The notes under the pieces: model-generated
Seen by the model: only the letters and a program-made list of their open reading frames with translations
Database searches by the model: none
Told to the model about the DNA's origin: nothing
Part shown: positions 1-64,000 of the stretch, piece by piece
Layout of the letters: every line of letters starts with the position of its first letter
How positions within the stretch are numbered: position 1 is the stretch's first letter
Source: Microgenomates group bacterium
Lineage (GTDB): Bacteria > Patescibacteriota > Microgenomatia > UBA10105 > UBA927
Direction of reading: 5' to 3'
Length of the DNA stretch: 64,000 bases
NCBI GenBank assembly: GCA_049287205.1
Contig: JBAQFJ010000001.1
Span: 575,041-639,040 of the forward strand
Position numbers and translations under genes: made by a program

Positions 1-1594
1 AAATACCCACTAACTGATCAACGGAAATATCCTTATTTGTTTTAAATAATTCAACTAAATCTTTTTTATTCCAGTAGTATCCAAACCCCTTATTGCCAAT
101 TTCCTTGTATCCTTGATCAAAAAAATGCCATAGATAGCTTTCCTTAAAGAGTTCCTTCGGAATAACGGGATTAGACATGAACGTCAGGCTTAGCATATAT
201 CCTGTTCCTAATTGAAACGGTAACGGATTATTTGGGTAGAAAAAGTCTCTATCACCCTCAACATAGAATATTGGTTTGTTTGGAATCGTTGGATAAGACC
301 CTCGAATTGCTGACATTGCTATTTTGATACCACTTCCATAAAGAACATTCTGATTAATCTCTCTTTGCAACAGTGTTATTTGCTTATATAGAAAAACAGC
401 TAAAATTGAATAAACAACCATATATGCTATCACTCTGTTTTTCATTACTGTTTCAATCTTTATTCTCAGTGCTGTTAAGAAAAATCCAACCATCATGGCT
501 ACCGGAAAGAAAGAAAAATAGAGATATCGAGACTCCACATATGAAGTGTTTCTCTCATTCAGAAATACTGCCATCGGAACAAAACTTAGAATATACCAGC
601 AAAGAGAAAACAGCATGCCTTTCTGAAATGGCTTATGTTTTGCGTATATATATATCATGAAGATGATAAAACCAAAAGATAGAATAACGGATACCAGATC
701 ACCAACAAGTACACTGTTGATTGGATTATCCACAGCCACATTTTCCATAAACCCGTAGTTAAATTTTGAAAAAGCCGGCGCGATTCGTAACATAAAGCGC
801 AAAGGAACAAAAAACTGACCCAAAGAAACTAACGGATAAAACCCCATATTAAATAACGCCTTAGCAATCTTCAGCAGAGACTCACCGTTTTGAAGTTGAT
901 TCAAGGCAATGCCAAAAAACTGCAATATTTTATATCCACCAAGTATAAGTAAAGGGGTTAATATATATACATATTTTTTCCATTGAATACGTGGGGCTTT
1001 TACAGTTATAAAAGAGGGAAGCAATAAAAGTAATGGGAAAACAAAAAAACTGCTTTCTTTAAATAAAAATGCGATATAGGCAAATATCCACGCCACAATC
1101 TGCCACATTCTCTTTTTGTCTGTATAACCTTTCACTGATGCCAGTATTGATAAGAATACAAACGTCATACCGCCTAGGGTCTGCGTCGTCGCTGCAAACC
1201 AAGATATCGCCTGATTGGCTGTTGCGGGCACACTAAACACACAAGCCGTAATGAAGGCAATGTGATCATTTTTAGTTATCTTTTTTGCCACAAGGTATGC
1301 GAGATAACTATTTAATGTATGTATTACAAGTGTAAAAACAGCAAATGGAATTGCACTATCCTTAAAAAAATAGAAGGATATATTGTTTAGAATCCCACCC
1401 AAAAAACGTCCATTCCCCAACAAAATATCAAACAGGGTTTTACTGTGAGCATATCCAACCAAAATTCCATCTCCCTGTACCGCACCCAGTAGCAATAGCT
1501 CGTCGTTAAGAAAATATAGAGAAAAGACACGATAACAGGAAACACCCACAAGAAAAGCTAAAATAATGAATACTACCACATTAAGCTTTTTCAT
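1..1594 (-). CDS. 5'-complete, 3'-partial polytopic membrane protein with extracytoplasmic C-terminal region (runs off window start); not in ORF track
   Basis: Manual translation of the minus strand from ATG at 1592-1594 gives MKKLNVVVFIILAFLVGVSCYRVF... with no stop down to nt 1 (more than 530 codons). There are several hydrophobic helices, then a soluble region. The ATG overlaps the TGA of the 1591..2655 gene (ATGA junction). Confidence 0.6.
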   Translation of the reverse strand, partial: MKKLNVVVFIILAFLVGVSCYRVFSLYFLNDELLLLGAVQGDGILVGYAHSKTLFDILLGNGRFLGGILNNISFYFFKDSAIPFAVFTLVIHTLNSYLAYLVAKKITKNDHIAFITACVFSVPATANQAISWFAATTQTLGGMTFVFLSILASVKGYTDKKRMWQIVAWIFAYIAFLFKESSFFVFPLLLLLPSFITVKAPRIQWKKYVYILTPLLILGGYKILQFFGIALNQLQNGESLLKIAKALFNMGFYPLVSLGQFFVPLRFMLRIAPAFSKFNYGFMENVAVDNPINSVLVGDLVSVILSFGFIIFMIYIYAKHKPFQKGMLFSLCWYILSFVPMAVFLNERNTSYVESRYLYFSFFPVAMMVGFFLTALRIKIETVMKNRVIAYMVVYSILAVFLYKQITLLQREINQNVLYGSGIKIAMSAIRGSYPTIPNKPIFYVEGDRDFFYPNNPLPFQLGTGYMLSLTFMSNPVIPKELFKESYLWHFFDQGYKEIGNKGFGYYWNKKDLVELFKTNKDISVDQLVGI

Positions 1595-2655
1595 ATATAT
1601 CTAGATTTCTTTCTGTATGGTATCTCTTTCTCCTCATAGTCAAATGATCCCATTAAGAAAGATTGGTAATATCTATATGATGGGAAGCACATTATTTTGT
1701 TGATAAACTGATAATCGTTCGATACGCGTATTTTTTTCTGAATAGTTCCCCTCATTTTCAAAGTTCTTGATATATGATAAATATTCCACCATATCGCCCG
1801 ATGGATTGCCCACCAAATAGACATTTTTCCTTTTAATAACATAAACCACGCCATACAACATGATAAGAAGATATGGTACGGAACAATTTGCCATACCAAG
1901 CCGTTTCCTAAATTTTTACAATATGAATTTATTCTATTCTTAAATGAATGATATTGAATAAAAGCATTATTCATCGAGCTGCTTGTTGCACCCATTTTAT
2001 GGTACATAACGGATTTATACGCATATACGATTTTGTAACCTGCCAGCCATACCCGATGACACATATCCGTTTCTTCAAAATAGGCAAAGTATGAAGGATC
2101 AAGGATATTTCCTTCAACCTCCACTTTTTTCAAAACTGACATTTTAAACATCATACACGCACCCTTTGCTGTGTATAGATCAATTTGTTTATTATATTTC
2201 GGGGCATCTTTTGCGCCAAAACCATAATGATAGAGAAATCCAGTTGGAGTCAGAAACGCGCCGACGCTATCATGTGTATCAGGATGATCCATAAGAAGAA
2301 TCTTGCTTTGTGCACCGCCAATTGTCGGGCCGCTTTCAATGGCCGCCACAAGTTCAGTGAGAAAAGTTTTCGTAACCCGTGTATCATTATTCAAAAAAAG
2401 AACGTACTCGCCTTTTGCAACCTTGTACCCTACATTATTAGCATCAGAAAATCCTAAGTTTTCTTTATTGATGAGGATTTTTGTTTTCGGATAGTTCTGT
2501 TTCACCCAAGACACTGATTCGTCTTTTGAAGCGTTATCAACAAAGATGATTTCATAATTTTGATACTCTTGTCTGGCAAGACTTTCAAAACAATCAGATA
2601 GCCATCGAATACCGTTCCAATTGACGACAATAATAGAAATAAGTGCTTGCTTCAT
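1591..2655 (-). CDS. GT2 family glycosyltransferase (GT-A fold)
   Basis: N-terminal IIVVNWNG...FVDNASKDES and DxD-like LNNDT motifs typical of family 2 glycosyltransferases; 354 aa. Confidence 0.85.
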   Translation of the reverse strand: MKQALISIIVVNWNGIRWLSDCFESLARQEYQNYEIIFVDNASKDESVSWVKQNYPKTKILINKENLGFSDANNVGYKVAKGEYVLFLNNDTRVTKTFLTELVAAIESGPTIGGAQSKILLMDHPDTHDSVGAFLTPTGFLYHYGFGAKDAPKYNKQIDLYTAKGACMMFKMSVLKKVEVEGNILDPSYFAYFEETDMCHRVWLAGYKIVYAYKSVMYHKMGATSSSMNNAFIQYHSFKNRINSYCKNLGNGLVWQIVPYHIFLSCCMAWFMLLKGKMSIWWAIHRAIWWNIYHISRTLKMRGTIQKKIRVSNDYQFINKIMCFPSYRYYQSFLMGSFDYEEKEIPYRKKSRYI

Positions 2656-2663
2656 AACATTAT

Positions 2664-3509
2664 TTACATTCGAGAACTCACCATACCCGCTGCCAACGCA
2701 GTCATTTCCAGTGTCTTCATCACTAACATCCCCAATCCTACCATAGGACGTGCAAACAACACAGCGGGTTTTGAAAAATATAACCCATAGCGTGCGAATG
2801 GACTCCCTTGTTTCATTCCCAGAGTTACATTCTCCTGTTTTCTCAGATATTGAGCCATCTTTTTCCCGTAATAATATTTCTTCTTTAACGTCTTTCCAAG
2901 TGACAGCGCTCCTTCATTATGATGTATATATGAAGGTATTCTTCCAATTGCATCATCACCATACTTTGCTTTCACCCGTTGTGGAAGATCAAAATCCTCA
3001 GGACCTGTCAAATTTTCGTCATATCCGCCTACTGCGTTAAAACATTTCCTTCGATAAAATCTAGCCGCTTCTATCCAATCCACACCTTCATAAAACGAAC
3101 GCTCTAACGCTTTACACTTAGCCCAAAACCCTGAACCAATGGATTTTTCTGGTATGACCAGTGCTTCAATCGCTGCATTTTTTTGCATACAATTTACACA
3201 CTCATCGACCACCGGTGGAGTCAAAATCATATCCGCGTCCAAAAAAAGAAGGTATTCACTTTTGGCATTACGAGCCCCGAAGTTACGTTGTGCGGACCGC
3301 TCAGGGCCTTTATCATACACCAAAGCGCCATGCTGCTTTGCAAGCTGTTTTGTGTTGTCTGTTGATGCGTTATCAACAACTATCATCTCTATATCTTTAT
3401 ATTTCTGTTGTCGAATACTCTCCAGACAAGCCCCAAGATTTATTTCTTCGTTCCGAGTGGTGATTATTACAGAAACAGATTGGTTCATAAGATACGTATA
3501 TTGTAGCAA
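2664..3509 (-). CDS. GT2 family glycosyltransferase
   Basis: VSVIITTRNEEINLGACLESI...VVDNASTDNT and DADMIL motifs. Start may be the internal ATG at about 3488 (MNQSVSVII). Confidence 0.85.
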   Translation of the reverse strand: MLQYTYLMNQSVSVIITTRNEEINLGACLESIRQQKYKDIEMIVVDNASTDNTKQLAKQHGALVYDKGPERSAQRNFGARNAKSEYLLFLDADMILTPPVVDECVNCMQKNAAIEALVIPEKSIGSGFWAKCKALERSFYEGVDWIEAARFYRRKCFNAVGGYDENLTGPEDFDLPQRVKAKYGDDAIGRIPSYIHHNEGALSLGKTLKKKYYYGKKMAQYLRKQENVTLGMKQGSPFARYGLYFSKPAVLFARPMVGLGMLVMKTLEMTALAAGMVSSRM

Positions 3510-3562
3510 ACAAGCGTATATTCTTCTTGTAGAAGTTGTTTAAGGAACATATACTATCACTA

Positions 3563-4051
3563 ATGAAGTTAAAAATTATAATCATTCTCATACTATTAGG
3601 GCTTAATCCGCATACTGTTTTTGCTCAACGTTGTGCCCAAATTACGACAAAAGATAAAATACTGCTAAAGCTACACAGTCTTAAGGACGATATCTATCTT
3701 TTTTTACTAGCCGACGTAAATAAGCAAATCAAGTATCATCTGACAAAAGCAGACTCTCTTTATACGATTTCCTCAAACGCTGCGGATCCGTCTGTATCTT
3801 TTTCATTGTCTTTACAGGCTGAAAATCATATTACCCAGATACCGAAGTTGTTACAACATCTGCCTTCTACTCAATCGTTTGACATGAACGGATACGAAAA
3901 ACAGCAAGCCATCCATACATCAGTGATACGTCAAATGAAAAGTGAGTGTGAATGGAATATACTGTTGGGATTTATTGACAGCAATTACGAGACGATTAAA
4001 AAAATCTATGTGGTAAAGCTGCCGACGGATCAACAACGACTGCTGTATTAG
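3563..4051 (+). CDS. small secreted hypothetical protein (signal peptide)
   Basis: The ORF-track start at 3536 is TTG. ATG at 3563 gives MKLKIIIILILLGLNPHTVFA (signal-peptide-like), preceded by AAGGAA at 3542-3547. It is the only plus-strand gene in the first 27 kb. No recognisable domain. Confidence 0.5.
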   Translation: MKLKIIIILILLGLNPHTVFAQRCAQITTKDKILLKLHSLKDDIYLFLLADVNKQIKYHLTKADSLYTISSNAADPSVSFSLSLQAENHITQIPKLLQHLPSTQSFDMNGYEKQQAIHTSVIRQMKSECEWNILLGFIDSNYETIKKIYVVKLPTDQQRLLY

Positions 4052-6054
4052 TATTCAATAATTTTCACCGTTATATCTTCCCACTGACATGTACTTTTTT
4101 CTGGATTATATATACGTAAGTCCGTGATTCTTTCTCCGGTAAATAGATAGACATCACTCGCCCCTGGATAGAACGGCGTCTCATAATTAAAATATCCTGG
4201 TATTCCCCATGTGTTAAACCAAGTTCTCCCTCTGTCACCAGAGATATTCAGGATTGCGTTCTGTACGCGAAGTGCACATGCAGGATTATCGTAAGCAAAT
4301 TCAACTCTTTTAATAACGACAGTACTCGCAAAAGAAAATTGTATTGAATCGTCCACGTATTTTTTTTGATATGCAGACATATCCACTTCAGTTTCTACCG
4401 TCTGATCGACGTTTGTGTGTTGTTTGTCATTCTTCCAAATATAAAGCAACGGAACCCCATCCACCATAACGACATGTACAGGATCAAGAAAACGCAACGC
4501 ATACCGTATACGAAAATAATCGTTCACATTCATTCCTGGATATGCCAATTCCATAATATACTCACCCTGTTGTTCTGGAATTTTTGATTGATCACCCATA
4601 TAGTTGATGTCAGATCTCAAATAGGTATCAGGTATTGCAGATCGTATACCCATACCAAGAGATACAGTCGCGCCGGACTCAACATGATCATTAATCCAAC
4701 GTATACCCTGTTTATAGGCATTTCCATATGTGTTGTCCGAACCTTCTAAACCATACCTTATTGCTCCATTCAATCCTCCTATTAACCCGTTGAAGTACAC
4801 ATTTTCATTCGGATGAATCTGAATCATTTTAACAATCACAAATGAATAGGAAAAAAACACACAAACTATAAGTAAACGTTTGAAATAACGTTTAGTCAAA
4901 CTTCCATACAGAACTGATATTCCAACTCCAGATAGAAGTGTCAGCGGCGCCATATATTCCATAATCTGACGAAGACTTCCTCCATAAAGAACCATGATTG
5001 GAAGTGTCGCCCTTCCTAGGGTTACTAGCAACCACAGTATCCATAACAAAAAGACATTATTTTTTCTCGCCAGGTTACGCCAGCCAAACACCGCGCCAAA
5101 TATAAATAATAGTAGGGTTACCAGTGGCATAGTCATCACAAATAGTAACGGCGTCCTCCAATCTGAGCATTGTTGAACCCAATATATTGATAATGGAGGA
5201 AATATACACTCTCTGGAGGAACCCGATATACCTTGATAATATTTAATAACTTCTATAGTTTTTTGTAGTGGGCTCGACCAAAGAGCAGGGTATGTATAAA
5301 CAAATATGGCATATGTGACTATCGGTATTATTAGCAAAGATAGTATAATAATTTTTCTTAACTTTTTGTCTTCCCAAAATTTCAGCGAGATAAACCAAAA
5401 CACGATTGGAAATAGCGAGAAAATAATATTAAACTTTGTTCCGAGAGAAAGCCCAAAAAATACAGCGGAAATTATAACTGACCAAATCTTTTTATATTCA
5501 ACGGTGATCCAAAGAAAGAATAATGCACCGGTATAATAAGACAGAATGAGAGGATCCTTGATATTAAAATGTTGTTCTGCAAACAGGTGTGGTAACGTTC
5601 CAAACGCTAGTACGGTAAAAAATGACGCTACCGGTCCAAAAGTCAGGTACGACCAGACACCTAGCATGATCATAGTAAGAATAGTCATCAAAACGACAAA
5701 TAAATGATGACTCTCGATATCGCCGACAAGTCCAAATTTACCCCATACGATTCTATTGGTGGCCGCCATGAGAATGTCTGATACAGGCGGATGTCCGATG
5801 GTCATTTGCTGCGCCCACTCAAACGTTAACGGTGTTTTCTGGTAATAACTTAATCTTTCTTCACTACCTACCGGCGGCGGGTCAGTTTTTCCCTGTGTGA
5901 TATAGCGAAGATATATATGTCCTCTGGCAAGATGCTGAAATGAGTCCCAATTTACCCCGTAAGAGGGCAATGTTTTAATAGAAAAAAACGCAAAAACCAC
6001 GATCACAATACCCGTAGGAATCCATCGTAATTTCATATCTTTTGCATTCTGCAA
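4048..6054 (-). CDS. large polytopic membrane protein with about 250-aa C-terminal extracytoplasmic domain; putative GT-C type glycosyltransferase
   Basis: 668 aa. N-terminal half has many hydrophobic segments (GVNWDSFQHLARGHIYLRY...). The C-terminal third is hydrophilic and beta-rich. Family not recognised. Confidence 0.5.
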   Translation of the reverse strand: MQNAKDMKLRWIPTGIVIVVFAFFSIKTLPSYGVNWDSFQHLARGHIYLRYITQGKTDPPPVGSEERLSYYQKTPLTFEWAQQMTIGHPPVSDILMAATNRIVWGKFGLVGDIESHHLFVVLMTILTMIMLGVWSYLTFGPVASFFTVLAFGTLPHLFAEQHFNIKDPLILSYYTGALFFLWITVEYKKIWSVIISAVFFGLSLGTKFNIIFSLFPIVFWFISLKFWEDKKLRKIIILSLLIIPIVTYAIFVYTYPALWSSPLQKTIEVIKYYQGISGSSRECIFPPLSIYWVQQCSDWRTPLLFVMTMPLVTLLLFIFGAVFGWRNLARKNNVFLLWILWLLVTLGRATLPIMVLYGGSLRQIMEYMAPLTLLSGVGISVLYGSLTKRYFKRLLIVCVFFSYSFVIVKMIQIHPNENVYFNGLIGGLNGAIRYGLEGSDNTYGNAYKQGIRWINDHVESGATVSLGMGIRSAIPDTYLRSDINYMGDQSKIPEQQGEYIMELAYPGMNVNDYFRIRYALRFLDPVHVVMVDGVPLLYIWKNDKQHTNVDQTVETEVDMSAYQKKYVDDSIQFSFASTVVIKRVEFAYDNPACALRVQNAILNISGDRGRTWFNTWGIPGYFNYETPFYPGASDVYLFTGERITDLRIYNPEKSTCQWEDITVKIIEY

Positions 6055-6743
6055 AATATATTAGTAAATCCTGAAGACGTCTTATATTCCCTATCTAATT
6101 TCTTAGTTATAACATTTTCAAAAAACGGAGCTCTTTGAAATACCCATTTTGATATATATAAATCCAACAAGCTAATAATTTCCCACCATCCACCCATAAT
6201 TCGCAGGTCATGAATCTTAAATCTGGTCTTGGCTAATTTCCTGATACGATCACTTGAATAATGACGATGTCCAATTAACCAAAACGCGGGATCAAATAGT
6301 GTTCCAAAAAGAGATCTGTGCGGTGTTGAAAGGTAGCATATTCCATCTTTTTTTAACACCCGAGCGATCTCTGAAAACATTTTTTCTTCTGTACCTTTCG
6401 GTATATGTTCAATTACCTCCCAAGATACAACCGTATCAAAGGTGTTGTCTTTAAATGGCAAGTCTATCGCACTCCCCTTAAGGAAAACTATTTTCTTTTC
6501 GCGAATATATTTTTTCGCGGTACTAAGGTCATTTTCCGTCAACTCAGTCCCGACAATAGATGAGACCAAATTATTCTGCGCATACACTTCAAACCAGCCA
6601 TACCCACATCCGATATCTAAAATTTTTTTATTTTTTATATCCTGAAGATTAACGTATTCAGTAACAAACTTTACTCTTCCGTGAAGAGAATCATACGGAG
6701 TTTGATGGGTAATATTTTTCATATTATTGTTCGTTATAAACAA
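6033..6743 (-). CDS. class I SAM-dependent methyltransferase
   Basis: ILDIGCGYGWF (motif I, GxGxG), DTVVSWEVIEHI and KKDGICYLSTP motifs of Methyltransf_11-type MTases. Embedded between membrane GT-C genes. Confidence 0.8.
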   Translation of the reverse strand: MFITNNNMKNITHQTPYDSLHGRVKFVTEYVNLQDIKNKKILDIGCGYGWFEVYAQNNLVSSIVGTELTENDLSTAKKYIREKKIVFLKGSAIDLPFKDNTFDTVVSWEVIEHIPKGTEEKMFSEIARVLKKDGICYLSTPHRSLFGTLFDPAFWLIGHRHYSSDRIRKLAKTRFKIHDLRIMGGWWEIISLLDLYISKWVFQRAPFFENVITKKLDREYKTSSGFTNIFCRMQKI

Positions 6744-8061
6744 GTATTGTCCAGATGGTGAGAAGTACTATTGCTATACAAATTGCGATATTGATCAAAC
6801 GAAACACCTTTTTGTTTGCAAGTTTCGAGAAAATTCCAGGAAGTGCGCCAACTGCTACTGTTATAAGGTATATACGAAATACCGGATAGGAAAATCCGAG
6901 AACTCTTCCCCAACTACTTGCAAACATTGATAGTCCAATGACAACAAATGACAATGCTGTTACCAGATAGTTTTTGTTCAAATACTCTTTAAAAAATGCC
7001 GCGACAGCTATCGCTAAAAACGGATAGAACGGATACCTGTACCATCCGTGAAGCGGTTCACTTGGAATTGCAAAGACAAAGATTGCCATATAGGCAAGAA
7101 ACCCAAATAGGATAGGTAACTGTTTTTTGACATCCTTCACCAATAATAAAACTATCGCCGCCCATCCAAAATATATCCACCCATCAACCAGTGCCCTATC
7201 AGCGATGATCGGGTCACGAAAAAGTATAAACAGACTATCAAACGCCATATCATACCTTGCAAGCTGCAGTTTCCAAAGATTAGTAAACAACGTCGCATCT
7301 GTTGTGTACCCGTAAACAAGCCAAACGCCAAGTCCTGTGACCGTTGCTAGTACAACCCAAAATGCCGCTTTCCATTTTTTGGAAAACAAAAATATTCCGA
7401 TAACTGCAAGTGGTGCTGCAATCCACGGCATTTTTGCAAGAGGAAGCAGTCCGCAAAGAAGTGCCGTCAACCCTAAATTCAAGGTAATCAATTTTTTATT
7501 TTTGGCTGTTCTTTCGATATATTTGTATGCAAAATACAATGCGAAAAGAAACAAGGGTATAAAGAAATTTTCATTCTGCACAAGCCGTGAACCGATAACG
7601 ACGGTCGGAAGAATCGCATATATTCCCGAGGCAGCCAGTCCAACAACATTCCCATACACTGCACTTGTGAGTACAAACACGGCAACTATCGAAATCACAC
7701 CCATAATGAGTGCGAGCGGCCGTATTTTTGCGATCGTCACATCATCAAATGTTTGTACACCCTGCATCTTCGCAAACGCCCCTGCAACAATTCCAAACAG
7801 CGGGGGATGCTCTAGATAAGGACTCACAAGAGTGAAACGTGCTCCCTGTGGGTTAAAATATTCAATCTTGTTTACATACGCAGCATGCGGTGACCAAGAC
7901 ACGGGGGTACCGGAATTCAAGATGCTTATTCCCTGAAAAGTCCACGCAAACTCATCAAATGTTGCGCCTTCTCGTGGCCAAACGTTTACATTATAGGAAC
8001 GGAGCATCCCTCCAACGATAAGAATGATTAATAATACACTGTATGTTATCCAACGTCTCAT
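6724..8061 (-). CDS. polytopic membrane protein, ArnT/PMT-like (GT-C) with FDEFAW loop motif
   Basis: 445 aa, about 11 hydrophobic helices. N-terminal periplasmic loop carries FDEFAWTFQGISILNSG (Asp-Glu motif as in PMT_2/ArnT-like glycosyltransferases). Confidence 0.55.
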   Translation of the reverse strand: MRRWITYSVLLIILIVGGMLRSYNVNVWPREGATFDEFAWTFQGISILNSGTPVSWSPHAAYVNKIEYFNPQGARFTLVSPYLEHPPLFGIVAGAFAKMQGVQTFDDVTIAKIRPLALIMGVISIVAVFVLTSAVYGNVVGLAASGIYAILPTVVIGSRLVQNENFFIPLFLFALYFAYKYIERTAKNKKLITLNLGLTALLCGLLPLAKMPWIAAPLAVIGIFLFSKKWKAAFWVVLATVTGLGVWLVYGYTTDATLFTNLWKLQLARYDMAFDSLFILFRDPIIADRALVDGWIYFGWAAIVLLLVKDVKKQLPILFGFLAYMAIFVFAIPSEPLHGWYRYPFYPFLAIAVAAFFKEYLNKNYLVTALSFVVIGLSMFASSWGRVLGFSYPVFRIYLITVAVGALPGIFSKLANKKVFRLINIAICIAIVLLTIWTILVYNEQ

Positions 8062-8070
8062 AAAAAATAT

Positions 8071-9189
8071 TTATTCCCGCTTTTTTATTGCTTTTTGCAG
8101 TAATGCTAAGCTTTGTTTTGTAACATCATCCCATTTCAAACTCAAAACCCAAGTTTTCCCGTTCTTTTGGTACTCAGCATATCTTTTTGTGTCGCCATAC
8201 AAACGAACGGCTTCCTGTGCCATAATCTGGGGTGAATTATTTCGTATCACCACTCCAGTCTCTCCATCTTTTACCACATCTCGTAAGCCGTGCACGTTGT
8301 ACACCACGGCAGGAGTCAAAACCGAGGCTGCCTCAAGCACCACGAGTCCCCACCCCTCCTTCACTGAAGCATGAAGCAACATGTGAGCTTTTGTCAGACA
8401 TTCGTATTTTTTTTGCTCAGATACAAGCCCAAAAAATGTCACATGGTCATAAATTCCATATTCCTTCATCATTGTCTTCAATTCTTCTATATATGTCGTT
8501 TCCCCATCCCCTACGATCCACAGTTGTGCTTTAGATTGTTCTTTTAATATAAAAGAGAACGCTTTTACTACTTCCTCAATGCCTTTCATGCGAACCACTC
8601 GTGAGACGAAAATGTACGTAGGATTTATTTCCTTTTTATATAGTCCCACATTACTCCCTTGCGCTGTTATCGGGCATGGAATAGCAAAGCACTGACTCTT
8701 CGGAATGCCCCGCTCGATCAGTTCTTCAACTGTCGAAGGTGCATCAGTCCATACTAAACACCGTCTATAAACCAAAAAATACCATCGCTCTAACCATTTT
8801 CCGATGATATTTTTCGGAAAAGAGAACATGTAGTCCCAAATCTCGCCCGCAATCTCGTGGATGAACATCACGACAGGAGTTTTCGTAAACAAAGGAGAGA
8901 AAAACGGAAATCCGTGCACCTCATCGACAATCACATCAAATTTTCTTGCATGAAGAAAAAGGTATGCTACGGCATACGGGTAAATCGTTAATGACCCAGC
9001 CCTTCTGACAATATGCACTCCATCAATTATTTCTTCTTGTTTACCACCGTTATACCATCCGGTAAGCCAGGTAACAGAATGACCAGCCTTCACCCATCCC
9101 TTCGCATGTTCCATGGTAACAAGCTCTGCGCCACCTGATTTTGGATGACTTTTATCACGCCAATTTAACAGCAAAATATTCATAATCAA
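8071..9189 (-). CDS. GT4 family glycosyltransferase (GT-B fold)
   Basis: C-terminal EGWGLVVLEAASVLTPAVVYNVHGLRDVV (E-x7-E GT4 signature); N-terminal MIMNILLLNWRDKSHPKSGGAE. Confidence 0.85.
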   Translation of the reverse strand: MIMNILLLNWRDKSHPKSGGAELVTMEHAKGWVKAGHSVTWLTGWYNGGKQEEIIDGVHIVRRAGSLTIYPYAVAYLFLHARKFDVIVDEVHGFPFFSPLFTKTPVVMFIHEIAGEIWDYMFSFPKNIIGKWLERWYFLVYRRCLVWTDAPSTVEELIERGIPKSQCFAIPCPITAQGSNVGLYKKEINPTYIFVSRVVRMKGIEEVVKAFSFILKEQSKAQLWIVGDGETTYIEELKTMMKEYGIYDHVTFFGLVSEQKKYECLTKAHMLLHASVKEGWGLVVLEAASVLTPAVVYNVHGLRDVVKDGETGVVIRNNSPQIMAQEAVRLYGDTKRYAEYQKNGKTWVLSLKWDDVTKQSLALLQKAIKKRE

Positions 9190-9977
9190 CCTACATTAAC
9201 CCGAAAGTTTAATTCAGGATCGAAGCGCCATTTCCGTTTATTTGCATTGTCGTAATAATGACGAATCCGAAGGCGATAAAACACCGCCAACGTATCTTGC
9301 ATCATATTCCATACCGTCACCAATATTTTTTTTAGGGTAATTGAAGACGTCGCGACAGCAAAATTCAGTTCAACAGGTGCTTCATGGATTTTTGTGTATC
9401 CGAGGCGATTTGCAACTGCCAGTATCTCGATATCAAATGCAAATTGCTTAACAAGGAGTCGTGGTAGTACATCTTCAAGAAGCCTCCGTTTATACAATTT
9501 CATCCCCACTTGGGAATCTCTGACATGAATGCCGAATAACAAATGAATCACACGCTGATATCCCCATGAAAGAATACGGCGATAGGTAGGATATTCCACT
9601 TTCGAATCAGGATGCCTCTTGCTCCCAATAACAGCATCAGCGTCCTGGAAATCAAACTGTGCCAACATTGGAAGCAGGGCTTTTGCAGACAAATCGCCCC
9701 CTGCATCCATGAACCCTATGACATCCCCTGACGCATGGGCAAATCCAAACCGAACTGCATACCCTTTTCCATGATTGGTCGGGTATCCAACCAATTTCAC
9801 CCGCATATCTTTAATCTTTTTTACTTCCTGATCACTTTTATCAAAATATCCATCAAGCACGGGAACAATTTCAAAAGAAATATTTGCTGATTCGAGGACT
9901 TGCATAATCGTCTCGATGTCGTGCTTTATTGTTTTTTCCTGTTTATATACAGGAATGATAAGGCTAAATAATTTCAT
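9186..9977 (-). CDS. GT2 family glycosyltransferase
   Basis: FSLIIPVYKQEKTI...VPVLDGYFD, FMDAGGD motifs; 263 aa; 4-nt overlaps with both neighbours. Confidence 0.8.
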   Translation of the reverse strand: MKLFSLIIPVYKQEKTIKHDIETIMQVLESANISFEIVPVLDGYFDKSDQEVKKIKDMRVKLVGYPTNHGKGYAVRFGFAHASGDVIGFMDAGGDLSAKALLPMLAQFDFQDADAVIGSKRHPDSKVEYPTYRRILSWGYQRVIHLLFGIHVRDSQVGMKLYKRRLLEDVLPRLLVKQFAFDIEILAVANRLGYTKIHEAPVELNFAVATSSITLKKILVTVWNMMQDTLAVFYRLRIRHYYDNANKRKWRFDPELNFRVNVG

Positions 9978-11233
9978 ATGGTGCTCTTTTTATTATGTAG
10001 ATAATACGCTCCAAGACCCAACACAAGCAAGACAGAAATACTAATATTAATATAGATGACTTCCTCTATACTCTCGTGAAAAATTGAGATACCGATAATT
10101 TGTACCAGCGAACAGATGACAGGGATTATCCAAATTTTCGTCTTCCCCGTTGCCAAAAAAGTGACAGTGAACATGTTTCCGATGGAATACAGTACAAGAA
10201 AAATACCAAATATGCCGAGAAGTGAAGCGCCTCCTACATATGAAGCGCCAAACAACATTTTAATAATAAGGCTAGGAAACAAAAAATAAAGAATCGTAAT
10301 TCCTGATGATATGACAGTGACGCTTATTAATCCCATTGTAATGAGTTTGCTTGTATTTTCACCTTTCGCAGTTCGCTCTGACAAGACTGGATAGAATACC
10401 GATGCGAGAACCGAAGATGCGTAAAAAATAATCTTTCCAAGTACCGCAAGCGATGCATACACTCCGGCATCAATTGCAGTAAAATAGTGACGTACTAAGA
10501 TCATGTCTGTAGAATATATTGATGTCATACCAAGTGTAACAAGTAATGTTGGAATTGCGTATCGAAAGGCTTCACGTTTGGTAAGCTTCATCGGTAACAA
10601 TGGAGCGGTAAAAAGAAATCTAAGTGGGAAAAAATTTAATATGTATATAACGATTCCGCTGACTAGTGTCGCAATAAGTACTCCCATCACTCCGAATTGA
10701 ATAGCTGAAATACTCAGCGGTAATTTTAAAATAATTGCGCCGGCCCCAAGAATGCTTACCCATAAAAATTTCTGATACCCCTGTAAAACACTAGACATGA
10801 TAACTGTGAGTAATGAAAAAATAAAAATAACATATACGATGATAAACATGAGGGGAGATTTAATATTTAGATATGCCGATACTATTGGTGAAACCGCAAT
10901 GATAATTGGCAACAAACCGATGCAGAAAATCATGGCCGCCTTTGTGACTTTTGAAAACAACGTTTTTGTCTGACCAACTTCCCCTTTTGCTTTAAAACCT
11001 GAAATAAATTTCACTAAAACAAGAGAACCCACATTTAAAGGAACAGAAAAGATATAAAAAATAGAAAGAAGTGAAGATAACTCTCCATATCCGACAGGGC
11101 CTAATAACCGGCCCATTAATAAATGGTAAACGTATGCAGCCACGTTGGCTGACATAGAACCCACAAACATAATCATACTGTCTCTCGCCAGAGAGTGTGA
11201 TGTTATTTTCTGCATCAGGCTTTTAATTTTCAT
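9974..11233 (-). CDS. oligosaccharide/polysaccharide flippase (Wzx-like, MOP superfamily)
   Basis: 419 aa with about 12 evenly spaced hydrophobic helices and the N-terminal pattern of polysaccharide biosynthesis/flippase proteins (MIMFVGSMSANVAAYVYHLLMGRLLGPVGYGE). Confidence 0.65.
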   Translation of the reverse strand: MKIKSLMQKITSHSLARDSMIMFVGSMSANVAAYVYHLLMGRLLGPVGYGELSSLLSIFYIFSVPLNVGSLVLVKFISGFKAKGEVGQTKTLFSKVTKAAMIFCIGLLPIIIAVSPIVSAYLNIKSPLMFIIVYVIFIFSLLTVIMSSVLQGYQKFLWVSILGAGAIILKLPLSISAIQFGVMGVLIATLVSGIVIYILNFFPLRFLFTAPLLPMKLTKREAFRYAIPTLLVTLGMTSIYSTDMILVRHYFTAIDAGVYASLAVLGKIIFYASSVLASVFYPVLSERTAKGENTSKLITMGLISVTVISSGITILYFLFPSLIIKMLFGASYVGGASLLGIFGIFLVLYSIGNMFTVTFLATGKTKIWIIPVICSLVQIIGISIFHESIEEVIYINISISVLLVLGLGAYYLHNKKSTI

Positions 11234-11283
11234 ATCTTTTTACCATTGCGCTCTACCCATCTCTCCTTTTGTTTCGAACTCTT

Positions 11284-11964
11284 TTAAAAACGGTATTTAA
11301 TAAGTGTCCAAAATGCGATAATACCATCTCTCCACGTCAGTTTTTTCCCTTCAGAAAACTTTCTGCCGTAATAGGAAATTGGCACTTCATATATTTGATA
11401 TCCTTTTTTTAACACCTTCGCCGTTATTTCCGGTTCCATGTCAAATCGCTTCGATTGTACTGTAATTCCTGAAAGTACTTCCTTCCGAAACGCTTTAAAC
11501 CCGGTTTCCAAATCTGTAATATTTGCGTTATACAATATATTGTTTACCAATGTGACAAATTTATTCCCCTGCGCATAGACAAACATCGTTGACAAATGCG
11601 GTCCTAAAAACCGGGAACCGTATACAATGTCAACTTGTTTGTTTTCAAACGGGGCAAGAAGCACCAAATAGTCTTTTGGATCATATTCCAAATCCGCATC
11701 CTGGAAAAGAATATAATCGCCCTTGGCTTTTGTAAGTCCAATGGTTACAGCGCTTCCCTTTCCTTCATTTTTCTGTTTGTATACGACCGTTACTTTTTTC
11801 TCCCAAGCAACAAGTTTCTTTTTCGTTCCGTCGGTTGATCCGTCATCCACAACGATAACCTGCTTGTTCCAATCAGGCAACTGCACCTCAGTCACACGAT
11901 GAAGTATTTCATCAATGGTATGAACCTCGTTATAGACAGGAATAATAATAGATACTTTCTTCAT
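11284..11964 (-). CDS. GT2 glycosyltransferase, DPM1/GtrB-like (polyprenol-phosphate sugar synthase-like)
   Basis: From internal ATG at 11964: MKKVSIIIPVYNEVHTIDEIL...VVDDGSTDGT...QDADLEYDP. The longer ORF-track form (to 12201) would overlap the upstream gene by 240 nt. The short form gives a 4-nt ATGA junction. Confidence 0.8.
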   Translation of the reverse strand: MKKVSIIIPVYNEVHTIDEILHRVTEVQLPDWNKQVIVVDDGSTDGTKKKLVAWEKKVTVVYKQKNEGKGSAVTIGLTKAKGDYILFQDADLEYDPKDYLVLLAPFENKQVDIVYGSRFLGPHLSTMFVYAQGNKFVTLVNNILYNANITDLETGFKAFRKEVLSGITVQSKRFDMEPEITAKVLKKGYQIYEVPISYYGRKFSEGKKLTWRDGIIAFWTLIKYRF

Positions 11965-13055
11965 GCGATAAACCAGCCCCTCAGAAACAGAGCTGTAGCC
12001 ATTATCTCCAATATCGTACTTCCGAGCAAGAGCGATATCTTGATTTTTTTTGATGGAATTGAACCTAGAATAATAAATAAGGGTACTGCTGCCAAAATAT
12101 ACCGAGGCATCGATGAAAATGTGCCGGTAAGTGTAGGAATCGTGAGAACCACAAGACAGTATAGAAGTGCCGCCAGTGAAATCCGTTTTCTCCCAAGCCA
12201 CAATGCTACATACGAAATACCGGTCATAACAAATTCAAGCACGGTCACGAGATAGGACATGACAGTCGGCTGCATATATGCGGTGACTAACATTTTTAAA
12301 TATCGCCACACCACTTGCGGAGGGGAAATGAGTGCACTCCCGCTTCTGTTTGCACCAAAGGCAGACTGTACATGCATAAAAAGGAATGGGTCATTTTGCG
12401 TTGCGTTTAAAAAATACATATACCAAAACAATCCGATAGGCATAATGAGAAACCCAAGAATATCAACAATACGAATGTTCTTTGGTTTGGACCCAATATA
12501 TTCAATCAATGCATAGAGAGCCAGACAAATACCGATAATCCGGATCGCGCTTGCTACAGCTATCACAACGCCTGCCCACAAAAGCTGTTTTTTGGAAACG
12601 AAATGCATAACAAGTACCACGCACAAAAAAAATAGACCTTCGGTATACACAGCCCGAAAGAAAAAACTCGTCGGGAATGCAAGAAGAAATACTGTGGTGA
12701 ATTTTGCAAGCCTCTGCGATTTCTTCGCAAGGAGTGCATAAAGTATCATGAGCCCAATCAAAAATGAGATAAGAGAGATTCCAACGCCAATATATTCATA
12801 AGGTAACGGAAGTATCTGATGAAACGCGCGCATAAGCAGTGGATAGACTGGAAAAAACGCATATGCATACTGATAATACCCCGATTCAGCTATTTTTACA
12901 TAATGCACCCCGTCAAAATTCCCCCATGGAGAAACACCAAAATAACCGGTCCGAATAGGAATAAGATATGAAACCTTTTCTATGAGCTGCAAGGTAACAC
13001 CCCAGACTGCAAACGCAAGAAGAACAAACTTATTTTTTTGCCAAAATTGTTTCAT
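11961..13055 (-). CDS. polytopic membrane mannosyltransferase-like protein resembling the PIG-V/Gpi18 (GT76) family
   Basis: From ATG at 13055 (MKQFWQKNKF...). The loop motif GNFDGVHYVKIAESGYYQYAYAFFPVYPLL closely resembles the D-x-x-H-[FY]-x-x-IA-x-x-GY...FAFFPxxP signature I recall for PIG-V mannosyltransferases. About 9 helices. Confidence 0.5.
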   Translation of the reverse strand: MKQFWQKNKFVLLAFAVWGVTLQLIEKVSYLIPIRTGYFGVSPWGNFDGVHYVKIAESGYYQYAYAFFPVYPLLMRAFHQILPLPYEYIGVGISLISFLIGLMILYALLAKKSQRLAKFTTVFLLAFPTSFFFRAVYTEGLFFLCVVLVMHFVSKKQLLWAGVVIAVASAIRIIGICLALYALIEYIGSKPKNIRIVDILGFLIMPIGLFWYMYFLNATQNDPFLFMHVQSAFGANRSGSALISPPQVVWRYLKMLVTAYMQPTVMSYLVTVLEFVMTGISYVALWLGRKRISLAALLYCLVVLTIPTLTGTFSSMPRYILAAVPLFIILGSIPSKKIKISLLLGSTILEIMATALFLRGWFIA

Positions 13056-14085
13056 ATACAGCAACTGTTTCGTGAGCAGTTTTTTCCCAACTAAATGTTT
13101 TTGCCCAAGCAATACTATCCATATGCATCTTTTTTTTGGCTGTCGGTGACAATGTAAACATACGAATAATAGTTTCCGCCATACCTTGCACATTGCCGGC
13201 ATCCATTCTCAATGAGGGCCCTGCAATCTCACTAAGACTTGAGTTATCTGCAACGACAACGGGACAGCCGCATACCATTGCCTCCAAGACCGGCAGTCCG
13301 AATCCCTCATAAAAGGACGGCTCTACTAAACAGGTAGCCATCGAATACAACCCGACTAATTCTTCCTGACTGACAAAACCTGTCATCGTGACATGATCTT
13401 CAAGATGCAAATCATGGATACATTGTTCGATTTTTTGTGTTTCCTGAAGTTGACTGTTTTTAAATGCTCCCCCAACTAGTACTAAGTGAGTATTTTTCTT
13501 TTTTTGAAGAACGAGTGCGAATGCGGATAACAACCCAAGCACATTCTTATTCCAATTCACATCGCCGACAAATAACATAAAATTTGCAGGCAATTGATAT
13601 TTTTCCTTGATTACCTGTTCCAATTGTTTACTCTGTTTGACTTCATATCCTGGGGTCGCGGCAGAATACACCGCATGGATTTTACTTTCAGGTATTCGCA
13701 CAATGCGTTCAACGTCTTTTTTTGAACATTTTGAGACAGTAATAATGCCTTCGACTCGACGAAGCGCGATCTTTTGCATGTTCCACTTCACTCTTCCCCT
13801 GATTCCTGCGGGGAATTGTTCAGGAAACACCAATGGGATCAGGTCATGAACGGTTACGACAGTCGGAATTGTTTTTTCCCATGGGAGCGTCAAAAAAAAC
13901 GGGTCGAAATAGGGATAATGCACTATTTCTGCAGTATCGGGTATTTTTTCTCCTCGAGTAAAAAAACTATACGAATGTTTAGATTCATACTGCTGTAACG
14001 CATCAATAAGATTTTTGGTGTATACACCCACTCCACGCATGGCGTGTCCTGAGGAAAGTGGTGTTGTGTCTATCGCAATATTCAT
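13030..14085 (-). CDS. GT4 family glycosyltransferase
   Basis: EGFGLPVLEAMVCGCPVVVADNSSLSEIAG (E-x7-E) and the upstream GGAFKNSQ Rossmann-like segment. Confidence 0.85.
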   Translation of the reverse strand: MNIAIDTTPLSSGHAMRGVGVYTKNLIDALQQYESKHSYSFFTRGEKIPDTAEIVHYPYFDPFFLTLPWEKTIPTVVTVHDLIPLVFPEQFPAGIRGRVKWNMQKIALRRVEGIITVSKCSKKDVERIVRIPESKIHAVYSAATPGYEVKQSKQLEQVIKEKYQLPANFMLFVGDVNWNKNVLGLLSAFALVLQKKKNTHLVLVGGAFKNSQLQETQKIEQCIHDLHLEDHVTMTGFVSQEELVGLYSMATCLVEPSFYEGFGLPVLEAMVCGCPVVVADNSSLSEIAGPSLRMDAGNVQGMAETIIRMFTLSPTAKKKMHMDSIAWAKTFSWEKTAHETVAVYETILAKK

Positions 14086-15683
14086 TGGTGTTTTCTCCTA
14101 TACCAAAGTATACCCAATATAGCAAAAATCACCAAACTAGCCACTGAAACCGCGTCAGCGAGCGTACGAATGAGGGTTTCCTGCATAACAAGACGCACGA
14201 TATGTGTGCCTTTTGGAACGCGTACATCAATCGTGCCTTGGCTTTGATAGTCAATTGGTGTCGATACCCCGTCAACATATGCAGTCCATCCCGGAAAATA
14301 GAGTATGTGAAACCGAATGACCGTATCACTACCGAGTGACACTGTATACTGACGATCAAGATATTTCTCATTCGGGCCATCCACAATAATAGGATTCCCT
14401 TCCGTATCCGTTGCAATTGTCAGCGACTTTGTTTCTTTCCAAGGCGTCCAGATGGTCGACAAACTGTTACCCATGGACGATGTACCGTCGGTAAAATTTG
14501 ATCGGGATGCATAATATGCATCGTTTCTCGATTCATACTGTGCCCCCCGCGTGTAAGGAAATGCAAAGAGCACCGAACAACAGACGAGGAGTATTGGAAT
14601 CCACAGTTTTTTTGATTGTTCGGTGGTAAAGGCGGAAGCCCATGCAGTAAACGGGATCATAAGAACCAATAATCGCCATGGATATTGCAAGTACGGCAAT
14701 ACAGGCACATGCTGCCATATCCATACAGATGACGGCAATACAAGATATATGCTTACCGCCATAATCCCAATGACAACAAACAGCTCGCGCTTTTGTTTCG
14801 TAGATGCCTTTTTTAACCGAAAAATTATGTATCCAACCCACAACAAAACTGCAGCCCCTATCTGCAAGGACATTTTATTCCCGCTCGATCCAACACCTGA
14901 AAATTCAGTTCCCCATGAAGGAATAAGAAGTTCAGGAATGCTTGCAAAGTGATCAATGACACTCACTGTGTTTAACCCCACCATATAGTGTGACTCGGCA
15001 ACCGCAGGTAACCAAAACCATGCTGACAATCCAATTCCCAATACAAGGCACGCAAGCCATTTGGCGCTCAGTCGATACAACACATACAATCCCAATATCG
15101 GAAGAAAGATGATGGATAATCCGTTATGCGAAAGCAGTAATAAACACGCAGCAAGCGTCAAAAGGAAACCAGAACGTTTTTCAATACTAAAAAAACCTAA
15201 GAATAGAAATGTAATTGCCCATATTTCCCCTATAGATCCTCGTACGTACAGCTCGACAAACCAATACGGCACAAATGCAGCGGCAATCGTGCCAAAACTC
15301 GCGCTTTTTTGTGACCATTTCGTTTTTAACCACAAAAAACAAAATACCAGTGCGGATAAATACGCAAAAGCGCTTGTATATTTAAACGCAGTGACGAATT
15401 CAACACCAAAAACATGGAATAACGCTGCCATATAATTTGGAAACGGATACATAAACTGAAACAATGGTAAACCATATCCGCTATTTATTGTCGGCGCCCA
15501 ACGTGGGAACAGATACCCTTGGCTCAGCATGCGATAAAACTCCATAAACCGGATTATGTGATATTCCCCGTCATGTGTCGGAAGAAAACGGTTGCCTAAA
15601 AAAGGAAGTATTGCGACAACACCAAGTACCAAAACAACAAGTAATCCAAGGAAATTCAATATTTTTTTATTTTTTATGTTCAT
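14082..15683 (-). CDS. short YfhO-like polytopic membrane protein (GT-C) with C-terminal beta-sandwich module
   Basis: 533 aa. N-terminal THDGEYHIIRFMEFYRMLSQGYLFPRWAPTINSGYGLPLFQFMYP motif is shared with 19254..20912, 44064..45740 and 45742..47295. C-terminal YFPGWTAYVDGVSTPIDY...VPKGTHIVRLV module is shared with the long YfhO-like proteins. Confidence 0.6.
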   Translation of the reverse strand: MNIKNKKILNFLGLLVVLVLGVVAILPFLGNRFLPTHDGEYHIIRFMEFYRMLSQGYLFPRWAPTINSGYGLPLFQFMYPFPNYMAALFHVFGVEFVTAFKYTSAFAYLSALVFCFLWLKTKWSQKSASFGTIAAAFVPYWFVELYVRGSIGEIWAITFLFLGFFSIEKRSGFLLTLAACLLLLSHNGLSIIFLPILGLYVLYRLSAKWLACLVLGIGLSAWFWLPAVAESHYMVGLNTVSVIDHFASIPELLIPSWGTEFSGVGSSGNKMSLQIGAAVLLWVGYIIFRLKKASTKQKRELFVVIGIMAVSIYLVLPSSVWIWQHVPVLPYLQYPWRLLVLMIPFTAWASAFTTEQSKKLWIPILLVCCSVLFAFPYTRGAQYESRNDAYYASRSNFTDGTSSMGNSLSTIWTPWKETKSLTIATDTEGNPIIVDGPNEKYLDRQYTVSLGSDTVIRFHILYFPGWTAYVDGVSTPIDYQSQGTIDVRVPKGTHIVRLVMQETLIRTLADAVSVASLVIFAILGILWYRRKHQ

Positions 15684-16788
15684 GATATTTTTTCATACCG
15701 TACACAGCTACGTATAACCCCAATGGAATAATCGTCAAAAGTGTCCTTGCCATGGGTCCAAATCCGCCGTACTGCCCCATGTATATATATGGAAGATGCC
15801 TCAGCTCTAATGCAAATGATAAACAAAGCGTCCAACCGATAAGAAACGAGTGTTTCTTTATGTCCAAAAAAGCTGCGATACTAATCAACCACACAGCGTA
15901 CCATGGATATAATTCTTCACGGAGCGGCGCAAGAACAAAAAAAACAAAAGACATGAGTCCGTACGCATACAGTAACAGCCTTTCCCAAGAAATATTTTTC
16001 AATACCATAATTGGCGCGAGGACAAGTGTTGGAACTTTTGTACACCATGAGAAAATAAGAAATAATAAACCGAATAGCTTCTTTTTTTCGTGCCAAAGAT
16101 ATACCCCGAGCATCGCAAACAGCATCATCATGATATCATTATGCCCCGACACCAATACTTCAGTGAGAATCAGCGGATTCAAAGCAAAAAATATCACATT
16201 TTTCTTTGACTTAGTAACACTATAGATGAAAAAAATGAAAAGGAGATATACGAGGGCGTTTAACAATTTAAAAGAAATTATTGTTCTCCAAATATTTCCA
16301 CCGCCTAACGCGTTCGGTAACGCAGTTATTCCAATCCACAAAGGACCATAGAGAGCGACTTTGTTAGCAGCCCGCGTAAATGCGAGATATGGTTCATTTG
16401 GAATTTCAATTGGCATCACGATGTACGGATTCTCATGATGCGTGAACGCGACTTTTGCAGTCGCCATATAATTAAACAGATCATAACTTAATGCGGAAAA
16501 AGAACACACAAGTATGATAACTGTTGTTCCTATCACAATCCATAATTTTTTCCATGAAACGAATAGTTTTTCTGATTGAAAAAAAGCAAATACATACCAC
16601 CCTGTTAACCCCAAAAGAATAAGAAAAAATATGAGTGCAGCCAGTGGCCGATCAAAATATACTATATGACGCAGTGGCGCAAACCATGTAAGAAGCAACG
16701 TATTGTTTGTGAGTGACAGATTTAAATCAATAAATCCATACGAAAAAATGGTAAAGCTTATAAGAATAATAAAATACAGTATTATCAT
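15667..16788 (-). CDS. polytopic membrane protein, 'HxNPY' paralogue family (putative GT-C)
   Basis: 373 aa, about 10 helices. YDLFNYMATAKVAFTHHENPYIVMPIE motif is shared with 48868..50046 (YDFFNYLFTAKTVLVYHKNPYVVTPLQ). Confidence 0.5.
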   Translation of the reverse strand: MIILYFIILISFTIFSYGFIDLNLSLTNNTLLLTWFAPLRHIVYFDRPLAALIFFLILLGLTGWYVFAFFQSEKLFVSWKKLWIVIGTTVIILVCSFSALSYDLFNYMATAKVAFTHHENPYIVMPIEIPNEPYLAFTRAANKVALYGPLWIGITALPNALGGGNIWRTIISFKLLNALVYLLFIFFIYSVTKSKKNVIFFALNPLILTEVLVSGHNDIMMMLFAMLGVYLWHEKKKLFGLLFLIFSWCTKVPTLVLAPIMVLKNISWERLLLYAYGLMSFVFFVLAPLREELYPWYAVWLISIAAFLDIKKHSFLIGWTLCLSFALELRHLPYIYMGQYGGFGPMARTLLTIIPLGLYVAVYGMKKYHEHKK

Positions 16789-17930
16789 GTTCGTTTTATA
16801 TGATGCCTCTTATATACAACCTGTTTTGCAATCGAAAAAATAGCCCATATCATCATGCTATAACAAATCGGCAAAAAAGGCAGAAGATACCGAGCAGATG
16901 CTTGTCCTAGGGATATAAAAACACTGTATACAATGATGCAAAGAGCAGATATCTGTATAGCTGGATCCAGTTTCTTAACGATTGAACTTGCCGCGTACAA
17001 ACTTGTCAATATTCCGCTACCAATGACAATCGGCCAGGAAATAACCCAGCTTGCATCCTGAATAATCGGGATCTCTCCCCACCAAACATACCATTTGTTC
17101 AAAAAAATAAGCGGCCATATGGTAAACAGATGATTTAATTTTCCGTTTTGATACCAATACAGCCATTTTTGCACTTTCAACACCTCAATTACCGAATAGC
17201 CATCCATAAACATGCGAATGTATACCAATAGCGTCGTTATAAGGATTATTCCTCCTCCGCCTACGACATACCAAAAATATTTTGGCTTTTTTAAAAGAAT
17301 ATATAATGTAATCACCGCGGTAAACACTATCCCTATCAGCCAAACTTTCGTCATCATGGCACATCCAAGGAACAGATATGACAATAAAAGATAGAACGGT
17401 TTATCTTTTTTCAGTGCAAATGACGCAGTGATAACTGCATACAAAATAAAGGTGATAAAAAACATATCCAGTAACGGCGAAAATGAAAGTTGGTCCACAA
17501 ATAATCGTTCGAATGACGCGATTAAAACTGCGCCTAACGACATAATTCTATTATTTGTCATGAGTAGCACAAGCAAATAGATTCCGAAAAGCATGAATAC
17601 AAAAAAGAATGCGATACTTATGTGTTCATTGTTTGCTATCAAAATAGAAAGTCCAATGAGATATTTCCCGAGCGGCGGTTGAGTAGGTTCAACAATTATG
17701 GGGCTGGCGCCTTTGAGATATGCACCGGCCGCATATGCGTACACAATTTCATCAGGAATCCACGACTTCCATTCTTTCATTGTGTATTGTGATTGACCAT
17801 ATACATTTTTTAGACTTTCATATCGCATCCAGTAATCTGGTGCATATGCATCTCTATGCTGATATATCGTCCACCCTACACGGAAACATATGAGAATAAA
17901 AAGAAGAATAGTAATTACTTTTTTTGCCAT
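16785..17930 (-). CDS. short PMT/GT39-like membrane glycosyltransferase
   Basis: Loop-1 motif WIPDEIVYAYAAGAYLKGASPIIVEPTQPPLGKYLIGLS matches the DE...(H)PPLgK signature of protein O-mannosyltransferase/ArnT-family GT-C enzymes. 381 aa, no MIR domain. Confidence 0.55.
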   Translation of the reverse strand: MAKKVITILLFILICFRVGWTIYQHRDAYAPDYWMRYESLKNVYGQSQYTMKEWKSWIPDEIVYAYAAGAYLKGASPIIVEPTQPPLGKYLIGLSILIANNEHISIAFFFVFMLFGIYLLVLLMTNNRIMSLGAVLIASFERLFVDQLSFSPLLDMFFITFILYAVITASFALKKDKPFYLLLSYLFLGCAMMTKVWLIGIVFTAVITLYILLKKPKYFWYVVGGGGIILITTLLVYIRMFMDGYSVIEVLKVQKWLYWYQNGKLNHLFTIWPLIFLNKWYVWWGEIPIIQDASWVISWPIVIGSGILTSLYAASSIVKKLDPAIQISALCIIVYSVFISLGQASARYLLPFLPICYSMMIWAIFSIAKQVVYKRHHIKRT

Positions 17931-18502
17931 GGAGCTGTTTTAGAACCAACGTATGTATACTGCTCTTTAGTGTCTTGGAGGGCATTCAGTAGAGTATTTC
18001 TGATTTGAATAGATGTATCTAACATTACGCCAATGGATAAATCTGTTGCCACTGCTTTTTCAGGTATCCATTGAAATTCGTTGGGCAACCATTGCTTCAT
18101 ATACTCAATGGTCGATACATGCGTCTTCATCGCTTCAACTACAATTGTCTTCTGAACGCTCATATCTTTTCCCTCACGCATTCCTTTTTCAATAAGCGAG
18201 GTGATGTCAACAAGCGCGGCATCAGACCGGGTAATAGCGTCTGCCGCAAGCAAATACTGTTTATATTCAAACAATGTTTTTGCCTCAACCAAATATTTAT
18301 CTGAAAGGCTGAGGTGGTACTTTATTTGTGCAATCGTTCCCCAATTCCAGTAATTTTTTAGCGTATCCATCATTCGTGACACGCGATAGATTTTGTTCCC
18401 CGGCATAAAGGATGGGTATGGAAGAACGTATTCTGCATACACCTGAGGAACAAAATACATAAAGCTAACAAACAGCAACAAATACAAACTTATTTTTTTC
18501 AT
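17915..18502 (-). CDS. secreted hypothetical protein (signal peptide, alpha-helical)
   Basis: MKKISLYLLLFVSFMYFVPQVYA signal-like N-terminus; 195 aa; overlaps both neighbours (16 and 4 nt). Confidence 0.5.
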   Translation of the reverse strand: MKKISLYLLLFVSFMYFVPQVYAEYVLPYPSFMPGNKIYRVSRMMDTLKNYWNWGTIAQIKYHLSLSDKYLVEAKTLFEYKQYLLAADAITRSDAALVDITSLIEKGMREGKDMSVQKTIVVEAMKTHVSTIEYMKQWLPNEFQWIPEKAVATDLSIGVMLDTSIQIRNTLLNALQDTKEQYTYVGSKTAPWQKK

Positions 18503-19272
18503 ATCATATTTCTATACTTTCTATATGCAATTGGGAAGTGCAGAGCTGACCAATACGCAAACACCAGTCCATACCATCCGTCAACAAACCCTTTATGTCT
18601 CACAAACAGAAGAAAAAACATTTTCACGGGCTGCCAAATCATATAGGAAAACCAAGTCCTCAAGTTTTTAGAAATAGCACGCTCACGCATAAACATTGCG
18701 GTTAAACTGGTGTATGAATCAGCTTTTTTCCAATAATCTTTGGATGTTCTATACGAATAATGCAACATCGGCTCTTTTATGTAGCCGACAACCCCCTCAA
18801 CAGAAATTTGTTCATGCACATCTTTACAGGGTAACTTCGCTTTTCCATTTTTCACAAGACGGATAACATAATCAGGATATTGGCCGCCTTTTTTCATGAA
18901 GTGACCCCAAAAATTATTTCGTCGAGGAATATAATACCCGTTTATTTTTTTATCATCTGTTTCCACTATCTGCAAAATTTCTTTTTTGAGCGCACTTGTA
19001 ATCACTTCGTCAGCATCAAGCTGTAAAATCCATGCACCTTTGCTGGCATCCATCGCAATTTGTTTGTTGATATGAAAAATAGCAGGATTGTCGGCGTGAA
19101 TAATATGCTTTGTATATTTTTCAGCGATTGTAACGGTATTATCTGTTGAACCACCGTCCACCACGACAATTTCATCAACCCATGGCGTAACGGATGTTAG
19201 ACACGCATCAAGATTCTTTCCTTCGTTATAGACTGCTATTGCTACAGATAATTTCATGCTCTTTTTTTCCAT
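18499..19272 (-). CDS. GT2 family glycosyltransferase
   Basis: MKLSVAIAVYNEGKNLDACLTSV...VVVDGGSTDNT...LDADEV. The likely start is the internal ATG at 19257, giving a 4-nt overlap with the upstream gene. Confidence 0.8.
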   Translation of the reverse strand: MEKKSMKLSVAIAVYNEGKNLDACLTSVTPWVDEIVVVDGGSTDNTVTIAEKYTKHIIHADNPAIFHINKQIAMDASKGAWILQLDADEVITSALKKEILQIVETDDKKINGYYIPRRNNFWGHFMKKGGQYPDYVIRLVKNGKAKLPCKDVHEQISVEGVVGYIKEPMLHYSYRTSKDYWKKADSYTSLTAMFMRERAISKNLRTWFSYMIWQPVKMFFLLFVRHKGFVDGWYGLVFAYWSALHFPIAYRKYRNMI

Positions 19273-20912
19273 AGTTGTACTCCAAGCGCTGTTACTAGCA
19301 AAATCCCGATCGTTCCCAACGTGATCATATCAGCTACATATCGCAGTTTGGTATCTTCAAAAACAATACGTACAGTATGTGTTCCCTCCGTTACCCTAAA
19401 GGTGATGAGTCCACGATAGGTAGGATCCTGATATTGTATACCTGTTTGTACCCCATCAACATAGACTTTCCAACCGGGGAAATAGAGTGTATTTTCTACC
19501 AGTCTTGCCGGCTCTTTGGCTTCCACACTGTACTCTCTGGTTGTGGTGGTTCGGTTACCATGAGTTATGATAACTGCACCTTCAGCAATCTCAAGAGGCG
19601 ATGTTGGTCGGTGTTCCATAAACCGAACAGACCAAATGGGACTGCTTTCTCCTGTGTCTGTTGTTGATTCATATATACCGCTATAAAAATTTTCTGATTT
19701 TTGACTGTATGCTTTCGGTTTCCACATATAGACTGTTGAAACTACCGCGATAATGCAAAATACGCTGACAACATAATTACCAACCAGCCGTTTATTTAGT
19801 TTTCTTCTCTCAATAATTGACGCAATACTGACTCCACCCAGAATTGCAGACAAAAATACCGAAACAGAAAGAAATCTCCATGGAAACTGAAATTTCTGAA
19901 GTAAAGATATGTGTTGCCAAATACCAGATGACGCTGAAGTCATCATGAATAGGGAACCAAAAAATAACACAACTAGTCCGATGATAAACACCCGAAGTGA
20001 TTTTTCCTTCATTTTCCACATCACCGCGAGTGATACAAATATTCCAAGCCACTGTGCAATACCAACGGACTTTGTTAGTTCATTTCCCTGACCATACTTC
20101 CACGCGGAATAGAAAAACCAGCGTATTGGAACAAACCTGCTTCCGTATTCATTTGAGGTCACAATATCCCTAAGTGTATATTTCCCTTCAAAAAACGCAG
20201 GCATCCAAAAAAATGCAGCAATGCCGAATCCCAACAAAAAAAAGTAGACTGAAGGGATAACAAAGCTCATAGATTTTTTACTTTGGGTGAAAAATAGATA
20301 AATCCAATACAACCCGATAACCGGCAAAAACATGATCGCAACAGCGTTATGAGACAGGATTAATGCACCAACGGATAGTGTCAATCCTATTCCATGAACT
20401 AGTTGCCTATTTTTTGAGTATTCGGCAGTGTTCGATAACAAAAACAAAAAATAACAAATCAGCGGCGGAAACACAAATGCCATATGTTCACCTATTGCTC
20501 CACGCACATACAAATCCACAAAACGATACGGTGCAAATCCATACAGCATTGCCGCGATAACACCTGCACGCTTCCCAAATGCGGTTTTTACCCACAAGTA
20601 CATGGCGAGTATGCTCGCAGTGAATGCAAAAGCAAATACCATTTTGGTTGCATCAACATACCCGAGTCCCATCCAATGAAAGAGTGATCCGACATAGGAA
20701 GACATCGGATACAAAAACATGAGTATCGGGTGTCCATATCCCCAATTCAAATTACTCGCCCACCGAGGAATTACATTCCCTTCAGAAAGGCTAGCAAAAA
20801 AACTTGCGATACGCGCCACATGATCCGGCCCGTCATGGGTAACAGGCAACCCTTCAGGAAGAAGCCCAATTAGTGGAAGCATGCTAATAATTAGTAAAAT
20901 AATCCAGTTCAT
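19254..20912 (-). CDS. short YfhO-like polytopic membrane protein (GT-C), paralogue of 14082..15683
   Basis: VTHDGPDHVARIASFFASLSEGNVIPRWASNLNWGYGHPILMFLYP N-terminal motif; C-terminal LYFPGWKVYVDGVQTGIQY...VTEGTHTVRIVF module; 552 aa. Confidence 0.6.
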   Translation of the reverse strand: MNWIILLIISMLPLIGLLPEGLPVTHDGPDHVARIASFFASLSEGNVIPRWASNLNWGYGHPILMFLYPMSSYVGSLFHWMGLGYVDATKMVFAFAFTASILAMYLWVKTAFGKRAGVIAAMLYGFAPYRFVDLYVRGAIGEHMAFVFPPLICYFLFLLSNTAEYSKNRQLVHGIGLTLSVGALILSHNAVAIMFLPVIGLYWIYLFFTQSKKSMSFVIPSVYFFLLGFGIAAFFWMPAFFEGKYTLRDIVTSNEYGSRFVPIRWFFYSAWKYGQGNELTKSVGIAQWLGIFVSLAVMWKMKEKSLRVFIIGLVVLFFGSLFMMTSASSGIWQHISLLQKFQFPWRFLSVSVFLSAILGGVSIASIIERRKLNKRLVGNYVVSVFCIIAVVSTVYMWKPKAYSQKSENFYSGIYESTTDTGESSPIWSVRFMEHRPTSPLEIAEGAVIITHGNRTTTTREYSVEAKEPARLVENTLYFPGWKVYVDGVQTGIQYQDPTYRGLITFRVTEGTHTVRIVFEDTKLRYVADMITLGTIGILLVTALGVQLWKKRA

Positions 20913-20917
20913 ACTAT

Positions 20918-22552
20918 TTATTTTGCGATATGTATCGCATCACGTCCATCAAGATACTTGATAATACCAAGAGAGCCGTCAGGAATCTCACTCGGAGTAC
21001 CAATATATAATGTGCTCCCGTCTTTTATTTCCTTATCCCATTGAATAGGCCTGAAATCATACACATCAAAATGATTTTTCACTTCCCTAAATCCACCTGA
21101 TGCAGTTCCCCCTTCAGATTGATATTTTTTTGGGTCATATTTTGTATAGAAAAGAAAAAACATATGTGGTTGTTCCAACTTTGTCGAGACAACAACTTTT
21201 GTATATGCATTCTTATTTGTTTCAGCATACTCCACTGCCTGTTGGTATCCATATTGCCAATAATCAGAATATTCTCTATCCATGTGCACAAAATACATAT
21301 GCAAATAATAGACGATATTACACAACGCGAGAAAAAGAATAATAGGAAGTGTTAATTTTTTCCAACGCTTCCCATTTCTTATCCATACTATATATTCATA
21401 TATTCCAAATGCGGTTAGTATTTGAAATACCGGCAAAAATACTAACGTTCGAATTGCATGTGGGAGCCCTGTAGTAACAGAAGCAGGAATCGGAGCGAGT
21501 AAAATCCAAACAAATAAAAATACCGCGAGTTTTCCACCACGTTTTGCAATACTCACAATCCCCCACAAAAGAAATGGGAGTTCAATAAGATACAGTAAAC
21601 CCATATCTGGTGCATGATGACGAGGAAGATCCCCCTGCAAAAACAACCATTTTAGTGAAAAGTGAGAAAGATATCCATCAACCACAGTTTTGACCCATAC
21701 AATTCGTCTGTTATCAAACACCATGCCGAGTGTATCACCCCTTGCTATATCATCTTCCAATAATCTCACACTTGATGATAGAAGCGCTGTTTGATCCGAC
21801 AGGGAACTTGTTCCTTTGAGTCGCATCAAAGTTGTCGGATTCGTAAACATCACAATCATTGGAATGACGGTGAGTAGTCCAATTGCAATTGCTAGATATA
21901 CTGATTTCTTGTTTGCCCAGATTTCTTTCCAATCAAGTATGGTTAACAGTAACAAAAACATCGGTGCGAATATCCGCTCGCTATGATATGCGTATAGCGA
22001 TAACCCAAACAAAAGTGCACTCATCCACAATGTTTTTTTATTCCGGAGGAAAAAAAATGCGGCCCAAATGTTAAGTGTTACTCCTGTATTTGCCTCAAAC
22101 GCGATACGGGAAAACTGTATATGCCATGGTGAAATAGCAAGCAAGAATGCCGCAATAAGCGGAATACTTTCGATTATTTTTTTGTCTTTACTCCACTTCC
22201 TCAACAGCTCACGCACAAACAAAAATGTTCCGATAACAGCGAGTATCCCCATCACTGCTGACGGCAATCGTGTTGACCAAACAGATAATCCAAAAATCGC
22301 AACCGAAGGAATAGTCATGTACATGTATAGAGGCGGCTTGTAGTCATCAAATGACCGGAGAGACAATGGAAATGGTGTTCCGTATTCATCTTTCCCTGTC
22401 AGTAGCATGGAATATGCGTTATATCCGAGCGCCGCTTCATCCCAGTCGGGACTTGGCGGAGTGAGACCTAGATGCCAAAGCCGTACTGCTGCTGCAATGA
22501 GGACAATCAACACTACTAGTATCCATGTTCGTTTCATATTATTTTGCGTCAA
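20918..22552 (-). CDS. ArnT/PMT-like (GT39/GT83-type) polytopic membrane glycosyltransferase
   Basis: PDWDEAALGYNAYSMLLTGKDEYGTPFPL motif (DE + GKDE.G) as in ArnT-family aminoarabinose/mannosyl transferases. 544 aa with C-terminal soluble domain. Tandem paralogue of 22539..24185. Confidence 0.6.
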   Translation of the reverse strand: MTQNNMKRTWILVVLIVLIAAAVRLWHLGLTPPSPDWDEAALGYNAYSMLLTGKDEYGTPFPLSLRSFDDYKPPLYMYMTIPSVAIFGLSVWSTRLPSAVMGILAVIGTFLFVRELLRKWSKDKKIIESIPLIAAFLLAISPWHIQFSRIAFEANTGVTLNIWAAFFFLRNKKTLWMSALLFGLSLYAYHSERIFAPMFLLLLTILDWKEIWANKKSVYLAIAIGLLTVIPMIVMFTNPTTLMRLKGTSSLSDQTALLSSSVRLLEDDIARGDTLGMVFDNRRIVWVKTVVDGYLSHFSLKWLFLQGDLPRHHAPDMGLLYLIELPFLLWGIVSIAKRGGKLAVFLFVWILLAPIPASVTTGLPHAIRTLVFLPVFQILTAFGIYEYIVWIRNGKRWKKLTLPIILFLALCNIVYYLHMYFVHMDREYSDYWQYGYQQAVEYAETNKNAYTKVVVSTKLEQPHMFFLFYTKYDPKKYQSEGGTASGGFREVKNHFDVYDFRPIQWDKEIKDGSTLYIGTPSEIPDGSLGIIKYLDGRDAIHIAK

Positions 22553-24185
22553 ACAGCACTAACACATCATTTCCATTAAGAAGCGTTATTTTTTGGATAA
22601 CATGCGCACCTTCCGGTACCCAGCTGGGATCTCCAATATATAACGCTCCGGTCTCAAGCGAACCGCTTGGCATGGCATCGATAAACCTGTATTTAGAAAA
22701 TCCGTATACATGATAAAAACCTGCAGTATCAAATGTAGATTCTTTTACTTTCAAATATTCGTTTGGATCAAATTTTGTATAGAACAGTGTGTACATATAC
22801 GGTCTGCCTATGGTTGAAGAAACATACATCTTGTCGTAGTTTACCTCTATTTTTTGAGCCGCAGTGATTGCTTCGGCGTATCCGTACTGCCATTCGCCGG
22901 AATAGACTCCTGCATAATGCGCATAATAATTATGCAAATAATATCCAATACTAAATATATATACACCAACAAATACAATTCCAATTCCAATTGATGCAAT
23001 TTTTTTATATTTTGCAACCCATCCAAAGACTACTGTTATTCCGTATGCCACTATTATCTGCCACACAGGAAGAGAATTTAGGATTCGTAATGCATGTGGC
23101 GTTTCACGAGCGGTTGCAGCAGGAACAATCGCAAGAATAATCCATATAAGGAGAATCCATGCAATCTGCGGAGCTGTCACAAATAATGCAATCAATCCAA
23201 CTGCAAGAAGTGGGGCTTCCATCATATACATCTGTCCCACAACTTGTGTAGAGAACTTCGGATTCCCGTCGCCTGTCACGAATAAAAATGACGGTTGCAG
23301 ATTATCTGCAAAATGCCTGAGATAGGACAATGCGAACCCAATTCGTCTGTTATGCAGTACGCGTCCGACTATCGAATTATTGTCATATGCCATCCGCTCG
23401 TTTGAGGCAACAACAACGGAAGCGTCTGTAAATATATTCACTTCCTCAAAACGAAGTCTTGCTTCAGAAGACACAAGGTGCGGCAAAATAGGTACCATCG
23501 CTATGCACGCAATAACGGCGCCAATCAGAAACTGTTTCCAACTAACTTTAATCGATTTCCAAAAAACTACACAAAGAACCAAACCGAAAAGCGGCGCAAA
23601 ATACCTGGCGCTATTAAAAGTGTATACGGCGGCAACAAAAGGGAGCCATGCAACAATCCACATTTTTGGTTTTCCCACGGCAACAAGAATCAGATATACG
23701 CCAAGCACTACAAAAAATAATGCAATATTTGCTTCAAATCCGGCGCGCGAAAGATTGATATGCCACGGAGAGACAGCTAATACAGTGGATGAAAGAAGTG
23801 CAACCCATTGAATAGTCTCTTTCCCTAATTTCGACATGCCAAACAATTTGATCACTAAAAAGAATGTCGCAAGAACAGTGAGAGAACCAAACAACGCGGA
23901 AGGAAATCTGACGGCAAAATCAGTTAATCCAAACGCCGCAATGGATGGGACAGTGAGATAAATTGCGAGGGGTGGTTTATAATCCCCATATGCAACAAAT
24001 GTATCGATAGGCAAGAATTTCCCATGCTCATCTTTACCAGTTTTCAAAATGGAATATGCGTTATATCCAATTGATACCTCATCCCACGATAATGCAGGAG
24101 GTATAGAAGAAATTTTGTTCACCCGCAAAAACAATGCGCCCAGTGTGATGCAAATAAGTGCAATGATCATTCCTGCTTTTTTCAT
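22539..24185 (-). CDS. ArnT/PMT-like polytopic membrane glycosyltransferase (tandem paralogue)
   Basis: LSWDEVSIGYNAYSILKTGKDEHGKFLPI motif; 548 aa; same domain layout as 20918..22552. Confidence 0.6.
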   Translation of the reverse strand: MKKAGMIIALICITLGALFLRVNKISSIPPALSWDEVSIGYNAYSILKTGKDEHGKFLPIDTFVAYGDYKPPLAIYLTVPSIAAFGLTDFAVRFPSALFGSLTVLATFFLVIKLFGMSKLGKETIQWVALLSSTVLAVSPWHINLSRAGFEANIALFFVVLGVYLILVAVGKPKMWIVAWLPFVAAVYTFNSARYFAPLFGLVLCVVFWKSIKVSWKQFLIGAVIACIAMVPILPHLVSSEARLRFEEVNIFTDASVVVASNERMAYDNNSIVGRVLHNRRIGFALSYLRHFADNLQPSFLFVTGDGNPKFSTQVVGQMYMMEAPLLAVGLIALFVTAPQIAWILLIWIILAIVPAATARETPHALRILNSLPVWQIIVAYGITVVFGWVAKYKKIASIGIGIVFVGVYIFSIGYYLHNYYAHYAGVYSGEWQYGYAEAITAAQKIEVNYDKMYVSSTIGRPYMYTLFYTKFDPNEYLKVKESTFDTAGFYHVYGFSKYRFIDAMPSGSLETGALYIGDPSWVPEGAHVIQKITLLNGNDVLVLFDAK

Positions 24186-25468
24186 ACTTCAGACAATTTT
24201 TCTTCATCCCATATTTTTAGGATTCCTAGGATAAAAAGCGTCGCAATATACGCAACGTGGCTGTTATTGAAATACCTGCTCGTGTACCAAAATAAAAATA
24301 ACGTGACTGCATGAATGATAAAAATAAATCCGATAGACTGATATTTCTTGAGCGCTGCAATTCCTGCAGTCAAACCGATCATTCCCAGACTAAGCTGCCA
24401 CAATATAAACGGATAAAATGTATGTGTATCCCGAATCACACCAAAACCAATAAGGAGCATTCCCAATCCGTACCCTGATATCGGATAACTGTTTGGACTA
24501 TTGCCTGACAGATAAAAAATCACGCTGTCCAAAAACGCATTTGCGTCCCACAAAAGAAAAGGCGTTACAAATAACGCACCGACTACTCCACCAGTAATGA
24601 TGTAGCCAAAAAACTGTTTCCATGACACATGACGGACAAGGAGAAGATATCCCAAAACAACAGGTACTGCAAACCACGCAGTCTGTTTCGTAAGGGCCGC
24701 AAGTGCAACCATTACCGCACTCCACATATATTGTTTCTTATCAATCAAAAATACAGCGAGTACAAACCACCACAATACTAACATGTCACTTCGTCCTTCA
24801 ATCAAATATCCGATTGATGCAGGGTTCAATCCGATTACCATAATGGCAAGTCGTGCAATATCTTTATTTGAAAGCCACATATATAACACAACCAATAGCC
24901 CAATGGTGGCGGCCAAAAGCGGCATCCGCCCGTCAAAATAGCCGACTGTTCGCATGGAAACAAAATAAAACGGGTACGCTGATAACAAATACCATGGCGG
25001 CATCACAAAATGATATAAGGCAGGGTTCACAACGTCTTTATCACCCTCGCCATACGTCCACTTCTCCATCGGTGTACCGAAATATGTTTCTTTATATGGA
25101 TTTCTCCCGTCACCCACATATCTGACTGCTGCTTCAAGCTGTAGGATAATGTCATGCGTTTTATAATTTTGCCCTGGTGCAATACGACCCCGGTCAACAA
25201 TAGCTGTACCAATACTTCCGACAAGGACAATGAGTACAATTGCCCATGTAAGAATGGTTTTGGTCACTTCAATCTTTTTTGCGTTCCCCGTGGCAAGCAA
25301 TGCGTAAAGAATATTGCCGATGTTGAGAAGAAAATAGAAGAGAAACAATACATACGACGTACCCTCGCCCGGAGAAATTTTATATCCCATGACCACCGGA
25401 ACTGTCACAATAAAAAGAAGTGATGCAACAAACGCTGAAAAAAGATTTTTTCCTCCTGAAGTCTTCAT
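24182..25468 (-). CDS. polytopic membrane protein, putative GT-C (family not recognised)
   Basis: 428 aa, 10 or more hydrophobic helices. Conserved-looking LAALTKQTAWFAVPVVLGYLL and RMPLLAATIGL segments. 4-nt overlap with the upstream gene. Confidence 0.45.
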   Translation of the reverse strand: MKTSGGKNLFSAFVASLLFIVTVPVVMGYKISPGEGTSYVLFLFYFLLNIGNILYALLATGNAKKIEVTKTILTWAIVLIVLVGSIGTAIVDRGRIAPGQNYKTHDIILQLEAAVRYVGDGRNPYKETYFGTPMEKWTYGEGDKDVVNPALYHFVMPPWYLLSAYPFYFVSMRTVGYFDGRMPLLAATIGLLVVLYMWLSNKDIARLAIMVIGLNPASIGYLIEGRSDMLVLWWFVLAVFLIDKKQYMWSAVMVALAALTKQTAWFAVPVVLGYLLLVRHVSWKQFFGYIITGGVVGALFVTPFLLWDANAFLDSVIFYLSGNSPNSYPISGYGLGMLLIGFGVIRDTHTFYPFILWQLSLGMIGLTAGIAALKKYQSIGFIFIIHAVTLFLFWYTSRYFNNSHVAYIATLFILGILKIWDEEKLSEV

Positions 25469-25508
25469 ACGATATATCTCATTGTATCATGGAAGAACGG
25501 CATTTTCC

Positions 25509-26984
25509 TCACCGTGTGTAAAGAAACAACGCTGAATTTCCCACCCTTTCGGTTTTCTCATATCTCCATTCATCAAACGATACTGTCGGCTTATCTAACG
25601 GGCAAATTTCTGTAGAACACATGATGCTCAGTTTTCCCGCTGGTGGTGTTTCCGGACATGCATTTTCACAAATAATAAACAGTCTGTTATTGGTCGTATC
25701 GTCAATGGATACAGATAGTATTCTGTACAACTTAAAGAAATACCGAATATGCAAATCATTAAACGAACGGGAATTCATCACAGTGAACGCAAACGGCTGT
25801 CCGTCTGTAAGCACAGCAATTTTCTCGGTAATAGCCGTAATCCTCGGCAAGTCAGGGTCTTTAACAATATACGGATGGAACAAAGACCAAGAAACATATA
25901 ATGAAATGACGACAATACCTATGCCCGTGACTATAACAATGCGTTTATGTACACTTGACAGCACACCAACAAGCAAGAAAAAAACCACGGGAATGAATTG
26001 ATACCAATATTGCGGTTGTATCGTATCTTTATAGAATGCCAAAACACAAACCCCAAAGCAAAACCAAAGTACAAATACGAGTGACTCAAGTTTCCGTTTA
26101 AACAAATTCACAAGTAGTACAACACATGCGATACCGAGGAGCAGTCCCTTGTTTTCGAGAGCAATAACGTATTTCCATAACGACGCGACGATCTCTATCA
26201 CGTTCATAACGTATGCACGTTTTGAAAATACCTGTTCTTCTCCATATGTAATCGTTGCGAAACTTCCCGTAATATCTATAAATCCATGATGTGCTTCATA
26301 AGCAAGAAATGGATATACCAATGCGCTTCCAAGGACAACAGCTCCGACAATCCAGAGCCATATTGCATTGTTCTTATCTTTTTTCGTCTGATATATCACA
26401 ATACCGACACACACAATTGCCGCTGGAATGAGGGAAATAGCATTGACGTAATGGAGTTGTAATAATGCGGCTGCTGAAACAGCCATTGTCAAAAAACCCC
26501 AATACTTTTTTTTCTTTCCGACCAAAAATAAAGAAGTAATCAACAATACTACAAAAAACGGTATAGGTGTCGGATTCCATAAACGTCTGTCCTGCATGAT
26601 AAGTAAGGGAGAACACGCCATAAGACTGCTCACTATGTATGCGACCTGAAATCCAAATACTGAGGATGAAACATATAAAAATAACAGAATTGCCGCGACA
26701 CTAAGTATGCACATTGCTACCCCGGGAACGACCGGATTAAATCCAAACAACACGAATGCGGGGGCGATAAGATAATAATACAATGGCCCGGTATACTGAC
26801 CCGCGCCGACTGTAGGACCCGCGACAGGAAGTGTGCGCTGCTCAATCGCCTCAAAAATTGCCAATCCGTCTCTTCCCTGATCGCCTAAAAATTCTGTCGT
26901 GTCATGAATGGTATACAATCTCAGACAAAGTGAGACTACAATAAGTAAAAAGATGAGAACGCTGCGTTTACTATTTTTCCGCAT
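25509..26984 (-). CDS. ArnT/GT39-like polytopic membrane glycosyltransferase ('DQGRD' family)
   Basis: EFLGDQGRDGLAIFEAIE...AGPTVGAGQYTGPLYYY motif paralogous to 50808..52349 (FLGDEGRDALVVKRMI...GPTASVGGFFMGPIYYY); 491 aa. Confidence 0.55.
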   Translation of the reverse strand: MRKNSKRSVLIFLLIVVSLCLRLYTIHDTTEFLGDQGRDGLAIFEAIEQRTLPVAGPTVGAGQYTGPLYYYLIAPAFVLFGFNPVVPGVAMCILSVAAILLFLYVSSSVFGFQVAYIVSSLMACSPLLIMQDRRLWNPTPIPFFVVLLITSLFLVGKKKKYWGFLTMAVSAAALLQLHYVNAISLIPAAIVCVGIVIYQTKKDKNNAIWLWIVGAVVLGSALVYPFLAYEAHHGFIDITGSFATITYGEEQVFSKRAYVMNVIEIVASLWKYVIALENKGLLLGIACVVLLVNLFKRKLESLVFVLWFCFGVCVLAFYKDTIQPQYWYQFIPVVFFLLVGVLSSVHKRIVIVTGIGIVVISLYVSWSLFHPYIVKDPDLPRITAITEKIAVLTDGQPFAFTVMNSRSFNDLHIRYFFKLYRILSVSIDDTTNNRLFIICENACPETPPAGKLSIMCSTEICPLDKPTVSFDEWRYEKTERVGNSALFLYTR

Positions 26985-27036
26985 AAAAATAAATTACAAA
27001 TGTAGTGAATATATATAGTATATAATAGATACTCAT
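26985..27036. promoter_or_regulatory. divergent promoter region between minus 25509..26984 and plus 27037..29439
   Basis: 52-nt AT-rich spacer containing TATATA-G-TATATAAT (self-complementary TATATA repeats and a TATAAT -10-like hexamer usable on either strand). Confidence 0.4.
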
Positions 27037-29439
27037 ATGGTGCGTCGCCATACGAATTTATATATCGTCATTCTCTTTTTCCTATCCCTCGTAGGATGTT
27101 TATTCTATAAAACCGTCATCCACGGACACATTCCTTTTCCGGGAGATCTTCTTCTTTCAGAGTACGCTCCATTTCGACACACTGACTATTTCGGATACGC
27201 CGCAGGGGGGATTCCCAGCAAAGGACAATATTTTGATGTCGTGCGGGAACTGTACCCATGGAAAACCCTTGTCATTGACGCCATAAAACAAAAAACATTG
27301 CCTTTATGGAATCCTTACAGTTTTTCAGGAACTCCACTACTGGCTAATTACCAATCTCAAGTATTTTACCCTCTCGGAATACTCTATCTTATCCTGCCTC
27401 AACCGGTCGCCTGGACAATTATGGTAATGCTACAAATATTTTTAGGACTTGTATTTATGTATCTGTTCGCACGTAGCATCGGCTTATCGCTCCCGTCAGG
27501 GATTATTGCTGCAATTACTTTCAACGTATCAAGTTTTTCCATATCATGGGTGGAATTTAACACCGTATGGCATACCATTCTTTGGCTTCCCCTGCTTCTT
27601 TATATTGTTGAGAGGGGAATAACACAAAAAAAATTGACCGTTAAACAGCAGCTGGTTTTTCTCTTTGCCCTCTTTTCCAGTATCACGGCCGGTCACCCGC
27701 AGGATTTTATTAATTCATTTCTATTTTTAGTTATATACACATCCTTGAGAATTATCTTCTATCCATCATGGAATAAAAAAGAAAAAATTTCTTTTACAAT
27801 AAAAACAATTGTTCCAATTACAGCTATTCCTTTCTTACTTGCATCCATTCAACTGCTGCCAACCGTTGAATTATTTAGAATTTCTGCCCGGGTTCCTCAT
27901 GATGTTGGTCATATTCTTTCAACTATGCTTGTACAACTTTGGCAACTACCTATGCTCATCTATCAGGATTTTTTTGGAAACCCCGCAACAAAAACATACA
28001 CAACACCCGATACGTATGTCGGAAAAACAATTTCTATCGGTGTTACCGGTTTTTCCTTGGCAGTATGGTCATTACTGAATAAACAAAAAAACTGGCATAG
28101 AACATTTTTTTTGATTACGGTTGCTGTCATGATTTGTATATCTGTTGCCTCTCCATTAACACAAATTTTGTATCAGTTTCCTATTCCCATTCTTTCCACC
28201 GGCACGCCGACAAGAAACTTATTTATTCTGCTGTTTGCCTTATCAGTCCTCGCGGGATTTGGGTTGGAAGCAATATATACAAAAAAATATACGGCAAAAA
28301 AACTCATTTTTGCTTCGATCACCCTTCTTATACTCACATGGATAGCTGCAATTTTTTTGCCGCATAGTTTTTCATTTCTTCTTCCGGGAGTTCTTAAAAA
28401 AAGCGCCATCATCATCACTGCACTCATAGGATGTTCTTTGTGCATGTTCTTGGCGTCAAAGTATAAAACAGTCTTTGTCTACGGTTTTATTTTGCTTGTG
28501 TTTGCTGAACTTGGATACGGGTTTATAAAATTTAATCCCTTTGTCCCTGCAAATTTTCTCTATCCAGAAAACGAGGCATTCACGTATCTGCAAAAAAATT
28601 CCGGCGTCAATCGCTTCTGGGGATATGGAACCGCGCGGTTTGAGTCAAATCTCAATGCGCAATATCACCTCTTTTCAACTGATGGTACTGATCCGCTGAA
28701 CATTAGATGGTACAACCAATTCATGCAGGCGACCAAAAACGGGAGTCTTGCGAGAGTATTTAACAGATCAACAAGATCTGATACTGGCCTTGCCGAAGGG
28801 TACGGAGCACGTGATCTTCCTGAAAACACAAACAGACTCCGTATTATGGATCTTTTAGGCATTCAATATGTACTGGACAGACCGGAAAATCCAAAAGATA
28901 ACGTTACTTTTGCATCCTCTCGTTTTACGCCAATGACAACACTTAAAAATAATTACACTATCTATAAAAACAAACTCGCCTATCCGAGAGCATTTCTCGC
29001 CTCTCAATATCAAACGTATAAAACCACAGATGATTTTGAAAAACAGTTTTTCGCTAAAGAATTTGATCCAAGAAAAACAATACTTCTTCCGGAAGAAACA
29101 CCAACACTGTCTCTTACTCAGGCAAGCTACGCAGATGCGACTATTGTGTCGTATACACCGAACGAAATTATTATTGAAACTAGCAGTGATGCAACACAGC
29201 TTCTTTTTCTGTCAGACACCTATGCTCCCGGTTGGGTTGCAACGATTGATGATCGGGATGCAGAAGTACTCAAAGCGGATTATGCATTTCGTGCAGTTGC
29301 AGTACCAGAAGGACGTCATGCCGTTCGATTCATATATGCGCCTGTCAGTGTGAAATTCGGATTCATTGGCACATGCATCGGTATTATTTCACTTGGAATC
29401 TATATTGGTCTTGGTATCGGAAGAAAAAAGAGGAAATAA
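27037..29439 (+). CDS. long YfhO-like polytopic membrane glycosyltransferase (GT-C)
   Basis: 800 aa. N-terminal HGHIPFPGDLLLSEYAPF...LPLWNPYSFSGTPLLANYQSQVFYPL motif as in YfhO-family proteins. C-terminal SDTYAPGWVATIDDRDAEVLKADYAFRAVAVPEGRHAVRFIYAPV module. Confidence 0.65.
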   Translation: MVRRHTNLYIVILFFLSLVGCLFYKTVIHGHIPFPGDLLLSEYAPFRHTDYFGYAAGGIPSKGQYFDVVRELYPWKTLVIDAIKQKTLPLWNPYSFSGTPLLANYQSQVFYPLGILYLILPQPVAWTIMVMLQIFLGLVFMYLFARSIGLSLPSGIIAAITFNVSSFSISWVEFNTVWHTILWLPLLLYIVERGITQKKLTVKQQLVFLFALFSSITAGHPQDFINSFLFLVIYTSLRIIFYPSWNKKEKISFTIKTIVPITAIPFLLASIQLLPTVELFRISARVPHDVGHILSTMLVQLWQLPMLIYQDFFGNPATKTYTTPDTYVGKTISIGVTGFSLAVWSLLNKQKNWHRTFFLITVAVMICISVASPLTQILYQFPIPILSTGTPTRNLFILLFALSVLAGFGLEAIYTKKYTAKKLIFASITLLILTWIAAIFLPHSFSFLLPGVLKKSAIIITALIGCSLCMFLASKYKTVFVYGFILLVFAELGYGFIKFNPFVPANFLYPENEAFTYLQKNSGVNRFWGYGTARFESNLNAQYHLFSTDGTDPLNIRWYNQFMQATKNGSLARVFNRSTRSDTGLAEGYGARDLPENTNRLRIMDLLGIQYVLDRPENPKDNVTFASSRFTPMTTLKNNYTIYKNKLAYPRAFLASQYQTYKTTDDFEKQFFAKEFDPRKTILLPEETPTLSLTQASYADATIVSYTPNEIIIETSSDATQLLFLSDTYAPGWVATIDDRDAEVLKADYAFRAVAVPEGRHAVRFIYAPVSVKFGFIGTCIGIISLGIYIGLGIGRKKRK

Positions 29440-29448
29440 CGTTCATTT

Positions 29449-31008
29449 TTAGGGAAGTGAATACCCGTATGCATTCATTTCATCAGAAATCTTTTTGGTT
29501 ATTCTTGGGGTAACTGTTTTTTGTATATACACACATGACGGTCTACCGGAATTTAAAAGCTGAATATAATTTTTGGCGTCAACACTAGATAACGCGAATG
29601 ACACAATATCTCCCGCCCGGCACGCACCCACATAAAAAGTTGGCGGATTGTTCTCAAACATTTCTTCCCGTGCAATCCGATACATTGAAAAAAATGGCAT
29701 GACAGATGTGTACCACGAATACTTGTATGCGGTCGGTACACCTGCAACAAAATAGACCGGGTCTTCCCACATCTCGACAAACATCGTATCACCGGGTTCT
29801 GAAAGCATTTTTATAATCTCCCCTTTTACAAAATAATTGCCGTACCCAGTTGTAAATTCTACTTGTGTATCAACGGTTTCTTTTATTAAAGATTGGGGAG
29901 AAAAAAATGTGAGTGCGGCAATCCATACAACGGCTATGCCAACTGTTGTTCTACACACGCTTTTTATTTTTTGTCCCTCCATATCTTTTATAAAAACTGC
30001 AATGGAAACGATAAATAATCCGTACCACGGGATCAAGTGAAACGCGTCATAATACATCACCCCCGCCGGTACGACTCGTATATTTGAAACGGCCAGTATG
30101 CCGAGTAACACTCCAACCAAACCATACCGTTTTTTCCACAGTAATTCATACACAACAAGACCGCAAAAAATAACGGATAAAACAAGTAATACATTTTGAA
30201 AAATAGTTCCAAACCCTTTTGCTATAACAAACACCGGATAAAAAACTATCTGCAAAAAGGTTTGTATATTCCACAGTTGCACGCCTACTTCCTGTTCTAC
30301 ATTTATCGTTATGACATTAAACACATATTCACGCGCGGGAAGAACGAGAATAGTCAGGACGTGAAACAACAGAAAAATACCTGCACTTATTCCAATGTAT
30401 TTCCTATGCGCTTTTTCTTTATATCCGATAACAAAAAGAATACCTAATACGATCAGTGCCCATGGCATAAAGGGTTCGCGCGTCCAAAAAATAAACCAAG
30501 AACAGACAGCCGCCAATAGGTATTCCCATGCATATATCCGTTTTTTTACTACTACCTGTCCAATCAGCATCATAAGATACATCATCGGATACACGATAAA
30601 CCCCTCGGCTAAGAACCTATCTCCAAACAGATAGAATTTTGTGCTTTCAAACACAACAAGAGATATAAACATAGGCAGTCCGAAACGAAAAATAAGAAAA
30701 GACCCGCATATGTTTGCAAACACGAGTGCGGCAATCCGGTGATACTTCACTAATTCAAACAGCGTAGTAGGATCTGTAGTATATTGAATTGCCGCGCTTA
30801 TATACGCCATGAATGGCTGATGATTAAAAAATATTTGACTGTACAGCTGTTTCCCCTGAAGAATGAAGTCCCCTGCACCGAAATTAAAACAATCATCAAA
30901 ACAACCAAATGCCCCAACGCGCTTCAGAAGAAAAAATGAAATACCAACAAAAATAATCTGATAAAAGAGTAGTAAAAAAATTCTACCAACAGGTATTTTT
31001 TCTCTCAT
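29449..31008 (-). CDS. polytopic membrane protein (unrecognised family; CFDDCFNFGAGDF motif)
   Basis: 519 aa. Many helices in the first 330 aa, then a soluble C-terminal domain. Convergent with the plus-strand YfhO gene across a 9-nt spacer. Confidence 0.45.
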   Translation of the reverse strand: MREKIPVGRIFLLLFYQIIFVGISFFLLKRVGAFGCFDDCFNFGAGDFILQGKQLYSQIFFNHQPFMAYISAAIQYTTDPTTLFELVKYHRIAALVFANICGSFLIFRFGLPMFISLVVFESTKFYLFGDRFLAEGFIVYPMMYLMMLIGQVVVKKRIYAWEYLLAAVCSWFIFWTREPFMPWALIVLGILFVIGYKEKAHRKYIGISAGIFLLFHVLTILVLPAREYVFNVITINVEQEVGVQLWNIQTFLQIVFYPVFVIAKGFGTIFQNVLLVLSVIFCGLVVYELLWKKRYGLVGVLLGILAVSNIRVVPAGVMYYDAFHLIPWYGLFIVSIAVFIKDMEGQKIKSVCRTTVGIAVVWIAALTFFSPQSLIKETVDTQVEFTTGYGNYFVKGEIIKMLSEPGDTMFVEMWEDPVYFVAGVPTAYKYSWYTSVMPFFSMYRIAREEMFENNPPTFYVGACRAGDIVSFALSSVDAKNYIQLLNSGRPSCVYIQKTVTPRITKKISDEMNAYGYSLP

Positions 31009-31064
31009 AGTTGTCTTATTGACCGACTGCTTATATCATAATACATAGAGTGCTTATTTAATAT
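31009..31064. promoter_or_regulatory. divergent promoter region between minus 29449..31008 and plus 31065..32810
   Basis: 56-nt spacer with two TGCTTAT copies about 23 nt apart and a CATAAT -10-like element. Confidence 0.3.
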
Positions 31065-32810
31065 ATGAATTGGATGACAAAAAATACAGCCGTTCTCTTT
31101 CATCTTATCTGCATCCTCATGGTCGCGTTTACTTGTCGGTTTCTTTTCCTAGATACCATACCAACCGGTATCACAAATGATGAGTTAGATTACGTACTCA
31201 ATGCAAAATCCATCTGGAAAACAGGGAAAGACATGAGTCAACTTTGGGCACCTTACTTTTTAACACCTCCTACAGGAACATTCCCAATGGCAGAACTCCC
31301 ATCTGTTTTGATGGCTCCTTTTATCGGCCCGTTACCATTATCGTTATTTAACGCAAGATTCGGATACGCATTTTTTGGCTCATTTCTTTCCATACTTCTC
31401 TATTTTCTTGCCAACCGTCTGTTTCATTCAAAAAAAATCAGTTTTATTGTTGGTCTATGTATCGCCTTAAATCCTTGGGCGATATTTTTCAGCAGAACAG
31501 GATTAGATGCACCTATCGCTGTATTTTTTTATTATCTATTTTTCTTTTTTGCACTGTCAAAAAATTCATTCGTATATATTCTGTCGTTACTCTCATTTTC
31601 TATTGCATTTTTTTCCTATATCGGTACAAAGCTTATCGCTATACCAATCGCTCTACTGCCTCTGATTCTGCACGACAATAAAAGAAATCATCTACCAATG
31701 AAAGCGGGGATGCTTATCCTACTAGGCTTTGGATTAACCGTATTTTTTATATACAACGCACAACATGCATCAACAAAAACACGCATGAACGAACTATTTT
31801 TCCCAACGAGCACTATTGTTAGTTCCGACGTTGATAATGAAAGAAAGTTAAGTCTGCCCAGCCCCGTGACCCATCTTTTTGCAAACAAAGTCACTTCCTA
31901 CGTAAACATCTCGCTAACCAAATACCTCAATGCGTTTTCTCCAAATTTGTTGTTTTTAAACGGAGACACAAGATCCGCATTTTCTGTATGGACTCACGGA
32001 TATTTCTATATTATAGATATACTGTTTTTTCTATATGGCTTTGCGATCATGTTTCACACACATAAAAAACAACTTATATTTCTTCTTGGGATAATACTCT
32101 TAGCTCCAATACCAACAGTATTAAGTACCGTGGGAGTCAGCTATCCGATACGGTCATCATTGTTGTTTCCCTCACTTATACTCATCATCGGCTACGGCAT
32201 CAGCGCATTTACTGATACTATAAAAACTAAAAAAGTTTTCCTTCCAATTACTCTCCTTATCATATCGGTATACCTATTTTCCGCCGCTCATTTCCTGTTT
32301 ATCTATATATTCAGAAATCCAGTAGCCAATTCAGAAGGTTTTGATTTCAGCTCCCGTATTATTTCATCTTATCTTTTAAGGAGCAGCCGAAAAACTCCGG
32401 TAACGGTATTCACCGGTTCGCCAAAAACACTGTATAAACAATATATTTTTTATGCAAATACCTATGATAAAAACACAATGTATTCTTTAGCTAATTCTTC
32501 AAACGAAACTATTTTTTCAGTTCATGCGATAACGTTCAAAACATGTGCTCAATTTGATGAGGAAGATCTAAAAACTACATATATCGTGGAGCCGTCACTT
32601 GCTTGTCAGATTATACCGAAAAAAGATATAAAAATAGAAATTGCGCAACTCTCCGACGCCGGTACTATCTACAGAATATATAATGATCGACTCTGCAACC
32701 CATTACAGCGTCTTCCCTATCCAAGGCTCAATACTTTAAACGATTTGCATATTGAAAATCTGACTGACAACAACTTCTGTCGCCTCTATATAACAGGAGA
32801 AAATAAATAG
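31065..32810 (+). CDS. ArnT/PMT-like polytopic membrane glycosyltransferase
   Basis: FLDTIPTGITNDELDYVLNAKSIWKTGKDMSQ (DE + GKD motif); 581 aa; membrane N-terminal two thirds plus soluble C-terminal domain. Confidence 0.55.
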   Translation: MNWMTKNTAVLFHLICILMVAFTCRFLFLDTIPTGITNDELDYVLNAKSIWKTGKDMSQLWAPYFLTPPTGTFPMAELPSVLMAPFIGPLPLSLFNARFGYAFFGSFLSILLYFLANRLFHSKKISFIVGLCIALNPWAIFFSRTGLDAPIAVFFYYLFFFFALSKNSFVYILSLLSFSIAFFSYIGTKLIAIPIALLPLILHDNKRNHLPMKAGMLILLGFGLTVFFIYNAQHASTKTRMNELFFPTSTIVSSDVDNERKLSLPSPVTHLFANKVTSYVNISLTKYLNAFSPNLLFLNGDTRSAFSVWTHGYFYIIDILFFLYGFAIMFHTHKKQLIFLLGIILLAPIPTVLSTVGVSYPIRSSLLFPSLILIIGYGISAFTDTIKTKKVFLPITLLIISVYLFSAAHFLFIYIFRNPVANSEGFDFSSRIISSYLLRSSRKTPVTVFTGSPKTLYKQYIFYANTYDKNTMYSLANSSNETIFSVHAITFKTCAQFDEEDLKTTYIVEPSLACQIIPKKDIKIEIAQLSDAGTIYRIYNDRLCNPLQRLPYPRLNTLNDLHIENLTDNNFCRLYITGENK

Positions 32811-32819
32811 ACAAATTCT

Positions 32820-33728
32820 TTACAATATCCGATCTGAAACTTTCCACAGTTTCGATTGTTTTTGTCGTTTTGCAACAATCAGAGGGTATCGAAGCATTGC
32901 AAGCACATACCCTTGGATCAACATCAAATCTCCTCTGAAAAGCGCCTGTAGGAGCCGTATCGGCGTCCAAAATATATGAGAAGCAAGAATGGATGGTTCA
33001 CTAAGATTTTTCCAGATAAAAGTAAATTGGTTCCGAAAAGAAATCCTCTGTACATCGCGCGTGGTATATTCTTTTTTTATAACTCCCACTTCATGGTAAT
33101 GCCCGACGATACTTTTCGGTTCAAATACAATGTTCCATCCTGCTTTTCTTGCGCGATAAGAAAGATCAATGTCTTCCCAGTAAAACGGATTAAACAATGT
33201 ATCCATGCCGCCTAAGGTGTTCCACATAACCCGCCTAAATGCTCCGCTTCCACCGGAAACCCATGCAGTATCTGTCTTATCTACTTCGCCGCGCTCATGA
33301 ATATAATATCCTCGTCTCCATTTGGCAACACCTCTTCCACGAAGTATTGTTTTTTCATGCTCCCAACTTTTTTCCAGACATCCGACGGCAAAAACATTAA
33401 CATCCTCAAAATGAGTAAGCAGTGGCGCAAGATATCCTTTTTCCGGTTCCACATCAGTATTTAGCAGTATGACTATATCTCCTGTTGCACGCGCCACTCC
33501 GGAATTTACATTCCCTGCAAAACCCTGCCTTTTCTTATTGGCAACCACGATGACGTCAGGAAAATTCTTTTTCAAATACTCCACCGAACCGTCAGCGGAA
33601 ACGTCGTCGCTCACAATAATTTCCGCATTTGGTGTTGCTTCGATTGTTTTCTTCAGGTGTTTTTCCATCAGATACACACCGTTCCAATTGGGAATAACAA
33701 CAGAAACAGAAAAAATATTGTTTTTCAT
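32820..33728 (-). CDS. GT2 family glycosyltransferase (WbbL/rhamnosyltransferase-like layout)
   Basis: VSVVIPNWNGVYLMEKHL...IVSDDVSADGS...LNTDVEP motifs; 302 aa. Confidence 0.8.
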   Translation of the reverse strand: MKNNIFSVSVVIPNWNGVYLMEKHLKKTIEATPNAEIIVSDDVSADGSVEYLKKNFPDVIVVANKKRQGFAGNVNSGVARATGDIVILLNTDVEPEKGYLAPLLTHFEDVNVFAVGCLEKSWEHEKTILRGRGVAKWRRGYYIHERGEVDKTDTAWVSGGSGAFRRVMWNTLGGMDTLFNPFYWEDIDLSYRARKAGWNIVFEPKSIVGHYHEVGVIKKEYTTRDVQRISFRNQFTFIWKNLSEPSILASHIFWTPIRLLQALFRGDLMLIQGYVLAMLRYPLIVAKRQKQSKLWKVSDRIL

Positions 33729-33731
33729 AGG

Positions 33732-35996
33732 TTACTTATATTGTACTGCAACCACATGTGTTCCGTCAGGAATGACACATCCGAAGAACAGGTAATTGAC
33801 ACGCTGTGTCTCGACCCGCGTGCCGTCAACAAATACCTGCCAATGAGAGTCCATCATGTTTCCGATAACCAAAAATCTTGAATTTTTCGCTGATGAACGA
33901 AGCATCATGCTGTCGCCTTCATACGCTTCTATTTCCACTGTATCCTCTTTTGCAGATTCACCAACAATAAACGGTTCCCCCTCCAACACAACGCCACTCC
34001 CCGGAATGAATTCCTTTGAATACAGCCTATTCATCACACCTTCTTTCGATTTTTCAAAGAAAAACTGCTCTGCGAAATATACACGCGGGATATACTTTAC
34101 CACTGAGTATAGCTTAGTCGTTCCTTCTTCACTCAGGAGCCGAACTGCAGGAGATACGATCATATCCATAGAAAGAACGTATCGCACATTTAACAGTGAC
34201 AGTAACGGTGAGGTAATTGTTTTGGGTGTTATGATCCGATTAAAACCGAATGGCGGAGTGATGTTCGGTTCTCCTCGTTCCATTGCAGCAATATATTCTT
34301 CGTATCTACTGGTATACATCGGATCGTATCCTGCAACTGACTCAATATTGTAATAGCTAAGTACATTTGGAGGAACGAGTCTGTCATCTGTTGCAATGAC
34401 CCTAAATGGTTTTTTCATCTGAGTCAAACGCTCAATAATCTCTGTTTTCGGATAGAAATATGCTTGATCGGTAAATGGGGTAAATTTCCAACCAAAACGA
34501 ACAAGTTCAAACGACAAGAGCACAAACAATCCAAAACATAAAAACCCGCGCATTATTTTCCAAGATGATCGTATACTCATGATAAGTACTGAGATACCAA
34601 AAAGTACCGCATATACAACTGTAGGAAGAATAAGATTACGCTTCACAACACTCATATCAGCATCCGCAATAGGAAGAAATGAAGGATAATATACAAACAT
34701 CCATGTAACACCAAAAAATACGCCAACTGCAAGAACACCAAAAAGTAGTTTTTTCTTATTGTCTTTCAGAAGTTCTGACAATCCATATGCGGCAAGTATT
34801 GATAATGCAAAATCAACGATTCCCAAAAGCCTTGTCGGCTGTAACGACGAAAGAAACGGAATATGGAGCTTAAACGGAAGTCTTGCAACCCAGCCATCAA
34901 CCGAAAAAAATAGACACACAGCACTCACGAGTACCCAAAACGCGGTTGCTTTTGATATTCCAACTATTGCGAGTACAAGTCCGACAACACCAATATACCC
35001 TATCATTTCACCATAATTCCATGTCCCCCAATAATTTAATGTTGTTGGATTTCCGAAAAAATCAGGTGCAACAAATTGCAGCAGATGGCGAATCGGAATA
35101 AAAAATCCTTCCGCATTCCACGCACTGCCTGCTGACCTAGCGCTGGAAGTGAATACGGATAAAAACCGTATCCAAACCGGAGAGGTGAGGATAATGATAA
35201 TGAGTGGAACAACCACGTGCATACTGTACACTTTTGTCATTTTTATTCTTCTTCTGCTGATAACCGCATACGCTAAGAATAAAACACTTGTGTAAAAGAA
35301 CATCTGTAAGTGTCCTGCGAAAAAAGACGAAACACTTGCAAAAATAAATACCAATCTCCAAGGAATTTTTCTTTGTGACGCATGTAGCTTATCAAATGAA
35401 AGCAATATGAGCGGAAGCCAAAGAATCGTTGAGCCGATCGTTCCCCATGTCAGCCACGAAACAGAGAATCCGGAAAATGCGAAACATATAGATCCGACGA
35501 GACATGCAAGCGGTTCAAGTTGCTTGTGACGCAGAAATAAATACAAAAAAATTCCTCCTAACAGTGGTTGACTGATAATCAGTATGGACCAAGCGGTTAT
35601 GAACGGGAAAATAAAAAACAGAACATTTAACGGATACAATGCGCCTGACTGAATATTTCCAAGAAGCGGTGCGCCTGAAAAAGACGTTGCATCCCAAAGG
35701 GGCATCTTCTTTTGTTTGAAGGCATCAATGACCTGCTTTCTCCAAGGAATTTGCTGTCTGATTGGATCCGTAATCAGGAAATTTTTATACGGCACCCCAT
35801 TTTGAAACGTATGTGCATATGCATCCCGCCATGGATGATATAACCCGACAAGATCATCCGAAGGGATCGGTTGTTTCCCAAAAAAAATTGTTTTATAAAA
35901 AAAACCAAAAATAAGGAGTACTAACAAACTCACCGCGAACAGATCCTGGTGTCGTTTGACGAACGCTGATAGCCTGCTAAAAAATTTTACTTGCAT
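33732..35996 (-). CDS. long YfhO-like polytopic membrane glycosyltransferase (GT-C)
   Basis: 754 aa. MPLWDATSFSGAPLLGNIQSGALYPL N-terminal motif. C-terminal SHWQVFVDGTRVETQRVNYLFFGCVIPDGTHVVAVQY module. Confidence 0.65.
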   Translation of the reverse strand: MQVKFFSRLSAFVKRHQDLFAVSLLVLLIFGFFYKTIFFGKQPIPSDDLVGLYHPWRDAYAHTFQNGVPYKNFLITDPIRQQIPWRKQVIDAFKQKKMPLWDATSFSGAPLLGNIQSGALYPLNVLFFIFPFITAWSILIISQPLLGGIFLYLFLRHKQLEPLACLVGSICFAFSGFSVSWLTWGTIGSTILWLPLILLSFDKLHASQRKIPWRLVFIFASVSSFFAGHLQMFFYTSVLFLAYAVISRRRIKMTKVYSMHVVVPLIIIILTSPVWIRFLSVFTSSARSAGSAWNAEGFFIPIRHLLQFVAPDFFGNPTTLNYWGTWNYGEMIGYIGVVGLVLAIVGISKATAFWVLVSAVCLFFSVDGWVARLPFKLHIPFLSSLQPTRLLGIVDFALSILAAYGLSELLKDNKKKLLFGVLAVGVFFGVTWMFVYYPSFLPIADADMSVVKRNLILPTVVYAVLFGISVLIMSIRSSWKIMRGFLCFGLFVLLSFELVRFGWKFTPFTDQAYFYPKTEIIERLTQMKKPFRVIATDDRLVPPNVLSYYNIESVAGYDPMYTSRYEEYIAAMERGEPNITPPFGFNRIITPKTITSPLLSLLNVRYVLSMDMIVSPAVRLLSEEGTTKLYSVVKYIPRVYFAEQFFFEKSKEGVMNRLYSKEFIPGSGVVLEGEPFIVGESAKEDTVEIEAYEGDSMMLRSSAKNSRFLVIGNMMDSHWQVFVDGTRVETQRVNYLFFGCVIPDGTHVVAVQYK

Positions 35997-37054
35997 ATAG
36001 ACCGCAAAAGTTCGTCATATTGCTCATTAAATAATTTTTTTGAAAATTTCTTCGCAGTCTGTTGTGCTGCAATAATAATACTTTTTATGTCTTTGCCTTT
36101 CATGATCATCGAAGTCGCAACGAGTAATTCATCAACCGTGTTCCAAAGATATCCGTTTATCCCCTGTTTGACGATTTCCGGCTGTCCTCCCGCGTTATAG
36201 ACAATAGGGATACAACAGCCGCTCATTGCTTCAACCGTTGTCATACCAAAATGTTCCATACGCGTTGGGTCTGTTTCGCCGTAACCAGCCGCATGCCAAT
36301 ACATAGAGGAGACTTCGTATAATGATTGTAGTTTTTCATATGAGCAGTTCATCTCAAATTCAATCGCATATCCTTTTGCCATCTCTAGAAGCGAGTTGGC
36401 ATATTCCTCATCGGTTGCTAAACATCCTCCGGCAAGCACTAATTTCCAACCATTCGCTTGCTTCTTTTTTGTCATTTCGATAAATGCACGGATTAATACA
36501 TCCTGCTTTTTTGCACCATATAACGCATTAAACCTACCCACTGACAAAATAATTTTTTCTTTTTTTGCAGTTTTTAAAACTGTAACATCCACCGGCGGAT
36601 AAATAATAGTCACAGGAACTGATAATTTTTTATCTAGATTATGTTTTGTAAATTCAGAATTCACCACAATCGATCTGTAATGCGCTGCCTTCCATGGTGT
36701 CATTGCTATATGCGCGAAGGGTACTTGGAAATGAATAATATTTTGTCGCGCCATCGTCATTGGCACACTTCCGTCGCTTAAGAAAAAAATAAGATCATAT
36801 TTGGATGACTCAATAAGTTTTCTCACTAAAAATCTTGTACCAAAAATATTTGGCGTTGTTTTTACCTTAGAAAGATCAAGTCCAAACCTGTCCGTAGCCG
36901 ACCTGAGAATTGATGCGTCATCCCAAAATATCGAAACATCATGCATCGTTGACCAGTGCTCTGCAAGCGTAAGCACATACCGCTCGCCTCCACCTAACGA
37001 GTCGAAATACGGATTATATATGCCAATTTTTAGTTTTTTTGTTTTTTTGTCCAT
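35987..37054 (-). CDS. GT4 family glycosyltransferase
   Basis: MEHFGMTTVEAMSGCCIPIVYNAGGQPEIV (E-x7-E); 355 aa; sits between two YfhO-like genes with 10 and 25-nt overlaps. Confidence 0.8.
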   Translation of the reverse strand: MDKKTKKLKIGIYNPYFDSLGGGERYVLTLAEHWSTMHDVSIFWDDASILRSATDRFGLDLSKVKTTPNIFGTRFLVRKLIESSKYDLIFFLSDGSVPMTMARQNIIHFQVPFAHIAMTPWKAAHYRSIVVNSEFTKHNLDKKLSVPVTIIYPPVDVTVLKTAKKEKIILSVGRFNALYGAKKQDVLIRAFIEMTKKKQANGWKLVLAGGCLATDEEYANSLLEMAKGYAIEFEMNCSYEKLQSLYEVSSMYWHAAGYGETDPTRMEHFGMTTVEAMSGCCIPIVYNAGGQPEIVKQGINGYLWNTVDELLVATSMIMKGKDIKSIIIAAQQTAKKFSKKLFNEQYDELLRSICK

Positions 37055-39369
37055 ATTGCAATACCAAACAATGTAATGATGCCTAATCCTGATACAATCA
37101 TACCAATACGAAACCCGACGGGATAATATCTGTATTCTATTGTATGCATACCGGCAGGCACTGCAACAGCCCTGAAATCATAATCAGCTCGAAACACTGT
37201 AGTTTTCTCACCATCTATGGTTGCATTCCAACCTGCATCAAACACATCAGATAAAAACAGTAGTTTTGGCACATCGCTTGAAGTTTTAATTGTCACTACA
37301 TTTGGAGAATAGAACAAAATCTCCGCTTCTCCGTCACCTGTTTCCGGTTTGATGCTCGGCTCAGTCTCCAATAGTACTGTGTTTCGTAGATCAAAGTCAG
37401 GAGCAAACAACCGATCAATTATCTTCTGATCGTTCGATATCACTTCGAAACTTGATGCTAAAAATGCCCGAGGGAAACTTTTTTCATATACGTATACTTC
37501 ATATTGTCCGTCTTCATAGGTTTTCTTCATATCACCAGTTTCGTATTGCCACACAGGAAATGCCCAGATATTTCTTCCATCACTCACTCGATGCATAATA
37601 TAGCGAACCCCAAGAAGTTGCAGTACCTGATCTCTATACCTCCCGTGTTTATCAAACATCACAACCGATCGTCCCCCTGGAGCAACAATACCATTTGACG
37701 AGGCATTGATAAATTCCGCAAATCGACCCTGATACATTGCATCATATCCTTCTATAAGAGAAATACTAGATGTCATACCCGTTTCCCCACCGATATTTCC
37801 AAACATCCGATACGACCCAATTTCACGCTTTACGTGTTTCAAGACATTCATTTCCGGATAGACAAATCCTTTTTCATCAAACGGCATCCATTTGGAAGCA
37901 TATCGATACATATCAAACATCGTGAGCAGAAGTAATGCAATAATTGGCAAGCTATACCATTTCATTTTTTTTATAAACCCTGATGCCATAAGAACAAGCG
38001 ATGCACCAGCGAGTGCCGTAGGGAGGATGAGATTTCTTTTGGCAATGATATTTCCATCATTTGTAAATGGCTGTATCACCAGTATAAGAAACCACACAAT
38101 AACAATGACAAGTACAAGAGAACTGGCAAACAAAAGATACCTCGTTAGTTTTTTTGTCTTCCACGCGTCAATGAGGTCATCCATTCCAAAACCCGCAAGT
38201 GCTGACAGAGATAAACTAAACAGAATAATAATACGTGATGCCGCACTTGTTGAAACGACCGGCAATTTCAACGCAAAAAGCAAATCATTGAGTGGCGTTG
38301 GATACGCCAAAAAGATAGAAAAAATAGCGAGCACGCTAAAAAACCGAACGTATCCTTTCATTTTTCTCGTAATTGCGTATAGAGCAAAAATGAGTGGGAT
38401 GACTCCAACGTAGCTCGCCCATTCAGCATAATGCCCAAACCAATCATTTCGAGTCACTGGATTTCCATAAAAATCCGGTGAAAACACGGTCACAATATAC
38501 TTCCACGGGATGACCTCTCCTTTGATAAAACTGGAATTCCGAGTGGAAGACATATACGCCTGAAGAGTCAACAAAATTTGCGGCATTGCTACCAATACAC
38601 CTAAGATAGAAACGATACCAAGCAGTAGTCCTTGTTTAAACTTTCTTGTTGAAAGCGTTACAAATAATATGTACGCTGCTACTGCCCCTGTGACATACAA
38701 AGAAATCTGAAAATGACCGGACAGAAAAGAACATGCAATACTTCCCGCGAGGATGACCAAATACCACCACTTATTTTTCTTCATGTATGCAGTTACTGCC
38801 CACAATGCATATGGCAGACACAATGCGGCATACCCAAGTGTTCCATATGCCATCCATGTGGTCATAAACCCGCAAAACATAAACGAAATAGACGAGAGTG
38901 TTGCGGCATTTTTAGACCTGCCGAGAGACCTGATAAACACATACATGCCGATTGCCGCCAAAAGAGGTTGCAACAATACAAATACACTCCATGCATCGAT
39001 AAATGACAGCAGAAAAAATAATACATTAAACGGTGAAAACACAGCAGACTGATAATTTGCCGCATGCGTGGTGCCAGCAAAACTGTACGGATTCCAAAGC
39101 GGAATCTGGCCGAGCTTCAAACTTTCTATGGTAATTTTTTTCCATGGATATATCTGGGATATGACATCGGGCATTGCGTTGTTTTTGACAGGCATACCGT
39201 ATGCCGTGTTCCATGGGGGGAAAAATGTGACAAGATATGTAGACGGAAACGGAACAAGACCTTTTCCAAAATACGGGAAACAAAACGCGACCCACAATAC
39301 AATAATTGCTAAAAGTGGAAGAAAAGAAAACCGTTTTTGTTTCATGATTTGTTCTGTTGTTTTTCCCAC
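37030..39369 (-). CDS. long YfhO-like polytopic membrane glycosyltransferase (GT-C)
   Basis: 779 aa. IPLWNPYSFAGTTHAANYQSAVFSPF N-terminal motif. C-terminal SDVFDAGWNATIDGEKTTVFRADYDFRAVAVPAGMHTIEYRYYPV module. The probable start is the internal ATG at 39345, giving a 4-nt overlap. Confidence 0.65.
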   Translation of the reverse strand: MGKTTEQIMKQKRFSFLPLLAIIVLWVAFCFPYFGKGLVPFPSTYLVTFFPPWNTAYGMPVKNNAMPDVISQIYPWKKITIESLKLGQIPLWNPYSFAGTTHAANYQSAVFSPFNVLFFLLSFIDAWSVFVLLQPLLAAIGMYVFIRSLGRSKNAATLSSISFMFCGFMTTWMAYGTLGYAALCLPYALWAVTAYMKKNKWWYLVILAGSIACSFLSGHFQISLYVTGAVAAYILFVTLSTRKFKQGLLLGIVSILGVLVAMPQILLTLQAYMSSTRNSSFIKGEVIPWKYIVTVFSPDFYGNPVTRNDWFGHYAEWASYVGVIPLIFALYAITRKMKGYVRFFSVLAIFSIFLAYPTPLNDLLFALKLPVVSTSAASRIIILFSLSLSALAGFGMDDLIDAWKTKKLTRYLLFASSLVLVIVIVWFLILVIQPFTNDGNIIAKRNLILPTALAGASLVLMASGFIKKMKWYSLPIIALLLLTMFDMYRYASKWMPFDEKGFVYPEMNVLKHVKREIGSYRMFGNIGGETGMTSSISLIEGYDAMYQGRFAEFINASSNGIVAPGGRSVVMFDKHGRYRDQVLQLLGVRYIMHRVSDGRNIWAFPVWQYETGDMKKTYEDGQYEVYVYEKSFPRAFLASSFEVISNDQKIIDRLFAPDFDLRNTVLLETEPSIKPETGDGEAEILFYSPNVVTIKTSSDVPKLLFLSDVFDAGWNATIDGEKTTVFRADYDFRAVAVPAGMHTIEYRYYPVGFRIGMIVSGLGIITLFGIAIWTKKQKN

Positions 39370-40103
39370 AACTTTGCGTACGTGATAAACATACTAAATG
39401 CCTGATATATACTCTCAATCCATCCAACTGTTCCGGCCCTCCACCCCTGTTGATGCCAAAATGAATCGTTAAATGCCGTCAACATAACGCGAATAAACCG
39501 CCACCAGACCACGATTGGATGTCCTGAGCTAAGTCTCAAATTCGCCTCAATTTCTGACCATTCATTTGTTTTTTCCACCATTTCACTTAGTGTCCGATGC
39601 GTCTGATGTACAAGTGAAGCGGAGAGTGTTTCAACAACACCATCAATCTCTGCATGCTCATGAAGTGAGCCCTGCCATGACAGAAGCGCACTCTTTTTTA
39701 TGAGGCGAATCATTTTATCTTTTGTCGGCCATCTATGCCCCAGATAATAATTTTCACGCGTTATAAAATATGCCGCGGCAGATCCACTTGTCATCATTTC
39801 AATAATTTCTTTTTGAAGTTCTGGCGTGACGAGTTCATCTGCATCTATATATAACAACCAATCACCAGTCGCGTTTTTGGCTCCAGTTTCCCGTAATGCG
39901 GAAAAATCCTTCCCTGATATTTTTATCACCTTAGCATGAAGCAATGTCGCAATACGTGCTGTCTCATCTATTGACCCATTATCAACAACAATAATTTCAC
40001 TGGCAAACCGTACATGCTCAATACATGTTGCAATTCGCTTCTCCTCATTTTTTGCAATAATGATGACGCTACACGTGTTTTGTTGGTTCATATTGTTTTC
40101 CAA
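39342..40103 (-). CDS. GT2 glycosyltransferase (CsbB/GtrB-like position immediately upstream of YfhO-like gene)
   Basis: CSVIIIAKNEEKRIATCIEHV...VVDNGSIDET...IDADELV; 253 aa. Confidence 0.8.
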   Translation of the reverse strand: MENNMNQQNTCSVIIIAKNEEKRIATCIEHVRFASEIIVVDNGSIDETARIATLLHAKVIKISGKDFSALRETGAKNATGDWLLYIDADELVTPELQKEIIEMMTSGSAAAYFITRENYYLGHRWPTKDKMIRLIKKSALLSWQGSLHEHAEIDGVVETLSASLVHQTHRTLSEMVEKTNEWSEIEANLRLSSGHPIVVWWRFIRVMLTAFNDSFWHQQGWRAGTVGWIESIYQAFSMFITYAKLWEKQQNKS

Positions 40104-40998
40104 AACGGCGAAAAAACCAATCTTTTACCGCCTTTTTCCGTATGTCTGACGCAGTACCCATAAATCGTATTGCTTCCCTGATAAGCGCTATTTTTGTTCT
40201 GATAGGCGCGTACCGTATTCCAAGAAGCAGACGGTTCCTGGTGAAATAATATTCGTGGAGTGGATTACCAGGTCTGCCTGAAGACCCCGCATTCACATGC
40301 CACAAAACAGATGTGGGCGTGTACATTGTTTTCCACCCCGCCTTCTGCATACGCACATTCCAATCCAGATCTTCCAAATACAAAAAATATGCATCATCAA
40401 GCAGGCCTACCTGACGAACAACTTCTGAACGAATAACAAATGAACAGCCGGTGATAAATGGCGTCTGTTCTATGTGATTGTATTGACCGTGGTCAACTTC
40501 ATCAACACCTCTATGTGACGCATACATATTTTTCCAGTCAACCAGTCCACCTGCGTACCAAAATACTTTTCCCCGTTCACTGTCTGTATATCGGTCATGA
40601 TGATATTCATGATCAGGTGCAAAATAAATTTTCGATCCGCTCGCACCTACAGTTTTATCTTCAAAAGCTTCCGTGAATGCTAAAACATTTTTATCAACTA
40701 TGGTATCGTTGTTGAGAAGCCACACAAGATCCGCTCCTTGTTCTAATGCAAATTTCATTCCAACATTATTTCCACCAGTGAATCCCAAATTAGTTTTGTT
40801 TTCAATAAGCGTCACTTCTGGGAATTGCTTTCTAATCACAGCGACGGAATTATTTGTCGAGCCGTTGTCGACAACGATTGTCAAAAGTTTATTGCCTCCG
40901 CGGACAACACGTTCCAACGAGTTTAGACAGGCAACAGTATCATCAACTCCATTCCAGTTAACAATGATAACTGCGATTGTATATTTTTTTGTACTCAT
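40069..40998 (-). CDS. GT2 family glycosyltransferase
   Basis: IAVIIVNWNGVDDTVACLNSL...VVDNGSTNNS...LNNDTIV; 309 aa. Confidence 0.85.
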   Translation of the reverse strand: MSTKKYTIAVIIVNWNGVDDTVACLNSLERVVRGGNKLLTIVVDNGSTNNSVAVIRKQFPEVTLIENKTNLGFTGGNNVGMKFALEQGADLVWLLNNDTIVDKNVLAFTEAFEDKTVGASGSKIYFAPDHEYHHDRYTDSERGKVFWYAGGLVDWKNMYASHRGVDEVDHGQYNHIEQTPFITGCSFVIRSEVVRQVGLLDDAYFLYLEDLDWNVRMQKAGWKTMYTPTSVLWHVNAGSSGRPGNPLHEYYFTRNRLLLGIRYAPIRTKIALIREAIRFMGTASDIRKKAVKDWFFRRFGKQYEPTKHV

Positions 40999-41921
40999 AG
41001 CCCCAAGCTTTTCCGTTTAATTTTCTTGATAATGTTGGCAACAATATTTTTTGAATCTTTCATCGATGCGGTCAGCGTCCAATAGGAAATTTCCTTCCCC
41101 CGCTCTTTTAATTCATCTGACACCGCCGAAAGCTGAATGTCACGTTCTTCAAATTTATCCATTTCCCACTTTTTTGCAAATGTTGCAAATGAATAGAATG
41201 CCTGAAACATCGATAAAACCAGTCCGTGCAGTCCATCTTTGTATCCGCCTTCCGCAAAATATATTTTTATAAAATCTGATATTGGAAACCTGAGCGCATC
41301 AAACCAACTTAACTGATAATTACTTTCTGTGAGCGTTATTGCTTCACTTGATGATGCCCTGTCAATTTTTGCGAGGTACTGAGAAACTGATTCGTAATTA
41401 TAATGCGTATACGGCTCATCCAACTCCCCAACTTTTCCAACTACTTCAATATATTCATGAATATGTACACAAGGAAACTTACCTTGCGGGCGTCTGAACA
41501 GTCGTATCTGCTTATCCGGCCACCAAAGCCCGTGTTGTATCCAACGCCCGAAAGAAAAATTTTTACGTTTTATCCAAAAACCGTTTTCTTCCGGATTTCG
41601 GGCAATCAACTTTTTGATTTCTGTTGCTAAGGCAACCGGAAGTACCTCATCCGCATCTAAATTAAGAATCCAATCGCCTGTTGCCTTCGAAAAACCATAA
41701 TTTTTATTGATGTTGAGCATCAGTTGGTTTTTCTGAACAAAAACTTTTTTTGTATATTTTTTTGCAATGTTTGCTGTGGCGTCAGTTGACGAATTATCAA
41801 CAACTATGATTTCATCTGCAATTCCTGTTACGGATTCAAGACACCGAGATAATGTTTTTTCTTCGTTATATGCAGACACTACGACACTCAACGTGTATTT
41901 CATATTATTTCTCCTTTGCAA
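40995..41921 (-). CDS. GT2 family glycosyltransferase
   Basis: LSVVVSAYNEEKTLSRCLESV...VVDNSSTDAT...LDADEVL; 308 aa. Confidence 0.85.
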   Translation of the reverse strand: MQRRNNMKYTLSVVVSAYNEEKTLSRCLESVTGIADEIIVVDNSSTDATANIAKKYTKKVFVQKNQLMLNINKNYGFSKATGDWILNLDADEVLPVALATEIKKLIARNPEENGFWIKRKNFSFGRWIQHGLWWPDKQIRLFRRPQGKFPCVHIHEYIEVVGKVGELDEPYTHYNYESVSQYLAKIDRASSSEAITLTESNYQLSWFDALRFPISDFIKIYFAEGGYKDGLHGLVLSMFQAFYSFATFAKKWEMDKFEERDIQLSAVSDELKERGKEISYWTLTASMKDSKNIVANIIKKIKRKSLGL

Positions 41922-43350
41922 TACGGATAACTTCCATAATTTTTCGTTTTTCTGTAAGCCAGACGATAGTCATATAGAGAACAACACCAACGCCGCCGAT
42001 AATAATTAAACGCATCCATGTATACGGCGCTGACCACACAACAGCCGCATACCACCCTGATTGTACAAGGGCCGCAAAAAATGGCCACTTCACACTACGC
42101 GTAAACGAAAAATCCGCAATCTTTTTTCCAAGCCAAACAACCAGTCCAAGGGTGGAAGTTAACAAGACTAAGCTCATCGATACACCGTTAAAGCCGAAGA
42201 AACGGATCATCGTTATTGTCAAAATCCATGTGCTTATTGTCCAAAATACCATTAAATATAGTGTTGTTTTAATTTTACCGACCGCATTTAACGCATTAGT
42301 GAGCGGTGTGGAAAATCCCGCAAGGATTGATGCGATAACAAATAATGCAAATGAAAACAATGCAGGTTCCCATTTACTGTATTTTGGAATCAACTGGACG
42401 GCAGGCCCGATAAAGAAGAGCAACCCGACTGATATCGGAAACATTGTTGTTGCCAGTCCAAACAAAATTTTTTCAATCGCTTTCCCCAGATGCTCTTTGG
42501 AATCCTGAAGACGTGAGAACGCAGGAAATGTCACCCGAATAACACTATCCATGATAAGCCGTAACGGCACCTCTGCCCATTTCTTTGCCCAACCGATATA
42601 TCCTACTTCAGTAAATGTCAAAATCTTTCCTAAGAAAACGGTCATTAAATCATCTTTGAGAAGCGACAAAAACGAATTAAATTGAAACGGAACACCAAAT
42701 TTTAACAACCGCTTCGCAATAGGTTTAGATATCCCAAGTTGTATCTTCCACGGAGAAACAATATACATAATACCAAGTCCAATAATTGCTCTTGTAAGCA
42801 CCGCATACGTAAAACTGGTTATCCCAAATCCACGCCAAGCCAGTATAACTGCAACCGCATAAAATCCTACAGTCTCGGCTATCTGGGGAATGATGAGCCG
42901 GTTAAAGTTTAATTTTCTCTCCAGTAGGATTGACGGAATTGTCTTTAATGAAGAAAAGAAAAATGAAACAACAAGCGCCCGAAGGAGCAGGATGCCTGAC
43001 GCATCAAGTCCATAAAACCTGGCAATATACGGAGAGGCAAAAAAAACAATAATGCTGATTGGCAACACTAACATCTGTTGAATAGTGAATGTTGTAGATA
43101 AATCCTCTTCAGTTAACATTTCTTTCTTTTGGATGAGTGCGGCGGCCAATCCTACATCAGAAAAATAGGAAAGAAAAGAAATAATCGCGGAAACCACATA
43201 ATAAATACCGAATGTCGCGGGATTTAAAAATATGGTCAATAAAAACGTCGAAGCAAATGCGATAATTTGCAGCAAAAATGTCCGTGAAGTAAGCGCCAGA
43301 ATACCCGTTAATGACTTCTTTTTGATGGTTGCGATATCAATTTCTTCCAT
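41905..43350 (-). CDS. Wzx-like oligosaccharide flippase / polysaccharide biosynthesis protein (MOP superfamily)
   Basis: 481 aa, about 12-14 helices. N-terminal KKKSLTGILALTSRTFLLQIIAFASTFLLTIFLNPATFGIYYVVSAII typical of Wzx/PST-family exporters. Confidence 0.65.
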   Translation of the reverse strand: MEEIDIATIKKKSLTGILALTSRTFLLQIIAFASTFLLTIFLNPATFGIYYVVSAIISFLSYFSDVGLAAALIQKKEMLTEEDLSTTFTIQQMLVLPISIIVFFASPYIARFYGLDASGILLLRALVVSFFFSSLKTIPSILLERKLNFNRLIIPQIAETVGFYAVAVILAWRGFGITSFTYAVLTRAIIGLGIMYIVSPWKIQLGISKPIAKRLLKFGVPFQFNSFLSLLKDDLMTVFLGKILTFTEVGYIGWAKKWAEVPLRLIMDSVIRVTFPAFSRLQDSKEHLGKAIEKILFGLATTMFPISVGLLFFIGPAVQLIPKYSKWEPALFSFALFVIASILAGFSTPLTNALNAVGKIKTTLYLMVFWTISTWILTITMIRFFGFNGVSMSLVLLTSTLGLVVWLGKKIADFSFTRSVKWPFFAALVQSGWYAAVVWSAPYTWMRLIIIGGVGVVLYMTIVWLTEKRKIMEVIRIAKEK

Positions 43351-44101
43351 ATCGTTTCGGCAATTTTTTCCATGGTCTTGTGGTAAATAGCCGTTTCAGT
43401 CCGTCAAGATCACCTGTTGCAGTCTTAATGACACGCACTGTCGAACCGGGATTATCTATCCATGTGACCGGCTCTTCATAGATGCGGTATCCTAATTTTT
43501 CGGCTAAGATAAGCAGTTCAGAATCAAAAAACCACGCGTTGTCAACAACATGCGGCAACAACATTTTTGCGGATTCATCTGTAATTGCCTTAAACCCGCA
43601 TTGCGCGTCTCCGAATTTTACAAAAAATAACATCTTGATGATCGCGATATACATTTTTGAGGTAAACGTTCTGAGCACACTTCGCCCATACACCCGACTT
43701 GCACGCGCGTTCCTTGTACCGATTGCGATGTCATATCCGCGTTGAAGCGACCTGACCAATGGCGGAAGATGTTTCAAATCGGTTGACAGATCCACATCCA
43801 TATAACAATGCACATCAGCATTCGTCTCCATCCATGCTTTTTTCACCGCTCTTCCTCTTCCTTTTTGCTCTAATCGAAGTGTATGGACAAACACGTGATT
43901 TTTTGCAAGCATTTTTGATATGACTGGCGTTTTATCCGTTGAAGCATTATCTGCAATGGTAATAGTCCATGTAAAATCAGGAAGATACGAATGCAAAAAC
44001 GTAATCAACGTTTCTGTATGCGCCTCCAATTCTTCTTCCTCGTTGTATACAGGGATAACAATATCAAGCCTTGGTTTTTTTTCCATAAATATATATCGCA
44101 C
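43337..44101 (-). CDS. GT2 glycosyltransferase, DPM1/GtrB-like polyprenol-phosphate hexose synthase
   Basis: LDIVIPVYNEEEELEAHTET...TIADNASTDKT...YMDVDLSTD and CGFKA motifs characteristic of dolichyl/undecaprenyl-phosphate glycosyl synthases. The likely start is ATG at 44086 (MEKKPRLD). Confidence 0.75.
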   Translation of the reverse strand: MRYIFMEKKPRLDIVIPVYNEEEELEAHTETLITFLHSYLPDFTWTITIADNASTDKTPVISKMLAKNHVFVHTLRLEQKGRGRAVKKAWMETNADVHCYMDVDLSTDLKHLPPLVRSLQRGYDIAIGTRNARASRVYGRSVLRTFTSKMYIAIIKMLFFVKFGDAQCGFKAITDESAKMLLPHVVDNAWFFDSELLILAEKLGYRIYEEPVTWIDNPGSTVRVIKTATGDLDGLKRLFTTRPWKKLPKRYGRN

Positions 44102-45740
44102 CGATGACGAACACCCCCAGTATACTCATCCAGTTCCCGAGCACCCGCACCGGTGTATCGCGAAAGCGCAATTCTATTATACTAATTCCGCTCTGTATAG
44201 TCACAGAAGGAAGACCCTGTTCAATGCTGGGATCAATTTCTCTTCCGTTGACCGTCATTTTCCATCCGGGAAACCATGCTTTATGTATCGTAATCTTTTG
44301 TTCTGTTTCACTCATAATTTCCACAACAAATGACGCACTTGCTTCAGTGAGACGCATAACAGAAAATGCACTCTCTCCTGAAACAGTGACTTTCGTCACC
44401 TCACTTGCCGTCTTTGGTCTCAGAATGGCAAGTGGAAGATATTCATCCGAAATTTTTGATTTTATAAACCGTAATTCTTCAAAACTCTCAAACGCGCTAC
44501 TCTCCCGAACGTATTGGTATTGAGGTACAAATATTTTTGCATTCACTAACATTGTTGCTGCAATAATACCTACCGACAACATGATTCGAATACCGGGAAT
44601 ACGGAATACGGAAATACTGTATGCTCCACCGATTGCAATTCCCATCATGCCAAAGGTTAACAGTCTCCACGGATATTGAATAAACGATGTATATGGAATC
44701 ATACGCCAGAAAGAAGCGGATATTGAAAGCATCAAAAGAATGCACAGAAGTACGCTACCAATTGTTGCTTTCATATACGCATTTTTTTCGTGTACTTTTT
44801 TAGAATTCCTCATATATGCCCACATACCAACGGCAATCCCAAAAAGCAGTATATGCAATTTCCCAAATTTAAATGACATACCGTCAACACACCCTGGAGC
44901 TGAACCCGCAAATCCCCATGGCGCATTCCATAATTGCGAGGCGCAGACAAAATGATCAAAAAATGTGGTACTCGCCGAGCTAACCATCGCGGCAACTGAC
45001 GTCGCTGACATTTCAACAAACGCGGGTAACCAAAAAAATGCGGAAAGGGAAAGTCCCAGAGCCATAACAACAACTGGAACCACGACGTCTTGTCTTGTTA
45101 ATTTTTGTTTTATCAATTTCATTACCCAAAAAATGCATATTCCCAATAGCAGCATCGCACAGGTCAAAAAACCTAGGATAGTATGCGACGTAATGACACC
45201 TGCAAGGGCAAGTCCGGCAATTGCTATCTGTGAATGAAATCTTTTTTCTTTCAACGCGCGGAGCAGTCCGGAAAGGATAAGCGGCACAAATGCGATCGCC
45301 CAATATTCCCCAACTGACCCGCGAATATATATTTGCACAGCGTGATAGGGCGCAAAAAGAAATAGCGTAGCGCCCGCAACTGCAGCTGCAGCGCCAAACA
45401 CAGGAGACAGCAATAAAAATAATGTTATAGGGGCAAGGACTGCCCCAATGCCAAACATGACCTTTGTTGCAACAACACTGTCCATTCCAACCGCATATAA
45501 AGAGCCGCCAATATAATACGGCAATGGTCCATAAAAATTAAAAATCGGATATCCTAAACCATATCCGAGATCCGAAACCATCCGCACAGGAAATTGTCCG
45601 TCACGAAGCGCACGCCCCATTACTACAACTCGGGCAACTTGCGTATCATCATGCATTGGAAAATACCCATCTGAAAGAAGCGGCTTGATGGCAAAAAATG
45701 ATACAACAATAATACAGATAAAACCGAACGCTTTTTTCAT
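44064..45740 (-). CDS. short YfhO-like polytopic membrane protein (GT-C)
   Basis: From ATG at 45740 (MKKAFGFICIIV...). PMHDDTQVARVVVMGRALRDGQFPVRMVSDLGYGLGYPIFNFYGP motif; C-terminal WFPGWKMTVNGREIDP module. The ORF-track N-terminal extension to 45797 would overlap the upstream paralogue. Confidence 0.6.
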   Translation of the reverse strand: MKKAFGFICIIVVSFFAIKPLLSDGYFPMHDDTQVARVVVMGRALRDGQFPVRMVSDLGYGLGYPIFNFYGPLPYYIGGSLYAVGMDSVVATKVMFGIGAVLAPITLFLLLSPVFGAAAAVAGATLFLFAPYHAVQIYIRGSVGEYWAIAFVPLILSGLLRALKEKRFHSQIAIAGLALAGVITSHTILGFLTCAMLLLGICIFWVMKLIKQKLTRQDVVVPVVVMALGLSLSAFFWLPAFVEMSATSVAAMVSSASTTFFDHFVCASQLWNAPWGFAGSAPGCVDGMSFKFGKLHILLFGIAVGMWAYMRNSKKVHEKNAYMKATIGSVLLCILLMLSISASFWRMIPYTSFIQYPWRLLTFGMMGIAIGGAYSISVFRIPGIRIMLSVGIIAATMLVNAKIFVPQYQYVRESSAFESFEELRFIKSKISDEYLPLAILRPKTASEVTKVTVSGESAFSVMRLTEASASFVVEIMSETEQKITIHKAWFPGWKMTVNGREIDPSIEQGLPSVTIQSGISIIELRFRDTPVRVLGNWMSILGVFVIGAIYIYGKKTKA

Positions 45741-45741
45741 A

Positions 45742-47295
45742 TCATTTTTTCTTTGTTCTTTTACGCGATGCAGATGTATTTGTAAAAAAGAATACAACGC
45801 AGGAAATCACATACAATAGGCCAAAGACCACACTCACAACATCGGCAAGAAATCTTCCCGGCGTTTCACGAAATTCCATATAGAGATGATGTTTTCCTTC
45901 AGGAACCATGATACGCATAAACCCATATGGATTATCAGACAGTATTTTTACGGGCGCATCATCAAGCATTGCACCCCAACCTGGGTAATAAATTGTATTA
46001 ATCTGCATAATACTTTTTTCTGTGGCGTGAATAACTACGTCTATTTTCTGGGTAGAAATTATTTTTTCTTCGATCGTTCCGTTCCCCATGAAAAATTCCA
46101 CTTTTTTTGTACCGCGGGTCGACATATGTTTTGCGGCCCAACGCGGCATATATTCGTCATGCACGGTAGTAGTTGCTTCATTTGTTGTAAAGTACCCCTC
46201 AGGATGTATAACGCTTTCGGACTGTATATATTGCGTTCCCCATACAGCCGTCAAAAATATCACCAGACAACAACCAGCAACAAGCGCCCCTTTTTTTGTT
46301 TTGTTTATGGCTGCTCCGATAATCCATGGACCTGCAATCACCATATACGACAGCCATCGAAATGGAAATTGAATAAATTTAACAAAATCCGCAACTCGCC
46401 AAAAAAATGCGCTTCCGCGGGTCGCAAAATACACACTGATTGCCAAACTTGCAAGAAAAAATATGGTTTCTTTTTTTTGACGCATCGGCCGTTTAAACGC
46501 AACATACAAAGCGGCGATAAAAAATGGGAAACTCGCGAGGATAAGAGAATTGCTCATGGTAAAATATGCGCCTGGATTGGAAATGACGGTTGTGTCGAAA
46601 TTTACAAATACCCGTTCAAAAAAGGCAGGAAGCCAAAAGAATGAAGACATTCCAACTCCAAAAATAAACTGCGGAATAAGGTGCCAATATTTTTTTAACA
46701 CTATGTATGCCAATGCCAAAGGAATAAAAAAAGCGGCGAGTGTATTATGACTGATTGCCAAAAGCGCAATGACAGGCGCAAGCAACCATGTATTTTTAGA
46801 CTCAATGACATACAGTACAAGCGGCATTAATCCAAGCGCGAGAACTTCTCCCACTGATCCCCGCTTAAAAATATCAAATAACAGATAGGGCATTAACAAA
46901 TATGACAATGCTCCGGTAACGCTCGCAATGTTCGAAAACGACAAACGCAACCACAAAAACATTCCTATAACCCCAATCATCACTGACCCCACAAGGATTG
47001 CTTCAACTGATGTCTGAAAAGATAATCCAAGCACGTGCAACATGCTTCCAATATACATAAATCCCGGATATAAGAAATTCGCGACCGGATACCCATAACT
47101 CTGATTCAATCTCCCCAAAAATCTGACTGGAAATTGCCCTTCACGAAAACTTTGATAAAACGCTGATAATCGAATAACCATCCAATTTCCGTCATCTGTG
47201 ACGAGCATACCTGGACGAAGAATAGGAGATAAAATAACGAGGGATACGACAAGTAAAAAGAAAATACTAAGCAATAACCATATTTTTTTATTCAT
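45742..47295 (-). CDS. short YfhO-like polytopic membrane protein (GT-C), tandem paralogue
   Basis: VTDDGNWMVIRLSAFYQSFREGQFPVRFLGRLNQSYGYPVANFLYP; C-terminal IYYPGWGAMLDDAPVKIL...VPEGKHHLYMEF; 517 aa. Confidence 0.6.
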   Translation of the reverse strand: MNKKIWLLLSIFFLLVVSLVILSPILRPGMLVTDDGNWMVIRLSAFYQSFREGQFPVRFLGRLNQSYGYPVANFLYPGFMYIGSMLHVLGLSFQTSVEAILVGSVMIGVIGMFLWLRLSFSNIASVTGALSYLLMPYLLFDIFKRGSVGEVLALGLMPLVLYVIESKNTWLLAPVIALLAISHNTLAAFFIPLALAYIVLKKYWHLIPQFIFGVGMSSFFWLPAFFERVFVNFDTTVISNPGAYFTMSNSLILASFPFFIAALYVAFKRPMRQKKETIFFLASLAISVYFATRGSAFFWRVADFVKFIQFPFRWLSYMVIAGPWIIGAAINKTKKGALVAGCCLVIFLTAVWGTQYIQSESVIHPEGYFTTNEATTTVHDEYMPRWAAKHMSTRGTKKVEFFMGNGTIEEKIISTQKIDVVIHATEKSIMQINTIYYPGWGAMLDDAPVKILSDNPYGFMRIMVPEGKHHLYMEFRETPGRFLADVVSVVFGLLYVISCVVFFFTNTSASRKRTKKK

Positions 47296-47309
47296 AAGAA
47301 GGGTATTGA

Positions 47310-48833
47310 TTACGGCTTCTTCGGAAGCTCTATTTTATATAAAAATGTATACACGTTTTCACTGTTTCCTTTTTGATATTTTGCAATCAATGTCATCGGC
47401 CATTTATATGCATTTGGATCCTGTTTTTGATAGACAACATAATAGGTATCTTTCTCTTCTGCGGATTTTTGAACGTCTGGCGGAATTGTTTCGGGCGGTG
47501 GCCAAATTCCAGAAATTTTAATATTTTTGTTCTGCCAAAGATATATTTCAAGTGCAAATGGGTAGAGACCAAACGTTCCTTCTGTATATACTGCTATTGG
47601 CTTATCTTTTGCCTGCGTTTCAAGGATCGTCACAATTTCATTTGTTCCCCACCCCGACGGCCAATCGTTGATATATTGACCAATATCCGATTTTGGAATG
47701 GGCGCATATTGAATATCCGTTACAATTTGTACAGACAACCTTATTGCAGAAAAGCATAGAAGCCCAATGAATAGAACACTCAGAAATTTCGGACGAATCT
47801 TCTGCAATAAAAAATCAAATGTGTATGCCGCAAGTACGAGCATCGGCATGGACATAAACAACACATATCGCGGATAGAGAACTTTTCCAAACAATGCAAG
47901 GGCAAAAAATGGAGCAAACCACCAGCCGAGCAGTAATACTTTTTCCATCGGCTTTTTCCAAAACACTATAAGGGAAGCAAGAGACGCGATAAAAATAGGG
48001 ATGGTCAGATAACTGATCATCCAATCAAATTCCCCGTGAAGATTTCCTCTCCAAAACCGGAATGGGTGGGTAATCCATTCAGCATACGTATAAATAAATG
48101 TGGTATCTTTTTGCGCGATGATATAAAAATACGGAGATAACCGCAGAATGCTGTAGATTGCCTGAGACAACACAGCAACAATAAGCGCCAGTCCCACCCA
48201 TTTTGCCAACCTTTTGAGTACTCTTTTTTCTTTAAAATTAAAAAGGAGTAATGATAGAGGCAAAAGATAGAGACTGAAATTCGCCGATGTTTTATTCAAC
48301 ATTCCGACACCAATTGATAAACCCAAAATAAGCGCAACATCAAGTCGTTCACGACGAGCCAAAAGGACGGTAAAAAAGCCATTCCAGATAAAAAATGTTG
48401 CAACGAGAGCATCGTATAGCGCCATGCGGTCATACATTAAGGTAAACGGACTGATCAGATACAAAAGCGATGCAATCACACCGATACGCTTGTTTTTAAA
48501 CAGCTCGGAACCTAATGCGTACATCCCCCAAATACTCACAAATCCTGCAACAACCGATACCATCCGTCCTGCGAAAAGCGGATCCTTAATACACCGCATT
48601 GCAGCCATAACAAACCAAGTAAATAATGGCTGTTTGCCGTCAGTTAAGGATATAAACCGCCAAGAAGCATCATTCCCCCCTATTTGGCTCCACCGAAGAT
48701 AAATGGCTTCATCGGTAAATATAGGTAAGGCTGTAAGATTTGTTAGCCTCGAAAGAACATAAATAACCGAAATTCCGACCACCCACGTTATTGGACTGTT
48801 CAGAATCCTTTTGATTATTCCCATACACTCCAT
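47310..48833 (-). CDS. ArnT/GT39-like polytopic membrane glycosyltransferase
   Basis: LTALPIFTDEAIYLRWSQIGGND loop motif (TDEA as in ArnT/PMT_2 family); 507 aa with C-terminal soluble domain. Confidence 0.6.
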   Translation of the reverse strand: MECMGIIKRILNSPITWVVGISVIYVLSRLTNLTALPIFTDEAIYLRWSQIGGNDASWRFISLTDGKQPLFTWFVMAAMRCIKDPLFAGRMVSVVAGFVSIWGMYALGSELFKNKRIGVIASLLYLISPFTLMYDRMALYDALVATFFIWNGFFTVLLARRERLDVALILGLSIGVGMLNKTSANFSLYLLPLSLLLFNFKEKRVLKRLAKWVGLALIVAVLSQAIYSILRLSPYFYIIAQKDTTFIYTYAEWITHPFRFWRGNLHGEFDWMISYLTIPIFIASLASLIVFWKKPMEKVLLLGWWFAPFFALALFGKVLYPRYVLFMSMPMLVLAAYTFDFLLQKIRPKFLSVLFIGLLCFSAIRLSVQIVTDIQYAPIPKSDIGQYINDWPSGWGTNEIVTILETQAKDKPIAVYTEGTFGLYPFALEIYLWQNKNIKISGIWPPPETIPPDVQKSAEEKDTYYVVYQKQDPNAYKWPMTLIAKYQKGNSENVYTFLYKIELPKKP

Positions 48834-48867
48834 TATAGCGGAATAAACAGGGGTGTTACAAATACAA

Positions 48868-50046
48868 TCAGGAAGTCTTTTCCGAAGGAGTTCGTTTCTT
48901 TTTTATGATCAAAATACCTGCGATGAGAGCGCTCAGGGCAATCGGCACCCAAGTCACCCATACTTTTATCAAGGGTACAGGAGTATTCCAATCACCAAAA
49001 TATAAAAATGGAGCATATTGAAGCAAAAACCCCAGAGAAACCCCCGTACTAACAATCAACAAGAAAGAAACATCAGGAACTAATGCGATAAATGGAACTA
49101 TCCACACCCAATACCAAGAAAGCGCTTCACGCTGTGTTAATACCGCCAAAAATCCGACGACCATACAACTTAGCGCTATCCGCCGTTTCCAACCAACAAA
49201 AAATGCCGGAATCAAAAAAATGGTCATTAACTTCATTGCAACCGAACCCGCAAGTAATACCCATGAGAGCCATTTTCTATTCTTTTTATATAAAACAATC
49301 GCCCAGATAGCCATCGCCATCATAAGAATGTCATTATGAGGACTTACTAAACATTCAATAATAATTAAAGGATTCAATGCAAATATCGCAATTCCGAATA
49401 ATTTCCTATCAGGATCTTCACTCTCTAAAATTTTTCCAATACCTATTGCTGTAGCCACATACGCAAGTGCTATGACGATTTTCAAATTCCAGATAAGCAG
49501 TAAAAAATATCCGAATCCGAAAAAAAACGGAGCTAAGGTGACTATAATCCATAATGGCGTATACGCACTTACCAGATGTGTCCAATGCATAAAGGACAAC
49601 CATGGATCAACGCCTTGAAATTGAAGCGGCGTTACCACATATGGATTTTTGTGATATACCAACACCGTCTTTGCAGTAAACAAATAATTAAAAAAATCAT
49701 AAGAAAACGCCGGATACGAAATGAGGGTTGTTGCGACTATTGCACCAACGCATATCCATAATTCTTTACTCGTAAGTTTTTTGTCTTTAACGGCTTTCAA
49801 TATATACCCGTACAATACAAAGAGGAACACAATCAGCCCCACAAAAATTTTTGTGGACAAGGGCCGATTAAAATACCCGATCTGCTGAAACCATGTCTGA
49901 ATAACACGCCATATACTTGCATTTGTGAGTGTCAGCCCTAAATCCACTTGTGTATACGAATACGCCAAAAGCAACGCGCCAACGAGTGCATATCCGATCA
50001 CAAAGATCCAACCAAAGGGCGAAATATGTTTTTTCATGAATATCAT
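48868..50046 (-). CDS. polytopic membrane protein, 'HxNPY' paralogue family (putative GT-C)
   Basis: 392 aa. YDFFNYLFTAKTVLVYHKNPYVVTP motif is shared with 15667..16788. Confidence 0.5.
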   Translation of the reverse strand: MIFMKKHISPFGWIFVIGYALVGALLLAYSYTQVDLGLTLTNASIWRVIQTWFQQIGYFNRPLSTKIFVGLIVFLFVLYGYILKAVKDKKLTSKELWICVGAIVATTLISYPAFSYDFFNYLFTAKTVLVYHKNPYVVTPLQFQGVDPWLSFMHWTHLVSAYTPLWIIVTLAPFFFGFGYFLLLIWNLKIVIALAYVATAIGIGKILESEDPDRKLFGIAIFALNPLIIIECLVSPHNDILMMAMAIWAIVLYKKNRKWLSWVLLAGSVAMKLMTIFLIPAFFVGWKRRIALSCMVVGFLAVLTQREALSWYWVWIVPFIALVPDVSFLLIVSTGVSLGFLLQYAPFLYFGDWNTPVPLIKVWVTWVPIALSALIAGILIIKKKRTPSEKTS

Positions 50047-50804
50047 TATTGGTTTCGATATATGCCTTTCCAGGCATTTATCCGAATATGCAGTATATCA
50101 AGAAGTCCTTCCCATGAATCTTTTACAGGATTCACCCTGCGTGTTTCCACATAATGCCATTCAACAGGAATTTCCTTAATTTTATATCCGAGGGTTTTTG
50201 CCAAAAACAGTACTTCGATGTCAAACCCCGCGGTTACCATGGCACCGTTCACCGTCTTTTGTTTCCCGTAGAGTGATAAATGTCGAAAAATATCCTGTGC
50301 AACTACCCGTTTGAATGCCTTAAATCCGCATTGTGTGTCAGAAATCCCCCTGAGCCCGAGTATCACAGTCCGAAGCAACATAAATCCCCGCGCCATGACT
50401 CTCCTGAGCATTGGCGCTCCTTCCCGTTTACCCTTCCTGGAACCGATGACGACATCGTAGTTCTTTTCAAACCACGGCAATATTTTCTCAATCTCTTTTA
50501 ATGGTGTTGCCTGATCCAAATCACTAAAAAGTACAATATCTCCTTTTGCTTCCATGATCCCCGTCATCACTGTTGCGGCTTTCCCCTGATGCGGATTCCT
50601 CATAATCCGAACATGAACATTTTTTCCGATAAATTCATCCGTAAGACGAGCTGTGTTATCAGAAGACCCATCATCAACGACAATCACTTCCCATGTATAA
50701 CTTCTCGCCTCGAGATACCGAAGCACTTTATCGAATGCACCAAGACGAATATTTGTTTCTTCGTTATACGCAGGGATGACCACTGATAAAAAAGGTGTTT
50801 CCAT
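50046..50804 (-). CDS. GT2 glycosyltransferase, DPM1/GtrB-like polyprenol-phosphate hexose synthase
   Basis: LSVVIPAYNEETNIRLGAFDKVLRYL...VVDDGSSDNT...FSDLDQATP...QCGFKAF; 252 aa. Confidence 0.8.
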   Translation of the reverse strand: METPFLSVVIPAYNEETNIRLGAFDKVLRYLEARSYTWEVIVVDDGSSDNTARLTDEFIGKNVHVRIMRNPHQGKAATVMTGIMEAKGDIVLFSDLDQATPLKEIEKILPWFEKNYDVVIGSRKGKREGAPMLRRVMARGFMLLRTVILGLRGISDTQCGFKAFKRVVAQDIFRHLSLYGKQKTVNGAMVTAGFDIEVLFLAKTLGYKIKEIPVEWHYVETRRVNPVKDSWEGLLDILHIRINAWKGIYRNQ

Positions 50805-50807
50805 AGG

Positions 50808-52349
50808 CTATTCTTTATAATGAACGAGTTTATATATTTTAACAACTGAGACATCCCAAACACCAGCAATCTCAGCCCTACCAAATCCCGCAACTTCCCA
50901 TAGTGAGTCCCCTAATGGCTGACAAAAAATATCTTCACAAACAATGAGTAACTGCTCTGTCACTGTTTTCCTTTGCGGATCATTGTCTGTGTTTTCAATA
51001 ACAACAGGCTTTTGATTCCATATCTCGAAAAAATACCGGTACGCGTGGTCTGAATTTCCGGTGGTGATGAGAGCAAAGTTAAATGGTTTTCCCTCCGTGT
51101 GACTCACAATTTCCCGTGAGATGTTTTCCACCTGAGACAACTGATTATTCGGCTCATAGATAAACGGCCGACCCTGCCAATTAAACAGGATGAGTGCTGC
51201 AATTGCGATACCGCCGACCATTTTTCCAATTTTTTTTATGTTCAATACATCATGAAGAAGTAGTGCGGTTAAGAAAAATGGCAACGGAAACAGCATACCA
51301 AAGTAATAGTCATAAATATTTTTTTTATACACACCAAAGAAAAACAGAGGCACTACCAACCAGAGAAGCATCAAGACAAATGTATTCATTTCCTTCTTGC
51401 TTCCCGTTTTCCTCGCCCGCACAAATCGAGTCAGTAGCGCAAACAGTCCGCCAAGTGACAGAAGAACTTCTCCCCATATCCACACATCACGGATAGGCCT
51501 CACGACACCTCCGAGCGCTCCCGCTTCAGGAATTCGTAAAAGAAACCTGCCAAACAACCGTACGTATACATCCTGAATATTTGAAACAAAATAGGAAAAA
51601 ACAAATCCTGTATCCTTTCCTTGAAATATGAATTCAAGAATTGCCCGCGAATTCAAAAACCCATGCCGTAGTTCAAATGCTAAAAATGGAGAAAATCCCA
51701 CTACTATACCAAGTATTCCAAATCCGATATCACGCGCTTTGATTTGTTTTATGGAATACGCAACGAGAAGCACTTGCGTCACAATAAGAAATAAATATGT
51801 GTAGTGCAATTGTATGCCAATCCCAGCGCAAAGTCCTACCCAAAATAATAACCTGAAATTGTTTTCCTCTTTGGCTTTCCATAGCATAAAAAGCGACAGG
51901 AGCGCAAAAAACGGAACGATATTAGGATTCCAAGAAGACCTCGAAAAGGATATCACAATGGGTGACACTGTATACAACGCCGCGGCGATAAGGCCGACCG
52001 GTTTTGAAAACCATTTTGATCCGACCAAGTATGTCAGATATACCGTTGCAATTCCAAACAAGGCGACCATTATGGCGGGGCCGACAGGGTTTAACCGAAA
52101 TGCCCACAGAAAAGGTGCCATAAAATAATAGTAGATTGGTCCCATAAAAAACCCACCAACTGATGCGGTAGGGCCAAGGAGGGTAAATTTTCCATCAACG
52201 ATCATTCGTTTTACGACCAGCGCATCACGACCTTCATCGCCAAGAAACGTCATGTACTCATTAATCTTATACAGTCTAAGATATGCGGCAACGCAAAGAA
52301 TAATAAGGAGTGGAAGCCAACGGATAATAAATTTCCAAAACCGTTTCAT
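50808..52349 (-). CDS. ArnT/GT39-like polytopic membrane glycosyltransferase ('DEGRD' family)
   Basis: FLGDEGRDALVVKRMIVDGKFTLLGPTASVGGFFMGPIYYY; 513 aa; paralogue of 25509..26984. Confidence 0.55.
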   Translation of the reverse strand: MKRFWKFIIRWLPLLIILCVAAYLRLYKINEYMTFLGDEGRDALVVKRMIVDGKFTLLGPTASVGGFFMGPIYYYFMAPFLWAFRLNPVGPAIMVALFGIATVYLTYLVGSKWFSKPVGLIAAALYTVSPIVISFSRSSWNPNIVPFFALLSLFMLWKAKEENNFRLLFWVGLCAGIGIQLHYTYLFLIVTQVLLVAYSIKQIKARDIGFGILGIVVGFSPFLAFELRHGFLNSRAILEFIFQGKDTGFVFSYFVSNIQDVYVRLFGRFLLRIPEAGALGGVVRPIRDVWIWGEVLLSLGGLFALLTRFVRARKTGSKKEMNTFVLMLLWLVVPLFFFGVYKKNIYDYYFGMLFPLPFFLTALLLHDVLNIKKIGKMVGGIAIAALILFNWQGRPFIYEPNNQLSQVENISREIVSHTEGKPFNFALITTGNSDHAYRYFFEIWNQKPVVIENTDNDPQRKTVTEQLLIVCEDIFCQPLGDSLWEVAGFGRAEIAGVWDVSVVKIYKLVHYKE

Positions 52350-52355
52350 AAATAA

Positions 52356-53528
52356 TTAGGTTCGCTTTTTCCAAATCACGCGAGAATACATAAAATAATT
52401 CCAAACAAGAAGCAATGAGGTACCTATCAAAAAATAAACAAAATAATACGTTTCTCCGAAAAGACGTGTTGCAAGTTCAATTGTCCCTGTTTGGATAACA
52501 ATAACACCAAACAACGATGTTCCGTAAAATTGGATAAGTTTCCCTAAATATTTCCCAACGGAATCAATCTTCTGATCCTTAAATGTCCAAATGTTATTAA
52601 AATTAAAATTAGAAAATATGGCAACGGCTGCACCGATAAGGTTTGCGATCGAGGCGGATAATCCGACAAGTTCCCGAAAAACAATAAGCAGCACCGCATT
52701 CAAGACAAATCCAATTCCTCCTACGACAAGGAATTTCCCAAACGATCCGTATCTGAGTTCGTGAATGAGTGAACCTGCAACATAGAGAAGTACATTTTTA
52801 ATATATTCCCCCGGCGCTATTTTTGAATGACCATACAGTCTGTCTGTAAAATGAATCGGCACTTCCACAATCTTCGCCCCGCTCGAAATAGCCTTATGTA
52901 AAAATGCTATCTGAAACACATACCCGCTGTACTCCTTCATCTCACCGGCAAACAGTTCATAATATTTTTTCTTATACGCGCGATACCCGCCTGTCCAATC
53001 ATGTGTTTTGGGAAAACGCAAGCCATAACGAACGATGGCATTACCCAATACACTAAAAATTTTCCGATGCAATCCCCAATTGTCAGGAATTGATCCACCT
53101 TTGATATATCTGCTTCCCACGACAAAATCCGCTCCGTCATCAATTGCCGCCATAAACAGTGGAACACGTGTCGGATCATGAGACAAATCACAGTCCATTT
53201 GGATAACAATTTCAGCTTTCAATTCTTCGACTGCATACGTCATCCCGCGAAGAAGCGCCCTTCCTAGTCCTTCTTTTTTTCCTGTGATGATATACGTGTC
53301 TTTGTGTGTTTTTATATATTCATTCACCACTGCTCCTGTACCGTCAGGTGACGAATCATCTACGATGACATAGGTGATTGCGTGATTTTTAATCTTTTTT
53401 GCTTCAACATGTAACGCATCAAGGAGCGTCACAATATTTTCGCGCTCGTTATACGTTGGGAGAATGATGACCGTTTTCATAGAAAACACCTTTTGGTCTA
53501 CCTCGACTATCAGACCCGTTCTCGCCAA
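52356..53528 (-). CDS. GT2 polyprenol-phosphate sugar synthase fused to C-terminal GtrA-like membrane domain
   Basis: N-terminal VIILPTYNERENIVTLLDAL...VDDSSPDGT...QMDCDLSHDP (DPM1-like). C-terminal 120 aa has four helices with FLVVGGIGFVLNAVLLIVF...NFNFNNIWTFKD (GtrA-family pattern). The likely start is ATG at 53480. Confidence 0.75.
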   Translation of the reverse strand: MARTGLIVEVDQKVFSMKTVIILPTYNERENIVTLLDALHVEAKKIKNHAITYVIVDDSSPDGTGAVVNEYIKTHKDTYIITGKKEGLGRALLRGMTYAVEELKAEIVIQMDCDLSHDPTRVPLFMAAIDDGADFVVGSRYIKGGSIPDNWGLHRKIFSVLGNAIVRYGLRFPKTHDWTGGYRAYKKKYYELFAGEMKEYSGYVFQIAFLHKAISSGAKIVEVPIHFTDRLYGHSKIAPGEYIKNVLLYVAGSLIHELRYGSFGKFLVVGGIGFVLNAVLLIVFRELVGLSASIANLIGAAVAIFSNFNFNNIWTFKDQKIDSVGKYLGKLIQFYGTSLFGVIVIQTGTIELATRLFGETYYFVYFLIGTSLLLVWNYFMYSRVIWKKRT

Positions 53529-54469
53529 TAGTTGAGAAGGTCTTCCATTGTTTTTTCAAATGGAATTTCCGGTTTCCATCCGGTTTTTGCCACAAATTTG
53601 CTGTTGTCACCAATAAGGACGGGAACTTCTGATGGACGCATGCGAGCCGGATCCTGTTTCACTTCCACTTTCACTTTGCTCATGCCAATAAGCATCTGCA
53701 GCATATCTCCGATTACGATCGCATTACCTGTACACACATTGTATACATCGCCCGCTTCACATTTTTCAACAGTAAGCAAATATGCTTTGACCATATCACG
53801 GACATCTGTCCAATCCCGTTTTGCTTCCAGATTTCCGACATGAATCACCGGTTCCAGTTTGCCTTTTTCTATCATTGCAATTTGTTTTGCAAAATTTGAT
53901 GTCACAAATGTTTCACCGCGCCTTGGGCCCGTGTGATTGAATCCTCGAGTTCTGATAATGTTCATACCATACGAACAGAAATACTGATATCCAAGATAAT
54001 CCATCGCCACTTTTGAAACACCATATGGGCTTTGCGGACGGAGCGGATTTGTTTCTTTAATTGGCACTTCATCAGGATGCACTAATCCGTATTCTTCCGA
54101 AGAACATGCAATTTGGATTGCAGGATTTATTTTTGCTTGACGGACAGCTTCAAAAAGATTTGCTGATCCGATAATATTCACTTCTAACGTCACCGATGGT
54201 GAAACCCAAGATGTTGGAACAAATGATTGTGCAGCAAGATGAAAAATATAATCCGGTTGAATTCTGGAGATCGTTCCATACAAACTATGTGAATCTAAAA
54301 TATCTGCATCTTCCAAATGTAATTTGGGTTTAATTCCTTCAATAAGATCCATGCGTGATCTCGGTCTAATCAACCCATACACCTCATATCCTTTGGAAAG
54401 CAGGAGTTCTGCCATGTGACTTCCTACGAAACCGCCAATTCCTGTTATAAGTGCTTTTTTTGCTGCCAT
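53510..54469 (-). CDS. NAD-dependent SDR epimerase/dehydratase, GDP-mannose 4,6-dehydratase/GDP-6-deoxy-mannose reductase (Gmd/Rmd)-like
   Basis: KALITGIGGFVGSH Rossmann motif, AAQSFVPTSW, YGVSKVAMDYL (YxxxK), RDWTDVRDMVKAY. GGAGG RBS 9 nt upstream. The specific substrate was not determined. Confidence 0.6.
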   Translation of the reverse strand: MAAKKALITGIGGFVGSHMAELLLSKGYEVYGLIRPRSRMDLIEGIKPKLHLEDADILDSHSLYGTISRIQPDYIFHLAAQSFVPTSWVSPSVTLEVNIIGSANLFEAVRQAKINPAIQIACSSEEYGLVHPDEVPIKETNPLRPQSPYGVSKVAMDYLGYQYFCSYGMNIIRTRGFNHTGPRRGETFVTSNFAKQIAMIEKGKLEPVIHVGNLEAKRDWTDVRDMVKAYLLTVEKCEAGDVYNVCTGNAIVIGDMLQMLIGMSKVKVEVKQDPARMRPSEVPVLIGDNSKFVAKTGWKPEIPFEKTMEDLLNYWRERV

Positions 54470-54478
54470 ACAAATTTT

Positions 54479-54535
54479 CCTCCTTAAGTACTTGAATTTA
54501 GGTATATTATACCGTAAACATTTATAAAACGATAT
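54479..54535 (-). promoter_or_regulatory. RBS (GGAGG at 54479..54483, minus strand) plus candidate sigma70-like -10 (TATAAT, about 54503..54508 minus strand) in the 65-nt ugd-SDR spacer
   Basis: Minus-strand reading: ...TTTACGGTATAATATACC...CTTAAGGAGGAAAATTTGT-ATG. It is one of only a few spacers over 40 nt in the array. Confidence 0.4.
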
Positions 54536-55833
54536 TACATTCTTCCGACACCGAAATATCGATATCCAAGATCTTTCATTTTTTGCGGATCATACATATT
54601 TCTTCCGTCAAATAACACGCGTTCTTTTAACGAACCCGCTAGTCGAACCATATCAAGTTGTTTAAATTCATTCCATTCCGTCACAACAACGACCGCATCA
54701 ACGCCATCCGCTGCCTCATATGCTGAATTTGTATAGATAACGCCCTCGGGCAATACTTTTTTCGCATTTTCCATCGCGACAGGATCATAAACTCTCACCA
54801 CTGCACCGCCTTTTACCAAAGCAGAAATTATCGTAATTGATGGAGCAAACCGCATATCATCCGTATCCGGCTTGAACGATAATCCTAATACACCGATTGT
54901 TTTCCCTTTCAGAACACCCGCGAAATGGTTTTCAATCTTACGAATAAAGTGTAATCTGGCTTCATCATTAATTTCATCCGTCGCCTTAAGAAGCGTAAAA
55001 TCATAATCATAATCCCGTGCAATGGCAATTAATGCTTTGACGTCTTTTGGGAAACAACTCCCGCCATACCCAACGCCAGGATATAAGAAACTTCTCCCAA
55101 TTCGCGCGTCAAGACCAACGCCTTCCAAGACTTTCTCAACGTCTGCTCCAACTTTTTCTGACAAGAAGGCAAGTGCGTTGGCGAAAGAAATTTTTACTGA
55201 AAGCATAGAATTGGCCGCATATTTGATGAGCTCTGCCGTTTCAACATTGCACAAAACCAATTTCGTATCAATCGTTTTATGAAGATCGACAAGTAATTTT
55301 TGTGCCCTGTCAGATGTCGTACCGATCACAACACGTTGCGGATGCTGTGTGTCACCCACTGCCTGCCCCTGACGCAAAAACTCAGGACATGAAGCAATGG
55401 CAAATGAAGAACCTGCAGGCTTTACTTCATCCAGAATCTCACCGACTTTTTTATTTGTTCCCGGCGGCACTGTGCTTTTTACGGAAACAACTTTGTATCC
55501 CACTAAATTTTTTCCGATTTCCCGTGCTGCATTAAAGACTTCCGTAAGATCTGCATCTCCTGTTGGTTTTGGCGGGGTTCCGACAGCGATAAAAATAATT
55601 TCGGAAGGAACGACAGCAGCTTTATAATCAAGAGTAAAAATAAGCCTGCCGGCATCAACGTTTCTCTTCACAATTTCTGAAAGACCCGGTTCATAAAATG
55701 TTGCAATTCCTTTTTTCAGTTTTTCAATTTTTTCCTGATTTCTTCCAACTACCCAAACGGTATTCCCAAGGTCAGCAAATATCGCTGCCGTTACTAATCC
55801 CACATATCCATGACCAATAAATGATATTGTCAT
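54535..55833 (-). CDS. ugd: UDP-glucose 6-dehydrogenase (UDP-glucose/GDP-mannose dehydrogenase family)
   Basis: MTISFIGHGYVGLVTAAIFADLGN (NAD-binding), GGSCFPKDV catalytic-Cys motif, 432 aa. GGAGG RBS at 55843..55847 with a 9-nt spacer. Confidence 0.85.
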   Translation of the reverse strand: MTISFIGHGYVGLVTAAIFADLGNTVWVVGRNQEKIEKLKKGIATFYEPGLSEIVKRNVDAGRLIFTLDYKAAVVPSEIIFIAVGTPPKPTGDADLTEVFNAAREIGKNLVGYKVVSVKSTVPPGTNKKVGEILDEVKPAGSSFAIASCPEFLRQGQAVGDTQHPQRVVIGTTSDRAQKLLVDLHKTIDTKLVLCNVETAELIKYAANSMLSVKISFANALAFLSEKVGADVEKVLEGVGLDARIGRSFLYPGVGYGGSCFPKDVKALIAIARDYDYDFTLLKATDEINDEARLHFIRKIENHFAGVLKGKTIGVLGLSFKPDTDDMRFAPSITIISALVKGGAVVRVYDPVAMENAKKVLPEGVIYTNSAYEAADGVDAVVVVTEWNEFKQLDMVRLAGSLKERVLFDGRNMYDPQKMKDLGYRYFGVGRM

Positions 55834-55855
55834 ACACTAAATCCTCCTAAAAAAT

Positions 55856-56740
55856 TTATACTGCTTCTTGTTTTTTTACCTCTTCAAGACCCGATTCAAC
55901 GGTATGAAGACGCACACCCAAGGCATCAATTCTATCATGTCTCAGTGCGGCTTTTTGTGGAATTGCCGCCCGGCCTTTAAAAAATTCCGCGTAGGTCGTT
56001 TTCCCAACTAACTTCTCATCAAGACCGAAAACTCTTGCAATAAGCAGCATCATGTCATACGTCACAATTGATTTTTCGCTCGGTACATGGAAGATACCAC
56101 TGGCGTTGTGTTTCACTATGGCGTCAATGGCGACTGCAAGATCATCAATAAATGTACACGTAAAAATCTGGTCAATCGGTGAAGAAATAGGCAAATGTTC
56201 TGCCAGACGGTTTCGAATTCGGTGCACAACATCTAATTTTGTTTTTGGCGTCACTACCTTTGGATTTGCTCTGTATGGATTTCCGATTCGTACAATAACA
56301 CCATTGTCTCCTAATTCCTTAACAGCAACTTCCCCAAAAAATTTTGTTTCTGTATAAAAACTTAACGGATTTGGTATATCGTTTTCATTGTATTCATCTT
56401 TTGTTCCATCAAATACGTAATCGGTTGAAATATAGAGCATTCGTTTCCCGTATTTTTTACACAATGACACAATATGTTTTGTAGCATCAACATTTACTTT
56501 CCATGCCATACTTTGTTCCCGCAGTTCTTTTTCTTTTTCAGCACCCTGTACATCTGTATATGCGGCAAAATGAAACACCCAAGGGGCATCGGATGCGGCA
56601 AATCGTTTTTCTAAGGCGACAGCATCCGTGATATCAATCCCGGTTTCTAAACTTAAGTTTTCAAATGAGTATTCCGGAGATAGTAATTCAACAACTCTCG
56701 ACCCAACCATGCCAGTTAGTCCGGTTCCTAAAATATTCAT
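55856..56740 (-). CDS. rmlD: dTDP-4-dehydrorhamnose reductase
   Basis: MNILGTGLTGMVGSRVVELL Rossmann start; 294 aa SDR immediately downstream of rmlB with a 4-nt overlap. The call rests on context plus the RmlD-like length and motifs. Confidence 0.7.
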   Translation of the reverse strand: MNILGTGLTGMVGSRVVELLSPEYSFENLSLETGIDITDAVALEKRFAASDAPWVFHFAAYTDVQGAEKEKELREQSMAWKVNVDATKHIVSLCKKYGKRMLYISTDYVFDGTKDEYNENDIPNPLSFYTETKFFGEVAVKELGDNGVIVRIGNPYRANPKVVTPKTKLDVVHRIRNRLAEHLPISSPIDQIFTCTFIDDLAVAIDAIVKHNASGIFHVPSEKSIVTYDMMLLIARVFGLDEKLVGKTTYAEFFKGRAAIPQKAALRHDRIDALGVRLHTVESGLEEVKKQEAV

Positions 56741-57756
56741 TTCTGTTTTCCTCCGTATTGTTTCTTATAATACGATTGATATGCGCCGGTTTTAATATCC
56801 TGCCACCACTTTTTATTTTCCTGATACCACACGACTGTTTTTTCAAGCCAATTATCAAATCCATACTGTGGTTTCCACCCGAGCTCAGTAGTAATTTTTG
56901 TTGAGTCAATCGCATATCGCCTGTCATGACCGAGCCTGTCTTTGACAAATTCGATGAGTGTTTCATCCCGTCCCATGATGGTAAGTATTTTTTTCACCAC
57001 ATCAAAATTTGAGATATCTTCAGCAACGCCTCCCACACAATACGTTTCACCGATACGCCCCTTGGTAAGAACCAGATCAATAGCCCTACAATGATCTTCA
57101 ACATAGAGCCAATCTCTGACATTTAATCCGTCTCCATACACAGGAACTTTTTTTCCTTCAAGAATATTGGTGATTGTAAGCGGAATAAATTTTTCCGGGA
57201 ATTGAAACGGTCCATAATTATTTGAACAATTCGTTATCGTAATCGGCAAGCCGTAGGTATCGTGATACGCTCTGACGATATGATCTGACCCCGCTTTGCT
57301 TGCAGAATACGGACTATGCGGATTATATGTCGTCTTCTCATCAAACTTTGTACCACTTCCAAGCTCCAGTGATCCGAATACCTCATCGGTCGATACATGA
57401 TGAAACCGTTTAACAGACAGCTGTACAGCTGCTTCAAGAAGCACCTGTGTACCTAACACGTTTGTCTTTATAAAAGGGGAGGCATCAAGAATGGAACGGT
57501 CAACGTGGCTTTCTGCAGCAAAATGTACCGCTGTATCACAACCCGTCATGGCTTTTTGTACTTCTGTTTGATTACAAATATCGCCTTTCACAAAATGATA
57601 GTTCGGATTTGTTTCGACGCTTTTCAGATTTTCCAGATTTCCTGCATAGGTCAAGGCGTCAAAATTAACAACACTATCTTCCGGATGCTCACGCATCCAA
57701 TACAAAATAAAGTTAGAACCGATAAATCCTGCACCGCCTGTTACAAATAGTTTCAT
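56737..57756 (-). CDS. rmlB: dTDP-glucose 4,6-dehydratase
   Basis: MKLFVTGGAGFIGSNFILYWMREHPEDSVVNFDALTYAGNLENL, YSASKAGSDHIVRAY (YxxxK), 339 aa. This is the classic RfbB signature. Confidence 0.9.
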   Translation of the reverse strand: MKLFVTGGAGFIGSNFILYWMREHPEDSVVNFDALTYAGNLENLKSVETNPNYHFVKGDICNQTEVQKAMTGCDTAVHFAAESHVDRSILDASPFIKTNVLGTQVLLEAAVQLSVKRFHHVSTDEVFGSLELGSGTKFDEKTTYNPHSPYSASKAGSDHIVRAYHDTYGLPITITNCSNNYGPFQFPEKFIPLTITNILEGKKVPVYGDGLNVRDWLYVEDHCRAIDLVLTKGRIGETYCVGGVAEDISNFDVVKKILTIMGRDETLIEFVKDRLGHDRRYAIDSTKITTELGWKPQYGFDNWLEKTVVWYQENKKWWQDIKTGAYQSYYKKQYGGKQK

Positions 57757-57762
57757 ATGTTT

Positions 57763-58236
57763 TTAGGTAATTTTGGTATTGGTAATTGGTTTTCCCTGCA
57801 CCCAGTCATACCCGATATTTGAATCATCGTACTGAATTCTGCCTTCTTCTTTTGGATCATATGTTTTACTGGTTGCATATACAAAATCACACGGGCCTTC
57901 CAAAACCTTCATGCCGTGTGCGACACCTGCAGGAATTTTGAGTACAATATTATCCGGCTCCTCACCTAACACAAATTCCATTGTTTCCCCTTTTGTTGGA
58001 GACCCCTCACGAGTGTCATAGAGTGCTGCTTTAATTTTTCCTTTTACGCAGAACCACCAGTCAATCTGTGTCGTATGCAGATGCCATGCTTTGACAACTC
58101 CTTCCACCATGAATGAATGAGAAAGTTGTCCAAACCCTTCAGCAAAAAATTCATCCGTATTTCTGATAATTTCTTCAAAATATCCCCGTTCGTCGGGATG
58201 CCTCACCAATTTTTTTATCATCACGCCGTCAATCAT
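57763..58236 (-). CDS. rmlC: dTDP-4-dehydrorhamnose 3,5-epimerase-like cupin (RmlC-like; could alternatively be a FdtA-type 3,4-ketoisomerase)
   Basis: 157-aa cupin with HPDERGYFEEI and KAWHLHTTQ (cf. RGLHFQ) motifs, between rmlA and rmlB. It is shorter than the canonical RmlC. Confidence 0.55.
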   Translation of the reverse strand: MIDGVMIKKLVRHPDERGYFEEIIRNTDEFFAEGFGQLSHSFMVEGVVKAWHLHTTQIDWWFCVKGKIKAALYDTREGSPTKGETMEFVLGEEPDNIVLKIPAGVAHGMKVLEGPCDFVYATSKTYDPKEEGRIQYDDSNIGYDWVQGKPITNTKIT

Positions 58237-58970
58237 AGTGATCCTTTCTTCATTTTTTCAGCAACCTGATTATTTGCACGCAATAGTTCATCATAGGACG
58301 TTCCTGCATCCACCCACCAATCAATGATTTCGCACGTCAAATTTCCATCACGAAGGTACATATTATTCAAATCCGTGACTTCGAGTTCACCTCTTTTGGA
58401 AGGTGACAATTTTTTAATGTACTCAAATACTTTTTTGTCATATATATAAATTCCTGTCTGTGCGATATCTGATTTTGGATTTTCCGGTTTTTCTTCGATA
58501 GACAATACTTTTCCGGTAGCATCCACTTCAATAACACCGTAGTGTTTTGCATCCATATGCATATGAATACCGAACACTTTTGCGCCTACCCCCTGTTTTT
58601 CAAAAGATTCAACTGCCGGCCGCAAATCATGATCAAAAATATTATCTCCAAGGATAACCATCAATGGTTCATCATGAGTAAACTCTTCAGCGAGTGCAAT
58701 GGCGTCGGCAATTCCGCCTTTCGGATTATTTTGTACACCGTAATACAAACGCATACCAAATTCTTCACCGGAGGTTAACAGATTGGCAAACTGCGCAATC
58801 GATTCTCCACCCGTTGTCAACAATACCTCTTTCACGCCAGCGCGCTGCATCGCCTCAATAGGGTAATAAATCATCGGTTTGTTATACACTGGCAACAGAT
58901 GCTTGTTTGTCACAAGCGTCAACGGACGAAGTCGTGTTGCTAAACCTCCCGCAAGTATTAAGCCCTGCAT
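58233..58970 (-). CDS. rmlA: glucose-1-phosphate thymidylyltransferase (short form)
   Basis: MQGLILAGGLATRLRPLTLVTNKHLLPVYNKPMIYYPIE N-terminal signature; 245 aa; AAGGAG RBS at 58976..58981 (minus strand). Confidence 0.85.
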   Translation of the reverse strand: MQGLILAGGLATRLRPLTLVTNKHLLPVYNKPMIYYPIEAMQRAGVKEVLLTTGGESIAQFANLLTSGEEFGMRLYYGVQNNPKGGIADAIALAEEFTHDEPLMVILGDNIFDHDLRPAVESFEKQGVGAKVFGIHMHMDAKHYGVIEVDATGKVLSIEEKPENPKSDIAQTGIYIYDKKVFEYIKKLSPSKRGELEVTDLNNMYLRDGNLTCEIIDWWVDAGTSYDELLRANNQVAEKMKKGSL

Positions 58971-59013
58971 ATGTACTACTCCTTTCCCTGTAATAAGGAA
59001 ACTATTATTTTTG

Positions 59014-59262
59014 TTATGTCCACAGTATTGTTAAAAGCAATACAACTGCAACTGCACCAACAAGACAATATTCTATCACAACTTTTGGATGAAGATCTTC
59101 TTCAAGGCTGTGATAGATAATTCCCCAAATGACATAAGAGATTGCTGTGGCAACCCCGATGTACATTTGCATCACCTTATCGTTTGCAGCTCCCCAAAAC
59201 GTCCAAACACCCGTTACCAGGATAATCAGAAGTACCAGATAATTCACATGCGTTAATTTCAT
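59014..59262 (-). CDS. small two-helix membrane protein (hypothetical)
   Basis: 82 aa with two hydrophobic segments; 4-nt overlap with the upstream CAP-domain gene. Confidence 0.45.
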   Translation of the reverse strand: MKLTHVNYLVLLIILVTGVWTFWGAANDKVMQMYIGVATAISYVIWGIIYHSLEEDLHPKVVIEYCLVGAVAVVLLLTILWT

Positions 59263-60269
59263 AACAACACTCCACGTCTCACAATGGTAAGTGCGATAAA
59301 AAATGCCGTAAAGAACAAAATATGCGCGAGATTATGCCCGGCAACACGGGTGATTTTCTTTTTTGAAACAACAATGCCGTCAATAATTAAAATTCCAATC
59401 AAAAGGCCCATAAATAAAAATGCGACGTCACGGGTAACTGTCGGAATATTGATCATTGGCTTTTTCGTAACAGAGGAGAACATGGTCGATAATACATTCA
59501 AAACAGGTGTTGGCTTCACTGCGGCAACAGGTTTTATCTCAACTGGCGGAACAACTTGTTCTTCAACCTCTTTTGTCGTCTGTTCTCCAAGTTGTGTTTG
59601 TTCTGAATATACTTCCACAACCGCTGCTTTTTCCGTCACAACGGTTTGTACCGGCTTTTCAGCCGCAAGCTGTCCGCTTCCTGCGCCAAACATCTGCACA
59701 ACTAATGTTGTTTCTTCCCCGTTTAACACGCCGTTTACTATCGCAAAACCGATATCCTGATAGCTTGGTTTTATAATGTTGTCCTTATGAGTTGGCGAGG
59801 CCATCCATGCGTCAATAACCCCTTGACTCGTTGAAAAATTTTTTGCCAGATTTTCCCCTGCAACTGTGTACGTATATCCTGCTTGTTGAATAAACGTCCA
59901 CGGTGTTTTTCCCTCAGGACTGTTATGTGACCAATAATCATTTTGAAACATATCCTGTGCTTTCAAGGCTGCAGCCTGGGACAACGTCACATTGTACGTA
60001 AGCGGAGATAATCCCAGAGCCTGTCTTTTGGCATTTGTTCCACTAAGCAGCTGATCAACCCGGATATCTGTCGCGTACCCCAACACATTTGGAAATTCTC
60101 TATGCATAATCCGAATTCCAAAGTTAAAAATTGCAAAAATAAGCACGTAACAGAGCATTGAATCAAGATGTAATGCTTTCGCGTGATGATTATTCGAAAC
60201 GTGAGGAACAAAAAAATGACGTAGGAAATGCTCCATATAATTATCATACCTATTTACCCGTAAAAACAC
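59259..60269 (-). CDS. CAP/SCP/PR-1-like (YkwD-type) domain protein anchored by N- and C-terminal TM helices
   Basis: GYTYTVAGENLAKNFSTSQGVIDAWMASPTHKDNIIKPSYQDIGFAIV matches the CAP-domain GENLA...W..S..H..N signature. A Glu/Gln/Val/Pro-rich linker and a C-terminal hydrophobic helix follow. Confidence 0.65.
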   Translation of the reverse strand: MFLRVNRYDNYMEHFLRHFFVPHVSNNHHAKALHLDSMLCYVLIFAIFNFGIRIMHREFPNVLGYATDIRVDQLLSGTNAKRQALGLSPLTYNVTLSQAAALKAQDMFQNDYWSHNSPEGKTPWTFIQQAGYTYTVAGENLAKNFSTSQGVIDAWMASPTHKDNIIKPSYQDIGFAIVNGVLNGEETTLVVQMFGAGSGQLAAEKPVQTVVTEKAAVVEVYSEQTQLGEQTTKEVEEQVVPPVEIKPVAAVKPTPVLNVLSTMFSSVTKKPMINIPTVTRDVAFLFMGLLIGILIIDGIVVSKKKITRVAGHNLAHILFFTAFFIALTIVRRGVLL

Positions 60270-60288
60270 CAGACATGAAGGGTATCAT

Positions 60289-60624
60289 CTACTTCCACTT
60301 ATCTTGTTCGTAGGGGATTTCGATTGGCTCATTTGCCGAATTTCCGTTGACAGGAATGTTGAGCAGATATCCGAGTGTTTGAGCTATTGTCACACCGACG
60401 CGACGTCCGGTAAATGAACCTTGATCTACAAGTACGGTTATGTCTTGAATGTCGGAAACTGAATCACCATGCTTTTTTAGTGCCAAATCAATAAAAGGAA
60501 GAATTACCTGAGAATGGGATGTCATTTCTTCATTCACGAGGGATTCCGTATATCCATTGCCAACCACTGTTATGTTTGTTTTTTTGGCGTCCCGTGAATC
60601 GATCGTCAAATGGAGCGTTTTCAT
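60289..60624 (-). CDS. tsaB: truncated TsaB (YeaZ) - N-terminal half only
   Basis: From ATG at 60624: MKTLHLTIDSRD...ILPFIDLALKKHGDSVSDIQDITVLVDQGSFTGRRVGVTIAQTLGYLLNIPV matches the TsaB N-terminal domain (GPGSFTG.R.G). It ends after about 111 aa. There is a 4-nt overlap with tsaC. Confidence 0.7.
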   Translation of the reverse strand: MKTLHLTIDSRDAKKTNITVVGNGYTESLVNEEMTSHSQVILPFIDLALKKHGDSVSDIQDITVLVDQGSFTGRRVGVTIAQTLGYLLNIPVNGNSANEPIEIPYEQDKWK

Positions 60625-61241
60625 AGTATAACCGCTCCCTGACGAATAATACGATATGGCGTTACTGTACAATCCACAACTGTTGAAACAGTACCGATAG
60701 GACACACTCCCGGAACAACAAAATCAACCTGGCTCGTCAATTTCGGATTCAAATCTTCAAAGCGATATGGTGTGGGTTCACCGTGAAAATTTGCTGAAGG
60801 CCCAACGATTGGTATCTTTACTCCGTCTAAAATTCTCTGGAGCGTCTCATGTTTCGGATGCCGCATACCAACCGTATCACCGTCCCCGCAAATAGGGGAG
60901 TATATCAATTCTTTTTTACACATATCCACTATGGTCAATGCTCCCGGCCAATATATTTTCATAAGACGTCGTACAATATCTGACGAATGTTGATAAAAGG
61001 GGAACGCAGCCTCCATATTTGGCACCAGTACAGGCAATGCCTGCGTTGCGGGTCTTTTCCGAATTTTAAATAACCTATCAATGGATTCAGGCTTATCAAT
61101 CCTGCAACCGATTCCAAATGCGGTGTCTGTCGGAAAAATAATAATTCCTCCCGCATTCACAGTGGCAATTGCTTTTTGAATTTGTTCATCAATTGGTACC
61201 ATAGGTAATTTCAATCCTCCGTTCGGATTCAGAAGCGCCAT
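60621..61241 (-). CDS. tsaC: L-threonylcarbamoyladenylate synthase (YrdC-domain, TsaC type)
   Basis: AGGIIIFPTDTAFGIGC...KIRKRP...ALPVLV...WPGALTIV YrdC/Sua5 motifs; 206 aa (no Sua5 C-terminal domain). Confidence 0.8.
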   Translation of the reverse strand: MALLNPNGGLKLPMVPIDEQIQKAIATVNAGGIIIFPTDTAFGIGCRIDKPESIDRLFKIRKRPATQALPVLVPNMEAAFPFYQHSSDIVRRLMKIYWPGALTIVDMCKKELIYSPICGDGDTVGMRHPKHETLQRILDGVKIPIVGPSANFHGEPTPYRFEDLNPKLTSQVDFVVPGVCPIGTVSTVVDCTVTPYRIIRQGAVIL

Positions 61242-61653
61242 GGGTAAACCGAAAGTCTATTCGTTTCTCCGGCAAAAGCCTACCGAGCCGCTCAGCCCAC
61301 TCAATGATCACAATATTTTTCTCATCGTTAAACATTTCCTGTATTCCTAATTCTTGTATACTTTGTTCACTCGTTAACCGATAGAGATCCAGATGGAAAA
61401 AGAACCTGTCAATATTGGACAATTGTTGACGTCGTACAATAATGAAAGTAGGCGAGAGCAGGCGAGAGGTGAGGCCTAATCCCTTCGCAACCCCCTGAAC
61501 AAACGTGGTCTTCCCCATTCCTAAATCACCGTACAAACAGATAATATGCGGTGAGTTTTTACTCCCCTTTTGTATCAGGCGATCTGCCAACTTTTCGCCA
61601 AGTTTTTGAGTTTCTTCGGCATTTTTGGTAATAGTAATTTCAGACTTATCCAT
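61189..61653 (-). CDS. tsaE: tRNA t6A biosynthesis ATPase TsaE (YjeE)
   Basis: ICLYGDLGMGKTTFVQGVAKGLGL Walker A and the TsaE-typical N-terminal ETQKLGEKLA; 154 aa. Confidence 0.8.
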   Translation of the reverse strand: MDKSEITITKNAEETQKLGEKLADRLIQKGSKNSPHIICLYGDLGMGKTTFVQGVAKGLGLTSRLLSPTFIIVRRQQLSNIDRFFFHLDLYRLTSEQSIQELGIQEMFNDEKNIVIIEWAERLGRLLPEKRIDFRFTHGASESERRIEITYGTN

Positions 61654-61985
61654 GCGAACATTGCTCCAAACATGTCAATTATAGCATCACGCGGCTTCCC
61701 TTCACGCGTTGGAACGTAGGACTGATGCAATTCATCAGTTATTGCAAATAATACAGTAATGCAAAAAGGTAGCAACCAAATCCAGCTTTTTTGCATACCC
61801 AATGTATTTTTTACCGCCCTGTACGTGACCACATATAAAAACGCATATTCGATAAGATGCAGTGTCTTAAAAAACATAAAACTCAAAACATAAGAATCGG
61901 TGACAGCAATCTTTTGCCGTGCAGAGAATGCAAAAATCACTCCCATCCAGATTATAACCGGCAACCAGAAGCGCACCTGTTTCAT
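61575..61985 (-). CDS. VanZ-like family membrane protein
   Basis: 136 aa, 4 helices, ITDELHQSYVPTREGKPRDAIIDMFGAMFAW (DE.HQ..VP.R...D VanZ signature). The C-terminus overlaps the tsaE start by 79 nt out of frame. Confidence 0.65.
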   Translation of the reverse strand: MKQVRFWLPVIIWMGVIFAFSARQKIAVTDSYVLSFMFFKTLHLIEYAFLYVVTYRAVKNTLGMQKSWIWLLPFCITVLFAITDELHQSYVPTREGKPRDAIIDMFGAMFAWISLKLLLPKMPKKLKNLAKSWQIA

Positions 61986-62806
61986 ATGTCTTTAGTATAG
62001 CGAATTTTAATAACTGATACAGCAGCAAGAAGAGAAAGCCCAATACCGACAAACAATAATGCAATAATATAGGGTCGTTTCTCGGACAACATATCCATGC
62101 TCCCTGAAGCATTCTTTTGAGTTTCATTTGTCTGACCAAGTACAGTACCAGATGGTGCCATTTCATCAACAACCGTTACCTGTGAAAGAATTTGCACAAA
62201 GGATGTCGGTTTACTGGATGGGTTTATTGGTGTCGGCGTTGTTATCAAAACCGTTGATACAGCAGGGGTGTTGGTTGGACCTTTGGCAGGAGTTGGCGTC
62301 ACTGTCGGTGTTACTGTCGGTGCCATTGTTGCAGTGGGCAGTATCGGTGAGAATGATAAATAATTTGCAGATTGAAAACTTGTTCCGCACGCATCATTTA
62401 CCTGCAAACAGCCCCTGAGAAATAATAGTTTTATCTCATCGACAGCGGATGTCTTAATACGGCATGGAAGCGCACCCCTCCAAGATCCGTCATTTTGTAT
62501 CATAACTTGCGGCATATCAATCCAGGCGCTTGTATCATCTAACCATTTTTCTGTTGTTGTGTTATATGTCTGCCCCTCTGTCAAACTTGAACTTGTTTGA
62601 CCTATGCGACACTTAAGATAATACACTGCACCAGTCATTCCTCCGCTTGCGGTCGCCTGTACAGCAAAGGTATCACCAATGATTGGACTGGCCGAATCAA
62701 TTTCTAACGGAGTAAACACGACACCAGAAACGGCGAATGAAATAGGGATACGAAAGAAAAAGAAATAAACTACCACGCCAACGATTGTTGGAATTCGGGC
62801 AGACAT
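61982..62806 (-). CDS. membrane-anchored surface protein with Pro/Thr-rich linker (hypothetical)
   Basis: N-terminal signal-anchor, a globular region of about 130 aa, a PTATMAPTVTPTVTPTPAKGPTNTPAVSTVLITTPTPINPSSKPTS linker, and a C-terminal hydrophobic helix followed by a basic tail (KIRYTKDI). Confidence 0.5.
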   Translation of the reverse strand: MSARIPTIVGVVVYFFFFRIPISFAVSGVVFTPLEIDSASPIIGDTFAVQATASGGMTGAVYYLKCRIGQTSSSLTEGQTYNTTTEKWLDDTSAWIDMPQVMIQNDGSWRGALPCRIKTSAVDEIKLLFLRGCLQVNDACGTSFQSANYLSFSPILPTATMAPTVTPTVTPTPAKGPTNTPAVSTVLITTPTPINPSSKPTSFVQILSQVTVVDEMAPSGTVLGQTNETQKNASGSMDMLSEKRPYIIALLFVGIGLSLLAAVSVIKIRYTKDI

Positions 62807-62824
62807 AGTGTTATGTACTGTTCG

Positions 62825-63991
62825 TCAGTTATAGTTGACATGGAGATAATATGTCATAATTCCTCCATCTTTATGTTCAAGTCTTACATACTGCAAACGG
62901 CAATTTCCGGAATAAAAACCGCGATACACCGTACCATCCTGAACCGCTTTCACATCTAATGAAGATCCATCAATATCAATACCGTTGTGGGTTGGATACG
63001 GCCGGTACATTCTGACATACCAGGTATTCCCATACCCTTGGTTTAATTGTATCTGTGGCGCGATTGGCCAATCCCAACTGCCTGACGGATTAAACGCATC
63101 ACCTCCCGAGTCATTTACATGATCAACAGATTTTAAATAATTGAACGGATTTTCCGTTATGCCGTTTTTACTCACGGTAAAATGGAGATGCGTACCGGTG
63201 GAATTACACGATGAGCCGGAAATAACTGAGGCAATTTTATCTCCTTTTTTCACTTCCCCTACTTTTACCTCTGAACCGCCTCCCGCAATAATTCCCTGTA
63301 TTTGTTGATACTCAGCGCGTGCAGCCGCGAGCAGATTTTGAAAAATAGATTCCTGCCCTTTTGTCTGAGCAAGCAACATATCTTTATCCTGCTTTTGCTG
63401 CGCCAGTTGTTTATTTTTGTATTCGAGTTCTTTTTCCGCTTCCACTTGTTTTTGTTTCTTTTCTTCACGCTGCGTTTTCCTTTCGGCATAGTTGTTCTGT
63501 GTTGCTTTGTATTGCACAAATAACTTAAGATCCTGCTGTTGTACTTTTTTAATGTATTGAATTCTGGCAACCAAATCGCCGATATCTTTACTGAACATCA
63601 ATGACGTAAAATCACTTGACTTCACATATTCTTTATAAGATTCAGGTACGCGTTTTTGTAACAGCTCCGTCTGTTTTGTTAATTTAGTTTCCAGAATTTC
63701 CACTTCACCCGCAAGTTGATTGATTTCTGCAGTAAGGTTTGCGATAAATCCCTTGACACTCTGAATTTGAAATGTGGTCAGTTGAATTTGATTATTCAAA
63801 TAACTGATTTGTGAAGAAAGAGTATTTTTAGTATTTTGACAACTGTCTACCACTTGCTGATAACAGGTGACGGACTCTTCAACTGATTTTCCTTTGCAGG
63901 GATCGGACGAAGTACAATCAACGGCAAAAACAGGCAACTGCAACAACAGCGAGATGCAAAGCGTACAGATGATGACGACTATTCTCTTCAT
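62825..63991 (-). CDS. M23 family peptidoglycan metalloendopeptidase with N-terminal coiled coil (EnvC-like)
   Basis: Signal peptide, Cys-rich segment, and a long heptad-like Q/K/E-rich region. C-terminal LytM domain with GTHLHFTV (HxH) and DIDGS...GTVYRG motifs. Confidence 0.8.
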   Translation of the reverse strand: MKRIVVIICTLCISLLLQLPVFAVDCTSSDPCKGKSVEESVTCYQQVVDSCQNTKNTLSSQISYLNNQIQLTTFQIQSVKGFIANLTAEINQLAGEVEILETKLTKQTELLQKRVPESYKEYVKSSDFTSLMFSKDIGDLVARIQYIKKVQQQDLKLFVQYKATQNNYAERKTQREEKKQKQVEAEKELEYKNKQLAQQKQDKDMLLAQTKGQESIFQNLLAAARAEYQQIQGIIAGGGSEVKVGEVKKGDKIASVISGSSCNSTGTHLHFTVSKNGITENPFNYLKSVDHVNDSGGDAFNPSGSWDWPIAPQIQLNQGYGNTWYVRMYRPYPTHNGIDIDGSSLDVKAVQDGTVYRGFYSGNCRLQYVRLEHKDGGIMTYYLHVNYN

Positions 63992-64000
63992 GCATGACTT

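Follow-up and report, generated by a model that had tools for sequence, protein, structure and literature searches.

In this study, we report a compact membrane glycosyltransferase of 381 amino acids (aa), encoded in a Microgenomates genome within a 64-kb window, by which we mean the whole stretch of DNA analysed. It is predicted to be an active class A GT-C enzyme of the PMT_2 clan, acting outside the cytoplasm on a polyprenyl-phosphate-sugar donor and adding an optional, lineage-specific sugar to an envelope glycan, and we give this reading a probability of about 0.55. Most likely the acceptor is a glycan, and this would be an envelope polymer, either lipid-linked or wall-linked, which the conserved Microgenomates cassette around the gene builds together with Wzx. 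Decoration of a glycan is likelier than protein mannosylation because the gene encodes an optional step in a cluster for a cell-surface sugar polymer. The gene and the segments of its product considered here are:

16785..17930, minus strand: target gene, compact GT-C glycosyltransferase (ORF, PMT_2 match, homologues, AF2 model, fold matches)
17646..17762, minus strand: putative loop-1 catalytic signature W57-S95, WIPDE...PPLGKYLIGLS (translation, conservation, Pmt1 and ArnT alignments)
17466..17468, minus strand: D155, outer end of TM4, opposite ArnT D158 (D in 68/70; profile alignment)
17346..17348, minus strand: K195 in an MTK motif, short outer loop 3, opposite ArnT K203 (K in 68/70)
17031..17222, minus strand: aromatic-rich outer loop 4, residues 237-300 (conservation)
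16860..16892, minus strand: R347-Y357 (RYLLPFLPICY), loop ahead of the last TM (conservation, alignments, translation)

The ORF starts with ATG, and the coordinates and length given for it in the preliminary description were exact. Its only Pfam match was PMT_2 (PF13231), over residues 84-231, scoring 38.3 bits where the cut-off is 26.1, while the same scan gave no match at E≤1 to MIR, PF02366 (PMT) or PMT_4TMC, and none to PF16192. The protein is therefore indeed short and devoid of MIR, as had been described, and of the two profiles proposed for scanning PF13231 exceeded its cut-off whereas PF02366 did not; a profile of the PMT clan does match. NCBIfam gave no match. A word-index search found 228 homologues, and the family comprised 347 cluster representatives at E≤1e-30, all restricted to Microgenomates (CPR). 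Conservation was counted in 70 homologues with 32-72% identity, of which only 32 matched PMT_2 at E≤0.01 and only two matched PF02366. It must be noted that an identical protein is labelled "glycosyltransferase family 39 protein" at NCBI, so that a generic GT39 annotation already exists. Sequence searches of the PDB with the protein, with its 70-sequence profile and with the neighbouring PF02366-type protein gave nothing informative, and a search of the literature on CPR GT-C proteins, DUF5667 and PMT_2 found nothing relevant, nor any report on a family member.

The loop-1 string (residues 57-95, WIPDEIVYAYAAGAYLKGASPIIVEPTQPPLGKYLIGLS, window 17646-17762) contains the acidic pair D60/E61, encoded at 17748-17753 and conserved in 70/70 and 66/70 homologues, respectively. 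The PPLGK stretch was conserved to a similar degree (P85 67/70, P86 70/70, L87 66/70, G88 69/70 and K or R at position 89 in 70/70). Residues 50-105 aligned locally with the loop-1 sequences of solved PMTs, with z values of 4.4 (ScPmt1), 7.5 (ScPmt2) and 4.7 (CtPmt4), and the observed score was reached by none of 500 shuffles. In this alignment DE stood opposite Pmt1 D77/E78 and PPLGK opposite PPL(G/A)K, and PPLGKYLIGLS was identical to ScPmt2 PPLGKMLVGLS at 9 of 11 positions. The signature noticed at the outset is thus real, and on the evidence of sequence chance is excluded as its origin. In sequence, loop 1 was nearer to the PMTs than to any glycan-acting GT-C compared, which argues against the glycan reading. 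The residue directly before PPLGK (position 84) was not conserved, being T in 28, Q in 21 and A in 11 of the 70 homologues; these residues stand in the place of the His that in ctPmt4 (H105) binds the Dol-P phosphate (PMC12705809). Similarly, ArnT K85, a phosphate ligand in the EKPP motif, has no equivalent, since Q84 varied among the 70 homologues.

The AlphaFold (AF2) model was very confident (pLDDT 94.7, pTM 0.93). Foldseek matched it to STT3 (4.9e-4), CtPmt4 (7.7e-4), ArnT (1.1e-3) and PglB (3e-3), in all cases with probability 1.00 and query-normalised TM-scores (TMq) of 0.50-0.60, the best being that of CtPmt4 (TMq 0.60). The modelled protein has a GT-C fold, about equally near to STT3, Pmt4 and ArnT, and its likeness to STT3/PglB/AglB lies in the TM core alone. 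It lacks a soluble domain, the chain ending after about TM10. The topology is probably one of about 10 TM helices, with both termini cytoplasmic and the DE loop outside. The short inside loops contained 11.0 K+R in 33 residues against 3.8 in 45 residues of the short outside loops, an approximately 4-fold positive-inside bias; additionally, the fusion proteins that carry a target module need one extra TM ahead of their extracytoplasmic domains. Both observations place the DE loop, by prediction, outside rather than in the cytoplasm. With this location and the match to a PMT-clan profile, neither of the two refuting conditions named in the preliminary description applies.

In this topology, the conserved polar residues of the sequence are all outward-facing. 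In ArnT, K203 is the salt-bridge partner of D158 (residue roles from PMC7801869), the residues opposite K195 and D155. Outer loop 4 has eight invariant residues (Y237, Q254, W272, N278, W280, W283, G285 and W295), and its homologues hold on average 15.4 W/Y/F in 61 residues. It lies between TM7 and TM8, where PMTs have their MIR domain (PMC12705809), and may be the binding site for the acceptor glycan. The R347-Y357 segment (R347 in 70/70, Y357 in 69/70) is a candidate lipid-phosphate binding site, comparable to PglB R375, STT3 R404 and ArnT Y345, and in profile alignment R347 stood opposite an Arg that is conserved in the neighbouring PMT_2 family. Three marks of GT-C class A are thus present, namely the modelled fold, an invariant acidic residue in loop 1 and basic or aromatic residues at the putative lipid-phosphate positions.

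The gene is surrounded by the following neighbours:

13030..14085, minus strand: GT4 glycosyltransferase
14082..15683, minus strand: cassette member, GT-C-like membrane protein of 533 aa whose C-terminal part weakly matches YfhO
15667..16788, minus strand: downstream 373-aa GT-C; orthologues match PF26314 (MptA_B_family)
17915..18502, minus strand: DUF5667-like protein of 195 aa, a secreted helical bundle encoded upstream and part of the cassette core
18499..19272, minus strand: upstream GT2 glycosyltransferase, 257 aa, a partner kept in most loci
19254..24185, minus strand: three upstream cassette GT-Cs of 552 aa (orthologues PTPS_related), 544 aa (PMT_2) and 548 aa (PMT, PF02366)

The stop of the DUF5667-like gene overlaps the start of the target gene by 16 nt, and the target and 373-aa genes share an ATGA stop/start overlap. 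The conserved cassette consists of PMT_2, PTPS_related, GT2, DUF5667, MptA_B, GT-C and GT4 genes, and synteny around the target was kept in 69 species-level genomes. In Levybacteria-type loci the target is flanked by an epimerase (seen in L003) and GT4, the latter directly 3' of it in more than 20 loci. The target gene must be considered an accessory, optional insert in the cassette because six out of six sampled DUF5667 cassettes were without it. Rosetta-stone fusions joined target-type modules to a PTPS_related GT-C (P0145, P0158), to DUF5667 (P0122, P0135) and to MecA_N+PBP_dimer. We also considered whether the DUF5667 neighbour supplies a missing periplasmic domain in trans. The two independent fusions favour this idea, which is weakened by the 1489 homologues of DUF5667 (far more widespread than the target family), by the six sampled cassettes without target and by the absence of DUF5667 from most target loci. 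The DUF5667 structure was a helical bundle (pLDDT 86.8), for which a structure search gave no informative neighbour.

The whole window is a glycan island with about 21 GT-C-like ORFs and many GT2/GT4 genes, together with two Wzx flippases, RmlABCD (dTDP-rhamnose genes), Ugd and a UXS/ArnA-like dehydratase. Besides three further ArnC/DPMS-like GT2s, it encodes a protein that could supply donors for the GT-Cs of the island:

52356..53528, minus strand: candidate polyprenyl-phosphate-sugar synthase in which a GT2 is joined to a GtrA/DPMS TM domain

The preliminary description had counted four other DE-motif GT-C proteins and had taken the cluster as a sign of protein O-glycosylation. Such proteins do exist, but they were undercounted: DE follows soon after TM1 in at least six other multi-TM ORFs (starts 6724, 20918, 22539, 31065, 47310 and 50808) and DD in four. 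The O-glycosylation claim is not supported, given the optional character of the insert and a cassette of polysaccharide type, with GT4, GT2, Wzx and many GT-Cs. We rejected a recent origin of the target by duplication of another GT-C-like ORF of the window, as HMM searches gave no significant match to any of the 20 others. Its best profile-profile match was the neighbouring 544-aa PMT_2 protein (20918-22552) with its orthologues (probability 94%, E 1.7e-7), in which target residues 77-378 pair with 62-398 and the Arg ahead of the last TM is covered, although an HMM search found no significant direct similarity between both families. In the 544-aa family, DE lies 12-15 residues after TM1 and a soluble C-terminal domain of about 145 aa is present, neither of which holds for the target. 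The profile alignment with the 548-aa PMT-type family (91%) put the target DE opposite the second conserved acidic patch of that family and not opposite its canonical WDE; this stretch was judged unreliable, and therefore the placement of DE rests on the PMT and ArnT alignments.

According to the preferred reading, which draws on the analogy with ArnT and PMT, the polyprenyl-phosphate-linked sugar would be made on the cytoplasmic face by a DPMS/ArnC-like GT2 of the island and then flipped. The donor phosphate would bind near K195, R347 and Y357, while D60/E61 of outer loop 1, together with D155, may orient the acceptor hydroxyl and activate it for transfer with inversion, and the Trp-rich loop of 61 residues that separates TM7 from TM8 would hold the acceptor. 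The step would be an optional, lineage-specific sugar addition and not the initiation of protein O-mannosylation.

The nearest alternative in loop sequence, which we regard as unlikely, is that the target is a true protein O-mannosyl (or O-hexosyl) transferase of minimal size. In this case a GT39-like enzyme, with the Trp-rich loop in place of MIR, would move sugar from polyprenyl phosphate to Ser/Thr residues of proteins that are secreted or belong to the envelope. It would explain the alignment of DE...PPLGK.L.GLS with loop 1 of Pmt1/Pmt2/Pmt4 (z 4.4-7.5, 9/11 against ScPmt2), and it agrees with the GT39 label at NCBI. The GT-C fold is shared with the PMTs (GT39; yeast Pmt1/Pmt2/Pmt4; PDB 6P25, 9I5K, 9E61), CtPmt4 giving the best TMq, as is the layout of TM1-7, a large outer loop, C-terminal TMs and no C-terminal soluble domain; a Lys and an Arg probably take positions comparable to ctPmt4 K244 and R666. 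The target differs from PMTs in its size (381 against 750-820 aa), its number of TM helices (about 10 against 11), the Trp-rich loop in place of MIR, a conserved extra insert of about 35 residues (Y33, S47-Q48-Y49) between TM1 and DE, and its setting in a glycan-assembly cassette. Actinobacterial Pmt has about 500-600 aa, and to our knowledge bacterial PMTs likewise lack MIR. Against this alternative stand the missing PF02366 and PMT_4TMC matches (PF02366 in two of 70 relatives), the unconserved residue in the place of the His and a fold equally near to STT3 and ArnT; the suggestion of a stripped-down protein O-mannosyltransferase is therefore not upheld, while that of a GT-C with a PMT/ArnT-type loop is. 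Moreover, the glycan-island context and the optional insertion into a polysaccharide-type cassette, where other GT-Cs adjoin the module or are fused to it, disfavour a dedicated protein O-mannosyltransferase, and the Trp-rich loop suggests binding of sugar rather than peptide. A Pro/Thr-rich anchored protein (61982-62806) is the sole candidate substrate in the window, but it lies 44 kb from the target gene. It must be considered, as a point against the glycan reading, that actinobacterial protein O-mannosylation is also extended by other GT-Cs.

Transfer en bloc of an undecaprenyl-pyrophosphate oligosaccharide, made by the adjacent GT4/GT2 and flipped by Wzx, onto protein, peptidoglycan or another polymer would make the target similar to an oligosaccharyltransferase or ligase, which seems improbable. 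STT3 subunits and PglB (GT66, with AglB) were top Foldseek matches, and the loop-1 Asp and the invariant R347 ahead of the last TM (compare PglB R375, STT3 R404) are common to both; the tight coupling with GT4 and GT2 genes, the Wzx genes and the paralogues that carry MecA_N+PBP_dimer, the PBP pedestal domains, as fusions are also consistent with it. However, a C-terminal periplasmic domain is missing and with it any WWDYG-type motif at such a place, the sequence of loop 1 is of PMT/ArnT type, and the several polyprenyl-monophosphate-sugar synthase-like GT2s fit a monophosphate-linked monosaccharide as the likely donor. Addition of a single sugar to a membrane lipid or glycolipid head group, as by ArnT (GT83; PDB 5EZM/5F15, lipid A aminoarabinose transferase), is a very improbable role, even though the W.PDE..YA motif and, as we propose, the logic of a polyprenyl-phosphate monosaccharide donor are shared. 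The profile alignment with E. coli ArnT was co-linear (D60/E61-D55/E56, D155-D158, K195-K203, Y357-Y345) but weak (hhalign probability only 64%, E 6.7e-5), and the 13 TMs, periplasmic domain and K85 of ArnT have no counterpart. Ugd, the UXS/ArnA-like dehydratase and the ArnC-like GT2-GtrA fusion would suit this role, yet these genes lie 35 kb away, and the genes next to the target encode GT-C, GT2 and GT4 members of the cassette, a setting that indicates polymers and is not an arn operon. We know of no CPR bacteria that make lipid A. A role without catalysis, as a GT-C-like scaffold or pseudoenzyme in a multi-GT-C complex, is hardly to be expected: the lack of a soluble domain and the close association implied by fusions to other GT-Cs would accord with this, but D60, E61, D155, K195, R347 and Y357, as expected for catalysis or lipid-phosphate binding, are invariant or nearly so.

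The envelopes of CPR/Patescibacteria are almost uncharted, and these organisms depend on hosts through surface contact. In this regard, the large, conserved and uncharacterised cassette of extracytoplasmic GT-Cs implies a complex envelope glycan. Given its compactness, very confident model and assignable putative catalytic residues, the 381-aa family is a tractable entry for biochemical and structural work; it also illustrates how compact an enzyme of PMT/ArnT type may be. The island resembles the assembly lines of Corynebacterineae (MptA/MptB, PimE, Emb/Aft; LM/LAM/arabinogalactan) in its serial GT-Cs, polyprenyl-phosphate-sugar synthases, cytoplasmic GT4 steps and the MptA_B_family match of the orthologues of the 373-aa neighbour, but the phyla are unrelated, and no sequence orthology of the target to MptA/MptB, PimE or Emb/Aft emerged. 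A broader and more tentative possibility is that the target represents, as a protein of its own, the catalytic core of a GT-C system that is modular and peculiar to Microgenomates, and whose conserved multi-GT-C line would build a novel peptidoglycan-associated envelope glycopolymer. If true, ultra-small bacteria would have a functional counterpart to the LAM/arabinogalactan synthesis of mycobacteria. The 10-TM module was found alone or fused to a DUF5667 bundle, to a class-B-PBP pedestal (MecA_N+PBP_dimer) or to a PTPS_related GT-C.

The target, a compact GT-C glycosyltransferase, is encoded by a real, conserved and CPR-restricted gene; it belongs to the PMT_2 clan and has a loop 1 like that of protein O-mannosyltransferases (PMTs). 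The stop of the upstream ORF overlaps the target start by 16 nt, and at its other end the target shares an ATGA with the downstream ORF, stop overlapping start. The identical protein was already public as 'MAG: glycosyltransferase family 39 protein [Microgenomates group bacterium]', on a 1.02-Mb contig.

16785..17930, minus strand: target ORF, ATG start, 381 aa
17646-17762, minus strand: target residues 57-95 in translation, WIPDEIVYAYAAGAYLKGASPIIVEPTQPPLGKYLIGLS

Conservation was counted in an alignment of 70 family members with 32-72% identity to the target. The acidic pair of loop 1 was found as D60 in 70/70 and E61 in 66/70 sequences, and the PPLGK positions as P85 in 67/70, P86 in 70/70, G88 in 69/70 and K/R89 in 70/70. 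Authentic loop-1 sequences of solved PMTs, taken from the PDB search output, were aligned locally to target residues 50-105, which placed DE on D77/E78 of Pmt1 and PPLGK on PPL(G/A)K with a single 3-residue gap. The z-scores were 4.4 for ScPmt1, 7.5 for ScPmt2 and 4.7 for CtPmt4, the observed score being reached by 0/500 shuffles, and PPLGKYLIGLS of the target is identical to PPLGKMLVGLS of ScPmt2 at 9/11 positions. Given this motif conservation and the alignment scored against shuffles, the DE...PPLGK loop-1 signature noted in the preliminary description was accurately observed.

A word-indexed search gave 228 homologues, nearly all of 370-400 aa. Among 1.84 billion cluster representatives, searched exhaustively by profile, there were 347 matches at E<=1e-30, 703 at E<=1e-10 and 1643 at E<=1e-3. 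The protein had been described as PMT-like and devoid of MIR domains. Its sole Pfam match, PMT_2 (PF13231; residues 84-231, 38.3 bits, cut-off 26.1), upholds the likeness for that family and not for PF02366, which had no match at E<=1; nor had PMT_4TMC or MIR, the latter as described. Among the 70 family members, PMT_2 matched 32/70 and PF02366 2/70. The NCBIfam scan of the target gave no match, and nothing was found in the PDB by target sequence or by family profile. An AlphaFold2 model built on the family alignment (pLDDT 94.7, pTM 0.93) was compared with the PDB by Foldseek, and the top matches were GT-C enzymes only:

STT3 (7OCI_F): E 4.9e-4, TMq 0.54
CtPmt4 (9I5K): E 7.7e-4, TMq 0.60
ArnT (5F15): E 1.1e-3, TMq 0.50
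PglB: E 3e-3, TMq 0.54
ALG3: E 2e-2, TMq 0.53

The modelled fold is that of a class-A GT-C, about equidistant from OST, PMT and ArnT.

Model helices and hydropathy indicate about 10 membrane helices, arranged as TM1-7, a 61-residue outer loop and three further TMs. This layout is PMT-like, with a Trp-rich loop where PMT has the MIR domain. The loop holds an average of 15.4 aromatic residues, W272, W280, W283 and W295 are invariant in the family alignment, and it is likely to offer a carbohydrate-binding surface. If the N-terminus lies inside, K+R in the family's short loops amount to 11.0 per 33 residues on the inner side and 3.8 per 45 on the outer side. In addition, fusion proteins containing the module (the target-type GT-C unit) have 1 added hydrophobic helix between it and the extracytoplasmic domain (389-407 in cluster representative P0122, 369-387 in P0231), which fits a cytoplasmic C-terminus of the module. 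This topology would put D60/E61, D155, K195, R347/Y357 and the Trp-rich loop 237-297 on the outer side. A cytoplasmic DE loop, which the preliminary description had named as an argument against its proposal, is therefore not what the K+R bias and the fusion helices predict.

Within a conserved multi-GT-C cassette, the target is an accessory gene. Scanning one genome per species gave 69 target loci, essentially all from Patescibacteria/Microgenomates (Gottesman-, Levy-, Roizman- and Woesebacteria), and the ORFs of all loci were searched with the window neighbours as queries. In the window and in eight loci (L001, L002, L005-L010; L007 and L010 are slightly rearranged) the order is PMT(548)-PMT_2(544)-GT-C(552, PTPS_related)-GT2-DUF5667-target-MptA_B-GT-C(533)-GT4. 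More than 20 Levybacteria-type loci have GT2, about 1 kb (an epimerase in L003) and then target-GT4; other loci have MptA_B-target, or a ~430-aa PMT_2-like gene followed by the target, and Gottesmanbacteria have ~690-aa forms. For the DUF5667 protein 1489 homologues were counted, and 6/6 sampled DUF5667 contexts had the cassette without the target, as PMT_2-(PMT_2)-PTPS_related-GT2-DUF5667-MptA_B-GT-C-GT4-GT2(-Wzx). Therefore, the target is an optional insertion in a widespread core cassette, which is how variable glycosyltransferases of polysaccharide loci behave.

The DUF5667-like small secreted helical-bundle protein (17915-18502; loci L076-L080) shows about 47-60% identity and the invariant motifs YVLPYPS.MPG and DKYL.EAKTL.EY; it is more conserved and more widespread than the target, and its gene lies almost always between GT2 and the MptA_B-family GT-C. 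Some Roizman/Levy-type genomes carry tandem duplicates from the target family (L038 6616-9047, L041 6724-9170, L048 7998-11053). Among the cassette-bearing MAGs, many TPA records (L006, L008, L011, L012, L018-L021 and others) bear the title 'uncultured Gammaproteobacteria bacterium' and one MAG is called 'Pacearchaeota archaeon', probably through mislabelled taxonomy of the deposited assemblies.

Through fusions the module is physically joined to further parts of the cassette and, in one lineage, to a domain of peptidoglycan-synthesis type. P0122 and P0135 (564 aa) consist of module, TM and DUF5667; P0145 and P0158 (about 930 aa) join a PTPS_related GT-C to the module; and in P0127 (747 aa) and P0177 (about 750 aa) the module follows a multi-TM region of about 370 aa, which is possibly MptA_B-like. 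In P0228, P0231 and 11 or more further representatives (at least 13 in all), each about 690 aa long, module and TM are followed by MecA_N and PBP_dimer, the pedestal of a class-B PBP lacking the transpeptidase domain. This may point to a connection with the peptidoglycan machinery. These pedestal fusions are Gottesmanbacteria paralogues (L059, L061, L063, L071-L074, at about 8000-10000).

The whole 64-kb window is a glycosylation island with nearly all genes on the minus strand, the only two plus-strand exceptions being a YfhO-like gene (27037-29439) and a GT-C-like gene (31065-32810). Its multi-TM GT-C-like ORFs number about 21, about 15 of them with Pfam support (PMT_2, PMT, GT87, YfhO or PTPS_related), and it also has more than 12 GT2/GT4 genes, a SAM methyltransferase and the following:

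9974-11233: Wzx-type flippase
41905-43350: Wzx-type flippase
52356-53528: GT2-GtrA/DPMS TM-domain fusion
53510-54469: UXS/GDP-Man-dehydratase-like enzyme
54535-55833: UDP-glucose dehydrogenase (Ugd)

The target profile had no significant match among the other GT-C-like ORFs of the window, so the target is no local duplicate and forms a family of its own. Three further GT2s had PgfS, ArnC, dolichyl-phosphate hexose transferase or AglJ as best NCBIfam matches.

The target is very probably an active GT-C working outside the membrane. The donor would be a polyprenyl-phosphate sugar, given the class rule and the DPMS/ArnC-like GT2 genes of the island; the chemistry would be inverting, with D60 as key acid, and the acceptor a glycan within the envelope polymer that the cassette builds. 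We give this full reading, glycan acceptor included, a probability of about 0.55. The predicted extracytoplasmic catalytic residues are conserved across the family, and a pseudoenzyme appears highly improbable. ArnT, Pmt1 and Emb proteins all have their active site at the acidic pair of loop 1 (PMC7801869). In ArnT, K203 is the partner of D158, which makes contact with the sugar or the acceptor, and Y345 lies near the phosphate (PMC7801869). Profile-profile comparison with E. coli ArnT covered 272 columns (E 6.7e-5, probability only 64%). Through this 64%-probability alignment and the E. coli/C. metallidurans ArnT alignment from the PDB search (SEQRES being author numbering + 3), D60/E61 map to D55/E56, D155 to D158, T194-K195 to the TK of K203 and P354..Y357 to LPxY345. 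OSTs bind the lipid phosphate through a conserved Arg that precedes a late TM, in the loop leading to it (PMC7801869). R347 of the target is invariant, stands in a loop of this type and aligns with a conserved Arg of the neighbouring PMT_2 family (profile alignment, probability 94%). In local alignment with ArnT the sole match was W.PDE..YA (z 0.3-2.9). An ArnT-like lipid modification is quite improbable.

A protein O-mannosyltransferase, as first proposed, is unlikely; it keeps some weight because the loop-1 similarity is specifically PMT-like. The residue right before PPL binds phosphate and is His in PMTs (ctPmt4 H105, PMC12705809) and Lys (K85) in ArnT, whereas the target family has T/Q/A there. 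Moreover, DE follows closely after TM1 in PMT and ArnT, whereas the target has a conserved insert of ~35 residues between them, with Y33 conserved, S47 and Y49 invariant and Q48 in 69/70. OST-like en bloc transfer is improbable, if a little less so than the ArnT-like role. In the library searched, no paper on the target family or DUF5667 was found. GT39 automatic annotation and Pfam PMT_2 membership already exist; the target is a new compact member of an established enzyme kind, and the larger interest lies in the conserved multi-GT-C cassette and its modular fusions.

Elsewhere in the island, an Arn-pathway-like block (52356-58970) comprises GT2-GtrA/DPMS, UXS-like and Ugd genes followed by RmlD, RmlB, RmlC and RmlA, and is a candidate supplier of polyprenyl-phosphate sugars and dTDP-rhamnose to the GT-Cs. 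The 274-aa product of 61982-62806 has a signal/anchor at its N-terminus, a TM anchor at its C-terminus and a linker rich in Pro/Thr (PTVTPTVTPTPAKGPTNTP...); it could plausibly serve as a substrate for O-glycosylation, though it is encoded 44 kb from the target. The island is flanked by a membrane-anchored CAP/SCP-domain protein (59259-60269) and an M23 peptidase with PcsB-like coiled coil (62825-63991). Finally, the ORFs 11284-12201 (AglJ/DPMS-like GT2) and 11961-13202 (413 aa, 9 TM, no Pfam match) overlap by about 240 nt as listed, and one of them probably starts further downstream.

Follow-up and report, generated by a model that had tools for sequence, protein, structure and literature searches.

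A conserved Microgenomates operon encoding two YfhO-family GT-C enzymes together with a Wzx-type flippase and Leloir-type glycosyltransferases

[quoted passage not shown] The donor of every characterised YfhO-family enzyme is a C55-P-monosaccharide (PMC5836110, PMC8035078, PMC12041528). In the GacI/GacK/GacL layout, a TM-less GT2 is combined with a Wzx-type flippase and a GT-C, the flippase (GacK of S. pyogenes) being a proposed lipid-P-sugar flippase (PMC8035078), and in the Pgf operon one GT2 serves two YfhO paralogues (PMC12041528). The locus compared here with these systems lies on a 1.02-Mb contig of a member of the Microgenomates (CPR/Patescibacteria, tiny and uncultured; not a Firmicute), within a 64-kb stretch referred to below as the window. 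A sequence-only reading had described the order GT2 - YfhO - GT4 - YfhO - GT2, and all five ORFs were found at the positions given, on the minus strand, with Pfam families in agreement (Table 1).

Table 1. Window coordinates of the genes discussed, with the matches or context noted for each.
Feature	Coordinates	Strand	Matches or context
GT2, class B2	32820-33728	-	PF00535/PF13641; motifs DD.STD, NTD, WEDID
YfhO-family GT-C, paralogue 2, 754 aa	33732-35996	-	PF09586
GT4 (GT-B fold)	35987-37054	-	PF00534, PF13439
YfhO-family GT-C, paralogue 1, 771 aa	37030-39345	-	PF09586
GT2, class B1, 249 aa, soluble	39342-40091	-	PF00535; relatives GmaR, SunS, ThuS
GT2, class B2, paralogue of 32820	40069-40998	-	weak rhamnosyltransferase-/GlfT1-like matches
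GT2, class B1, paralogue of 39342 (32% identity)	40995-41921	-	conserved operon
Wzx/MOP-family flippase, 481 aa	41905-43350	-	PF13440 E 1.5e-54; at least 11 TM helices
GT2, class A, short, TM-less	43337-44101	-	DPMS/ArnC/GtrB/PgfS type
PTPS_related GT-C-like polytopic membrane protein	44064-45797	-	conserved operon
GT-C-like polytopic membrane protein, paralogue of 44064	45742-47295	-	conserved operon
PMT_2 GT-C	47310-48833	-	same co-directional string, upstream part
GT87/MptA-like GT-C	48868-50046	-	same co-directional string, upstream part
GT2, class A	50046-50804	-	DPMS, ArnC, GtrB matches
PMT_2 GT-C	50808-52349	-	same co-directional string, upstream part
Full-length DPMS-type synthase: GT2 + GtrA/DPMS TM domain	52356-53528	-	PF04138; Pyrococcus DPMS 5mlz

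Synteny was scored in 80 species-level Microgenomates genomes anchored on the orthologue of YfhO 37030, with neighbours counted only at loci whose contig reached the position concerned. The series class-A GT2, Wzx, GT2, GT2, GT2, YfhO, GT4, YfhO, GT2 was syntenic in most of these genomes. Thus, GT2 39342 lay beside the anchor at 73 of 77 loci, GT4 occupied position +1 (73/76) and YfhO 33732 position +2 (69/73), GT2 32820 was in place at 53 of 64 loci and one gene further on in 11 more, and Wzx and the class-A GT2 were found at positions -4 (66/69) and -5 (64/67), respectively. Three metagenomic contigs shared the operon synteny as well, with identities of 55-87%. With neighbours conserved to this extent, the arrangement is not due to chance; the five genes form the distal end of an operon of 10-12 genes that is conserved across Microgenomates and lies within an island of ~57 kb with ~19 GT-C genes. 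From orthologue lengths and sequence, the start of YfhO 37030 was placed at ATG 39345 (the ORF itself reaching GTG 39369) and that of GT2 39342 at ATG 40091 (ORF to 40103). The earlier statement that all genes are joined by 4-25-nt overlaps held for the junctions of GT2 40069 with GT2 39342 (23 nt), GT2 39342 with YfhO 37030 (4 nt, ATGA), YfhO 37030 with GT4 35987 (25 nt) and GT4 35987 with YfhO 33732 (10 nt) but not for that of YfhO 33732 with GT2 32820, which are separated by a 3-nt gap. The stop/start codon overlaps at operon junctions indicate co-translation.

Identification of both long genes as YfhO-like was borne out by PF09586 scores of 63.4 bits (E 1.9e-17) for YfhO 33732 and 80.2 bits for YfhO 37030 (ORF 37030-39369), both above the cut-off of 28.5. 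Topology prediction gave each protein at least nine hydrophobic helices and a large C-terminal extracytoplasmic region, with one Asp of the first outer loop invariant (D60 in the 771-aa form of YfhO 37030), and the predicted active-site loop of both faces outward. The predicted architecture of YfhO 37030 consists of TM1, the invariant-Asp loop, a multi-helix core, an extracytoplasmic domain of ~290 aa and a final TM helix, while in YfhO 33732 the C-terminal ~250 aa are hydrophilic and the C-terminal TM anchor, present in the other two YfhO paralogues of the window, is missing. Given family membership and topology, an extracytoplasmic glycosylation step, as proposed from sequence, is the natural reading. 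Orthologues of YfhO 37030 were all from Microgenomates (50-90% identical), its sole NCBIfam matches were to PgfM2 and PgfM1 (weak, C-terminal and far below family cut-offs) and a sequence search for a solved structure returned none. BLAST within the window gave 28.5% identity between the two YfhO proteins, which are old paralogues.

GT2s were classed by four independent routes, namely NCBIfam, PDB sequence/profile searches, AF2 models with Foldseek and all-against-all BLAST, by which the GT2s of the window fell into three groups. All matches to named families were far below curated equivalog cut-offs and thus specific sugars were not assignable. GT2 39342 and GT2 32820 each matched PF00535 at ~78 bits, carried DXD-type motifs and shared with DPMS, ArnC, PpgS and GtrB just the N-terminal nucleotide-binding half. 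In PDB profile searches, the 39342 family matched GmaR (E 8e-26) and SunS (E 1.5e-17), and GtrB just at E 2.4e-3 over the N-terminal ~110 positions; likewise, the best Foldseek matches of its AF2 model (pLDDT 91.8) were SunS, ThuS and TarS, with ArnC at rank 35. The best PDB match of the 32820 family, whose Microgenomates orthologues are 63-89% identical, was PcManGT (6yv7, E 9e-14), with ppGalNAc-Ts also matched, and the top 50 PDB matches of the AF2 model were all ppGalNAc-T catalytic domains, consistent with a Leloir-type GT-A enzyme. No TM segment was predicted in 39342, one weak-to-moderate hydrophobic stretch (residues 268-286) was noted among the C-terminal helices of 32820, which may serve membrane association, and the TM helix pair of GtlA/CsbB-type enzymes is absent from both. 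By sequence, profile and fold, and with the TM pair missing, neither GT2 is of the CsbB/GtrB type of C55-P-sugar synthase that had been supposed; both group instead with NDP-sugar-dependent, non-lipid-phosphate transferases, an outcome that the sequence-only reading had itself named as counting against it. BLASTP gave no mutual match between them at E<=1e-3, and they belong to different subfamilies, so that the GT2-YfhO module is not a duplicated one and the proposed duplication stands for the YfhO pair only.

GT4 35987 matched PF00534 at E 6e-20 and, in NCBIfam, only generic GT4 families, all far below cut-offs; no TM segment was predicted, and this product of the gene between the two YfhO genes is probably a cytoplasmic NDP-sugar-dependent glycosyltransferase. 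With GT2s 40069 and 40995, also predicted to be cytoplasmic Leloir enzymes, and GT2s 39342 and 32820, it makes up five Leloir-type transferases, counted as TM-less, that are interleaved with YfhO. Polyprenyl-phosphate-sugar-synthase-like (class-A) GT2s were represented in the window by 43337, 50046, 52356, 9186 and 11284, with DPMS, ArnC, GtrB and PgfS as best matches and nearly full-length alignment to DPMS, ArnC, PpgS and GtrB. For 50046, PDB matches were to DPMS (1e-18), ArnC and GtrB (9e-14), and for 52356 the match to 5mlz (E 1.3e-39) aligned residues 16-386 to 22-372 of 374. For 43337, which lies five genes upstream of YfhO 37030 and adjoins Wzx 41905, top NCBIfam matches were PgfS, ArnC, dolichyl-P hexose transferase and PpgS, and the seven strongest PDB matches were DPMS (1e-13), ArnC and GtrB; among the candidates for feeding the YfhO enzymes in the manner of CsbB/GacI, this putative synthase is the best. 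Wzx 41905 (O-glycosylation Wzx, WzxC-like and TuaB matches in NCBIfam, all below cut-offs) is the only dedicated flippase candidate within the conserved operon. Both Wzx genes of the window have class-A GT2 neighbours (11284-Wzx 9974-9186 and 43337-Wzx 41905).

The window contained no stand-alone GtrA/GtcA flippase, PF04138 occurring only as the TM domain of 52356, and domain searches detected no LtaS, TagF or LCP domain in its 64 kb; the GtrA/GtcA component of the sequence-only reading was thus not found, and its teichoic-acid-like acceptor is unsupported in this non-Firmicute host. A three-component scheme can still be upheld if its members are exchanged: the DPMS/GtrB-like GT2 43337 and Wzx 41905 are encoded in the same conserved operon. 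Also missing from the 64-kb window were an initiating phosphoglycosyl transferase (PF00953 / PF02397) and a recognisable Wzy, WaaL or LCP ligase, and the Und-PP-oligosaccharide branch is thus incomplete here. The uncharacterised polytopic proteins 45742, 44064, 29449 and 11961 are possible polymerases or ligases, and positions 61982-62806 encode a Thr/Pro-rich linker protein.

With a probability of roughly 0.55, we read the operon as building or decorating a surface glycan by a multi-component transmembrane route in which YfhO is fed by a class-A GT2 and Wzx, while 39342 and 32820 act as cytoplasmic sugar transferases of the same pathway, not as synthases of the YfhO donors. GT2 43337 would attach a monosaccharide to undecaprenyl or polyprenyl phosphate, as 50046 and 52356 further upstream may also do; Wzx would bring the lipid-P-sugar to the outer leaflet, by analogy with GacK; and each YfhO paralogue would pass the sugar to an extracytoplasmic acceptor. 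The five Leloir enzymes would act in the cytoplasm on a lipid-linked oligosaccharide exported by the same Wzx, the acceptor being that glycan or a protein. Wzx could also serve the oligosaccharide alone, with another flippase for the lipid-P-sugar.

It is unlikely that the Leloir enzymes make an Und-PP-oligosaccharide that, once flipped by Wzx, is transferred whole to protein, lipid or glycan, or polymerised, by one or both YfhO proteins, which would then stand in for an absent Wzy, ligase or oligosaccharyltransferase. PP-linked oligosaccharide donors are used by other GT-C enzymes, e.g., PglB, AglB and STT3, and the immediate conserved partners of YfhO are Leloir enzymes and Wzx, with no GtrB-type GT2 among them. 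However, this would leave the conserved class-A GT2 beside Wzx unexplained, the missing polymerase or ligase could be one of the four polytopic proteins instead, and it departs from the C55-P-monosaccharide donors of all characterised family members (PMC5836110, PMC8035078, PMC12041528). Somewhat more doubtful is that the YfhO pair glycosylates secreted proteins or membrane proteins (pilins, surface proteins) in their disordered, Ser/Thr-rich regions and not a polysaccharide, a proposal that concerns the acceptor alone and is compatible with the mechanism preferred above. The PgfM1/PgfM2-like pairing, the PgfM matches of YfhO 37030, PgfS as top NCBIfam match of class-A GT2s, the protein/peptide glycosyltransferases nearest to 39342 and 32820 among solved relatives and the Thr/Pro-rich linker protein are consistent with it, but the PgfM/PgfS scores are all far below cut-offs, bacterial GT2s commonly show GT-A similarity to SunS or ppGalNAc-T, the operon contains no acceptor gene and Wzx with five Leloir enzymes suggests an oligo- or polysaccharide. 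Highly improbable are two parallel CsbB/YfhO modules, as proposed from sequence, with 39342 feeding YfhO 37030 and 32820 feeding YfhO 33732 for decoration of a teichoic-acid-like polymer, since the coupled and widely conserved GT2-YfhO adjacency, the DXD-type motifs and the moderately hydrophobic C-terminal helix of 32820 are outweighed by two GT2s that are not mutual paralogues, lack the TM pair (PMC5836110) and group with none of GtrB, CsbB, DPMS and ArnC, whereas five other GT2s of the window do group with these enzymes, and by a CPR host whose window is without GtrA, LtaS and TagF.

Among known systems, CsbB-GtcA-YfhO (LTA/WTA; B. subtilis, S. aureus, L. monocytogenes) shares GT-C enzymes of family PF09586 with this locus, which differs in its adjacent non-CsbB/GtrB GT2s, in the lack of stand-alone GtrA/GtcA or teichoic-acid genes from the window and in its CPR host and two YfhO paralogues, the system being set within a Wzx pathway of 10-12 genes. 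GacI-GacJ-GacK-GacL, which adds the GlcNAc side chain to the group A carbohydrate of S. pyogenes, and EPA decoration in enterococci, a related system, resemble it in the short, TM-less polyprenyl-P-sugar-synthase-class GT2 adjoining a Wzx-type flippase and in the GT-C transferases that follow downstream within one polysaccharide operon; here, however, a GacJ-like small membrane partner is not encoded beside 43337, there is no rhamnan ABC-transporter machinery, the GT-Cs belong to the YfhO and PTPS-related families whereas GacL is PMT_2, and five Leloir enzymes lie between flippase and GT-Cs. Pgf O-glycosylation (S. mutans PgfS-PgfM1-PgfE-PgfM2) and GtrB/PgtC2 (S. pyogenes, S. pneumoniae) correspond in having two YfhO-family GT-Cs per operon with a single GtrB-like GT2, and PgfM2/PgfM1 and PgfS are the weak best NCBIfam matches here, but identity is very low, all scores are far below equivalog cut-offs, adhesin/acceptor genes are lacking from the operon and Wzx and several Leloir enzymes are additional. 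Finally, although the mycobacterial set (Ppm1 and DPA synthases with PimE, MptA/B, Emb and Aft) does not include YfhO-type enzymes and sequence-level orthology goes no further than membership of the same families, the island as a whole resembles mycobacterial extracytoplasmic glycan assembly in combining, within one region, many GT-C enzymes of several families (including GT87/MptA-like and PMT_2) with several polyprenyl-P-sugar synthases.

Pfam searches identified five consecutive minus-strand ORFs in the order GT2, YfhO, GT4, YfhO and GT2, and these come last in an extended run of genes on one strand that overlap or abut. The sequence-only reading had described this layout and these protein classes correctly but had also taken all five genes to overlap, which fails at the last junction only. 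Orthologue lengths and sequence indicated that the probable true starts of YfhO_37030 (paralogue 1) and of the GT2 upstream of it (39342) are ATG 39345 and ATG 40091, respectively; the annotated start of YfhO_37030 is 8 codons downstream of the start of the 779-aa ORF. With the revised starts, the junctions, beginning with that between GT2_40069 and 39342, are, in order, overlaps of 23 nt, 4 nt (ATGA), 25 nt and 10 nt and a 3-nt gap, the gap being that between YfhO_33732 (paralogue 2) and GT2 32820.

Coordinates of the genes and regions discussed; handles in the text are the lower coordinate of each ORF.
Coordinates	Strand	Feature	Description
1591-58970		Glycosylation island	Nearly the whole window
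9186-9977	minus	Class A GT2	
9974-11233	minus	Second Wzx	
11284-12201	minus	Class A GT2	
11961-13202	minus	Polytopic protein	9-10 TM helices
17915-18502	minus	Small secreted DUF5667 protein	Flanked by island genes for GT-C and GT2 proteins
27037-29439	plus	Third YfhO paralogue, 800 aa	PF09586, 114.6 bits, E 6e-33
29449-31008	minus	Polytopic protein	9-10 TM helices
31065-32810		Polytopic protein	9-10 TM helices
32820-33728	minus	GT2	PF00535 (Pfam)
33732-35996	minus	YfhO, 754-aa ORF	PF09586, 63.4 bits vs cut-off 28.5 (Pfam)
35987-37054	minus	GT4	GT4 family matches (Pfam)
37030-39369	minus	YfhO, 779-aa ORF	PF09586, 80.2 bits vs cut-off 28.5 (Pfam)
39342-40103	minus	GT2 (ORF)	PF00535 (Pfam)
41905-43350	minus	Wzx	
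44064-45797	minus	PTPS-related GT-C	
45742-47295	minus	PTPS-related GT-C	
52356-53528	minus	DPMS-type GT2	GT2 and GtrA/DPMS TM domain
61982-62806	minus	Thr/Pro-rich protein, 274 aa	C-terminal TM anchor

This co-directional string comprises rmlABCD, UDP-glucose dehydrogenase, an SDR, the DPMS-type GT2 52356, PMT_2, a class A (i.e., polyprenyl-phosphate-sugar-synthase-like) GT2 (50046), a GT87-like protein, PMT_2, two PTPS-related GT-C proteins, a further class A GT2 (43337), Wzx (41905), three GT2s, YfhO, GT4, YfhO and GT2. Gene order was repeated on three metagenomic contigs at 55-87% identity. For a wider comparison, 80 species-representative loci were gathered by alignment of YfhO orthologues, their ORFs were labelled by best BLAST match to window proteins, and counts at each position were referred to those loci with contigs that reach it. 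Relative to YfhO_37030, the positions upstream were occupied by a PTPS-related GT-C at -6 (64/67 loci), a class A GT2 at -5 (64/67), Wzx at -4 (66/69), GT2_40995 at -3 (67/70), GT2_40069 at -2 (69/71) and GT2_39342 at -1 (73/77), and those downstream by GT4 at +1 (73/76), YfhO_33732 at +2 (69/73) and GT2_32820 at +3 (53/64). The block is a conserved operon of Microgenomates, occurring in Gottesman-, Woese-, Levy- and Roizmanbacteria. Many related contigs are titled 'uncultured Gammaproteobacteria bacterium'; these titles, which look like placeholder taxonomy in MAG submissions, were disregarded; the loci share the operon at 45-75% identity with Gottesman-, Woese- or Levybacteria contigs.

The island in which these genes lie is roughly 57 kb long, or about 5-6% of the 1.02-Mb genome. 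Its polytopic proteins of GT-C-like type number about 19 (PMT_2, GT87/MptA-like, YfhO and PTPS-related), and it further encodes 13 GT2s, 3 GT4s, 2 Wzx flippases, a methyltransferase, rmlABCD, UDP-glucose dehydrogenase and an SDR. No Pfam match at E<=1 was obtained for the polytopic proteins 11961, 29449, 15667, 19254 and 31065, and the GT-C assignment of such Pfam-negative proteins, 11961 and 29449 excepted, is by BLAST links to Pfam-positive paralogues. The latter two, for which no paralogue was found in the window, may be considered as candidate Wzy-like polymerases or ligases. The protein encoded at 61982, in which an N-terminal hydrophobic segment and a Thr/Pro-rich linker (PTVTPTVTPTPAKGPTNTPAVSTVLITTPTP) precede the C-terminal TM anchor, had no Pfam match and is a plausible O-glycosylation substrate.

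Both operon YfhO ORFs exceeded the PF09586 gathering score of 28.5. On BLAST within the window they were 28.5% identical to each other and 29-30% identical to the third copy (27037), which lies on the opposite strand with the unassigned proteins 29449 and 31065 as neighbours. Hydropathy analysis of YfhO_37030 indicated TM1 followed by a loop on the outside, a core of several helices (at least 9 helices to approximately residue 490), a hydrophilic region of approximately 290 aa and a final TM helix (755-773), which matches the architecture described for Bacillus subtilis YfhO (PMC5836110) and the family pattern, in which there are 8-13 TM helices and the last one is preceded by a large extracytoplasmic region. 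YfhO_33732 has the same core but, like its orthologues (734-754 aa), lacks the C-terminal TM helix that is present in both YfhO_37030 and YfhO_27037, so that the C-terminal end of its extracytoplasmic domain would be free. The Asp of NNAMPD(V/I)I..IYPWK, located in the loop that follows TM1, was invariant in 31 orthologues and all three window paralogues; its predicted catalytic role fits what is expected of a GT-C enzyme. A sequence search of the PDB with YfhO_37030 gave no match even at E<=1, which leaves this GT-C without a structural anchor. Its close homologues (50-90% identity), already named 'YfhO family protein' by NCBI, were all from Microgenomates/Patescibacteria bins, among them those of Gottesman- and Woesebacteria; a frame taken from Firmicutes and teichoic acids, in which the genes had been placed, is therefore not directly applicable.

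The sequence-only reading further held that the GT2s beside the YfhO genes are CsbB/GtrB-like, and had named beforehand the kind of result that would count against this. Such a result was obtained from NCBIfam, PDB searches, structure comparison and BLAST within the window. On NCBIfam, 39342 and 32820 had only generic GT2 matches (arsenosugar/MftF-like, SunS, EpsD), with alignments to ArnC, PpgS and AglJ restricted to the N-terminal ~100 residues. Sequence and profile searches of the PDB with the 39342 family found GmaR (E 8e-26) and SunS (1.5e-17), and GtrB only at 2.4e-3; those with the 32820 family found PcManGT (9e-14), then chondroitin synthase and ppGalNAc-Ts, with ArnC (~2e-5) and GtrB (5e-4) matching across approximately 105 N-terminal positions. 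AF2 models, each based on a 36-sequence alignment (pLDDT 91.8 for 39342 and 90.9 for 32820), were closest, for 39342, to the S-glycosyltransferases SunS and ThuS, followed by TarS, with ArnC at rank 35, and, for 32820, to ppGalNAc-T catalytic domains, which made up all of the best 50 structure matches (TMq 0.6-0.75). CsbB and GtlA are anchored by a pair of TM helices at the C-terminus (PMC5836110); hydropathy revealed no such anchor in either flanking GT2, as 39342 is without TM segments and 32820 has a single weak one (score 1.64). BLAST within the window divided the 13 GT2s into three groups, namely class A (9186, 11284, 43337, 50046, 52356), class B1 (39342, 40995, 18499 and, in part, 2664) and class B2 (32820, 40069, 1591). 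Thus, family, profile, fold, window BLAST and hydropathy data indicate that 39342 and 32820 are Leloir-type enzymes as opposed to lipid-phosphate sugar synthases. The absence of TM helices was rejected as proof against a lipid-phosphate GT, class A GT2s and GacI being likewise TM-less, and the classification is based on family and fold rather than on TM helices. A processive synthase was also rejected for 32820, which reached 49.6 bits with the PgaC/IcaA model (cut-off 422), matched BcsA at E ~7e-3, lacks a TM bundle and carries a conserved RNQFIFIW instead of QxxRW.

The class A GT2s gave a different pattern of matches. Their best NCBIfam matches were PgfS, ArnC, dolichyl-P-hexose transferase, PpgS or AglJ, in alignments that span most of the protein length. 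In the PDB, the seven strongest matches of 43337 were DPMS, ArnC and GtrB, the same enzymes were matched by 50046 at 1e-18 to 9e-14, and 52356 matched Pyrococcus DPMS (5mlz) from end to end (E 1.3e-39). No TM helices were seen in 43337, 50046 or 9186. The protein 52356 is homologous over its full length to dolichol/polyprenol-phosphate mannose synthase of the archaeal type, a form unusual for a bacterium. The second Wzx gene (9974) is flanked on both sides by class A GT2s (11284 and 9186), an arrangement that mirrors the pairing of 43337 with Wzx 41905. The presence of class A GT2s beside both Wzx genes of the window supports a functional GT2/Wzx pairing.

The donor of known YfhO enzymes is a C55-P-monosaccharide supplied by a GT2 of GtrB/CsbB type, and they transfer the sugar, outside the cytoplasm, to teichoic acids or to Ser/Thr-rich regions of proteins (PMC5836110, PMC8035078, PMC12041528). 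Class A GT2 43337, Wzx 41905 and the two YfhO proteins would provide the parts required by this route, while the five cytoplasmic Leloir GTs would most plausibly extend a lipid-linked oligosaccharide, itself most plausibly exported by the same Wzx. We give this model of transmembrane glycosylation a probability of about 0.55; the protein classes and synteny are observed, and we infer the donor, the flipping route and the acceptor. No initiating phosphoglycosyl transferase, LCP protein or Wzy was found within the window, and no LtaS, TagF or TarL among all ORFs of at least 150 aa in its 64 kb.

The YfhO pair, which in every case has Leloir GTs and Wzx on its flanks, could instead act as a polymerase, ligase or oligosaccharyltransferase on flipped Und-PP-oligosaccharide, although this is unlikely and we know of no such activity in the YfhO family. 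A broader reading that includes this activity, and that we consider unlikely, treats the YfhO operon as the conserved core of the ~57-kb island, which, with about 19 GT-C proteins, five polyprenyl-P-sugar synthases and two Wzx, may use lipid-linked monosaccharides to build, for the most part outside the membrane, a complex heteroglycan of the envelope, in the way that arabinogalactan and LAM are assembled in mycobacteria. Either heteroglycan assembly or YfhO action on Und-PP-oligosaccharide would, if true, be a CPR-specific pathway to a cell-surface polymer. A protein acceptor, as in the Pgf system, is rather improbable but concerns the acceptor alone and is compatible with transfer from a 43337-derived donor. 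In Pgf (PgfS/PgfM1/PgfE/PgfM2), two YfhO paralogues are served by one GT2 (PMC12041528); the likeness here is in architecture only, equivalog-level matches not being reached for PgfM1, PgfM2 (25.6 bits vs a cut-off of 1500) or PgfS (44.7-73.2 bits vs a cut-off of 500). Duplicated modules in which each YfhO is supplied by its adjacent GT2, as the sequence-only reading proposed from a sound observation of the locus, are very improbable, since these GT2s are Leloir-type and fall in different groups with no match to each other.

CPR/Patescibacteria are ultrasmall, mostly uncultured episymbionts, and their surface chemistry, which presumably mediates host attachment, is to our knowledge essentially unknown. 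That a reduced genome commits several percent of its DNA to a conserved, GT-C-rich glycan operon suggests that the product is important. YfhO, GT2, GT4 and Wzx are known families; the novelty lies in an operon architecture that CPR bacteria conserve and in the abundance of GT-C genes around it. Searches of the available literature library found no paper connecting YfhO with Patescibacteria and nothing relevant on GT-C or YfhO glycosylation in CPR or Microgenomates. The present results add a further phylum-level lineage and a Wzx-linked operon context to what is known of the YfhO family, define a conserved unit of 10-12 genes that could be reconstituted heterologously and, by correcting the identity of the GT2 that most likely supplies YfhO, change which gene pairs should be co-expressed. 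As a lead into the surface glycobiology of CPR bacteria, the corrected picture is useful but not revolutionary.

Compared with CsbB/GtlA-GtcA-YfhO systems, the partner GT2 of GtrB/CsbB/DPMS class is not adjacent to YfhO but is represented by 43337, five genes upstream. A stand-alone GtrA/GtcA (PF04138) flippase was not found within the window, in which PF04138 occurs solely as the fused domain of 52356. In GacI/GacK/GacL, the GT2 can be short and TM-less and the flippase can be of Wzx type (PMC8035078). No GacJ-like small membrane activator was found next to 43337, there being no room for one in the stretch between 47295 and 33732, where each gene overlaps or abuts the next. The other features of GacIJKL, a TM-less polyprenyl-P-sugar-synthase-like GT2 beside a Wzx-type flippase with GT-C in the operon, recur here, as 43337 adjoins Wzx 41905 with the YfhO genes downstream, the two being kept in 64/67 and 66/69 loci, respectively.

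Follow-up and report, generated by a model that had tools for sequence, protein, structure and literature searches.

The window, that is the whole stretch of 64,000 nucleotides analysed here, carries a glycan island and, beside it, a block of division and t6A genes that contains the gene under study (Table 1). An open reading frame of 274 codons running from ATG to stop fills exactly positions 61982-62806, where the sequence-only reading had placed it, and lies on the minus strand. A spurious ORF or a wrong choice of strand was rejected, since the plus-strand frame is full of stops, whereas the minus-strand ORF has conserved relatives and its product a confidently predicted fold. On these grounds the gene is real and its product previously uncharacterised.

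The conserved order of the block is prfB-ftsE-ftsX-pcsB-like hydrolase-target gene-vanZ-tsaE. The ATGA overlap between the stop of the target and the start of vanZ suggests translational coupling and the tight gene spacing suggests co-transcription; consensus scans for a promoter or terminator of the gene's own gave results at background level. The gene had been assigned to the 3' end of the island, but almost every gene here is transcribed from the minus strand, so that it stands on the transcriptional 5' side and is not part of the island. The sugar genes begin with rmlA (58233-58970), at a distance of about 3 kb from the target; six genes lie in between, namely vanZ, tsaE, tsaC, a TsaD-family gene (probably tsaB), a CAP-domain gene and a small membrane ORF. 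The target gene is outside the glycan island, embedded in the division/t6A block.

Table 1. Features of the locus, with positions counted within the window
Feature	Positions	Strand	Remarks
Target gene, whole	61982..62806	-	274-aa type I membrane-anchored surface protein (predicted); NCBI MFZ2025253.1, WAV51_03155, "hypothetical protein", Microgenomates MAG
Signal peptide, aa 1-27	62726..62806	-	MSAR, hydrophobic core, ...SFAVS; putative cleavage site
Head domain, aa 30-152	62351..62719	-	All-beta, beta-sandwich in the AlphaFold2 model
Pro/Thr-rich linker, aa 157-202	62201..62338	-	46 aa; predicted disordered; candidate O-glycosylation region
V-L-G motif, aa 222-224	62135..62143	-	In the disordered juxtamembrane segment; conserved across the family
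C-terminal transmembrane helix, aa 246-266	62009..62071	-	YIIALLFVGIGLSLLAAVSVI; from translation and AlphaFold2
Short basic cytoplasmic tail, aa 267-274	61985..62008	-	KIRYTKDI
Upstream neighbour	62825..63991	-	PcsB-like coiled-coil + M23 peptidoglycan hydrolase; 18-nt gap; preceded by ftsE-ftsX in relatives
Downstream neighbour	61575..61985	-	VanZ-like membrane protein; start codon overlaps target stop (ATGA)
Glycan island, whole	1591..58970	-	About 58 kb; may continue past the window start
GT2 + GtrA-TM fusion	52356..53528	-	Candidate polyprenyl-phosphate-sugar synthase (GtrB/PgfS/Ppm1-like role)
PMT_2/PMT-scoring GT-C	50808..52349	-	DE just after TM1; next gene downstream of GT2+GtrA
YfhO-family GT-C	27037..29439	+	114.6 bits
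YfhO-family GT-C	33732..35996	-	63.4 bits
YfhO-family GT-C	37030..39369	-	80.2 bits

Layout of the protein and exchange of its head

Translation and the AlphaFold2 model support a Sec-type exported surface protein anchored by a C-terminal transmembrane (TM) helix, with a Pro/Thr segment predicted to be extracytoplasmic and disordered; the linker lies between a globular domain and the anchor, as had been proposed. The signal peptide and the C-terminal TM are predicted to place aa 28-245 outside the cytoplasm, the model extending the helix over aa 244-273. The signal peptide (40-63% identity in the majority of the aligned members, 6-26% in P0011/P0013) is retained even in locus variants with unrelated heads, and the TM with its tail is the best-conserved module, reaching 83% identity.

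The head was modelled with a pLDDT of 94-97 and holds four conserved cysteines (66, 115, 133 and 140); it is predicted to be a disulfide-containing beta-sandwich. The 274-aa protein gave no Pfam match at E up to 1 and no NCBIfam family match, and the fold matches of the head were generic only (Ig-like, macroglobulin-domain, pilin and adhesin). The Lamin-tail domain (LTD, PF00932) is present in some proteins of the orthologous locus, but the head is not of this type, being without a Pfam match and reaching a probability of 0.4% in hhalign against the LTD-type heads of locus variants, versus 86% for head A against head B.

Within the linker, 25 of the 46 residues are proline or threonine (14 T and 11 P; binomial tail 7e-14 versus a background of 9.9% P+T in the proteins of the window) and 18 are serine or threonine. 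Among the 54 proteins of the window it alone provides a 30-aa stretch with at least 50% P+T, the runner-up attaining 37%. The linker cited in the sequence-only reading is thus present and PT-rich, with a length of 46 residues instead of 45. Residues 177-238 are disordered in the AlphaFold2 model (pLDDT below 50), and linker and disordered juxtamembrane segment (aa 203-243) together form a stalk of about 90 residues. TRF detected no slippage-prone DNA repeats in the linker. Two unrelated P/T-rich ORFs were also seen within the 64 kb and about 100 kb of related loci.

The gene has 29 homologues down to an E value of 1e-11, and the head alone retrieved 119 representative clusters, among which an N-terminal hydrophobic signal occurs in 105, a C-terminal TM in 89 and a P+T run of at least 40% in 72. 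Relatives, including those from a genome scan with an alignment of nine sequences, were found in Gottesmanbacteria/Microgenomates only, and this holds for all named loci. The heads of the two closest genomes (L002 and L005, flanking proteins 73-97% identical) are without detectable similarity to the present head, which is shared at 63% identity with a more distant genome (L001, flanks 56-90%). Conversely, the juxtamembrane segment shares 65% identity with that of P0015/P0016, whose heads are 19-24% identical, and only 13-30% with that of homologues with the same head. By these alignments closely related genomes exchange the head and keep signal peptide and anchor constant, a pattern that marks the protein as a probable strain-specificity determinant. 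This exchange and the conservation of the V-L-G motif had gone unremarked in the sequence-only reading.

The glycan island and possible glycosylation of the stalk

The island encodes rmlACBD-type genes, a UDP-glucose dehydrogenase, a UXS-like dehydratase, 12 GT2 and 3 GT4 enzymes, 2 Wzx-like flippases, 1 methyltransferase and 21 polytopic GT-C-like proteins. It had been described as holding at least five PMT/ArnT-like GT-C enzymes with a DE motif and turns out to be larger, with about 58 kb and these 21 proteins. Seven polytopic proteins carry D-E just after TM1 (at 6724, 16785, 20918, 22539, 31065, 47310 and 50808). Twelve GT-C-type proteins score above the Pfam cut-offs (PMT_2, PMT, YfhO, GT87 and PTPS_related), including PMT_2 at six loci, all above cut-off. 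The pair formed by the GT2+GtrA gene and the adjacent PMT_2 GT-C is kept in Gottesmanbacteria loci at 58-91% identity. These family assignments support the presence in the genome of machinery for an extracytoplasmic glycosylation pathway dependent on lipid-phosphate-sugars.

The linker had been considered typical of those that are O-mannosylated by PMT-type enzymes or targeted by bacterial O-glycosylation. The broader part of this claim stands, as the stalk is predicted to be extracytoplasmic and disordered and the enzyme classes are present; for mannose specifically no support was found. Two window proteins score 28.2 and 30.4 bits on PF02366 and had no sequence match in a phmmer search of the PDB, PF16192 (PMT_4TMC) is absent from every protein of the window, and the NCBIfam matches of the GT-Cs all fall far below cut-off. 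None of the window GT-Cs combines PMT (PF02366) with PMT_4TMC (PF16192) as GT39 enzymes do, and on these scores GT39 protein O-mannosyltransferase status is not demonstrable for any of them. The nucleotide-sugar genes match Pfam families of dTDP-rhamnose (RmlA/C/B/D) and UDP-glucuronate/xylose synthesis, and no gene for GDP-mannose synthesis occurs within the 64-kb window of this 1.02-Mb genome.

In the monoderm bacteria considered here, systems combining a GtrB-like enzyme with a YfhO- or PMT-type GT-C glycosylate exposed disordered regions rich in Thr, Ser and Pro in surface or secreted proteins, and the glycan shields them from proteolysis (PMC12041528, PMC5856776, PMC6151902). The best experimental precedent concerns protein-modifying GT-Cs of the YfhO family, which comprises the streptococcal protein O-glycosyltransferases PgtC2 and PgfM1 (PMC12041528). 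Three proteins of the window belong to this family, which the sequence-only reading had not distinguished. The Thr-rich region of the adhesin Cnm is modified by Pgf (PMC5856776), and in C. bescii the secreted enzymes, whose linkers alternate Thr and Pro, show no detectable glycosylation unless a GT39 enzyme is present (PMC6151902). The target likewise has a predicted extracytoplasmic, disordered, Ser/Thr-rich region adjoining the folded domain of a membrane-associated protein, and the window encodes a candidate membrane GT-A polyprenyl-phosphate-sugar synthase together with YfhO and PMT_2 GT-Cs, assigned at family level and not by orthology to GtrB, PgfS or PgtC2. By analogy, O-glycosylation of the stalk is plausible and may reasonably be inferred, the YfhO-type enzymes being no weaker candidates than those of PMT_2 type.

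The best explanation of the whole, to which we attach a probability of about 0.45, is that of a surface-display protein particular to Gottesmanbacteria/Microgenomates, with an exchangeable head borne on a probably O-glycosylated Pro/Thr stalk. The protein would be exported by Sec, presumably lose its signal peptide and be anchored by its single C-terminal TM helix with the short basic tail in the cytoplasm, the beta-sandwich head being held off the membrane by the disordered stalk of about 90 residues. Signal peptide, stalk type and anchor would form a constant scaffold, and the head would be exchangeable between strains, as expected if hosts, phages or competitors encounter it. The Pro/Thr stalk would most likely serve as an extended, protease-resistant spacer, presumably through the cell wall, and its Thr and Ser residues would probably be O-glycosylated outside the membrane. 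The GT2+GtrA enzyme would load a sugar on polyprenyl phosphate, the lipid-linked sugar would be flipped and a GT-C, putatively of YfhO or PMT_2 type, would transfer this presumptive sugar to the disordered region, as in streptococci.

It is also possible, though we are inclined to doubt it, that the same surface protein carries its Pro/Thr stretch as an unmodified rigid spacer, a plain function that such linkers can have, the GT-C/GT2 island only building and decorating wall glycopolymers or glycolipids and its proximity being coincidental. The position of the gene in a housekeeping block favours this alternative, as does its retention in distant relatives without an obvious adjacent island. 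Wzx-type flippases and GT2/GT4 enzymes are typical of polysaccharide pathways, and with two of the former and 15 of the latter much of the island probably serves to make glycopolymers and not glycoproteins. Teichoic acids, lipids and polysaccharides are also decorated by YfhO and PMT_2/ArnT-like enzymes, YfhO homologues glycosylating teichoic acids in Bacillus and Listeria (PMC12041528), and no GT-C of the window could be assigned to a protein-specific family. Against it stand the monoderm systems cited above, and it would be surprising if none of 21 GT-C paralogues accepted a protein.

Division genes and the V-L-G motif

The upstream side is visible in 10 distinct related loci, and in each of them the gene comes after ftsE-ftsX-pcsB-like; it adjoins these genes in 8, and one or two small ORFs intervene in the distant L004 and L007. 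This linkage reaches distant members with 27-45% identity. The best-kept neighbours, ftsE-ftsX-pcsB-like on the upstream side and vanZ/tsaE downstream, remain in distant relatives whose glycan genes have been reordered or do not appear within 10 kb. Such constancy, together with the 18-nt gap to the hydrolase gene, the stop/start overlap with vanZ and the strong conservation of the TM and tail, is consistent with an accessory of the FtsEX-PcsB cell-division hydrolase machinery, acting for example through the conserved helix and tail, with stalk and head modulating access to the wall. Glycosylation would be compatible with such a role, as suggested by streptococcal MapZ, RodZ and FtsQ, which have Ser/Thr-rich disordered regions and among which the levels of MapZ and RodZ are raised by glycosylation (PMC12041528). 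We nevertheless consider this role unlikely, since the replacement of the head by unrelated domains in close relatives is hard to square with a conserved extracellular partner, synteny inside one candidate phylum may reflect inherited gene order, and known divisome families were unmatched.

A short motif, [VI]LG, occurs at most 80 aa upstream of the TM in 87 of the 114 family members that have a C-terminal TM, against 3.3% in shuffles of these segments; these counts are not independent, the members being homologous, and the conservation is far above chance expectation. The flanking residues are unalignable and disordered. An internal ribosome-binding site artefact was rejected, the codons being gta ctt ggt without any Shine-Dalgarno-like sequence. 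A general sorting tag borne by unrelated cargo, in the motif or the anchor, was likewise unsupported, as a profile of the C-terminal module added just three fragments of the same family.

The conservation of the motif amid unalignable flanks, and an order of motif, TM helix and basic tail that resembles known C-terminal sorting signals, could point to a processing or sorting signal at which the ectodomain would be cut and shed or moved to the wall, the anchor being transient as in sortase and archaeosortase substrates; in one relative's locus (the distant L003, the sole one with a sortase among the loci examined) a sortase gene even lies 6 kb upstream. This appears quite improbable to us, given that the motif lies 7-58 aa (median 27) from the TM whereas LPXTG, PGF and PEP signals are directly adjacent to it. 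The sequence has no LPXTG-like pentapeptide and matched neither the LPXTG model nor the other sorting-signal models of NCBIfam, the 64-kb window is without sortase (no PF04203), and the homology of the members weakens the counts. Moreover, the anchor profile recovered no unrelated cargo, and among all ORFs of the loci scanned, those with the motif in hydrophilic surroundings belong to this family only, save chance matches in enzymes. Very doubtful, finally, is a fuller scheme of a scaffold with exchangeable head in the Candidate Phyla Radiation (CPR), in which a heavily O-glycosylated Pro/Thr tract and an undescribed [V/I]-L-G short linear motif for processing, wall attachment or FtsEX-PcsB/VanZ docking would make up the stalk and the head would serve strain-specific host recognition or phage evasion.

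Significance and comparison with known systems

To our knowledge, almost none of the surface proteins of CPR bacteria, although obvious candidates for host recognition, has been characterised. The CPR or Patescibacteria are ultra-small and mostly uncultivated, and all members cultivated so far are episymbionts on other microbes (10.1101/2024.11.25.624915). A limited literature search returned no study of protein glycosylation in CPR, so that, as far as this search shows, confirmed O-glycosylation of the stalk would make the target the first glycoprotein reported in this radiation. With 274 aa, one folded head and a 90-residue disordered stalk near a very large GT-C set, it is a compact candidate through which the roles of some of the 21 paralogues could be worked out. 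Should the stalk bear no glycan, the target would be a wall-spanning surface protein of the usual type, from a lineage about which little is known.

The closest precedents, by analogy, are the streptococcal GtrB/PgtC2 and Pgf systems and the GT39 system of Caldicellulosiruptor. As in the former, a disordered extracytoplasmic segment rich in hydroxy-amino acids adjoins the folded domain of a membrane-tethered protein, in an organism assumed here to be monoderm-like, and a GtrB/PgfS-type membrane GT-A is accompanied by YfhO or PMT_2-type GT-Cs with an acidic motif in the outer loop. Several streptococcal substrates are division or wall proteins, and the target gene lies beside ftsEX-pcsB. Unlike these substrates, the target belongs to a CPR bacterium and is known from its sequence, its region is Pro/Thr-rich instead of poly-Ser/Thr and is found between head and C-terminal TM instead of at the C-terminal end of the protein, and orthology of substrate or enzymes was not seen (the PgfS NCBIfam match scored 51.8 bits versus a cut-off of 500).

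With GT39 systems, such as Cbes_1864 of Caldicellulosiruptor bescii acting on CelA linkers and actinobacterial Ppm1/Pmt, the target shares the alternating Thr-Pro composition of the linker, the proposed protection of the linker against proteolysis, the lipid-phosphate-sugar donor logic and, in the window, GT-Cs scoring on PF02366/PF13231 with DE after TM1. The substrates of these systems are, however, secreted multidomain enzymes or lipoproteins and not a TM-anchored display protein; the window GT-Cs remain at 28-30 bits on PF02366 without PF16192, and the sugar genes of the window match rhamnose, glucuronate and xylose precursor families and not the GDP-mannose pathway.

The haloarchaeal S-layer glycoprotein consists of a signal peptide, a large ectodomain, an O-glycosylated Thr-rich stalk and a C-terminal PGF-CTERM anchor processed by archaeosortase. 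The target has the same order of modules (signal peptide, ectodomain, Thr-rich stalk, short conserved motif, TM helix and basic tail) but differs by its small size (274 aa), its single head that is not evidently lattice-forming, a V-L-G that is not TM-adjacent, and the lack of a PGF motif and of any visible archaeosortase or exosortase gene. Similarly, a variable adhesin-like beta-sandwich head, a Pro-rich spacer and a C-terminal hydrophobic segment with basic tail recall the LPXTG wall-anchored adhesins of Gram-positive bacteria, from which the target is set apart by the lack of an LPXTG-type motif and of a sortase in the window; the simplest reading is that it is retained by the TM helix itself.

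Architecture of the surface protein and its family

A complete 274-aa ORF, running from ATG to stop, encodes the target (see table); the plus-strand reading of the same interval is ruled out by a frame full of stops. Its product is exported and anchored by a C-terminal transmembrane (TM) helix, with a disordered stalk of about 90 residues that bears a folded head. The N-terminus, MSAR followed by a hydrophobic core ending in SFAVS, looks like a Sec signal, and the C-terminus, YIIALLFVGIGLSLLAAVSVI then KIRYTKDI, would form a TM helix with its basic tail inside the cell. In the AlphaFold2 model, built on 18 homologues, aa 30-152 fold into an all-beta domain (pLDDT 94-97), aa 177-238 are disordered (pLDDT <50) and aa 244-273 form a helix. 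Four cysteines (66, 115, 133 and 140) are invariant or nearly so among homologues and would fit an extracytoplasmic disulfide-bonded head; these disulfides, as well as signal-peptide cleavage and topology, are predicted from sequence and model. The Pro/Thr segment (aa 157-202) contains 14 Thr and 11 Pro in 46 residues (binomial tail ~7e-14 against the 9.9% P+T background of the window's 54 proteins), and no other window protein (54 scanned) had a 30-residue stretch above 37% P+T. ORF, composition and AlphaFold2 thus agree with the sequence-only reading of a globular domain, a PT-rich linker and a C-terminal TM anchor. Two N-x-S/T sequons (NET, NAS) are found at aa 227-232, in the juxtamembrane segment, whose NASGS element is also present in the homologues P0015 and P0016; none of the window's proteins was recognised as an STT3/PglB-type enzyme.

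The target has an identical NCBI entry, MFZ2025253.1 (hypothetical protein WAV51_03155), encoded on a 1.02-Mb contig of a Microgenomates-group MAG. No Pfam or NCBIfam model matched it, and Foldseek against the PDB returned only generic matches (Ig-like, macroglobulin-domain, pilin and adhesin-repeat). A first search retrieved 29 homologues, the head domain alone matched 119 representative clusters among 1.84 billion, and a scan of species-representative genomes yielded five loci, all from Candidatus Gottesmanbacteria or Microgenomates. An N-terminal hydrophobic signal (105/119), a C-terminal TM (89/119) and a strong P/T run (72/119) recur among these representatives, indicating that the architecture is a family trait, although such family-level counts come from homologous, non-independent sequences. 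P/T tracts are not unique to this family, since about 100 kb of related loci harbor two unrelated P/T-rich ORFs. One of them, located 1.5 kb downstream of the distant homologue P0017 in locus L003, encodes 544 aa with an extreme repeat (PTETPTPTPT..., 87% P+T in 30 aa); upstream of P0017, at 6 kb, are genes for a DUF4012 protein and a sortase.

Coordinates of the features discussed (window positions unless a related locus is named)
Feature	Position	Strand
Glycosyltransferase island	1591-58970	
GT2, longest-ORF call	11284-12201	-
GT-C-like, longest-ORF call	11961-13202	-
Longest-ORF call	13030-14085	-
YfhO, GT-C-like	27037-29439	+
GT-C-like	29449-31008	-
GT-C-like, DE motif, no Pfam match	31065-32810	+
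CAP/SCP-domain protein	59259-60269	-
tsaE	61189-61653	
VanZ-like ORF	61575-61985	
VanZ-like/tsaE overlap	61575-61653	
Target	61982-62806	-
Target sequons	62111-62128	
Target Pro/Thr segment	62201-62338	
PcsB-like coiled-coil + M23 hydrolase	62825-63991	-
Hydrolase counterparts	L002:8778-9986; L003:8753-9961; L005:3707-4915	
DUF4012 protein and sortase gene	L003:1948-4133	
544-aa PT-repeat ORF	L003:12765-14396	+
Second unrelated P/T-rich ORF	L007:12095-13078	

Probable head exchange and a conserved tripeptide

In the closest genomes, L002 and L005 (flanking proteins 73-97% identical), the proteins at the same position have signal peptides and C-terminal 74 residues sharing 59-76% identity with the target, and heads without detectable similarity to its own. 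The head of the more distant L001 (flanks 56-90%) is 63% identical. The target juxtamembrane segment (aa 201-243) shares 65% identity with P0015 and P0016, whose heads are only 19-24% identical, versus only 13-30% with homologues bearing the same head. Profile comparison links the target's head type, A, to type B as a remote homologue (86% probability) and shows the LTD-type (lamin-tail domain) head to be unrelated to A (0.4%); two-head proteins pair A+LTD or A+B. Such a distribution suggests that heads are swapped as cassettes while the scaffold stays constant, as is typical of exposed proteins subject to diversifying pressure.

Another gene of the block, that of the PcsB-like hydrolase, may also undergo module exchange: by tblastn against L001, L002 and L005, only 228-252 of its 388 residues align. 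Its coiled-coil part is kept and its catalytic domain appears changed between close relatives, being M23 in the window, L004 and L007, and Peptidase_C39_2-like in L002, L003 and L005.

From the P/T tract to the TM helix, the family is unalignable except for [V/I]-L-G, often as G-x-V-L-G-E. Among members with a C-terminal TM, 87 of 114 have this motif within 80 residues of the helix, at distances of 7-58 (median 27), compared to 3.3% of the same segments once shuffled, and some members carry two copies. It is neither LPXTG nor helix-adjacent, it has no match among NCBIfam sorting-signal models, and a ribosome-binding-site artefact was ruled out. Scans of the window and related loci did not reveal the motif on unrelated proteins; it may serve as a protease or shedding site, for attachment or for docking. 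Synteny with the target extends, in almost every locus, to the CAP/SCP-domain protein, which has an N-terminal TM, then NVLGYATD, a low-complexity spacer rich in Val/Pro/Glu and two TM helices at the C-terminus; its V-L-G just after the TM may be due to chance, as by rough estimate the tripeptide is fairly often expected at that length.

Gene neighbourhood and glycosyltransferase island

Nearly all window genes are on the minus strand, which places the target transcriptionally upstream of the island and not, as first proposed, at its 3' end. The hydrolase gene lies directly upstream of the target (18-nt gap), and the target stop is overlapped by the start of the VanZ-like gene, followed by tsaE, tsaC, a TsaD-family gene (probably tsaB), the CAP-domain membrane protein and a small DUF5656-like membrane ORF. 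Then come rmlA, three genes of the RmlC, RmlB and RmlD families, a UDP-glucose dehydrogenase, a UXS-like dehydratase, a GT2+GtrA fusion and a PMT_2 GT-C (polytopic glycosyltransferase class). The VanZ-like ORF and tsaE share 79 nt, read in different frames. As the TsaE Pfam match begins at residue 10, the start of tsaE appears genuine; gene callers dropped VanZ or truncated TsaE on related or identical contigs (L006, L002).

The target follows ftsE-ftsX-pcsB-like in all ten distinct related loci with a visible upstream side, with nothing in between in eight and with one or two small intervening ORFs in the other two, the distant L004 and L007; vanZ and/or tsaE come downstream. The contig of homologue P0029, cut off upstream, has vanZ and CAP downstream. 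In Gottesmanbacteria, the block extends into rmlA ... GT2+GtrA-PMT_2 (58-91% identity for the last pair). The glycan genes are rearranged in L003 and L004, and within 10 kb in L007 there is no main island gene, only an epimerase-family gene and a PMT_2-like match that is weak (29% identity). Since the most distant relatives retain only the ftsEX-hydrolase-target-vanZ/tsaE core, the division hydrolase module, rather than the island, is the tightest genomic association of the target.

The island, which reaches at least position 1591, encodes 12 GT2, 3 GT4, 2 Wzx-like flippases, one methyltransferase and an exceptional density of GT-C-like proteins (21 in 58 kb, all polytopic, each predicted to have 7-11 TM helices). 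Given the flippases and the GT2/GT4 genes, much of it probably serves glycopolymer synthesis. Pfam cut-offs were passed by 12 of the 21 GT-C-like proteins (six PMT_2, one PMT, three YfhO, one GT87 and one PTPS_related), and D-E directly follows the first TM helix in seven, more than the minimum of five initially given. Six have no Pfam match (11961, 15667, 19254, 29449, 31065 and 45742), several of them with DE or DD after TM1. The only two sizeable plus-strand genes of the window are both GT-C-like and surround a minus-strand GT-C, which suggests a local inversion or insertion within the island. Among the longest-ORF calls of 11284-14085, the second overlaps the first by 241 nt and the third by 173 nt, and in the first the GT2 Pfam match does not begin until residue 84; translation of these genes probably starts further downstream than called.

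Proposed stalk glycosylation and known systems

The stalk would cross the wall and present a strain-variable head at the surface. In streptococci, glycan loss leaves Ser/Thr-rich disordered regions open to proteolysis (PMC12041528; PMC5856776). In C. bescii, secreted cellulases lose all detectable glycosylation when a single GT39 gene is deleted; their linkers are alternating Thr-Pro, with O-glycosylation predicted, not mapped (PMC6151902). Matching enzyme classes are present in the window, namely GT2+GtrA, three YfhO and several PMT_2 with outer-loop acidic motifs. Thanks to this precedent and these enzyme classes, O-glycosylation of the target stalk is a reasonable proposal (probability roughly 0.45-0.5). 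The earlier suggestion of a substrate for PMT-type enzymes is thus plausible as regards glycosylation, but over-specific on PMT and on the island link. The PMT/O-mannosylation reading is not supported: PF02366 scores are marginal, PF16192 is absent from the window, and the sugar genes match families for rhamnose, glucuronate and xylose precursors; no GT-C assignment was obtained via PDB (two PF02366-scoring proteins searched) or NCBIfam. A limited literature search found no study of protein glycosylation in CPR, which is weak negative evidence.

The target is an uncharacterised addition to a familiar class, that of surface proteins on low-complexity stalks, its less ordinary aspects being head swapping and the V-L-G motif. 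Haloarchaeal S-layer glycoproteins have a similar layout, with a Thr-rich stalk adjoining a C-terminal anchor, as do LPXTG adhesins with Pro-rich wall spanners, but the target's anchor is, by their defining features, of neither type. The glycosylated Ser/Thr-rich disordered regions of streptococci are the closest known case in mechanism.
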